From Lenisia limosa (lineage: Eukaryota > Protista > Breviatea), in the NCBI GenBank assembly GCA_001655205.1, contig LPNZ01009898.1, positions 1-33,227 on the forward strand: DNA of 33,227 nt, in the 5' to 3' direction. The translations under genes were made by a program, and so were the position numbers. This document shows, one piece after another, positions 1-33,227 of this stretch (within the stretch, counting starts at the first letter, position 1; every line of letters starts with the position of its first letter). The notes below the pieces were generated by a model that did not search any database, was not told where the DNA came from, and saw only the letters and a list, made by a program, of their open reading frames with translations.

Positions 1-1484
1 AAGTTGTGTTACAGAGTTCTTAGGCAAATGATTGGATGGAATAATAATAATATGCTACAATTCAATGCCTCTTAGAAGCGTGATGATGTGGACGGCTTCA
101 GCTCAAACCTTGTGTTTTCTTATTAGAATATACTATATCATATAATACATGTATGATGGGGTGTTGTAAGCGAAGTTATGCAAATGGGAATATCAGCATA
201 TGATATTTTGCACTTATACTTTAGGCATAAACAAAGGAGAAAACACGGGACTCAACTCGTTTTACTCTGGCACAGTGGGCGCTGCGAGACAGGTACGGGG
301 TTGGGTCGTCGTAGTGGAATTGCAGTAATATATAATTTTCCGCTTATTATGAAACCAAGGAGCCAACATTGTGCTGCATGATTAAATACGAAAAATTAAC
401 TTTTAAAGGCAACAATTCATGGACACAAAGCAATGGCGATTTCTCTCAACTTCCCCTCAACTGGAGGTTATCACGGAGTATGGGCTGTTCCGTTTATTCG
501 CAGATCTTGACATTTGTGACTACCCCATCGTCATATATTTAATTATCACAAGAAGCCTTCAATAACAAACACAGGAGTGGCGATGGGATACAGCAAAAGC
601 AGTGGCAGGCAAGATCGTCGGTTTGTGGGCGTATCATTCACTGTAAACATAGTTGCATGACGTTACAATTCCTCTATGAAAGCGCTTCACCGTTCGTAGA
701 AGTTGGGCTGGACATTTCAATGCCAAGTGGTGCGATTGTTAACTTCACTATCCCGCCAGTAGCTCCAGAAAGCATCAAGGTGAGGAGGTTTCTTTCTATA
801 AGGACAAACCAATGACACTGCTCTCAACATCACATTATTATTTCCAGGGCTTCGCGGCAACACGTTCCGAATACACAGACTTTGAGAAGATGCGCGCGGT
901 CGAAGTAGAGAGTGAAGAGGTTAGTACAAGGCAAAGGGCCGCCCGCAAACCTGGGTACATCTGTAGATCGGTCCAGATCAGATTCAAATCAAAATAGGGT
1001 CATAATTGTCGGGTCTGTGGCCCCTGGTACAAGGACAGACCTGGCCTTTTTCTTTTTCAATATCTTACCTTCCCCTAGGAGAACGTGAGAGTGTTTCAAA
1101 TGAGGTATTTCACTCTGGCCCTGCCAACAACACATTGGAGGAAGGTGCTTCCCTCCCCGGAGCATGAGGAGGCTTTGATATCTTCGCATCTCCCTGTCAT
1201 TGCGGTGAGCAATATCTTCATCTCTTCGTTTATTCACTGTCACACACAGACTTTCCCTTCGTTTTTTTCTCTGTCACATGCATACTTCCCTTCGTTTATT
1301 CACCATCATATGCATAGGACGGAGAGGCCGTGTCACAGGGGATGATATCAGTCGGATGCCTCAGTCTCCTTCCTGACTCCCTAACTGGTTTGGTCTGCTC
1401 TTTCAGGTTCCCTCTAACAGCCCAGGACATGTGCACCTTTCAAAGTTCAATTTACCCGAACAATGGGGACCAAGGGAAGAGTAA
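1..1484 (+). CDS. surE: SurE-family 5'/3'-nucleotidase / acid phosphatase, multi-exon, 5' end outside the window
   Basis: Exons 225-292, 409-477, 575-620, 700-779 and 848-919 (all GT-AG, phases consistent) read GINKGENTGLNSFYSGTVGAARQ-ATIHGHKAMAISLNFP...KIV-EVGLDISMPSGAIVNFTIPPVAPESIK-GFAATR. This matches the SurE signature GINxGxNxG..YSGTVxAA and the downstream N(V/F)xIP...IKG...TR region. Later exons give GMISVGCL (cf. GYISITPL), with a stop at 1482-1484. Exons in 920-1330 are not fully resolved. Confidence 0.85.
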
Positions 1485-1752
1485 TCAATGGTGGCTTTGT
1501 TAGATTGACTGAAGAGGTCTGTTTCTGATATTATGTGTATGTTTGATACATTTGTTTGTATCCAATCATCATATTTCCATATTGTGTGTGAAGAAAGTTA
1601 TCAAAAACGTTGATACGATACATTTCTGAGCCCCTCACCCCGGGGTAAACTAATACTACTACCTACAAACTACCTACTATTATACAACTAAAGGGTGTCA
1701 AAAGGGACCTAGTGCGACAAAAGCAAAATTATACAAAATTGAGTGCGTACGT

Positions 1753-4700
1753 TTAAGGACGGGGTGGGAGGTCGGCAGAGCGCGTTACATCACCCTGTCC
1801 GACGGGGCCTGAGGGGTCTAGATGGATTGGGGGGCTGTAGCGTGAGGAGAGCTACTCAGAGCGTTTACAATTGAAGAGTATCACTGCACCCCCCCACTCG
1901 GACTCTCTACGACCCTCCATCCAAAGCGGTTCGTCATTGGTGTGCGTTAGCCTAAAACAATCAGTCTTCTCCAGACACAGTTCATTTCAGCTTTCGTCCT
2001 TCTAACATTATCCCCCCCTCCAGACCGTTGGCTCTCGCGGCTCTTGGGCCTGGAGGCCCAGGGGGAGTGGGTTGAGGGCGGCGCGGCCATTGTGTTGGCT
2101 CGACGGCGACGGGGGGCTGAATACCTGTGGCATGACAAAAGAGCTGAGCCCAAAAAAAGGGCAGCATTGCCTATCATATGTGGCATTGGTAAAATCACAA
2201 CCAGCGCATACGGTGGGGTGGATGGATTAAAGAGGTTGGATGAAACGGACATTGAAGAGACGGAGGAGAGACGGCGGGGGCGGACCTGATGTTTCAATTC
2301 ACAAATGGCTCATTACCTTTGGAGGGGGGGATTCTGGGCTATGGAAGCAAGCAATTCGAAGAGCTTTCAACCACTATACTGTCAGACATACCAATCGAGC
2401 AGACTTCCTGCTAAAGGTTCACGGACTTTATGATAACATGCAACCAACCATATCGAACTCGACTTCCTCTCTGGCATGCATGACAAGGCCCTTCGCCTTA
2501 TCCGAAGGGTCCGATGGTGTCAACTGCGGAGGTGAGCTTCTCAAAGGGGCAAATGGGCAAAGACGAGACAGTTCTTACTTGAAAGCAGAAGTTGCGTTTG
2601 TAGACTTGGTAGGGCACAGGAGCCACAAGCATGTTGTGAACAGTGACGCAACCCTTCTCAGTCATACCCTCTGACGACTGCAAGGTCAGCGCTGTTCACA
2701 GCAAAAGATTGAAGCAAATTGTAAGAGAATTGAAGAGTAAAATNNNNNNNNNNNNNNNNNNNNNNNNNNNNNNNNNNNNNNNNNNNNNNNNNNNNNNNNN
2801 NNNNNNNNNNNNNNNNNNNNNNNNNNNNNNNNNNNNNNNNNNNNNNNAACGTCTCTCACTTGTTGATGCTTGTAGTAGGTCAGAACACGGTTTTTGAGTT
2901 CAAACGTGCGAATCTTCCAATTCTTAAACCTGAGTCGTGAGGAACAAACTGTTTTGAGAAGAGATAACTTCATCAGAGGAAAAGGAGCCAGGTCCCACCG
3001 TCCACGTGCTAGTTTGGTCAGCATCCCCTTGAGAGCGACAGCCTCGGGCTTAATCTCAATGTCATCCAGGTCCCTACGTGGGTTAGTCATTGAATGTCAA
3101 CAAAGAAAATGGGGTGCTTTGAGCCTACTCATTGTTCATCCACAGCGACTCGGCATCACTGTCAATCTGAAGACATGAGTATGTGTTGTTGTTTCATACA
3201 AAGCTTCATCCAGTTTATGGCGAGAAATGGGCATTCAACAAACTAAGGCGTTATACCTCAGGGCTAGCCATACATGTCCTGGGGCTGGGCAAGTCCGGCG
3301 TTGTGTCCTCTGTTTGGCACTCCGCATGAACCTTCGGAACTCGCCTACTAAAAATGTTAGGGGTTGTGGAAGCCAACAATGTGACTGCATACCTTCTAAC
3401 CCTCTTTCTTCTGTTGCCTTCACCGTCGCTTTCAGTAACACGCTGGTCCGAACCAGGCTCAGTCTCTCCATCACTGTCGTCTGGAAGCGTCCGGGGGTCT
3501 GGAGGAGTGAGAATGGCGGTACACCGGATACGTCAAGGACTGCCCGCACCTTCGGTCTGAACGCCATCATCCTTCACGGCCTTCTTGCGGGCGTCAGCCT
3601 CAGCAATGGCTGTTTCGGCCACGGCGGCTGCTCGAGATGATTCAGCTGCCGCATTGACTGCTTCGACCCTGCACTATTACAATGCTACGTGCAATTTGGA
3701 ATATGCGTTTGTAATCTTCCATTTTTAGGCAATATTTCTGAAGAAGAACTACTTAATTAAAAGCGTGTTCCCTTCTAAAGGTACTATGTCACCCATCAGA
3801 CCTTGCCTGTTCATGGGATGCCGCCTCAGCAGCAGCCAGCACCTGCAGGGCAACAGCTTCCTGCTTCGCACTGGTGGCTTTTTGCTTCTCTACAGTAATC
3901 TCCTTCTCCATTGACAACAGAGCTTCTTCCCTTTGGTCGAGTTCGGACTGTCGCGTCATCAAAGACGCCTCCTGTTCAGCAACAGTCTTGGACCTCTCAT
4001 CAGCCTGGGGTGGTGAGCTGCATTTAATGTTGCCCCAAGGCTTCACAAAAGTGCCAAACATCGAGAAATTATTGATGAAAGCTGTTTCTATATATTTTGT
4101 AACAATGTAACATTCTATGATGGTGAAATGCAAACTTCATTTAGCAAGCTATTTGCGGATGTGATTATTTCGGCAGCTTCTTTCTTCATGTCGTTGATTT
4201 CTTTTTCCGATTCGGCCTGATGAATTAAAAAGATGGATAATATCAAATATAACGAGAGACAATGCAGTAGATAATTGTAAACTGCAAGACAAACCTGTTT
4301 GTCTTCCAATTTTGCCTCAAGTGTACTGCAGCGCAACTCACGGTCGGAAAGGGCTTCCTCTCTAATTCCAAGTGCATTTTCAGTTTCTTTTGACTCATTC
4401 TCAAGAGATTTGATGTTTTCTTCTCTTTTCTTTAGAGCCTCGGAAAGGCAGACGATTTCAGCCTCGCGGTTGTTGAGGTCTTCATGCCGCTCTTCAGCCT
4501 GTGAAGTGTTAAAAAAAAAACCAGCAGAAAGGGATTACTCATCAACCATAGTTGTTGCATAGTATAATATATCATATCCCCGTGAAAAGATGACCCATCG
4601 CACTTCGAATGTTTTGTCGGTTGCAGCTTGGTGGAGGGAGTCGGCCTCCTCCTTCCGAGCGCTGAGATGGGCAAGCTTTTTCTAGAGCGTCAATACAATT

Positions 4701-7700
4701 TCATGAAGAATTTCTCCCCCCCCCCCCCCCNNNNNNNNNNNNNNNNNNNNNNNNNNNNNNNNNNNNNNNNNNNNNNNNNNNNNNNNNNNNNNNNNNNNNN
4801 NNNNNNNNNNNNNNNNNNNNCAGTTTCGACTCCGCTTGGGCGGTCTGCTTGGCCACAGTTTTCATCATATCACTTGTTCGGGCCTCTCGATCGTTGATGG
4901 CGTCCTCCTTGGCGGCTACGAGCGCCTCCCTTTCGCAAAGCTCCGACGTCTTATCCTCAAGGTCAACAGTCCTGGCATCAAGGGTGGATTTGCTGGCATT
5001 CAGGGCATTCTTGCGGATCTATAATACATCAGTTGAGAGATGTTATTTCGGTATGATGATTTTTGCAGCAATTCAAAAACTATAATTGTCAGATTTCTAT
5101 GATTCTGAAAACAGTACCTGGAGGGCGTCATCGAACTCTTCCAGGGCTTCATTCCGTTCATCTTGGTCATTGGCACGCTCACTCAAGACCTCTGTTTGAA
5201 GATCTATCTCTTGCTGAAGCTGTCCGAGACGGATGAGTTCCTGTGCGTTGTCTTCTTGGTTCTGTCTGTTTACCTCAGCTTGTTTCGAAAGGGCTTTTTC
5301 CTTTTCAGAGCAGTCTTCCTCTCTCTGTACAAGTTCTTTCAATTCCTTTTCATTCTCTTCTTCCTTTCGCATAACCTCTGACTCTTTTGTGTTCAAAAGT
5401 TGCTCCTTCTGCATGTTCAATTCGGCTTTCTGCAAGTGTTCGTTGTTTGCTTGAGAAAGCTCTTCTTCCTTAACCTTTAACTCCTCCTCTTTATGGAATG
5501 CTGAATCCTCTCTGTCCTCAAGAACACATTCCCTCTGCAGAATAATATCATTCTTTATCTTCAAATTTTCTTCTTTCTTCGCATTTTCCTCCGAAACCTC
5601 CTTGTTCTTACCCTCAGATTCCTGAAGTACCTTCTCTTTCTGACTTAACATGACTTCCAGTGTTTGATTATCTTCCTTCTTCTTCTCCACTTCTTCTTCA
5701 TTCCTCAACAGTTTCTCTGTTCTCTCATCCAGATCAGCCTTGAGACAATTCAATTCTTCATCCAATTTTCCATTTTGTTCCTTCTTGGCTGCAGCAGCTT
5801 CTTCAAGAGTAGCGAGCTCTTCTTGCTTCTTTTGATTGCATTCTTCTTTTTTCCGAAGTTCTTCTTCCTTCGCCTCCAACGAAGCCTCCTTCTCTAAGCA
5901 AGACTCATTCATGAGCGCAAACTCTTCCTTCTCTTTTTCAAGTGCGTGCTTCTCTTCTTGCAGTTGACGCTGAGTACATATAAGATGTTCAGAGCTTTTG
6001 AGGTTCTCATTTCCCTTTATTTCATTTTCATTCTCTTTTCTTTGAACTTTATCTTCTTTTCCTGCCAATTCTGTTTCTTTCTTCTTCAGTTCTTCTTCTT
6101 TTTCAGCAACCTCATTTTCTCTATTCTGAATACCTGATTGTCTGAGAGCAAGGTCATTTTCTTGAGTTTTGAGATCTTCAAATCTGTTCTTATAACCATC
6201 TTCCATTGCTGCCAACTCTTCTTCTTTGAGTTTCAATTCTTCTTCATTGGCCTCATTCTTCCTTCTGCTTTCCTCTTCTTTCTGTTCAAGAGAAATGGTG
6301 TCATTCTTGAATGTTTCTTCTCGTAAGTGCAGCTCTTCTTCTTGCATCTTCTTCTTATCTTCCCAATCATTTTTCATCCGATTTAATTCTTTCCTCTCTA
6401 CTTCAAGCTTTTCTTCTTCCTTCTTTAATTCTTCCCTACTTGCTTCTAGCTTTTCTTCCGCTTCCTTCAATTCTTCTTTTTCAACTCGAAGATTTTCTTC
6501 TTCATTCTTCAAGTTTTCCTTATCTGCTCGCAACTTTTCTTCTTCTTCCTTCAATTCTTCCTTATTTGCTTGCACGTTTTCTTCTTTCTTCTTCAATTCT
6601 TCCTTAATCTTTTGCATCTCTTCTTTTTCTTCCATCAATTCTGCCCTTTCTGTTGCAAGATTTTCTTCTTTCTTTTTCATATCTTCCCTCTGTGCTTCAA
6701 TCTTTCCTTCTTCATTCCTCAATTCTTCTCTATGAGTTTTCAGCTTTACTTCCTCCTCCTTCAACTTTTCCTTTACAGTTTGAATATTGTCTTCTTCCTC
6801 CTTCAACTCTTTCCTCAGAGCTTCAAGCTTTTCTTCTTCCTTCTTTAATTCTTCCTGATTTGCTTGAAGCTTTTCTTCCGCTTCCTTCACTTCTTCCTTT
6901 TCAAATAAAAGCTTATCTTTTTCATTCTTCAAGTTTTCCTTATCTGCTCGCATCTTTTCTTCCTCTTCCTTCAATTCTTCCTTAATTGTTTGCAAGTTTA
7001 TTTCTTTCTTGTTCCATTCTTCCTTAATCTTTTGCATCTCTTCTTTAACTTCCATCAATTCTGCCCTTTTTGCTGCAAGATTTTCTTCTTTCTTTTTCAT
7101 ATCTTCCCTCTGTGCTTCAATCTTTCTTTCGTCATTCTTCAATTCTTCTCTTTGAGCTTTCAGCTTTACTTCTTCCTTCGTCAACTTTTCCTTTACAGCT
7201 TGAATATTGTCTTCTTCCTTCTTCAGTTCTTTCTTATCTGCTTGCATTTCCTCTTCTTCCTCCTTCAATTCTTTCCTCTCTGCTTCAAGGTTTTCTTCCT
7301 CCTTCTTTAACTTTTCCTTTCCAGCTTGAAGAATGTCTTCTTCCTCCTTCAACTCTTTTCTCTTAGCTTCAAGCTTTTCTTCTTCCTTCTTTAATTCTTC
7401 CTTATTTGCTTCAAGTTTTTTTTCGGCTTCCTTCACTTCTTCTTTTTCAACTAGAAGATTATCTTCTTCATTCTTCAAGTTTTCCTTATCTGCTCGCATC
7501 TTTTCTTCCTCTTCCTTCAATTCTTCCTTAATTGCTTGCAATTTTTTTTCTTTCTTCTTCAATTCTTCCTTAATCTTTTGAATCTCTTCTTTTTCTTCCA
7601 TCAATTCTGCCCTTTCTGCTTCAAGGTTTTCTTTTTCCTCCTTCAACTCTTTCCTCTCTACTTCAAGCGTTTCTTCTTCCTTCTTCAATTCTTTCAACTT

Positions 7701-10700
7701 TACCTCAAGCATTTCTTTCCCCTGTTTCACTTTTTCTTTTTCAATTTGAAGACTTTCTTCTTCCTTCTTCAATTCTTCAATATCCGCTTGCATCTTTTCT
7801 TCTCCCTTCTCCAATTCTTTCCTCCGTGCTTCAAGCTTTCCTTCTTCCCTCTTCAATTCCTCATCCTTTCGATTAAAATCTTTTATTCTTGTATCTTTTT
7901 CATTGTCAAATTCTTTAGTTTTGAAAGAAAGTTCTTCTACCTTGGAAGCAAGATGAGATAAACTCTCCTCAAGCTGTTCAACGTTCTTCTGGTGCTGGGA
8001 TTTGTTGTTCTCCAGTTCCGCGCTTAACTGGGAGTTGTTTTGAGCTTTTAAGACAAGATCTTCTTCTTTCTTTGATAGTTCTTCATTTTTTAGCTGAATA
8101 TCATCAGATTTCTTTTTCAGCTCTTCCTCCTTTTGAGCAAAAGCTGTGTTTTGGTCAAACAGTTGAGAGATCTTTTGTGAAAGTTCTTCTTGACTTACAG
8201 ATAGAGCCAACTTTGCTTTCTTATGTAACTCAACACTCTCCAAGTGAACATCTTGCTTTGATATTAATTCAGCTTCTTTTTCGAGGAGTTTCTTTTCTCT
8301 TTCTGATAATTCATCTGCTTTTGTGGAATTATCTTCTTGCATCTGCTTCAACTCTAGTATTAAGCGTTCGCTTGAAGCTTCCTTCTCCATCAGCTCTTCC
8401 TCTCTTTCTTGACATTGCATTTCAAATGTCCCCTCCGTCTCTTCCAATTTAGCTTCACGGTCATCAGCTGCGGCCATAGCATCAGCCAGGCGCTGGGAGA
8501 GAGAGTCAAATTCGGAGGTTCTGAGTTCCAACTATTAAGTGAGAAATGATTGTCCCCAGATAAATACTTCAAAAAGCAAAGAAAGAGCAGCCACCACATG
8601 TTTACAACATCAACAAGGACAAACCTTCGATCGTTCATCACGTAGCTCGGCTGCTTTTGCTTCAAGTTCCTGCATATATTAGAGCCACAATTGATTGCTT
8701 GGTGCAATTGTGTTTATATTGTTTGTTTATTTCATTTTTTTAGATAAAAATAAAAAGATAACACACACTCCCACCTTGGACTCAAGGTTCAACCCTTTTT
8801 CTCGAGACTTCAGAGTTTTCTCAATTGCGGAACACTCTTCAACCTTGGCATTAAGATTTTCAGTTGCAGCTGATAGAGATTCCTCAGCACTTTCAACAAA
8901 CAGAAGTCGTTCAGCCTGGTCTTTTGAGGAGAGCTCTGCTTCGTTCCTTGCAGTCTCAAGCTCAGCTGCTGCCTCTTGTCTGTCAGTCTAAAAGGGTAAC
9001 AACGCTGAGTACTTGAACTAACGTGAGATTAGAGGATAATCTTATTGGGCAATTGAATGGATTAAAAACTGATACATTATCCCCACACCTCCCCAATCCA
9101 TCACCTACATAATTATATATTCTTGTAAGTTCATTTCCATAGGGGGTTCACCCCCCCCCCCNNNNNNNNNNNNNNNNNNNNNNNNNNNNNNNNNNNNNNN
9201 NNNNNNNNNNNNNNNNNNNNNNTTCAGCTACTGCCTGTAGTTGCTCAAGTCTCTGGGACATAGTCTCCAACGCTACCGATGTTTCTTCAGCCTTGACCTG
9301 TGCCTCGAGCAGCTCTGAACTTTTGACTGAAAGAGATTCCTCCAGAATACTGGCAGCAGCTTCGCGATCGCCAAGGTCCTTCTCACGACTTTCAAGAGCA
9401 GAAGCAGAGTGACGAAGTTTTGTTTCTCTTTCTGAGAGTTCTGACTCTAGGGTGACAGAGTTGTCTTCTCTTGTTTCAAGCTTCAAAGACTTCAGGTTAA
9501 GGTCCTTTTCGAGTTCAGTTAGCTCCTAATACGATTAGAAAAAATTTAGGCAAATTCTGGAAAGATGTTGCCGAAAAGAATAACTGGAGCAACACAAACA
9601 GACCCCTCAGGTACCAACCGAGTCTTTCAAAGCGAGATGGGAAGCTTTGTTAGTTAGTTCATCAAGCATTTTAGCAGCTTCGGCCTCGTGGAGAGTAGCT
9701 TCTTGGTTGAGGTCCTCAGCCTAGTGATGTCATATGAACAAATATCTTAACTAAGATGGTTTTTTATGACATGGGTATCACCTGTACAATTGTTCAATTA
9801 ACTGTACACAATGATTTAATAACCCCCACCTCTGATTGAGCCTTATCCAACTTGGCTTTTGACTCTTCAAGATCAATTAACTTCATTCCAAGGTCAGAAC
9901 GAAGTTGAGAAACAGATGTCTCGGTTTCACACATAAGCTGTGCAGCTGATTTTTCAGCATCTTGTTTGGTTTTATCTGTTTCACTTTCAGCATCCGATCG
10001 AAGTTTTGCGCAATAGTCAACAGCATCGGCGATCCTCTGATCACAGTCAGCTTGTGCTTTCTTCAACTTGGCCTCAGCATCTTCCAGATTACAGGTGGCT
10101 TCATGGCGCATTTCCATAAGTTCCTCCCTCTCTGACTCTAGTCGGTCCGATTCCACTGAGAGCTCATTTCGAATTCGATAAATTTCCTCCTTGTCCCTGT
10201 CAATGTCCTCACGGTCATAGTCAATGCGGTCGGAAAGGATCTGAAGGCGCTTCTGTTCCTTCTCGTTTTTGGCGGTTTGTTTATCAACTGAATCTTTTCG
10301 ACTTTCTGCATCCTACGTGTGTTAAGAAATCAAGTAATAAAAAACGCATTTTGATATAATATATTATATATGCAGATATTACAATATATGATATCGATAT
10401 ATACTACTAGAGTAATTCTCTTACCAAGCAGATATCAAACATAGCTTATCATCAAACCTTCAGATACACCTCAGCAAGTTCGTTAGCTTCCTTGGCCTCT
10501 ATTTTGAGCTTCAGAGAAAGGTCGTGATTTGATTTGGCTTCAGAATTCAGAGACTCAGTTTCCAATTTAAGACGATCAGTATTTTGTTTGAGCTCATCTA
10601 ATGCGGCTGTGTCTGCAGCGACCTTCTGAATGTGTTCCTGAACTTCTTGACTGTGCTTACTTTGTGACTGTTCCAGGGTCTTCTCCTTGTCAGAGAGAGC

Positions 10701-13700
10701 CAATGACTGTGACATAAGAGCTTCACTTTGTTCATCCTGGCTCTGCCTTCTTGAATTTAGGTTCTCTTCATTTGACTTCAGCTGAGACAATTTCGCCTCC
10801 AAGTCAGTAAGGCCAGCCTTATGCTCATCAAGTTTCTTCGTGTGCTCTTCTTCTCGGTGAGACAAGTCAACTTCATTCGCTTTATTGCTTTCTTCCCTCT
10901 CAGCAAGCAAATGAGACTGCTCTTCAAGTTTAGACAATGCTATTTGAGCGGCAGCCATTTTTTCATCTGACTCTTTACTCAATCGAAGAGCCTCCTGATG
11001 TGATTCGGAAGCAGATGCCCTCAGCGACTCAGCCTCTGCTTGCATAACCTTAACCACTTCTTCTGTTTTGAGAGCTTCAGTAAGACGAGATTCTTTGTCC
11101 ATCTTGGCAGCTTCTATAATGCTCTGAGCCTCAAGAGAAGCTTGACATTTTGAATCTTCAATTTCTTTCTTCGCTTCGGTAATAGCTGCTTCAGCTTCTT
11201 CTTGAGTCTTTGCAAACTCGGCCTTGTGTTGTTCAAAAGCATCAACAGAACATTGGTGCATGGATTGTCTCTCAACTAAATCCTCTTCCTTCCTTTTGAT
11301 GTCTTCGAGCATAGTGTCAATGTCATCAAGTTGTTTCCTAATATCATCCTTTTGGATTGCAGTAGCTTCTTGAAGGGATTTGATTTCCGATTCACGGGCC
11401 TGAGCATCAGCTTCGCGTTCATTCATTATTTCAAGAGCCTTCGATAATTCAGTATCGCGTTTCTCGGCTTCTTTTTGACGACTAGCTAAAACTTCTGCAA
11501 TTGTGTCGTTCTCTGTTTTTCTCTCAATCACCTTCTGGGTATCTGATTCAAGAGATCTTTTCAACAGTGAACAAGCCTCGGACGAAACAGCAAGGGCTGT
11601 TTCTCTTTGAGCTAACATTTCTTGAGCAGCAACGAGAGCCAGAGATTCAGCCGCATGAGATTTCGCCTTCTGCTCGAGCTCTTGAGATTGCACTTCCAAG
11701 TCCTTCTCTTTTTCTGCAAATAACTCTTCCTTCTGAAGGTTTTCAATCTTCTTGAGAGATACCTCTTCCTTTTGAGCTTCCAGTGCTGTTTGATACTCAG
11801 TCAAAGATTGTTTTTCAGCATGTTGAAGTTCATCAACAGCCTTTTGTTCTTCCTTTTGGGTGTCAAGTGTGACGCGTAGTTCTTCAAGAGTTTCAACGTC
11901 AGTGTTAAACGCTGCAATCTTCTGTTCCATTTCCTCAGAATGTGACTTATATTCTTTTTCCTGGCGTGTCAGTTCAGATTGTTTTTCATCCACAGTATGC
12001 AACTTTTTTGCATATTCTTCTTCCTTCAGAGCTAAGATGGCTTTGGTAGCATCTATCTCCGCAAATTTCTCTTCACTCTCCTTTTGCGATGCATCAAGAA
12101 TGACCTTTGCATCTGCAAGGTTCAATTCAAGCTCTTGAAGGTCTGCTTCCTTTTCGATTTGGGCAAGATTCTTCTCCTCAAAGGCAACTTCATAAGCTTC
12201 CAGTGACACTGAGCGTTCGCTCAACTCAACCTCAAGAGCTTCAAGCATCTTGTCCTTCTTGTTTTGGCACTCTTTTTGATCTTCTAAGGTCAAACTGAGA
12301 TCAGATAATTCAGCCTTTCGACGTGAGAGGTCAGACGCAAGTTCAGCAATGTCACTATCCTTTTCTTGAAGCTCAGCTTGGAATTGCATCATTTCCCCCT
12401 CTTTAGTTTCGACATCTGCTTCCCTTTCAGAGATCTCCTGATCCTTTTGCTCCAGAAGGGCTGCTTTACTCTTTAGGTTGTCGTTAAGGGAGTCAATCTC
12501 GGATCGTCTTGCTGAGAGAGCATCGGAATTAGCAATGAAATCGGCTTCTTTCTCTTCAAATGCGGCTTGTTTGGCAGTCATCTCAAGTTCTGATGAGTTG
12601 AGCACAACGAGTCTCTGGTTCAACTCCTGCTCTTGGTGGTGTAAACGGGAGCTGAGGGCATCCATATGCTGTGATTTTTCAGCCAATTCTGATTCAAAGG
12701 AAACAACCCGCTCATCAAAAGCAGACTGTGATCGCAAAAGCTGCTCTTTATCAGACTCAAGCTTTTCAGTTAAATCATTGAGCTCTTTTTGACCCTGAAG
12801 AAGGGTGGCTTGAGCTTCGTTTAATAGAGCAGTATTTAACCTCAGCTCTTCATTGGCATCATCAAGTTTGCTTTGTTTCGCTTTGACTTCAACTGATTGA
12901 GATGAAAGCTCCTCTTGATCATTCTTCAATTGGACCTGAGATTCTTCAAGCTGTGTTGACGTATCGCGAAGGTTCGCAGATAGAGACTCAAGTTCCTCTG
13001 ACTTCGCGTTATTGGCAGCAACTTTAGTGGCAAGAACTGCAGCCGAAGCAGTCATCGCAACTGCAGCAGTGGCAGCAGCAGCTTTCTCCATATCAAAAGC
13101 AGACTTCTTTTCTGCATAATCTTTTTCATTAGCAGCCAAGGTAGCTTCTCGTTCATCAGCAGCTAATTTATCTGATTCATACTTCTGCTGGTCTTCCTTG
13201 AGCTTTAACTGAGCAGTACTGAGTTCACCTTGATCAGAAGCAATTTTATTGCGGATTTCCAGAAGCAATTCTTTTTGTTTTGACAATTCTGCTCCCTTCT
13301 CTTGCTGTTTTTGCTTGGTTTCAGTCAGTTCCTCTTGTAAATCATTCAATTTTGCTTCAGATTCAGCAAATTCATCTCTAGCAAACTGCAGCTCTTGCTT
13401 CTCATGAGAAAGCTGTTGAGCCTCCTGAGTATGGGTTTCTTGCTTCTTCTTTAAGGCAGCTTGTACATTAAAAAGATCTTGGCGTGACGACATGAGAGCA
13501 TCTTGGTTGCTTTGAAGAGTGTTTTGAGCAGTTTCAAGCTCTGCTTGGTCCTCAGCAATTTCGACCTCCTTTGAAGTCAGAACATCTAAACGAGATTGGT
13601 AGGACTCCTCAAGTTCCAAAAGATCAACACCACGTTGTTTCACTGTCTCCAATTGAGAGGCAAGGCACTCCGTCTTTGCCAGCAATTCGGATTCCTTGGT

Positions 13701-16700
13701 GACTATCTCTTGTTCACGGGCAACTAATGCTGCAGTATTTGTAGACAGAATAGACTCGCGTGCGTCATAGTCTTCAACATCTTTTGTCAACTCATCTTGG
13801 TCAGCTTTCAACTTCTCACATGCTTCAGCAAGATCAGCAGATTGAATGTCCACTTCAGTCTGTTTTGCAGTTGATGCCTCCAAGGCTTTGAAGGCCGCAT
13901 CAGAGTGCTGCTGTGCAAGTTCATTTCGTTGAATGGTATCAGCCTCCAAAGTTTCAAGACGGGTAACCATAGCATCAATCTAGATCAGTCATAAAAAGGA
14001 ATATAATATGTGATAGAACACTGGCGTTTACTAGTTTTCCTTTATCATACCTCAGAGCTACGAGTTTCAAGAGTTCGTTCTTTCTCAGCGACAACCAAGA
14101 GATTTTGGCTGACTTCTTCTGTCTTCTCTTGAAGAGCGGCTTTTTGTATGTCAAGATTCTCCTGTGTTGTCTGTTGCTTAGAAGCTGTTCCGTCTTGCTC
14201 AAGAGTTAGTTCGTGAAGCTCCTTATCAAGTTCACTTAGGCGACTTTTCTCTTGGTCGACTTCGGCTAGCTTTTGGTCAAGTTCCGTCTGAGATTTCGCA
14301 GCAGCTTGCTGTAATTCTTCTGCTCTGACCATAGTTAAGTTGGCATCTTGAGTCAAAGTCAGGGCTAAGGCCTTCAGCTTCTCAGCCTCGTGTAGAGCTG
14401 TCTCGGCTTCCTGCTTTTGGTCAGCAGCAAGGGCTTGGAGTTCCATTGCTTCTTCCTAAAATAACATCATTTGTTTTTTTTTTACCCATCATAAGTTATC
14501 AAAATAAAACAGCAACAGCACCTTTCCGCTTGATGATAATAATATATAATAGTATTCAAACTACAGCTTCAGGCAGTCTCTTTTGTATCTTTCCTCAGAG
14601 CAAACCTGGGAAGACAATGCAGCACTTTCCTGAGCAGAAGCCTTTTTCATGGTCTTTTGAGCCTCCTGTGCGACAGAATTCATCTTGGCTTCACGCTCAG
14701 CAATAGATTCATTGTTAGCCTTGACACGGGAGTTAGCAGCTTGTACCTCCTCCTCAGCAAGTTGGACTCGCTCTTCTGCGTGATCTTGGGCAAGTCGGGC
14801 ATTTTCCTTAGCCTCCTCAGCCTCACTTCGACTCACGGCCGTGGCTTTGGCAACTTCAAGTTCGAAGTTATTTAGACGCTCCTGTAGGGTTGAAAAGGAA
14901 AACAGATACTTGCTTTTTTTGCAAACCACAATCATTTGGCTAACCTTTAGAGTTCGTTCCATTTGAAGAACACCACTTTCACGGATTTCAAGATCCTCTG
15001 TTTTCTTTAACACTTCATCAATAGTGGCTTGAAACTCCGCTTTTTTGGCCATAAGGCTGTCCTCTTCTGCCCGAAGAAGTTTGTCTTTCTGAATATGTAT
15101 GAAAATTGGTGTGTTTGGACTGGATGGTAGTAGAATTCAGCAATATCGTATGATAAAAAAAATAGAGATACGAGGGAACCGATATAGATGATACCATCCC
15201 CATCGACTACCTCAGAATTGCAAGCTTCTACAATCTCCATTTCATCACGAGTTTGTTGGAACTGAGAAAACTTCTCTGTAAGCTGTTGAAGCCCTTCCTA
15301 GTATGATGTCAATTAACATACTCTCTTAGTCTTCAAAAAAAAAATCGATAAGAACCCCTGAAGGTGTTGTTTCATCCCACCTCAAGCTTGGCGGCTTCCA
15401 ATTCTGTTTGAGACTCCACGCTGATTCCGATCTGTGAAGCAAGGCTGAAATGGGTCAGTCTGTTCTCAAGACTTCACGTTTCTCTATGATATACAATAAT
15501 ATCAGATGGCATTATATTTTGCTGATGCTTAACCAACTCCCACCGTTTCAGCTCATCTCGTTCTGTTTTGTATCTCATTGCGGCTTTTTTCAATTTCGCG
15601 GCTTGGTTCTCAAGAGCTGCCTGGATATTGTAAATCGGTTCATAAAAAGAGGAGTTCAATAGGCAGTCAAAGAAGGAAGAGTTCGAAGGGATCAATGCAA
15701 ACCTGCCGGTCAGCTTCAGCAGGGGACTGGATATCTTGCCACTTGACAACCTCACCATCTAGCGCCTGCTTCCACACGGTTTCTCTTTCAGTCCACCGTT
15801 CTTGCCATTCCTACAAGGATTAACTGAATCTTGTGATACACCAAGTGAAGTGAAAAAAAGAGCGAGGTGTTCGATCCAACCTCTTCCCTGATCTTCCATT
15901 TTTCTTGGAGAGCAGAGTTTGAAGCCGTTTGCCACCTTTGCAATAAGAGATAAAAATATAATTTGAAAAACAAATTCCATGAACACAAAAATTCAGTCAT
16001 AACCCTTTTCTAGAAATCAAACTGCTACCACAAAATCTAAAACCAATGCTCACTTAGAAAGTGCATTTTCTGCACGAAGGCTTTCCAATGACTGTTCAAT
16101 CTGAAGTACTCTAAAACATGAACTACTTACTCAGTGACAAAGATGATGAATATGACACTACTCATCGGTATTCTGTTTTTTTTTAAAAAAAACTTAGATA
16201 CTACGTTATACTAAAACACAGGAAGAGAGGAATCCATAAATGAGACCCAACCTTTCCGTCTCATGGTCAAGGTCACTTTCAGCCCTGTTTGCTCTGAAAA
16301 AAATAGTGAAACTTGAGGAAAACAAGCTTTCTGCAAGACACATGTATACACACCTTTCAAGATGGACTTGAGTATTCTTCTGCTCATTTTCAAGTGAAGC
16401 CTGAAGTTCTTTCAGCCGAGAAGATTCCTGACGGGACTTGTCCACCGCTTGTTTGGTCACGTTTTGAAGTATGGTGACTGTCTCACGAGAATCGCTCAGA
16501 GCCTTCCGAAGAATCACGTTCTGTAAAATAAGCCATCCACTTCTAATAATGTTATTCCTTTACTTCGGAATGCCAATTACAAAACAAAAAAAAACGCAAT
16601 TTGCAGGATACCCCCCTCTCTCTCTCTCTCTCCACCTACCTCATTTAAGAGTTGCTTTGATTCCTCAGCAAGTTTGTTTCCAGATGGGAGGTTTTCAGGC

Positions 16701-19700
16701 TCATGAGGCGGACTTAATTGTGATAATCGTGTTAAAAAAATAGACAATGTCAGTTTAGCTTACTTTGGCTCTTCTTCAGGCTCGCTTAAGGACTCCGGAT
16801 AATAGTCAGATTCAACAGGGTCCTCTTCCATTGCAAGTTCTCGGGCATAGTCCGCTGTAATTCCTCCATCATCATATTCATCATCCTCTTCGCCATCTTC
16901 GAACTCCTCATCTGAGTAACAGTTAAAATAAAAAAAAACAAAGTAAAAATGAATGGAAGCCAGAAGACAGTACTGTAATGAATAAAAGACGATTCCCCAA
17001 TGATCTAACAAGCACCACGGCTAGCCAGTCATACCAAGCGAAGACTTCAACCCTATATACCTTAAGTCAAAATACCAAAATGTCAACAAGGATATAGTCA
17101 CACCAGTTTACTTTAGTCTATGATTGGGCAAATCACATGTGAGTAGCTTGAACAATCCGCATAGTGTATTACACCACTGTCAAACCCAAAAATTTCTCCC
17201 CTACTCATACCAAGGCTGTTGGTCACAGCGGTACTGATATCTGCGAAGAAAAGAGTGGCTGAAGTTTCTTCGAATGACTTGACCCACGGAGACACATTTG
17301 CCACCTGAAGGTCATTGAGTATGTTGATAATTGTATTGACAATAATAATATGAAAAGCCAGCAGAATCTGCAAGCAGAGAGAATACTACAAAACATCACG
17401 CATCAACCCTACCAGCCATGTTCGACCTTGACCTCCAAAAGATTTCTTCAAAAGGCTAAAAAGGGTCAAATACTGTTCATTGAAAAAAGCCCCCCCTCCA
17501 ACAAAGTCAAGTTTGAATCTCTGTAGTTGATATGCGCACGCTTGTTGCCCCGAGTTTTCGATGCTAAGTCACTAAGAAAGTAAGATGATGACGTTGAGAC
17601 AAACGGAAACGTTTTGAACAATATAATAGATTTGGTATATAAATTAATCAAAATGAATGAACAGCCCTAACAAAAACCCCTCACATTATCACTCTTCCAA
17701 GAAAAGACAGGGACATGTTGATAGCCTTTGCTTCTTGTCCTGAATTGCAATGAATTGGGCAACAACAAAAAGCCAGAAATGCATAACGGTTATTTAATCC
17801 AAGTAACAAAAACCCACGATCGGCCTTCTGAATGTCCTTCTCGCTCCCGGCTAGGATACCGAAGGTCAGAACAACCGTCTCTGGCTCGGGGCTAAGGAGA
17901 TAATATGTCATAAAACTGAACTGTTGACATTTTTTTAAAAAACACTCTGGAGTTTCTGAAAAGATGAAAATAATAAAGATATTAGAGCGTATCCAGATAC
18001 TACCCGATGAATACTGTTACTATATGATATGATTTATTGTTAACTAAAGATATTTGAACAGATACTCAGGAAACAACAAGCAATGATCAGCAATACACCA
18101 ATATGATACAATAGGGCGTCACAAAAGTCAAATAAAAAAGACTGAATTTTCTATTAATCCTTGAAAACTCTCGATATTTTATAGGTCTTTTTCTTAGGGA
18201 AGTGGAGCGTGACAGGCTCTCCCACCTTGTGAACTTGGTGATTGTAAAGTTGACAAGAGTGTGACTGCGTGAAGATGTGGCACGGCACCCCGCGTGGGCT
18301 GTGAGCGATATTAGGCTGAGATAAGTGGAAACAGTATAAGAAAGTAAAAAAATTATCAGAGACTTCTAAAAAACAGGAAACCGTTGTGAACACCTCGTAT
18401 TATCGACCCAAGAGCCCACCAGATTCTCGGGTAGCCAGTGCGCTGGAGAGCATTGAACGCGAGTCGGCTGGTCCCTGAATGTGCACCCTGAATCATAAGC
18501 AATAAACATCACTCTTTGTTGATAAGAAACCAACTTGCATCATCTCAACCCACTAACTCCTGCAATCCGTCAACAAAGGGCCCCGTAATTTTGTTCTCTC
18601 GGATCCGTAGCTTCTTCCTTTTCGCCAATAAATCATATGGCTGGTCTTTGTATAGCTCCACTGCGCTGTAGAGAAGGTTATGAACAAACTTCATAAAAAA
18701 AACAAAGAGAAAATGCAACAGAAAAAATAATGAACTATTGAGATACCCGACGTCTCGATTTTCTTGATATGCAGTTTTGAGACACAACACAGCCCAAAAC
18801 AACACAGTTGCCCACCTTGCTGTGAGCATAATCCGACCTTCTGATCGATTGACCTGGGTTGTGAAGAGAATACAGGAGAACGCTACCATAGCAGGCCCAA
18901 TTTATCAAGTTTGTTCTTCCCACGCCTCTATCCTAGTACCATTTCAGCAAGTTGTACGGCGGCACGCGGGATAATGCCGAGGTCTTTTCGATTTCCAAAC
19001 ATTGTGTGCGTCTTGCCTCTGATACATGAGGGAAAATGGGAAATGAAGTACTGTTGAGCCTTAAAAAAACCCCGCCTACGCTCCAGTTTGACCGTATGCA
19101 AGAACAGTCGCAGGACACCCTGGTCAATTAACAGTTGACTCTTGTTGGAATGGATGTGTTTCCCAAATTTCTGGCAGAAGGCCCATTGTGCCCACCTTGC
19201 ATGACGGTTCTAATAGCCGGGACGCCAATGGCTGCGAAAAGGGACTGCTGGCTTCCTAAATCAGTGAAACATTGAAGCTGACACAGGATTTACCATTTTG
19301 CTCAGAAAAGACAGCATCAAATTGGAATGTTTTCCTTGGGGGTCTGTATGTCCGGCCAGGGGGCTGCTTAAGACGACATTGTCCGCCACTTTTCGGTACA
19401 ACTGGCGATCAGAAAGATTAAATAAACTCAGTATTAAGGAACAGGAATTTGAATGCGGAGAAAGAAATCAGTTGAGAGAGTGTCGGATCAACAAAGGCAA
19501 GGGAACCATAACATTCTTATTTTTGCAACAATTGTAAATATAATGCAGGAACTAGAAGGTTGGAATAAGGTGATACAAACGTAGCTGAACAAAGAATACA
19601 GATGAATATAACCTGAATATAACAGTGACTTGTGATAATTCTGCAATAAAGGTGGCAGTATGCGTGTTAATATAACAAAATATACACGAAAACTGGGAAG

Positions 19701-19863
19701 GAGCATTCAAAGGCGTACTTGTTGGTTTTCGAGTCCCATTCTCAGTCGGCAAATGAGGTCGAATCCGCAACACCACACGCACAGGTTCTAATACAAGCTT
19801 ATTTTGAGACCTAGCACTTGTTCGTGCGAGCTCCAGCCCAACGTTGCCGCTACGTGACTCCAT
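1753..19863 (-). CDS. Giant kinesin-like protein (~4,200 aa, ~52 exons): divergent N-terminal motor, acidic linker, ~3,450-aa coiled coil, PH domain, Pro/Arg-rich tail
   Basis: From ATG 19863, successive GT-AG exons join with compatible phases and no stop: 19863-19719, 19401-19294, 19255-19196, 19119-19080, 19018-18940, 18853-18816, 18665-18558, 18487-18420, 18298-18226, 17891-17818, 17739-17685, 17571-17503, 17455-17413, 17304-17211, 16911-16764, 16712-16640, 16520-16354, 16293-16252, 16110-16054, 15935-15881, 15810-15703, 15620-15544, 15444-15381, 15297-15211, 15088-14945, 14881-14606, 14455-14051, 13979-10458 (or 10470), 10312-9830, 9720-9619, 9525-gap, 8987-8775, 8669-8625, 8531-5118, 5018-gap, 4681-4604, 4498-4295, 4216-4136, 4004-3802, 3668-3550, 3498-3393, 3344-3257, 3166-3129, 3073-2999, 2929-2860, 2677-2579, 2523-2449, 2373-2317, 2285-2212, 2124-2026, 1951-1898, 1834-1753. 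Two exon ends are hidden in N-gaps, and the last 2-3 exons are less certain. Confidence 0.8.
2335..3035 (-). other. Pleckstrin homology (PH) domain encoded by five small exons
   Basis: Spliced: ALKGMLTKLARGR-FKNWKIRTFELKNRVLTYYKHQQ-SSEGMTEKGCVTVHNMLVAPVPYQVYKRNFCFQ-LTPSDPSDKAKGLVMHAREEVEFDM-WLKALRIA. This shows the typical PH beta1/beta2, LxYY, KGxI/V, F.F.L and a C-terminal helix with the invariant Trp. Confidence 0.9.
2744..2847. other. Assembly gap (N), inside a PH-domain intron
   Basis: N run. Confidence 1.
4731..4820. other. Assembly gap (N) hiding a kinesin-stalk exon end; flanked by poly-C
   Basis: N run. Confidence 1.
5118..8531 (-). other. Giant coding exon 2 (3,414 nt, phase 0-0): K/E-rich coiled coil containing the tandem array
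   Basis: Acceptor taatag|TTGGAA at 8531 (the ORF-track 'M' is a TTG Leu); donor CAG|gtactg at 5118. Confidence 0.9.
6372..7841 (-). repeat. Coding tandem repeat: 35 x 42 bp (14 aa, consensus about EKLEAxKEELKKEE) with higher-order units of 546 and 420 bp
   Basis: The landmark tccatcaattctgccc (RAELME) recurs at 6631, 7051 and 7597, giving spacings of 420 = 10x42 and 546 = 13x42. Distinctive monomers (MRADKENLKNE, IEAQREDMKKKE, DNIQxVKEKL) recur in the same order. Confidence 0.92.
9162..9222. other. Assembly gap (N) hiding a kinesin-stalk exon end; flanked by poly-C
   Basis: N run. Confidence 1.
10458..13979 (-). other. Giant coding exon 1 (3,522 nt, phase 0-0): non-repetitive E/L/A/K/S/Q-rich coiled coil
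   Basis: Acceptor ctag|ATTGAT at 13979; donor AAG|gtttga at 10458 (alternative GAG|gtgtat at 10470). Corresponds to ORF 10452-13970, whose M is an internal Met. Confidence 0.85.
16617..16632. repeat. (CT)n microsatellite in a kinesin intron
   Basis: ctctctctctctctct directly visible. Confidence 0.7.
17211..19790 (-). other. Kinesin motor domain (exons 1-14 of the giant gene)
   Basis: Spliced translation: PVRVVLRIRP...FQFDAVFS...VLAYGQTGAGKTHTMFG (P-loop)...DLGIIPRA...SAVELYKDQPYDLL...LRIRE...GPFVDGL...SSRSH (switch I)...LTFGILAGSE (switch II, degenerate)...EAKAINMSLSFLGRVI...HINYRDSNLTFLLKKSFGGQGRTWLVANVSP...EETSATLFFA. Confidence 0.95.
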
Positions 19864-20037
19864 TTCAGACCGTGTCTTAATCCCTAATTTATATAGACAG
19901 ACTACATAATAAATAAAAAACTATCAGCAGAATGAATGATTGAATGATTGCGCGAAAAAAAGTTTGTTTTTATACCGGGGCGTGCCGGGGACCGTTTCCA
20001 TTGGCTGCACCTTTCTTCATGGCTGCTCTTTGTACTT
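19864..20037. promoter_or_regulatory. Putative bidirectional promoter (174 bp) between the kinesin (-) and ETF beta (+) start codons
   Basis: Head-to-head ATGs at 19863 (-) and 20038 (+). Inferred from position only; no specific motif recognised. Confidence 0.5.
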
Positions 20038-21568
20038 ATGAAGATTTTAGTCAGCGTGAAACGAGTGATTGATCACGCCATTAAAGTGCGTATCAAAGCA
20101 CCGCTCGCTCCTGTGAAAATCATCACTGGTGGGTTACATTTTGGTCGCTTGAATTGGACATACCTTAGTAAATAATACTATTTTTGTCCAATAGTCTTTT
20201 TTTTCAATTATGAAATATCACTCAAATTTACCTCCTATTCAAATATTATCACATTAATACATTAATGTGTCAGTCTAAGATAAAACAATTACGAGGATTA
20301 CCTATGAAATGGTAACCCCACTAGAGAATGTGAAGCACAGCATCAACCCTTTTGATGAAATAGCTTTAGAGGCAGCTGTTCGTTTTAAGGAACAAAAGCA
20401 TGCGGATGTGGGTGAGTGTTAACATCTTCCCAAAATGAATATTTGACACAATTCTTCGCATTGTCTTCAGATTGAAATGCAATCTTTGCTTTCTAATATT
20501 AATCCAGGAGGTCATCGCAGTGAACATCGGACCATCCAAAGGTGCTGATCAACTCCGGTTGGTGTTGTCACCCTTTGTAGTTCTGATGGTATTTCAAAAT
20601 GGTGCTACTATAACCAAGCAGACATTCGATTGCAATGGGAGCAGACAGAGCTATCCACATTACAACAGATGACGATATTTTACCATTACAGGTCTGCTCT
20701 CTGATTTTTTTTTTTGAAAATTTAGTATTCCTCACGTGATTAAATTTGAATTAAATGAGATAGATTTCACAAGTGCTGGAGCAACTTATTGAAAAGGAAA
20801 AGCCAGACCTCGTGCTAATGGGAAAGCAATGTATGATTCGTGGTAAAATATATTGTCCCCAAATTTTTTGCCAAAAATGCCCTTTACAACTATTCAGCCA
20901 TTGATGGTGACAATGGCCAAACGCCGCAGCTACTTGCTGGAAGATTGGACTGGTCCCAAGGTGGGACATTGTGCCCTTATTGACACCCATCTTGTATAGT
21001 TTTACCACGATATCATGCAAGTCATATACAGTATAAAATATTACATTACGGGTTCTTGAATCTCTCAATTTACTATTTAGCAACTTATGCAGCTGCAATA
21101 GAATTCAAAGAGAGTAATTTGGTATGCCGGATAGCATTTGACCATTGACGATTAACCATAGATGAACGTTGTACGTGAAGTGGACGGAGGAACCGAAGTT
21201 ATTGCAGTACCTCTTCCAGCGGTTGTTTCATGCGACCTTCGCCTCAATAAGCCACGACTACCGAAGCTTCAAGCAGTTATGGTGCGGGACTTTCATTTCT
21301 TTCTTGAGGGTGGATTGGTAGCCTCAAGAAGAAGCGCTGACTGAAGTAGAAGGCCAAAAAGGCCCGTATTGAGTCAATGAGCTTTGAAGAGTTCCTGTGC
21401 AGCACTCCAAAGACGGAAGTGCTGGAACTGAGGAAACCGGAGGTGCGAACCGGAGGAGACAAATCTGCGAATGTTGATGCCTTGATTGCAACTCTCACAG
21501 AAAAGGGTTGGTTATGGTCAGGTAATAGTACCAAGCGACAGAGTTCGCCATATCCTTATCAAACATGA
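20038..21568 (+). CDS. ETFB: Electron transfer flavoprotein beta subunit, multi-exon
   Basis: [19 protein letters not shown] (20038), [118 protein letters not shown]: the conserved ETF-beta motifs in order. The exact 3' end is uncertain. Confidence 0.95.
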
Positions 21569-21867
21569 TATGGAAATATCTGCAGAAGTAGCAAATACTA
21601 TACATTTTTTTTATGATTATACGATATGTAGTACAATGAACAACTCCATTGCGGACATTTACGAATTTAGGACTTATTTGAACAACCAGACATCAACATC
21701 ATTGCAGTTTGCACACTATCATTTTCAGTTATCCTTGAATAGATGAATAAACACACTTTATTCGGGACTTGTGAATACACAAGCCACAATACCTCAGCGA
21801 GACACTAACGAGGGATGGCTGACACGAATCACACCTCACGTCTACAATATGAGCAAATGGCCAATCA

Positions 21868-23528
21868 CTAATGGTTCACAATTATGGGATGCTGATGTAA
21901 AAAAACCATAATTGTGTAACTTACCATTTTGATACACAGGTACACAGGCCTGTCAAAGCCCTGCCTTGAGGCAAAGGTTCCAAGACTTTCCACTGATTGG
22001 AATCTAACAAATGAGACATTGTAAATCATCCAACAAAATCATGCTTAGTGTCTGCTATTGCCCTGACAGTGTACTAAACAAAACAGAACTCCATAATTAA
22101 TATGATCCACACAACAATAAGACACTCACGCCACCACTCATAATTCCTCCCACTTGTACTCTTCTTTCTTTAGTTCTTCAAGGTAGTTTTCCGGGAAGAG
22201 CTTCATACTGCTCGCATTCATCCTCATTTCCTAAGTAAGATACATAAGGTTTGGCACACACATTCAATTTATTAACCTTCATATCACTTTCTGCATACAA
22301 TATTTTAATGAATAAATATGTCATCTAATGATTCTCAAACATGAGATACTAACATCAAAAAAGGTCGACTTTACTTGCTAAAAATCTTAAAAAAGAGACT
22401 TTAAAGTGCAACTTACCAACCTTTGTAGGTTTTGCTGATTTTTTCTTGTAGCTGTCCTTCTTTTGTACCTCCAAAACAAACAATCCCCCAGGCTTCAAGA
22501 GAGACGAAGCTTGAAAGTCAGCATCTTACATTGAAAGGAAAGTGAAAGATTCTTTTCATGTTGCCCAAATGAATTAATGTAAAAACACCCTCAAAACCTT
22601 TCCTAAACAATGCGCGTATACCCTCATCTCCATGGTGTAACTGGACCCATTTGGTCACGCACCAACAAGTGACTGTATCAAATTGTCCATAATGGCTGGG
22701 GTCGTCAAGCGCAATGTTACACACTCCAAACCTACGATGTCAATATAACCAATCACGCGACTGCTTCAAATACACTTCCTACTCAGCATCTACATCCGAA
22801 TAGCTCTCTTTGACTTCCTTATTAGCCAGATCAATAAGATCAGAATCAAGATCCACCCCAACGGCCTTGGACGCGCCAAATGTCCGGGCTGAGCGTGAGA
22901 GAGGGGATGAGCACAAATCAAGAGCACACCATACAATCTACATACACTTGCTGCTACACTAGAAAATAATAATCAAACGACCCACCAATTTCAAGCGTTA
23001 ACAGTCCTCTATGGCACCCAATATCAATGAAACTCTTTTTGCTGAACCACTCTGGCTGAATGTGCTCAAGGCGTGGGTCCTGTCCATGTGAGAAAAGAAA
23101 AATTATGCATAGTGAGATAAGAAAGGAGACAAAATAGCTCGCCGATCATAGAATATATAAAGAAAATTATCAAACTCTCGCTTTTCACATGAATATGTCT
23201 ACTACTGAGACGGAAGGCAAAGCAAAGTCCCTCCAACCTTGCCATCATCGTTTCGGAATTCGTAATAGCCGCGATAGTTTCCGAACTTGAACTTTTCTCG
23301 GGAGGACAACTGTTTTTGCTTCTTCGGAGCTACAAAGAAAAACAATTACACGTAAATGAATAGGAAACTCTACACATTCAATATTTATGAAACAAATACA
23401 AAATTGACCTGCCCGGGGGGGAGGGGGGAGCAACAAATAGAGTACATTGTCAAACCTGGTGAAGCAGAATGCAAGTTATCAGTCTCAGTTTCACTCTCTT
23501 CCACCCCATTCACTGGCGATTCCATCAT
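21868..23528 (-). CDS. MEPCE: Bin3/MePCE-type SAM-dependent RNA methylphosphate-capping methyltransferase, multi-exon
   Basis: Spliced: FKFGNYRGYYEFR...DPRLEHIQPEWFSKKSFIDIGCHRGLLTLEIARTFGASKAVGVDLDSDLI...QFDTVTCWCVTKWVQLHHGDEGIRALFRK...LLKPGGLFVLE...GFDRPVYL, which are the Bin3-family motifs. The start may lie further upstream (ORF 23799 across the N-gap) because 23528 is preceded by an acceptor-like tract. Confidence 0.9.
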
Positions 23529-23583
23529 CTTACAAGTGAGTGAAAAAGAGGCAATGGGGGGGGGGGGCTCTTAGCAATTTAGC

Positions 23584-23667
23584 NNNNNNNNNNNNNNNNN
23601 NNNNNNNNNNNNNNNNNNNNNNNNNNNNNNNNNNNNNNNNNNNNNNNNNNNNNNNNNNNNNNNNNNN
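23584..23667. other. Assembly gap (N) upstream of or within the MePCE 5' region
   Basis: N run. Confidence 1.
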
Positions 23668-23992
23668 GCCCCTTGTGATTACTGGGGCGGGTATCTGTTT
23701 CTGATATGTTGGTATTGTGGGATTTCTTTCCTTGTTGTTGTGTTGTGGGTGGCTTAGCTCATCTACTTGAACGTGCTGAGTGTGGGTGGCTGGGTGCATG
23801 GCTGGTGGGCGCTAGCACGGGGCTGTTGAAGAACTTGTGCCCAGAAAAAATATTGTAATGTTATTGTCCAAGCTTGTCGAGGTGCCTCCTAGGATACATT
23901 TTGTTTTTAAAATGCTTGTCAGTGGTGATATATCGCAACATTTCATTTTCTTTTGCCAATAAATGAAAAGCAAATGTCATATTTTATAACGA

Positions 23993-26900
23993 TTAGACGA
24001 CAACGTCAAGCGGAAGACCCCAGGCAATAAACTCGTCTTTTGTCCCTGTTGTCATCAAACTGGCTTCCGCGTCTATGTACTTCAACCTNNNNNNNNNNNN
24101 NNNNNNNNNNNNNNNNNNNNNNNNNNNNNNNNNNNNNNNNNNNNNNNNNNNNNNNNNNNNNNNNNNNNNNNNNNNNNNNNNNNNNNNNNNNNNNNNNNNN
24201 NNNNNNNNNNNNNNNNNNNNNNNNNNNNNNNNNNNNNNNNNNNNNNNNNNNNNNNNNNNNNNNNNNNNNNNNNNNNNNNNNNNNNNNNNNGCATATCAGA
24301 CACGACTGTGAAATAAAAGAGACTTATTATCCATCCCCCCCACATTGAGATTGCATGACGAAATTCTCGGGCATCAGTATTGCTGCTTTGGAAGACTTTA
24401 ACATATCTCTTCTCAACGGTGACACTGTCCAACTGAAAGGAATAAACGAAAACGCTATTTGTTGCAACGAAAATACTCTCTCACAACCTACCAAGAAAGC
24501 TGTGCTGAAAGGCACGTAATTACCCGCTCCACTGAAGATGATAAGTCAAAATACAACTGCAGGGTTTCAAACAAAATATTGACCTGAGACATTGCATACC
24601 AAAAAATATTCTGTACTAACCTTTTGAGGTGAACATAATTTCCTTCATAAGCATAGATAATCATTTTGCTTGCAGGGGTCACAGACACAGGAGCAGTGGT
24701 ATCTCCTTCCCCACTAATAAGCTTGGTGGATAAGGAATGCCCCACTAATAAGCCAGGTAGAACATATCAAAAGCTTCATACCGTTATGTACTTCAAAGGA
24801 AGGACAAAGTAGGCAAACTGCATTCTTTGATAATAGCCATAACTATATAGTGATTTCCTTGAACATATTGAATGGGGAAACGTATTAAAATGCATATCAT
24901 ATATCACAGTAAATAGACATCAATCAAGACCACCCACGTAAAAGTCGATTCAAATGATACTGTCTGGTTGGAAATGGTACCGTTGGAAAAAGCCTGGGTA
25001 ATTATTACAAGTCTAAAAGCGTACTTTATCCTTAGCGGATATGCTCCCCCAACCGTAAGGTTTGTTGTGAACAATCTGCTGTCGGAGTGGTGAGCAGTGC
25101 TGCAATGGAGGTAGCCAAAATGTTCGTAGTCAAGGTCTCCTGTATGGATCAGCGTGGATNNNNNNNNNNNNNNNNNNNNNNNNNNNNNNNNNNNNNNNNN
25201 NNNNNNNNNNNNNNNNNNNNNNNNNNACAACTGTTGAATATCATTTATTGCCAATTCGCCATTTGCCTACCCTCAAATTTGCGCTCAATGCCCATGTATC
25301 CACCACTGGTCGAGGCCGTAAAGGAAGCGACAAGCAGAGAGTCTCCTGGGGCTCCAGGAATGTTTATTTCGTGTGTCTATTGTGTGAAACCTGAGAAAAA
25401 CACAAATAGCGATTCAATCCATGAACTGCACCAACATACACTAACAACATTTGCAGACGGTTTGACTAATGTTTCAACCTCGTGCATCTCAGCATATGCT
25501 CCAGTTTTAGTTGGCAGTCCCTCTATATAATTAGGAAGAAAACAAAGAAATTGAATTTATCAAGAATGCCTGCGATAGTTTTACCCGTCTAAAAAGCTGT
25601 TTCGAATAATTGTTTGACAAGTTGACCGAACCCCCTTACGAATGACCAAAGTTTGGAGAGATGGAGTATCCGGGATCAATGAGCCGCCAAAGGAGCCGCC
25701 ACCAACTCCACTCACTATCACCTGGCAAAGGATTACAACTTAAAGGGAACTCAGGAATTAACACTGCTCTTGATCAAATAACCCTCAACAGCAGCGTTGA
25801 AGGGAAGGTCTTATGATATGCTCAGTTTACTTACAACTTCACCCCCTCCTACCTTGATGGTGTGTGTCCCGGGAGCAAGGATTCCAGCGTATTGAAGATA
25901 GACAGGTAGGAGCATGGTTTCCCCAGAGACAATAGTCTGTAAAAAGTGAGTATCTGTCATTCCTGTTTTAGAAATCACCTAGCAGTCAAGAAGCAACCCT
26001 CAACATTTATAATTACCACAGTAATTCAGATACCTGATCAAGAGCTTTTGCCTATTTTCTCTCCCCACCCCCCTCCCACAGACTGCACCCGGGAAACGAG
26101 GGAAGTGTACGTGTTGTCAACAACAATTTTGGCGAACACCTTAGGTTAATGTCAAAGGTACACAAGACCATAATTAGAAATAAGTTATTGTGAGCCAACC
26201 AGCAGCCTTTTTATTGTTCGGCAAATGATGAAAGGATCCACCTACATCAGCACCCTGAGGCAAACTTGCTCCAAGTTCAGCCTTCACAAAAACAGCGTAC
26301 TCAGTGGATAGCGTAAAAGACTCCGAAATGAGAGTCTCATATTGTCCTAAAATTAAAAAAGATGTCAACTCTGTTTAGATGATTACATACGACATACAAT
26401 TGGAAATAATAGCACAAAATAAAAAAAGAATATCATATTCAGATCCGAATATCCTACCAGAAACTAGCAGGTATTCGGAGTGCTGCGAGAAGATCGCCAG
26501 TGAATCGTGCCTCCTAATCCAGTTGGTGGTGGTACCCTCCATTGAGAACTGGGTGAAGTCAACGGAAGAGTTGTTATGAAACCCTCAAGTTTCCAACATT
26601 ACATGGTTTCATCAATTATTGTATGAAAAAACAAAACCGTGCAAATCATTTGTTGCCCATATCCTATGTCCGACGTGAGAGTCGAAATGAGACGTCACGA
26701 TATGTAGTATGTCTGAAAATTCATAGAAATGACCCAAACGCGATGGTACGTCTTTCCGTACTAAAACATGAGCAATACTGACTAGGGTTACAAAGTATTA
26801 TATATCATATATATGTAGTCTATATTACTTCTTGTTTTATTTCTCCTTTCTATATTATATTATATGGTCTGACCTTGGTCCCTTCAATTGTCAAACTGTC

Positions 26901-27182
26901 AGCTTCGAGGCTAGTAAACACGGCCGTTTCGGCACTGGATGGTTAGAGCGGGTGGGCTTCATGATACTATCTTATCCCTTCTTGGTTATCAACAATGTAA
27001 TGTCACAGGCATAGGGAGAGATTGCGTATTAAACAATTGAATTGTTCACAGGCCATATACCTGATAGCGTTGTTGCCGATGGACACGCCAGAGAGCTGAT
27101 ACTCATTGCTAGAAGTCACTAATACTTCTGAAACTGCAATATTAACCACGAAGAGCGTCAGAAGGAGCATTATTACGCTCAT
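23993..27182 (-). CDS. Hypothetical secreted beta-strand-rich protein, multi-exon, interrupted by two N-gaps
   Basis: ATG 27182 with signal-peptide-like MSVIMLLLTLFVVNIAVSE. Exons with GT-AG ends give SAETAVFTSLEADSLTIEGTK, YETLISESFTLSTEYAVFVKAELGASLPQGAD, VFAKIVVDNTYTSLVSR, TIVSGETMLLPVYLQYAGILAPGTHTIK, DSLLVASFTASTSGGYMGIERKF, LFTTNLTVGGAYPLRIK, DSVTVEKRYVKVFQ and a probable end ...FIAWGLPLDVVV*. Confidence 0.6.
24089..24290. other. Assembly gap (N) in the secreted-protein gene
   Basis: N run. Confidence 1.
25160..25226. other. Assembly gap (N) in the secreted-protein gene
   Basis: N run. Confidence 1.
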
Positions 27183-27525
27183 TTTTGACAAATCTTGAGG
27201 TTGTGTAGTTGTTGTTGCTATGGTTTGATGTGTCGATGTGCTGCCCTTTGATGATTTACTGATGTGTGTATGGTGTAATGGGATTTCATTATAGATCGAA
27301 AAATTCTTTTTATATACACACTAGTCCAACTCTAATTTATACTTGCACCCCCACCAGCCCACCACAACAAGAGGTTAGAAAAAAAGGCAGAGCGGCAGAG
27401 AGTGATCAGAGCAGAACGGCAGGTCAGGGGAGTAGGAGCAAGAGGAGAAGAATCCCAGAGCATCATATCATTGTATCATACATCATACAACGGCATCCCC
27501 CTCCCATCCCTTAACACTTTACAGG

Positions 27526-29882
27526 ATGGTGACTACAGTGCAAGGCTGGATGAGTGTGGCCACAGCCATGCTTGCTTGGGGTACTTTTGGTGGGTCACTT
27601 ATTTGTTGGTGCCATCTTTTCAAGAACGCTAAACTGTTATTTTGGGAAAACAAAAACTCTCTCTCAAATATCTTTCTAACCCAAAAAGGTATCTTCTTGA
27701 AGAGCAAACGAGTTATGGTTTGTGGTGGTGTTTCTACCTGGTTTGATAAATAGAATAAATAGCTGCGGTTGAGTGAATTCTTGTCTTTCGTATCGCAACC
27801 TCACATTTACCATTTAGAAAGCTGAACTTCACCCCTTCAACTTCCAGTTGATCTTTTGTTTTGTCATATTCCTTGCTTCATTAATAGTAAGCCGGGCACT
27901 TACTTTACTGCTTATATTTTGCTGTCACTACAAACGTTTCCTTTTCATCAATCCCTCTTGTTTATCTATGCAGAGTTTGTTGTTTGTGGAGCCTCATTTC
28001 TGCATTTGGGGTAGGTGGACGTTCTTTCCCTCATGGATAGTGATCCAGTTTTTACACATCTGGGCCTCGCTTGCCCATACGAGTGTTAACATTTGAGTAT
28101 ATTTAAGGCCGTATTAGCTTGAGGTACTAGATCCATGGTCGGCAGACTTTTTAATCCATCTTGACCAGGGGTTGCCAGTGCCGCACTTTGGGTTCCGGCT
28201 GCGCTCGTATCAATATACGCTGTCCGATTTGCTGGATTGTCTATTGCACAGGGTGTATGGTGAGAGGAGTGAATAGAAACAAGGCATTTCATGTTTTTGG
28301 TTCCGGAATGAATCCCTACTTAATTCTCAGGTCCGGGTCTTCCATTTCAACAAGCTTCCTCTGGGGCTACTTCTATTTCAATGAAGAGCTTTCAAATGTT
28401 TGAAAGAGATATTATAGTATATTATAATAATAAGTTAAGGGACAAGATATCCACATTATCGACCACTTTTAATGTTGTATGTGGTGAATCTTCACAACAT
28501 ACAGGCTGAATGGTGCTTCATATTCCTCCTTGTTCTTGTGGTAGGAGTTCTGATGGTCGCGTCAGCACCACAGCCCTTTATTAGGAGGTTGTTCTTCCTG
28601 CGGTGTCTTCCTGATAGGAATGCAAACAAGGTATGCGCTAAACTAACGTACTTAATTTTGCTACTGTGTTTTCTTTATAGTTGTACAGGAGAACCAAGCT
28701 CTTTTGGATGAAAACTCCGCGAAGATTGTGGATGACGATAGCGAACCTTTAACAAATCATGGTAGGAGCATTTGATTATATTGAGAACGTTTCATTATAT
28801 GTTATCGATATAAGATGCCTTTTGTGTGATAAATCTTTTTGTTTCATATTCGACACACATATAACTTTTCCAACTTTGTCACATACTATCAGACACTAGA
28901 CCCCACGGTATCATACCCCCCAACTGCCAAAAACACACATGACAGAATTAATATTATAATAGCTGCACCATCAAGACCACTACTTGGAGCTTTCATGGCT
29001 TTGGTTCAAGGGTAAGTTCTCTATTATTATATATATTGGGTTTCAGTATTGCACAATCCAATGCATTAATAACAGCCTATCATTTTCCATTTTACCCTCC
29101 AGCATTCCAAATGGATCCATGCTTGTACCCATGAGGAAAGCCCCTGAAGATGATCAGGGAATCAATTTCCTGATGTCTTTTGGAATGGGTATGGGGCAGC
29201 ATCTTACCTTGCTTCTTAGTGTAATGTGTAAATACTCTCTAAATTTCGGTTTTATCACCTCTTTTTCACTGTTCAGGTGCTTTATTAGTGATGCTTGCTG
29301 CGTATTTACTTTTCCTTTGTACAAGAAAATTTAGGGTAAGTCTTTCTATTACCTCGTTTTCAATGTTAACTGGTTTAGATGCCTCCTTTTCACCTCAAAC
29401 AAGTATTTGGTCATGTTTTCATGTCAGGCTGTTTATGGCAAATTGGAAACGTTTCATCGTGAGAGGGGTAGTCATTTAAGCTCGATTAATTGAAATTCAC
29501 CCACTCTCCAGGATATTTGCTGTGATGTCTCCGCTTGGATTAGTTGTTGGCTTTCCCCTCACGCAATGCTCATTAGTTGTTGCTGCCATTTGGGGAATTT
29601 TGTTTTTCAAGGAGCTGGTCAGTGCGAGGTTGGAGATGGTTTACTAGTCATTTTCTTGAGCATTCTGCTTCATCTTTTGACATCCCAGATCCATCGTTTT
29701 CTTTATTCTTTCAACAGTCATTGTTCTCATGGTAGGTGAACGTATTATTTTCATTTATATATCATATGTCTTTGAGAAAAATGATACATTTCCTATATCA
29801 TATTATGATATAGTGAGTTTTGTCTCAACATTTCGTTATGCTGATCAACAAGGGTGCCTTTGGCCTGTCATTGAGCAAATGA
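27526..29882 (+). CDS. TMEM144-like drug/metabolite-transporter (DMT) superfamily membrane protein, multi-exon
   Basis: About 10 hydrophobic helices across exons: WMSVATAMLAWGTFG-IFLKSKRV...LHPFNFQLIFCF, GVASAALWVPAALVSIYAVRFAGLSIAQGVWSG..ISTSFLWGYFYFNE, NGSMLVPM, FLMSFGMG, GCLWQIGNV, PLGLVVGFPLTQCSLVVAAIWGILFFKE. The pattern resembles the TMEM144 / sugar-transport DMT family (recognised by eye). Confidence 0.75.
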
Positions 29883-30059
29883 TCATTTTTATCCCATTTC
29901 ACAATTCACCATGTAACATTGTGTTCTTATTTTTTGGTCTTCTATTCCGCCATTTATATTGATGTAAGTTAATCTATTTCATTCTGTTCAAAAACAGGCA
30001 CATACTATCTGTTTTATACTAAAACATGGAATCACCCTAAGCCCATATTATACAAGAAA

Positions 30060-31796
30060 TCACATTCTTCTAACCCTTGCAATGGGACTTCCAAACGCTG
30101 TGAGGCTAGGAGAGTGGGGGCGGAGAGGCAAGTTCAGTTTACGCTATAGCGATAAAGTGAACTATGGTTCAACAAAAGGATATGATCTCTTGTTTACCTG
30201 AAAAATTGGGGGCTGTATGATAGAGGACGGTGTCATGGGAGTCAGCTCTGACTGGGTAGTTTTAAAGGATTCTTTTTGTACAATATTACAGTATTTGAAA
30301 GCACCATAATTACCAAACTTACGTCAAAGCAAAACTGTAGTGCAATCAAAGTGCCATATACAGCGAACCCCACAAGAAATAGCCCAAAGTAGACATCTGT
30401 GATGATTAGTTATGTTCTGTTTTGAACTTGCAATTTCTATCCCATCCCACATTTAGCACCGTCTCTTTGAAGGGGGACCCCCTCTCTCATCACTGTCACA
30501 ACAAACCCAACATGTTGTACATTAATGTCATCTAAATAGGATCAGTTACAGTCCTCAGTGAAATTTGGAGTCAAATTTGCAATTACAGAAATGTGAGCTG
30601 ACTTTGGCTATTAAAACTTTCGAACTTTGTTTTCTTCAGTTGAATTGCTTCGTCCCTAGGTGATGTTAATATTATCCTTCCACCTTGTGAATATCTAATA
30701 CGATTACTTACCCTTCAATTTTGACAAAAAATCTCCTGGCAAATACCCCATCTCCCAATCTTAATAAGTGAAAGAAATTAGAGGATAAATTTGTTCAATC
30801 TGCAGATATGAGAAATAGAACAAATATGCAGATATGAGAAATAGATATTGTAACAGCCATGATCACGATTTTTGTGTAGCATCGTCACAGTTCAAACGCA
30901 AAATCAAATCACTGCTGGATTCTACAGCTGAATGGGTGAGTGCTGCCAATAGTCTATTCGACTTACTAAGAACTGTCATTTCAGCATCAACGTTTTGTTT
31001 CAAAATGGGTACTAGTCGGTCTGCAACGTAATTACTTCCGGACACGTATGTAATAATATGTCATATGCTACCGAGCTCACCACCATTATTCCTGTATACT
31101 TCAAAGTAACACATTTTGACAATATTTGATGAAATCTAAAGACATAATCAGAGGTTTGTTAAATTATTCATAAGATCTGCGAAACAAGAAGGCAAACCAC
31201 GGGGTGCATGCCATTTGATACAGAAATATCAACCACGATTATCGTCTGCTCATCATCGTAGAAAATGTCAATATCATCTTGGGTGGTAAAAACAAGTTTT
31301 GAAACTTGGAACATCAAAGACTTACCATTATCTTCGGTGGGCTGCCCCCAGAGTGGTGCGATTAGTGTGGCTGAATTGTCAGCTTACTCACTTTATAACG
31401 TTCTACCACCAGAACGGAATAAAACTAAGACTTTATTATCATGATATTTTGACTAGCTTGACAGCTTTGGCAATAGTTCGTCTAATCATATCACATTATC
31501 CTTCGCATGCAATATCCCCTCAACATACGCAATGACAGAGGCCTCCGGCTATAGTCAAACGGATAGTTGCTCGCTGAATTCTATATTTTTACAACGTAAA
31601 CTTCAACCTTATTAATGGCGAGTCACAAACTGCCACACCTAACCCACAGTTTGCCTGAAAGCCTTGTCGAATTTGACAAGGACTGCTGTGCCAATACAGG
31701 CCGTGAGTACCACACCTATCAATACATAAACAAAGTACTCCTCCCATAATCGGTTCTTATTCTCCTGAACATGTGTAGAATTGTCATTTTCTTCAA
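30060..31796 (-). CDS. Hypothetical membrane protein with two predicted TM helices; 5' exon(s) unresolved (up to ~32200)
   Basis: Candidate exons: VEENDNSTHVQENKNRLWEEYFVYVLIGVVLTACIGTAVLVKF (TM1), DIDIFYDDEQTIIVVDISVSNG, DRLVPILKQNVDAEMTVL-TVESSSDLILRLNCDD, RRFFVKIEG-GRIILTSP, DVYFGLFLVGFAVYGTLIALQFCFD (TM2), last exon RKLNLPLRPHSP...RRM*. Phases are not fully reconciled. Confidence 0.45.
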
Positions 31797-32213
31797 CTGT
31801 ATTTGGGCAGTTGCATGAAGATAAAAGGAGTGGTGGGGGTCTTTCTGAATAGCGATGTATTGCAATAAATAGCATAGTGAGTGTTGTAAGATAAGTTCAC
31901 TATTATTATCGTTAGTCCCAGCCTAGGTATAAAGATTTGAAAAAGATAGAAATAATCTGTGTAGAGGAGATAGTTATGAATGACATACTAAAACAAGTAA
32001 GTCTGATGACAGATGAATATTCAGTCAAATTTCGAACTTAACCACTTTACCAATATTTTTGCCCTATTTTTGCGTTTGCGTTGTCTTTGCCAAGGTTCTT
32101 GACAAGAGTTTTCACAGAGTTTTCATAAAATTAACAAAAGCAAAGGATTGTGAAGAGTTTTCTCCTCTTCAAATCTCAACAGCCCAACAACGCAGACCGC
32201 CAAGCCAAGAACC

Positions 32214-33227
32214 ATGGCTGGTACTAACATAGTTAGAAGCGGAAATGTGTTTTCGCGGGCCAAGACACCTCCTCGCGCTCGCCCTCAAGATTTGCTCCAT
32301 GGAACTAAGAAAGAGGTCTGTTCTCTTCGCTGCTTGACCGCTTTTTGTACAAAACAGCGATTGACCATTTTAGAAGGCAGTTGTAGACGATGAAGTGGAC
32401 CCATTCGAGTCGTTCATGGCGCAGATCAACGCAACCACAACACAGCAGGACACCACGCCAATGTCCATGCCCAAGGCTGTTGACCCTTCTTTTGTGGTAC
32501 GTTGGCTGGATCTAGGTGCAATAATTCTTTTAATATGAAAATTCATTCTTGCAAGTCAAGATTTTATTCAAGCAATCTTTTCTTATGGGTGTCGTCTCCG
32601 CTCTTCTTTCCATTCCTTTTTTTCTGAGAGCATATTTCTGTCCTCCGCCTGACAAATAGCAGGCGGCAGCGGAAGAGGAGAGAGAAAGAGAGCCAACTCG
32701 TGAGAACTTCAATAGAATGTCTCCCCCAAAGGTTGGCGGATTGGAACCAGTCTGAAGTGAAAAGTAAAGAGGCATCTGCCATCCCGAGAGTCTTCTCACG
32801 ACACAGCACCTTCACAACCCCAAGTTGGCCTCCAAATTTGCGGCACCAGTGGTAGAGGAATCAACTGTCAAACCTATGAAGGCCTTCCCAGACATGGCGG
32901 CAAGGGTGGGGTAACGATGTGGATATTCCCCCTCTTCATTTTTTTTTTTTTTTCATTTTCCAGTGCTTAGCTCTGGAATTGATAATTTTGGTAATGAACA
33001 TTGTAATATTATTCCCAGGACACCCTCTCACCTTATAGTCTTTCACAGGAGGACGGTTTGATGATGATGATGATGGGAGTGACAGAAACTTTGGCAGTAT
33101 GCTGGACTAATAGTGTCTTACGCTTTATGTATTCACATATAATAATATGAATGTTCATACTCACCCTTTTTTGAAATGAGGTTGAATCTTCTTACATAGA
33201 TGTCTTAAATTAATGTTCTTTGTATAG
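32214..33227 (+). CDS. 5' part of a multi-exon gene with an N-terminal DEVDPFESFMAQI motif (possibly a DDX42/DDX46-type spliceosomal helicase); 3' truncated
   Basis: ATG 32214 MAGTNIVRSGNVFSRAKTPP...KKE|KAVVDDEVDPFESFMAQIN...|QAAAEEERKE...|GRFDDDDDGSD. A DP(L/F)xxFM motif occurs in the N-termini of DDX42/DDX46 but is not unique to them, and no helicase motif lies in the window. The window ends on an acceptor AG. Confidence 0.4.

Follow-up and report, generated by a model that had tools for sequence, protein, structure and literature searches.

The locus lies on contig LPNZ01009898.1 of the breviate Lenisia limosa, which was analysed over its whole 33,227 nt (the window). An independent rebuild from the window placed a single gene on the minus strand (1753..19863), reading from an ATG at 19863 to a stop codon at 1753-1755 through 51 exons without any internal stop; all features of the gene given below are on this strand. 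The coding sequence comprises 12,609 nt and specifies a product of 4,202 amino acids (480 kDa, pI 4.8). All 50 introns, which measure 31 to 334 nt, are of the GT..AG type, and prokaryote-style ORF calling cut the locus into 14 pieces. The initial annotation had proposed that about 52 exons with a summed length of some 12,640 nt splice in frame into one gene of about 4,200 codons, joining a kinesin head, a rod and a PH domain. The rebuilt frame is indeed continuous and leads from a kinesin-like head through a rod of about 3,480 residues to a PH-like domain, with net charges of +25 in the head, -25 in the linker that follows it, +8 in the PH-like domain and +6 in the C-terminal tail.

The exon table and translation combine several kinds of evidence. 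Twelve introns are confirmed by RNA, and splice matrices were trained solely on these twelve; among the 38 other introns, 20 donors and 22 acceptors score above the 95th percentile of background GT/AG sites. Exons of the motor were placed manually on kinesin motifs. Of the 27 manual exons located upstream of exon 28, a dynamic-programming model of splice signals and codon use with the rod as training set found only 14 again, and two readings are possible for the junction of exons 8 and 9, just upstream of switch I.

The window contains three assembly gaps within the gene, all of which are closed by a public contig of the same locus (ENA ERZ3820729 NODE_255; 33,087 nt, no N) that is identical to the window at every exon base. 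In the gap at 9162..9222, this contig has the donor GTAAAT and the start of intron 31; the last base of the exon is 9223, and no residues are missing. The gap at 4731..4820 has a true size of about 45-47 nt, which comprise the last 27 nt (nine in-frame codons) of exon 34 followed by the intron 34 donor GTAGAC. The third gap (2744..2847; true size 99 nt) is located in the PH-coding region and falls wholly inside intron 44 (2859-2678). A Logan DNA contig of run X1 bridges the two gaps that it covers, with 47 letters for 4731-4820 and 99 letters for 2744-2847; NODE_255 and run X1 may share source reads with the window, so that the closure is not fully independent. The first two gaps had been singled out initially as places where a stop codon or a mis-join might be hidden, but both are closed in frame and contain neither.

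Expression and splicing could be followed in a small poly(A) library (run X2; 47 million letters). Its contigs contain 12 joints on the strand of the gene, all of which coincide with intron positions of the model and lie in the 3' third, and seven of which had been predicted before the comparison with RNA. The joint at 3549-3499 excises a 51-nt intron and thereby removes an in-frame stop between the rod and the PH region; this intron as well as those at 3392-3348, 3256-3167 and 3128-3074 are all present in the RNA contigs. A further RNA contig joins 4821 to 4683 and thus spans the gap between them. In the PH region, the match of an RNA contig begins exactly at the exon start 2677 that follows intron 44, and the exon edges 2677, 2579/2523 and 2449 agree with contig 9. 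Over the C-terminal tail, a single frame stays open across four RNA-confirmed junctions, and contig 8 ends near 1630, which delimits a 3' UTR at 1630..1752. RNA in X2 was confined to the segment between about 7000 and 1630: words sampled from 10455-13979 occurred zero times in this run, which gives no cover for the junction of motor and rod or for the rest of the 5' 8 kb. The RNA-confirmed introns are all downstream of 5118, and the 32 introns upstream, among them intron 14, rest on the in-silico chain. Of the continuity claimed in the initial annotation, the part from stalk to PH domain is thus borne out by splicing of the 3' third and in particular by the stop-removing intron, while the link from motor to stalk comes from the in-silico exon chain. 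From the complete model, we infer one mRNA over the full length of the gene.

The head (aa 1-358, exons 1-14; 17211..19863) was delimited by exon-level matches to PF00225, matches to kinesins in the PDB and manual placement of motifs. Five exons or exon-bearing segments give colinear matches to PF00225 (profile positions 87-110, 126-168, 190-212, 250-266 and 272-285) with 20.4, 23.0, 11.6, 10.3 and 12.1 bits, respectively; each of these scores alone is below the cut-off of 29.3 bits, and simply added they give about 77 bits. The N4 motif RxRP is present as RIRP (aa 33-36; 19756..19767), and the P-loop GQTGAGKT (aa 114-121; 19009..19093), which is split by intron 4 (19079-19019), fits the consensus GQTxxGKT. 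In switch I, RATSSRSH (aa 228-235; 18261..18284), SSRSH is conserved, and Arg stands in place of the leading Asn. Switch II reads ILAGSE (aa 259-264; 17840..17857), i.e. the Asp of DLAGSE is exchanged for Ile (codon ATC), and no second LAGSE-coding stretch was found in the scanned motor region (17-20 kb). In P-loop NTPases, the switch-II Asp positions Mg2+ for hydrolysis, and its replacement suggests a head that is dead or slow. PF00225, RxRP and the P-loop place the head in the kinesin fold family, but it is probably not an active motor. As judged from its motifs, it would probably be able to hold nucleotide and to bind microtubules, most likely statically or with very slow cycling. The loss of the Asp fits the earlier idea that the protein is not an ordinary cargo motor.

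Directly after the head follows an acidic linker (aa 359-420; 16676..16911), which has no neck coil and begins DEEFEDGEEDDEYDD. It lies in the usual place of neck linker and neck coil, and its negative charge cancels the positive charge of the head. The FHA domain is absent, as previously noted: the acidic low-complexity stretch is succeeded by helical heptads, and searches of the larger linker and rod exons (15, 17, 25-27 and 28) returned no Pfam family. The rod extends over 3,477 residues (aa 421-3897, exons 16-40; 3497..16675), as defined by a proline map, heptad scoring, AF2 and homology search. It contains one proline (P569) and 21% Glu, has a heptad score of 0.39 vs 0.21 for shuffled sequence, and an AF2 monomer of exon 28 is mainly helical, at low confidence. 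Among 1.84 billion representative proteins no homologues of the rod were detected, the matches being of the generic coiled-coil kind. If extended, the rod would measure 516 nm (3,477 residues x 0.1485 nm), in good agreement with the earlier estimate of about 3,450 coiled-coil residues and 500 nm. Within the rod, a tandem array (6385..7859) repeats a unit of 42 nt (14 aa, two heptads) 35 times, nested in 3.5 copies of a 420-nt unit, and encodes about 490 residues in a single unbroken heptad register; the copy number is uncertain because DNA contigs break there and the summed depth is higher. One core position of the repeats is occupied to 99% by Leu, Met, Ile or Val, the other is hydrophobic in only 40% of cases, and for this reason the coil may be weak in parts of the rod or give way there to single alpha-helices. 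The rod probably dimerises and would span roughly 0.5 micron when extended, but it could also fold back or be partly single alpha-helix.

Downstream of the rod, the spliced sequence encodes a Pro/Asp-rich linker (exons 40-42; 3129..3498) with the polybasic run RRKRVRSRR (aa 3926-3934), the flanking introns of which are found in RNA. It is followed by the PH-like domain (aa 3985-4093, exons 43-47; 2338..3045), identified by motifs in the spliced sequence, with exon edges that fit the RNA. Hallmarks of PH domains are G-x-L-x-K (strand 1), W-K-x-R-x-F-x-L (strand 2), L-x-Y-Y-K (strand 3) and an invariant Trp in the C-terminal helix. They are present here as KGMLTK...WKIRTFEL...LTYYK...FDMWLKALRIA, including the signature K-Xn-K-x-R in strands 1-2 (TK...WKIR) and the conserved Trp (DMWLKAL). 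Exon-level Pfam and PDB searches remained blank for this domain, the 109 residues of which are divided over five exons of 19-33 aa each; the motifs suggest a PH fold and lipid binding. The C-terminal tail (aa 4094-4202; 1756..2337), also read from the spliced sequence, consists of 19% Pro, is rich in Ser and Arg, carries RRLSS and PRRRR motifs and ends with DLPPRP, lacking a CaaX box. Polybasic run, PH-like domain and the tail with its candidate sites for basophilic kinases would together attach the protein to membranes.

The reading that we prefer is a single expressed gene for a 4,202-aa protein with a kinesin-superfamily head, a rod and a lipid-binding module, in which the head is static or slow and the protein acts as tether or spacer; we put its probability at about one half. 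The likeliest role would be that of a long, regulated connection between microtubules and a phosphoinositide-bearing membrane. Support by precedent comes from TbPH1 of Trypanosoma brucei, a kinesin-like PH protein, the motor of which is judged catalytically dead and which is located on the microtubule quartet beside the flagellar pocket membrane (bioRxiv 10.1101/2021.09.29.462327). A more detailed version, which we offer as a tentative and rather doubtful extension, envisages a half-micron spacer: a rigor-type pseudo-kinesin head would be locked onto a particular microtubule array such as a flagellar root, the rod would be largely rigid and dimeric, and the phosphoinositide-binding PH end would fix or sense the distance between array and membrane, with attachment switched by the acidic, tubulin-tail-like linker and by basophilic phosphorylation sites in the tail.

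The N-terminal position of the motor, the intact P-loop, RxRP, SSRSH and L11/L12 motifs and the C-terminal PH-like domain with its lipid-binding signature also speak for an active plus-end-directed membrane transport motor that is related to kinesin-3 or to the KISc-PH proteins of kinetoplastids and Naegleria but has a very long stalk; it would take up vesicles through its PH domain, and the Ile of its switch II would be tolerated or compensated. KISc-PH motors are known in other protists, and the best PDB kinesin matches of exon 7 are the kinesin-3 members KIF13B, KIF1A and KIF14. We nevertheless consider such a motor unlikely in view of the lost switch-II Asp, the acidic non-coil segment in place of neck linker and neck coil, and the missing FHA domain. 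In addition, L12 reads SKTRGNKRAH before INYRDS and has four basic residues but no poly-Lys insert, whereas a Lys-rich K-loop in loop 12 belongs to the kinesin-3 consensus. The exon-level PDB matches of the head are weak (E 0.007 to 0.9) and scattered over KIF22, CENP-E, KIF13B and KIF3C, and haulage of vesicles has no obvious need of a 0.5-micron rod. The same weak and inconsistent matches argue against a divergent kinesin of mitosis or the kinetochore, of the type of CENP-E (kinesin-7) or of kinesin-12 (KIF15/POK), in which the rod would bridge distances on the scale of spindle or cortex and the PH-like fold would serve as protein-binding module. Very long coiled coils are known in both families, kinesin-12 POK2 is a long kinesin associated with a membrane site, KIF22 and CENP-E (E 0.047 for CENP-E) are the best PDB matches of exon 5, and the motifs HINYRDS in L12 and LTFLL...GG presumably resemble CENP-E and kinesin-12, respectively. 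However, the PH-like domain carries the lipid-binding K-Xn-K-x-R, the C-terminus (LPPRP) lacks a CaaX box, and switch II is degenerate, unlike that of active mitotic motors; we regard this as the most improbable of the readings considered.

Another possibility is that the full-length protein is an artefact of exon chaining and that the locus contains more than one transcription unit, namely a kinesin-like gene (exons 1-14) and a rod-PH gene, or that an internal promoter yields a headless rod-PH isoform as main product. A flexible exon search often chains same-strand neighbours in frame, RNA is confined to the segment from about 7000 to 1630, and intron 14 (17210-16912), which connects motor and linker, is with 299 nt among the longest and has middling splice scores (2.6 for the donor, where background sites have a median of 0.0 and a 95th percentile of 4.0, and 0.7 for the acceptor, where the corresponding values are -1.5 and 3.2). 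On the other hand, no stop codon in the spliced frame ends the motor part, the phases at intron 14 agree (1 and 1), and the acceptor of exon 15 has a pyrimidine tract and a branch-like TTAAC. Exon 15 moreover needs a coding exon upstream, because 27 open and plainly coding codons (the acidic run) precede its first Met. The absence of 5' RNA fits the 3' bias of a small poly(A) library relative to an mRNA of about 12.7 kb, and all junctions that can be tested with RNA agree with the model. A split locus appears unlikely.

The initial annotation had not recognised this architecture in any described kinesin family. This does not hold: KISc-PH proteins without FHA are listed for Naegleria, Leishmania and Trypanosoma by Wickstead et al. 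2010 (PMC2867816, Additional files 3 and 6), who inferred that PH domains were fused to kinesin motors at least twice, and TbKifX2C likewise has a motor and a C-terminal PH domain (bioRxiv 10.1101/2021.09.29.462327). What is new here is the scale together with the degenerate switch II. As far as can be told from published descriptions, TbPH1, TbKifX2C and the KISc-PH proteins (kinetoplastid X family, Naegleria) share with the present protein the N-terminal kinesin or kinesin-like domain, coiled coil, C-terminal PH domain (here by motif) and lack of FHA. TbPH1 moreover has a motor that is judged dead, as is probable for the head here, and sits on a defined set of microtubules. However, TbPH1 has 110 kDa rather than 480 kDa, its degeneration affects Walker A (G93P, T/S95R), which is intact here, instead of switch II, its PH domain is followed by a homeodomain-like fold rather than by a Pro/Ser/Arg-rich tail, and it works with an active partner kinesin, KifX2A. 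Probably inactive kinesin head, giant rod and PH domain are known separately and are combined here, and the locus now has a complete, gap-free and partly RNA-validated gene model. If made as one polypeptide, the protein would use the kinesin fold as a static anchor on a tether of about 0.5 micron with a lipid-binding module at the far end, and the little-studied kinesin-like PH class of TbPH1 would gain a member roughly four times as large in a further protist lineage. The protein would offer a clear test case for the setting of long microtubule-to-membrane distances in cells, and its two ends, tagged separately, should be resolvable by ordinary super-resolution microscopy.

Immotile or pseudo-kinesins such as kinesin-11 KIF26 and yeast Vik1/Cik1 provide a parallel for the proposed use of the kinesin fold as microtubule binder without productive ATP turnover, and Vik1 has been named as the analogue (bioRxiv 10.1101/2021.09.29.462327). 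Vik1 lacks any nucleotide site, whereas most of the pocket is intact here, and neither Vik1 nor KIF26 has a giant rod or a PH domain. Kinesin-3 proteins (KIF1A, UNC-104, Dictyostelium Unc104) share the N-terminal motor and bind phosphoinositide membranes through a C-terminal PH domain, to which the PH-like domain corresponds by motif; unlike these, the present protein has no FHA, poly-Lys K-loop or neck coil, has a rod about tenfold longer and has lost the switch-II Asp. LL5-beta/PHLDB2 and golgin-type tethers carry a membrane module at one end of a long coiled coil (PH in LL5, a membrane anchor in giantin) and hold microtubules or vesicles off the membrane, reaching microtubules via partner proteins instead of a kinesin head. 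They are functional analogues only, the rod having generic coiled-coil matches and no detected sequence relationship. CENP-E likewise joins an N-terminal head to a very long coiled coil, which forms a flexible microtubule tether of long reach. It is an active motor that is farnesylated, has a stalk of some 230 nm and binds kinetochores and microtubules through a C-terminal region; the protein described here differs in its PH-like domain, its degenerate switch II and the lack of a CaaX box. With about 2,700 aa, CENP-E is, next to plant POK2 (about 2,770 aa), among the longest well-studied kinesins, compared with 4,202 aa in the present case.

The window consists of intron-rich, eukaryotic DNA, and a three-frame reading of its minus strand linked 27 exons between the ATG at 19863 and position 14051 through canonical GT..AG introns, in frame and with no stop over 918 residues. 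The chain then runs through two large exons (13979–10470, designated exon 28, and 8531–5118), smaller rod exons and 17 exons ending at the stop codon at 1753–1755. The final model comprises 51 exons and 50 GT-AG introns of 31–334 nt; its coding sequence of 12,609 nt specifies a product of 4,202 aa (480 kDa, pI 4.8). The initial annotation, which had proposed ~52 exons and ~12,640 nt between 19863 and 1753, was thus essentially right. A dynamic-programming exon chain using a rod-trained codon table passed over the motor exons along with several small ones. When splice matrices were included in a second run, no more than 14 of the 27 hand-placed exons upstream of exon 28 were recovered; placement of the motor exons is therefore manual and guided by motifs. 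For the tail, readings employing a mini-exon at 2410/2407–2392 and the acceptor at 2338 yielded an early stop and two apparent UTR introns. They were rejected, since just one frame is open over four RNA-confirmed junctions and the acceptor at 2374/2373 restores the Trp residue of the PH helix. A gene end at the in-frame stop near 3535 was ruled out by a 51-nt intron that is spliced in RNA. A scan for bacterial promoters and terminators upstream of the ATG was also discarded, being meaningless for a eukaryote.

A lookup of the product of a 1,172-aa ORF retrieved a public contig that represents this locus (ENA ERZ3820729 NODE_255, 33,087 nt; designated L001). L001 is free of N and agrees with the window at every exon base. 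It carries only prokaryote-style ORF calls in its public collection (14 products of 36–1,172 aa, no Pfam match), and the databases searched accordingly do not show the giant gene as a protein. In L001, the exon preceding gap 9162–9222 ends exactly at 9223 and the gap opens with the donor GTAAAT; the remainder being intron, this gap hides no coding sequence. Gap 4731–4820 has a true size of ~45–47 nt and contains nine in-frame codons (27 nt of exon), with the donor GTAGAC after them, while gap 2744–2847 measures 99 nt and lies entirely inside intron 44 (2859–2678). The reading frame is kept through all three gaps. A Logan DNA contig of sequencing run X1 bridges both gaps within its cover with 47 and 99 letters, respectively; because the same reads may underlie L001, X1 and the window, gap closure demonstrates continuity at the read level and does not amount to an independent sample. 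Runs of 11–15 G on the gene strand (4716–4730 and 9151–9161) directly adjoin two of the three in-gene gaps, and the third conceals a run of 11 G visible at L001 21121–21131. Sequencing or assembly that failed at poly-G tracts, rather than real joins, seems to account for the scaffold gaps. Position 2683, within intron 44's pyrimidine tract, is A in the window versus G in both the X1 contig and L001, a minor difference of assembly or allele.

Two runs contain the locus, i.e. X1, which is DNA as introns are present in it too, and X2, a poly(A) RNA run of 47 million letters. Among sampled words, those of exon 28 were absent from X2, and a quarter of those from 1500–5100 were present. Read-level alignment of the contigs of both runs, covering positions 1001–7000, revealed RNA joints with minus-strand GT..AG borders at 5117–5019, 4603–4499, 3549–3499, 3392–3348, 3256–3167, 3128–3074, 2578–2524, 2211–2125, 2025–1952 and 1897–1835. 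A further joint, from 4821 to 4683, spans gap 4731–4820, and a nine-letter loose end of an RNA contig fits the 31-nt intron 2316–2286. All 12 joints on the strand of the giant gene fall at model introns, seven of which had been predicted before the reads were seen. Moreover, the match of one RNA contig begins exactly at the exon start at 2677 and stops exactly at the exon end at 2449, and an RNA contig places the transcript end at ~1630. Removal of intron 3549–3499 eliminates the stop after the rod, which shows that mRNA connects the rod with the linker exons downstream of it. Some of the RNA-confirmed spliceosomal introns are very short (2286–2316, 31 nt; 3348–3392, 45 nt; 3499–3549, 51 nt; 2524–2578, 55 nt), and in the motor region the model contains predicted introns of 38 and 47 nt.

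One rival to a single gene would be split transcription units. RNA cover is nil over the 5' 8 kb of the giant gene, RNA depth is zero at 3801–4400 and 2801–3000, and no one contig spans the rod through the PH exons. Junctions lacking RNA were scored with splice matrices, which were trained on the 12 verified introns only. Of these junctions, 20 of 38 donors and 22 of 38 acceptors scored above the 95th percentile of GT/AG sites in the background, against about two expected by chance; a branch-like YTRAY motif precedes 21 of the 50 acceptors, compared to 14% of background AG sites. Intron 14 (17210–16912), which separates the motor from the remainder, obtained moderate scores (donor 2.6, acceptor 0.7). 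Speaking for this intron, the acceptor of exon 15 has a pyrimidine tract and the sequence TTAAC, and the exon is clearly coding (acidic run) for 27 codons ahead of the first Met, in a phase matching exon 14. Motor and rod probably form one polypeptide. The sequence observation from which the initial annotation started is confirmed, with the assembly gaps resolved.

Pfam Kinesin matches fall on separate exons of the head (aa 1–358) in colinear order and sum to ~77 bits. Single head exons matched PDB kinesins weakly, the hits being scattered over KIF13B/KIF1A, KIF22, CENP-E and KIF3C, and family placement from these mutually inconsistent hits was abandoned. The spliced head contains the motifs RIRP, GQTGAGKT, GIIPR, SSRSH, INMSLSFLG and HINYRDSNLTFLL. 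However, the leading Asn of switch I is replaced by Arg, and switch II reads ILAGSE; no second LAGSE-coding stretch was found in the motor region (17–20 kb). In switch II of kinesins, myosins and G-proteins, loss of the Asp corresponding to that of DLAGSE should cripple hydrolysis but spare binding of nucleotide and microtubules. By analogy, we infer that the head would be crippled in hydrolysis while retaining nucleotide and microtubule binding. An acidic stretch with a net charge of −25 directly follows helix alpha-6 of the head, which itself has a charge of +25; the neck linker and neck coil normally stand at this place. One may speculate that the acidic run, resembling tubulin C-terminal tails, masks the microtubule-binding face.

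The rod (aa 421–3897) contains one proline and is composed of 21% Glu, 12% Lys, 12% Leu and 11% Ala; its heptad score is 0.39, compared to 0.21 for shuffled sequence. Its extended length computes to 516 nm (3,477 × 0.1485 nm), in agreement with the coiled-coil span of ~500 nm estimated initially. It includes a tandem array of 35 42-nt repeats inside 420-nt units, encoding ~490 residues in unbroken heptad register. One core position of the array is 99% Leu-type and the other just 40% hydrophobic, and the array may thus form either a weak coil or a single alpha-helix. At 6400–7000, inside the array, the Logan DNA contigs break into pieces of 84–172 nt with a summed depth of 47–79 versus 36, so that the copy number is uncertain and the assembly figure may be wrong. 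An AF2 monomer model of exon 28 (mean pLDDT 54) is mostly helical at low confidence and folds back on itself; it is silent on oligomer state. An exhaustive search of the 1,175-aa exon against 1.84 billion representatives returned six weak hits (best E 1.3e-9), all of them to generic coiled-coil proteins whose domains are unrelated, and no rod relatives were detected in a JGI metagenome scan, a viral-contig scan and the ESM Atlas. In these collections, the rod has no specific relatives. Neither an FHA nor another Pfam domain was found in the larger exons, in line with first inspection, at which no FHA domain was seen.

At the C-terminal end, a Pro/Asp-rich linker with the motif RRKRVRSRR precedes five small exons, which when spliced give a textbook PH reading (KGMLTK, WKIRTFEL, LTYYK and the helix FDMWLKALRIA) with a K-Xn-K-x-R phosphoinositide signature. 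Exon-level Pfam and PDB searches for a PH domain were blank; a domain divided among such small exons escapes searches of this kind, and the assignment consequently rests on motifs, which make a PH domain very probable. The following tail of 109 residues is 19% Pro, includes RRLSS and PRRRR and lacks a CaaX box.

On first inspection the architecture had not been recognised from any described kinesin family, but it is already on record. KISc-PH proteins without FHA are known from Naegleria, Leishmania and Trypanosoma, and PH domains were concluded to have joined kinesin motors at least twice (Wickstead et al. 2010, PMC2867816). TbPH1 of T. brucei (110 kDa), which resides on the microtubule quartet, has a coiled coil and a C-terminal PH domain besides a motor that is probably dead, and TbKifX2C has a motor and a C-terminal PH domain (bioRxiv 10.1101/2021.09.29.462327). 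The giant protein is a new, very large variant of this kinesin-like PH protein type, and the original interpretation is partly supported. Kinesin-3 is set apart by an FHA domain, a K-loop and a short stalk. CENP-E has the long stalk in common with the giant protein, but lacks its PH domain and its apparently dead switch. A static microtubule-to-membrane tether or spacer would fit best, and we assign it a probability of roughly one half; its rivals are an active motor with a long stalk, split transcription units and a long-stalk kinesin of mitosis.

Within the rod, one RNA contig has C where the DNA has T at position 5153 (plus strand), 36 nt from the contig end. This A-to-G change on the mRNA converts AAT (Asn) to GAT (Asp) and could stem from allelic variation, from a difference between strains or from A-to-I-type editing. 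Downstream, a plus-strand gene at 1077–1533 with GT..AG introns 1204–1316 and 1387–1424 is convergent with the giant gene and more highly expressed (RNA contig depth ~44 versus 2–7); the transcript ends of the pair (~1533 and ~1630) are roughly 100 nt apart, and the loose end of the plus-strand contig at 1533 derives from an Illumina adapter. Upstream of the kinesin ATG, exons of a divergent electron-transfer-flavoprotein-like gene are located at ~21160–21570 (plus strand), with a weak Pfam ETF match on 21162–21341 (PF01012, E 0.009) followed by an open segment that looks like the ETF-beta C-terminus.

Follow-up and report, generated by a model that had tools for sequence, protein, structure and literature searches.

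A predicted kinesin-like head with an intact P-loop and altered switch motifs in a very large gene of Lenisia limosa

Kinesin-fold domains without motor activity

Few non-catalytic kinesin heads have been documented, and those studied (Vik1, KIF26A, KIF7/Cos2 and TbPH1) have each revealed a way of using the kinesin fold other than for transport. TbPH1 of Trypanosoma brucei is a kinesin-like PH-domain protein that is a partner of the X2 kinesin TbKifX2A (10.1101/2021.09.29.462327). KIF26A has a divergent head that binds microtubules and cannot hydrolyse ATP, as stated in an article that cites Zhou et al. 2009 (PMC10585591). KIF7 has a kinesin fold and binds microtubules but is non-motile; its weak ATPase, stimulated only 3-4-fold by microtubules, tunes microtubule release (PMC12919046). 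Vik1/Cik1 of budding yeast and the fungal 'pseudoKinesin-21' group likewise have kinesin-fold domains that lack motor activity (PMC5076506).

Roles of the residues that concern us here have been published. In kinesin-1, D231 of switch II bonds to T92 and K91 of the P-loop and organises the Mg site, and the DLAGSE and SSRSH motifs are termed universally conserved (PMC4383081). Across P-loop NTPases the conservation of the Walker-B Asp is almost strict; Asp-to-Asn mutants keep NTP binding and show lost or dramatically retarded activated hydrolysis, while basal, non-activated hydrolysis may go without the Asp, as discussed for Ras (PMC9599734).

Gene model and domain order

The window, a 33,227-nucleotide stretch of Lenisia limosa DNA, carries on its minus strand a single-copy, intact and very large gene, whose N-terminal part is a kinesin head. 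The source is a small protist whose genome of 49 Mb is rich in introns. The splice model of the head has 14 exons (19863-17211) that join in a frame without a stop and give 351 residues, and all 13 introns within the head are GT-AG. The predicted gene order is kinesin head, acidic linker, a coiled coil several thousand residues long and a probable PH domain (Table 1). For exon 10, an alternative acceptor at about 17960 was rejected since it reads into a stop, and a 25-base GT..AG stretch inside the exon was rejected as a micro-intron since its removal shifts the frame and loses strand beta-7.

Table 1. Features of the predicted gene in the window
Feature	Coordinates	Strand	Content
Exon 1	19719..19863	-	Start codon 19863; strand beta-1; adenine-pocket motif RIRP (RxRP); donor gtacgc; read from sequence
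Exon 2	19294..19401	-	Ends in the FxFDxVF block of kinesins, KTFQFDAVFSEQN; KIF3B as a weak PDB match
Exon 3	19196..19255	-	SQQSLFAAIGVPAIRTVMQ; from splice model
Exon 4	19080..19119	-	GCPATVLAYGQTGA; first half of P-loop; GCP where kinesins usually have GYN
Exon 5	18940..19018	-	GKTHTMFG..GIIPRA; second half of P-loop; PF00225 positions 87-110, 20.4 bits; PDB matches KIF22, CENP-E
Exon 6	18816..18853	-	From splice model
Exon 7	18558..18665	-	AVELYKDQPYDLL..., EIYNE block; PF00225 positions 131-167, 20.7 bits; PDB matches KIF13B, kinesin-2, KIF1A, E 0.02-1
Exon 8	18420..18487	-	VHIQGPADSRSMLSSALATRES; from splice model
Exon 9	18226..18298	-	Switch I, AHAGCRATSSRSH; Asn to Arg (18284-18282), conserved Thr to Ala; SSRSH intact; no PDB match at E<=10
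Exon 10	17818..17891	-	Strand beta-7 and switch II, VVLTFGILAGSE, then short loop 11; donor gtgggt
Exon 11	17685..17739	-	Helix alpha-4, QEAKAINMSLSFLGRVI; preceding intron 17817-17740 of 78 bases, in frame and stop-free
Exon 12	17503..17571	-	Basic loop 12 and helix alpha-5, DLASKTRGNKRAHINYRDSNLT; PF00225 positions 272-285, 12.1 bits; PDB match KIF3C, E 0.9
Exon 13	17413..17455	-	LLKKSFGGQGRTWL; from splice model
Exon 14	17211..17304	-	VANVSP..EETSATLFFADISTAVTNSL; helix alpha-6 and neck-linker-like end; 49% identity to paralogue C7939 (tblastn)
Exon after head	16764..16911	-	About 49 residues, strongly acidic (DEEFEDGEEDDEYDDGG...); read from sequence
Coiled-coil stalk	3792..16700	-	Includes two long exons free of stops, 13979-10455 (1175 aa) and 8531-5100 (1144 aa)
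C-terminal PH-like region	2500..3096	-	KGMLTKLARG..FKNWKIRTFELKNRVLTYYK..; assembly gap inside, filled by L063

The three exon matches to the kinesin profile PF00225 are collinear with it. The scan was run exon by exon, and no single exon reaches the gathering threshold, which is 29.3 bits over the domain. Judged by its sequence, the head does have a genuine kinesin fold. The genome-wide search for kinesins gave 103 matches at its threshold, and these include none of the gene's exons. A canonical 42-residue exon of a paralogue matched 126 PDB kinesins, the best with an E-value of 5e-12, and the equivalent exons of this head match no PDB kinesin at E<=10. Searched exon by exon, PDB gave no match for the exons that carry switch I, switch II/alpha-4 or alpha-6. 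Other exons gave weak matches to mixed families; thus no kinesin family is assigned.

The acidic exon lies directly after the head, at the expected place of a neck coiled coil. Of the two long stalk exons, the one nearer the C-terminus contains a tandem repeat with a 14-residue (42-base) unit in approximately 35 copies. The PH-like region is split over several exons, and one piece matches PF00169 below threshold (E-value = 0.097, 13.6 bits). The pieces restored by filling the gap from the L063 contig show no PF00169 match.

The nucleotide pocket and the microtubule-binding face

The first-pass annotation of this DNA had described a motor with an intact P-loop and degenerate switches, and the codons bear this out. 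The P-loop GQTGAGKT, which conforms to the kinesin-superfamily pattern GQTxxGK[ST], is read at 19093-19080 and 19018-19009, split by an intron. In switch II, GGT ATC CTA GCC GGG AGC GAG (17860-17840, minus strand) encodes G-I-L-A-G-S-E, so that ILAGSE stands where the superfamily has DxxGxE (DLAGSE). The Walker-B-type Asp is replaced by Ile252 of the model (ATC, 17857-17855) and a Val/Ile by Gly, and the Gly and Glu of DxxGxE are still present. Switch I reads A-H-A-G-C-R-A-T-S-S-R-S-H with CGT encoding Arg221, giving RATSSRSH in place of NxxSSRSH with the SSRSH part still there. The inference in the first-pass annotation, that such a head may bind nucleotide and microtubules but hydrolyse poorly, agrees with the published residue roles, e.g. 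the switch II Asp as organiser of the Mg site in kinesin-1 (PMC4383081). The pocket scaffold, i.e. RxRP, GQTGAGKT, SSRSH and the switch II Gly and Glu, is retained, as are both the Arg and the Glu of the salt bridge between the switches.

The other kinesins sampled in the same genome do not share the altered switches. The Pfam-matched exons fetched show DLAGSE in 19 out of 19 paralogue contigs and NxxSSRSH in seven out of seven paralogues. On these sequences the deviation in switches I and II is specific to this gene among the kinesins sampled in the genome. A degenerate DNA pattern for LAGSE, searched genome-wide, performed at chance level (227 matches, 231 in the control) and was replaced by the Pfam-hit exons.

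The unusual bases are also present in two further contigs. The Logan contig of the likely source run carries the same bases at a k-mer depth of about 38 with no variant, and this probable source run is the sole read set found to carry the stretch. The gap-free ENA SPAdes contig L063, which probably comes from the same reads, is 100% identical over window positions 9223-23583. It is very improbable that the residues are an artefact of assembly error or wrong exon choice, or that the gene is a decaying pseudogene. The head is identical in two assemblies, and either substitution, of Ile for Asp or of Arg for Asn, takes two base changes. Among the stop-free segments of at least 25 residues listed for 13000-23000 on the same strand, none offers DLAGSE or NxxSSRSH as an alternative exon. 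The artefact or pseudogene explanation draws on an assembly that is fragmentary and gapped, on a last PH-like helix that lies in the +1 frame relative to the exon before it, and on the study's single poly-A RNA run, which has no contig on this stretch. However, all 14 exons of the head join in frame, and the two stalk exons, stop-free over 1175 and 1144 codons, show that the gene is maintained.

Loop 11 has nine residues between LAGSE and EAKAIN, as described earlier, given the donor gtgggt after 17818, and is four residues longer in the five paralogues that carry the region within one exon. The short loop depends on predicted splicing because the 78-base intron is in frame and stop-free; retention of this intron was rejected on the basis of its canonical splice sites and hydrophobic content.

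The pseudo-motor reading of such a head is plausible. Its sequence basis, the published residue roles and the gene-specific deviation stand, but the microtubule elements are only partly retained and the analogy with TbPH1 is inexact. With moderate confidence, we propose that the head serves to hold microtubules and does not work as a stepping motor. With the switch II Asp and the switch I Asn lost, loop 11 shortened and the pocket scaffold kept, nucleotide would still be bound and microtubule-activated hydrolysis at a useful rate would be absent. Instead of stepping, the head would bind microtubules as a module that is static or cycles very slowly, and the stalk and the putative lipid-binding end may tie microtubules to a membrane or to another structure.

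A head that is still active, as a perhaps slow motor or a nucleotide-gated switch resembling KIF7, is an unlikely alternative in which Mg-ATP is held by P-loop Thr121 together with the serines of switch I and hydrolysis proceeds without the Asp. P-loop NTPases hardly ever lack the Asp in question, and activated hydrolysis is dramatically slower once it is mutated (PMC9599734). Within VVLTFGILAGSE there is no acidic residue near its position, and loop 11, through which microtubule binding is coupled to catalysis, is shorter by four residues. The active alternative is favoured by the P-loop, SSRSH, the salt-bridge Arg and Glu and RxRP, all of which are kept, which suggests selection on the nucleotide pocket. 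KIF7, although non-motile, depends for its function on its low ATPase (PMC12919046).

The microtubule-binding elements had been called retained. They are recognisable, but substituted: the head has INMSL where INKSL is usual, and HINYRDSNLTF where H(I/V)PYRDSKLTR is usual. AINMSL, NYRDSNLT and RIRP correspond to the alpha-4/alpha-5 patterns INxSL and YRDSxLT and to RxRP, though basic residues are substituted. Helix alpha-6 reads FFADIS where R(F/Y)AxRAK is usual, while loop 12 has four basic residues (KTRGNKR). Microtubule binding by the head is thus an assumption, because of the Lys to Met change in INKSL and the change of SKLTR to SNLTF.

These substitutions bear on a further alternative, quite unlikely in our estimate, in which the head has neither catalysis nor microtubule binding and is a structural or protein-binding module like Vik1/Cik1 in a heterodimer. 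Divergence extends over the whole head, including GCP for GYN, the alpha-4 Lys to Met, the alpha-5 Lys and Arg to Asn and Phe, and alpha-6, and an acidic linker of about 49 residues takes the place of a neck coil. Kar3/Vik1 is cited as a precedent by Benz et al. (10.1101/2021.09.29.462327). However, the full P-loop and SSRSH are kept, unlike in Vik1, and the basic residues of loop 12 are present. No candidate partner was found, and a search of the genome with two head exons gave no paralogue of the head.

Relatives and comparison with known systems

No orthologue of the gene was found by HMMER, word, metagenome or cluster searches. An exhaustive HMMER search with a 68 aa stop-free stretch containing exons 10 and 11 yielded a spurious bacterial repeat protein as the sole match; this query is too short and divergent, and thus the result says little on relatives. 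When the 1175-residue exon of the stalk was used in a word search, which covered proteins of 646-2056 residues only, nothing was obtained at E<=1e-5; a word search with exons 10-11 gave one candidate, without a score. A metagenome scan for exons 10-11 produced 600 pattern matches, of which none was confirmed. Three open reading frame fragments of the gene are singletons in 90%-identity clusters.

The likeness to TbPH1 noted in the first-pass annotation holds for domain architecture: an N-terminal kinesin-like head thought inactive, a coiled coil and a C-terminal PH domain, which in the present gene is a probable one. The role proposed for TbPH1 is at one particular microtubule structure, rather than in transport. 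However, the degenerate motif of TbPH1 is Walker A (G93P, T/S95R), which is canonical in the present head, where the switches are changed instead; since the TbPH1 lesion sits in Walker A, the parallel is one of architecture only. TbPH1 is also a 110 kDa protein with a homeodomain-like fold after the PH domain, whereas the present product would have several thousand residues and a PH domain below Pfam significance. Sequence relationship to TbPH1 is not expected, because the families around it are described as kinetoplastid-restricted.

It is conceivable, though doubtful, that a TbPH1-like design arose independently in a lineage close to animals and fungi, with a nucleotide-holding, non-hydrolysing head as a fixed microtubule anchor, a rod of about half a micron and a lipid-binding PH domain at the opposite end. 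The head would have been disabled along another route than in TbPH1, by losing the Asp of switch II and the Asn of switch I while its P-loop stayed intact, and nucleotide would be a structural cofactor locking the strong-binding state. If true, this would be a second, independent case of a kinesin/coiled-coil/PH tether. The proposal is a prediction for one gene of one poorly sampled protist. All nucleotide-binding elements are kept except the near-universal Walker-B-type Asp, and the head is thus a natural test of the contribution of this residue in kinesins; the question for such a test is whether nucleotide is bound without turnover or the attachment is rigor-like.

Kinesin-3 motors of the KIF1A/Unc104 type share the N-terminal head and the basic loop 12 residues, their C-terminal membrane-binding PH domain has a probable counterpart here, and the best PDB matches of exon 7, although weak, are KIF13B, kinesin-2 and KIF1A. 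However, other exons favour KIF22, CENP-E and KIF3, kinesin-3 motors have canonical switches, and no FHA domain is seen here. KIF26A and KIF26B (kinesin-11) belong to the functional class proposed here, but the resemblance is functional only: they are animal signalling scaffolds with another tail, and they have neither a giant coiled coil nor a PH domain. KIF7/Costal-2 (kinesin-4) has the kinesin fold and is non-motile, as proposed for this head, but KIF7 turns over ATP and needs the turnover, whereas a near-universal catalytic residue is missing here. Vik1, the non-catalytic partner within a heterodimer, is not known to have a nucleotide site and carries its motor-like domain at the C-terminus; the present head is N-terminal and has an intact P-loop. 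The kind of protein predicted is already known from KIF26A, KIF7, Vik1 and TbPH1.

Gene structure and kinesin identity of the head

The putative pseudo-motor head belongs to a eukaryotic gene with multiple exons, encoded on the minus strand. A predicted 14-exon model of the head, built by reading the DNA and listing stop-free segments, joins to 351 codons with no stops. All 13 introns (17211–19863) are GT-AG, with sizes of 38 to 334 bases, and five of the donors start with GTGGG. The joined head served for the frame check and for tblastn against paralogue loci; PDB and Pfam searches used single exons.

Features of the kinesin-like gene and its surroundings (window coordinates)
Feature	Position	Strand
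Head exon 1	19863–19719	minus
Head exon 2	19401–19294	minus
Head exon 3	19255–19196	minus
Head exon 4	19119–19080	minus
Head exon 5	19018–18940	minus
Head exon 6	18853–18816	minus
Head exon 7	18665–18558	minus
Head exon 8	18487–18420	minus
Head exon 9	18298–18226	minus
Head exon 10	17891–17818	minus
Head exon 11	17739–17685	minus
Head exon 12	17571–17503	minus
Head exon 13	17455–17413	minus
Head exon 14	17304–17211	minus
Short dispersed repeat	18136–18193	
Loop 11 intron	17740–17817	minus
Acidic exon	16911–16764	minus
Exon with 1144-codon stretch	8531–5100	minus
42-base repeat array	6385–7859	
Last PH-region exon (L063:21349–21538)	~2620–2430	minus
Methyltransferase gene	~22350–23150	minus

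Classical kinesin blocks are legible throughout the head: RIRP, FQFDAVF, AYGQTGAGKTHTM, GIIPRA, ELYKD..DLL, SSRSH, LAGSE, AINMSL, NYRDSNLT, FGGQ, VSP and EETSATLFFA. Single-exon PF00225 matches are weak and collinear, at profile positions 87–110 (20.4 bits), 131–167 (20.7 bits) and 272–285 (12.1 bits). Across the 49-Mb assembly the Pfam kinesin model gave 103 exon matches, none of them within this contig. PDB matches at exon level are weak and mixed (KIF13B, kinesin-2, KIF1A; KIF22, CENP-E; KIF3B, KIF3C), and for this reason no kinesin family is assigned.

The only public run with this stretch is its probable source, and the Logan contig from that run is identical, with a k-mer depth of about 38 and no variants. 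The identity covers 17840–17860, which the first-pass annotation wanted confirmed in raw reads and cDNA. A poly-A RNA run from the same study gave no contig over this stretch. L063, a SPAdes contig with no gaps from an ENA metagenome assembly, was retrieved through an exact match to the 1172-residue stalk ORF; it agrees with window 9223–23583 at 100% identity and fills the N gaps of the window. Since the same reads are its probable origin, it checks the assembly rather than a separate sample. The gaps at 2744–2847, 4731–4820, 9162–9222 and 23584–23667 show poly-G/poly-C runs on their flanks; L063 bridges them with 99, 47, 63 and 33 bases, respectively, including a G-run of about 12 within the PH-region intron. 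The dispersed repeat, situated in the 334-base intron that separates exon 9 (switch I) from exon 10 (switch II), has 90–95% identity to many other source-run contigs, and summed depth rises there from about 38 to about 266.

Switch regions and microtubule-binding face

The degenerate switches described in the first-pass annotation are confirmed. Switch II is VVLTFGILAGSE, where Gly-Ile replaces the kinesin (V/I)-Asp and the Ile codon is ATC (17857–17855). Switch I is AHAGCRATSSRSH, where Arg (CGT, 18284–18282) takes the place of Asn, and Ala that of the Thr upstream of it. Neither the Asp-to-Ile nor the Asn-to-Arg substitution can arise with fewer than two base changes. The P-loop, called intact in that annotation, is indeed canonical when read across the intron that splits it. 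Loop 11, with the GTGGGT donor after 17818, has the nine residues from LAGSE to EAKAIN that had been proposed. LAGSE-to-INxSL spacing is 13 residues, versus 17 in five paralogues having this region in a single exon, which indicates a four-residue deletion. The loop 11 intron itself is 78 bases long, stop-free and in frame; its retention would insert 26 residues, most of them hydrophobic, and leave the protein unbroken.

Switch exons were also retrieved from Pfam-matched kinesin genes of the same genome. (V/I/T/Q)DLAGSE is found on 19 different contigs and NxxSSRSH in all seven switch I exons. A canonical 42-residue paralogue exon (switch II to alpha-4), used as a control, matches 126 PDB kinesin sequences (best E-value = 5e-12); the equivalent head exons, a query broken by 26 intron-coded residues, gave none at E ≤ 10. 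No paralogue of the head was found across the genome, and best tblastn similarity to other kinesin loci is 45–58% over stretches of about 30–40 residues. The switch deviation is specific to this gene and belongs to a wider divergence that affects the head as a whole.

The divergence extends to other blocks, with GCP for the usual GYN and TLFFADIS for TLR(F/Y)AxRAK. The microtubule-binding elements earlier described as retained are so only in part: the AINMSL and NYRDSNLT blocks are recognisable and loop 12 (KTRGNKR) carries four basic residues, but INKSL has become INMSL and H(I/V)PYRDSKLTR has become HINYRDSNLTF, with SKLTR replaced by SNLTF. The SKLT Lys and LTR Arg reportedly contribute to microtubule binding in the kinesin-1 alanine scan of Woehlke et al. 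(1997). The LTF change alone is not diagnostic, since LTFLL is also found in a paralogue (C7939).

Stalk, C-terminal end and neighbouring gene

The exon directly following the head is very acidic and encodes about 49 residues (DEEFEDGEEDDEYDD..., also DEEFEDGEEDDEYDDGG...); no neck coiled coil is seen there, and heptad-like sequence starts in the two exons after it. It is pure speculation that this exon mimics tubulin tails or folds back on loop 12. Coiled-coil exons extend to about 3800 and include two long stretches, of 1175 and 1144 codons, that contain no stop. These long frames weigh strongly against a dead gene. An artefact or pseudogene is highly improbable. Within the 1144-codon stretch a 42-base (14-residue) unit recurs about 35 times, arranged as 420-base super-repeats. 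The array encodes a Glu/Lys-rich coiled coil and accounts for the strong skew in GC and AT between 6 and 8 kb.

The C-terminal sequence (KGMLTKLARG, FKNWKIRTFELKNRVLTYYK; best Pfam E-value = 0.097) is suggestive of a PH domain; a Pfam scan of the gap-filled pieces detected none. The last PH-region exon reads ...AREEVEFDMVGCMLS-stop in one frame, and the same bases read in the +1 frame give a typical PH C-terminal helix with Trp (IWLVACYHKV...). Both assemblies agree here, and the shift could reflect a one-base indel, a small intron of unusual type or truncation of the PH domain. The upstream neighbour on the same strand is a multi-exon Bin3/MePCE-type methyltransferase gene (PF06859, E-values = 3e-8 and 2.9e-5 in two exons).

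Predicted nucleotide use and comparison with known systems

DLAGSE and SSRSH are called universally conserved, and kinesin-1 D231 of DLAGSE shapes the Mg site through a bifurcated hydrogen bond to T92 of the P-loop and S202 of switch I, and partners K91 in the empty state (PMC4383081). The Walker-B Asp that corresponds to D231 shows almost strict conservation across P-loop NTPases; the Eg5 Asp265-Thr112 bond is 2.59 Å, and Asp-to-Asn mutants of P-loop NTPases lose activated hydrolysis with NTP binding unaffected (PMC9599734). Since no acidic residue lies near the head Ile, these published roles lead to the expectation that the Ile would abolish microtubule-activated hydrolysis and leave nucleotide binding possible. 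The short loop 11 and the switch I Arg are consistent with this expectation. A slow ATPase or switch resembling KIF7, a non-motile kinesin with weak ATPase (PMC12919046), is unlikely. A purely structural head is quite doubtful. Retention of the P-loop, of RxRP and SSRSH and of the Glu in switch II is consistent with a nucleotide pocket that may still be in use. A pseudo-motor interpretation is reasonable from the sequence, and there is about an even chance that the head is a nucleotide-binding anchor that does not step.

No relatives emerged from an exhaustive HMMER search, from two word searches, from scanning metagenomes or from cluster look-ups, which says little because the queries were short exons or coiled coil. 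Among known systems, KIF26A binds microtubules without ATP hydrolysis (PMC10585591), and Vik1 and the fungal pseudoKinesin-21 group (PMC5076506) are further kinesin folds without a motor role. The parallel with TbPH1 drawn in the first-pass annotation holds for the order of domains. However, Walker A is degenerate in TbPH1 (G93P, T/S95R) and canonical in the head, and TbPH1 is a 110 kDa protein with an additional homeodomain-like fold (10.1101/2021.09.29.462327). The resemblance is architectural and, if real, convergent.
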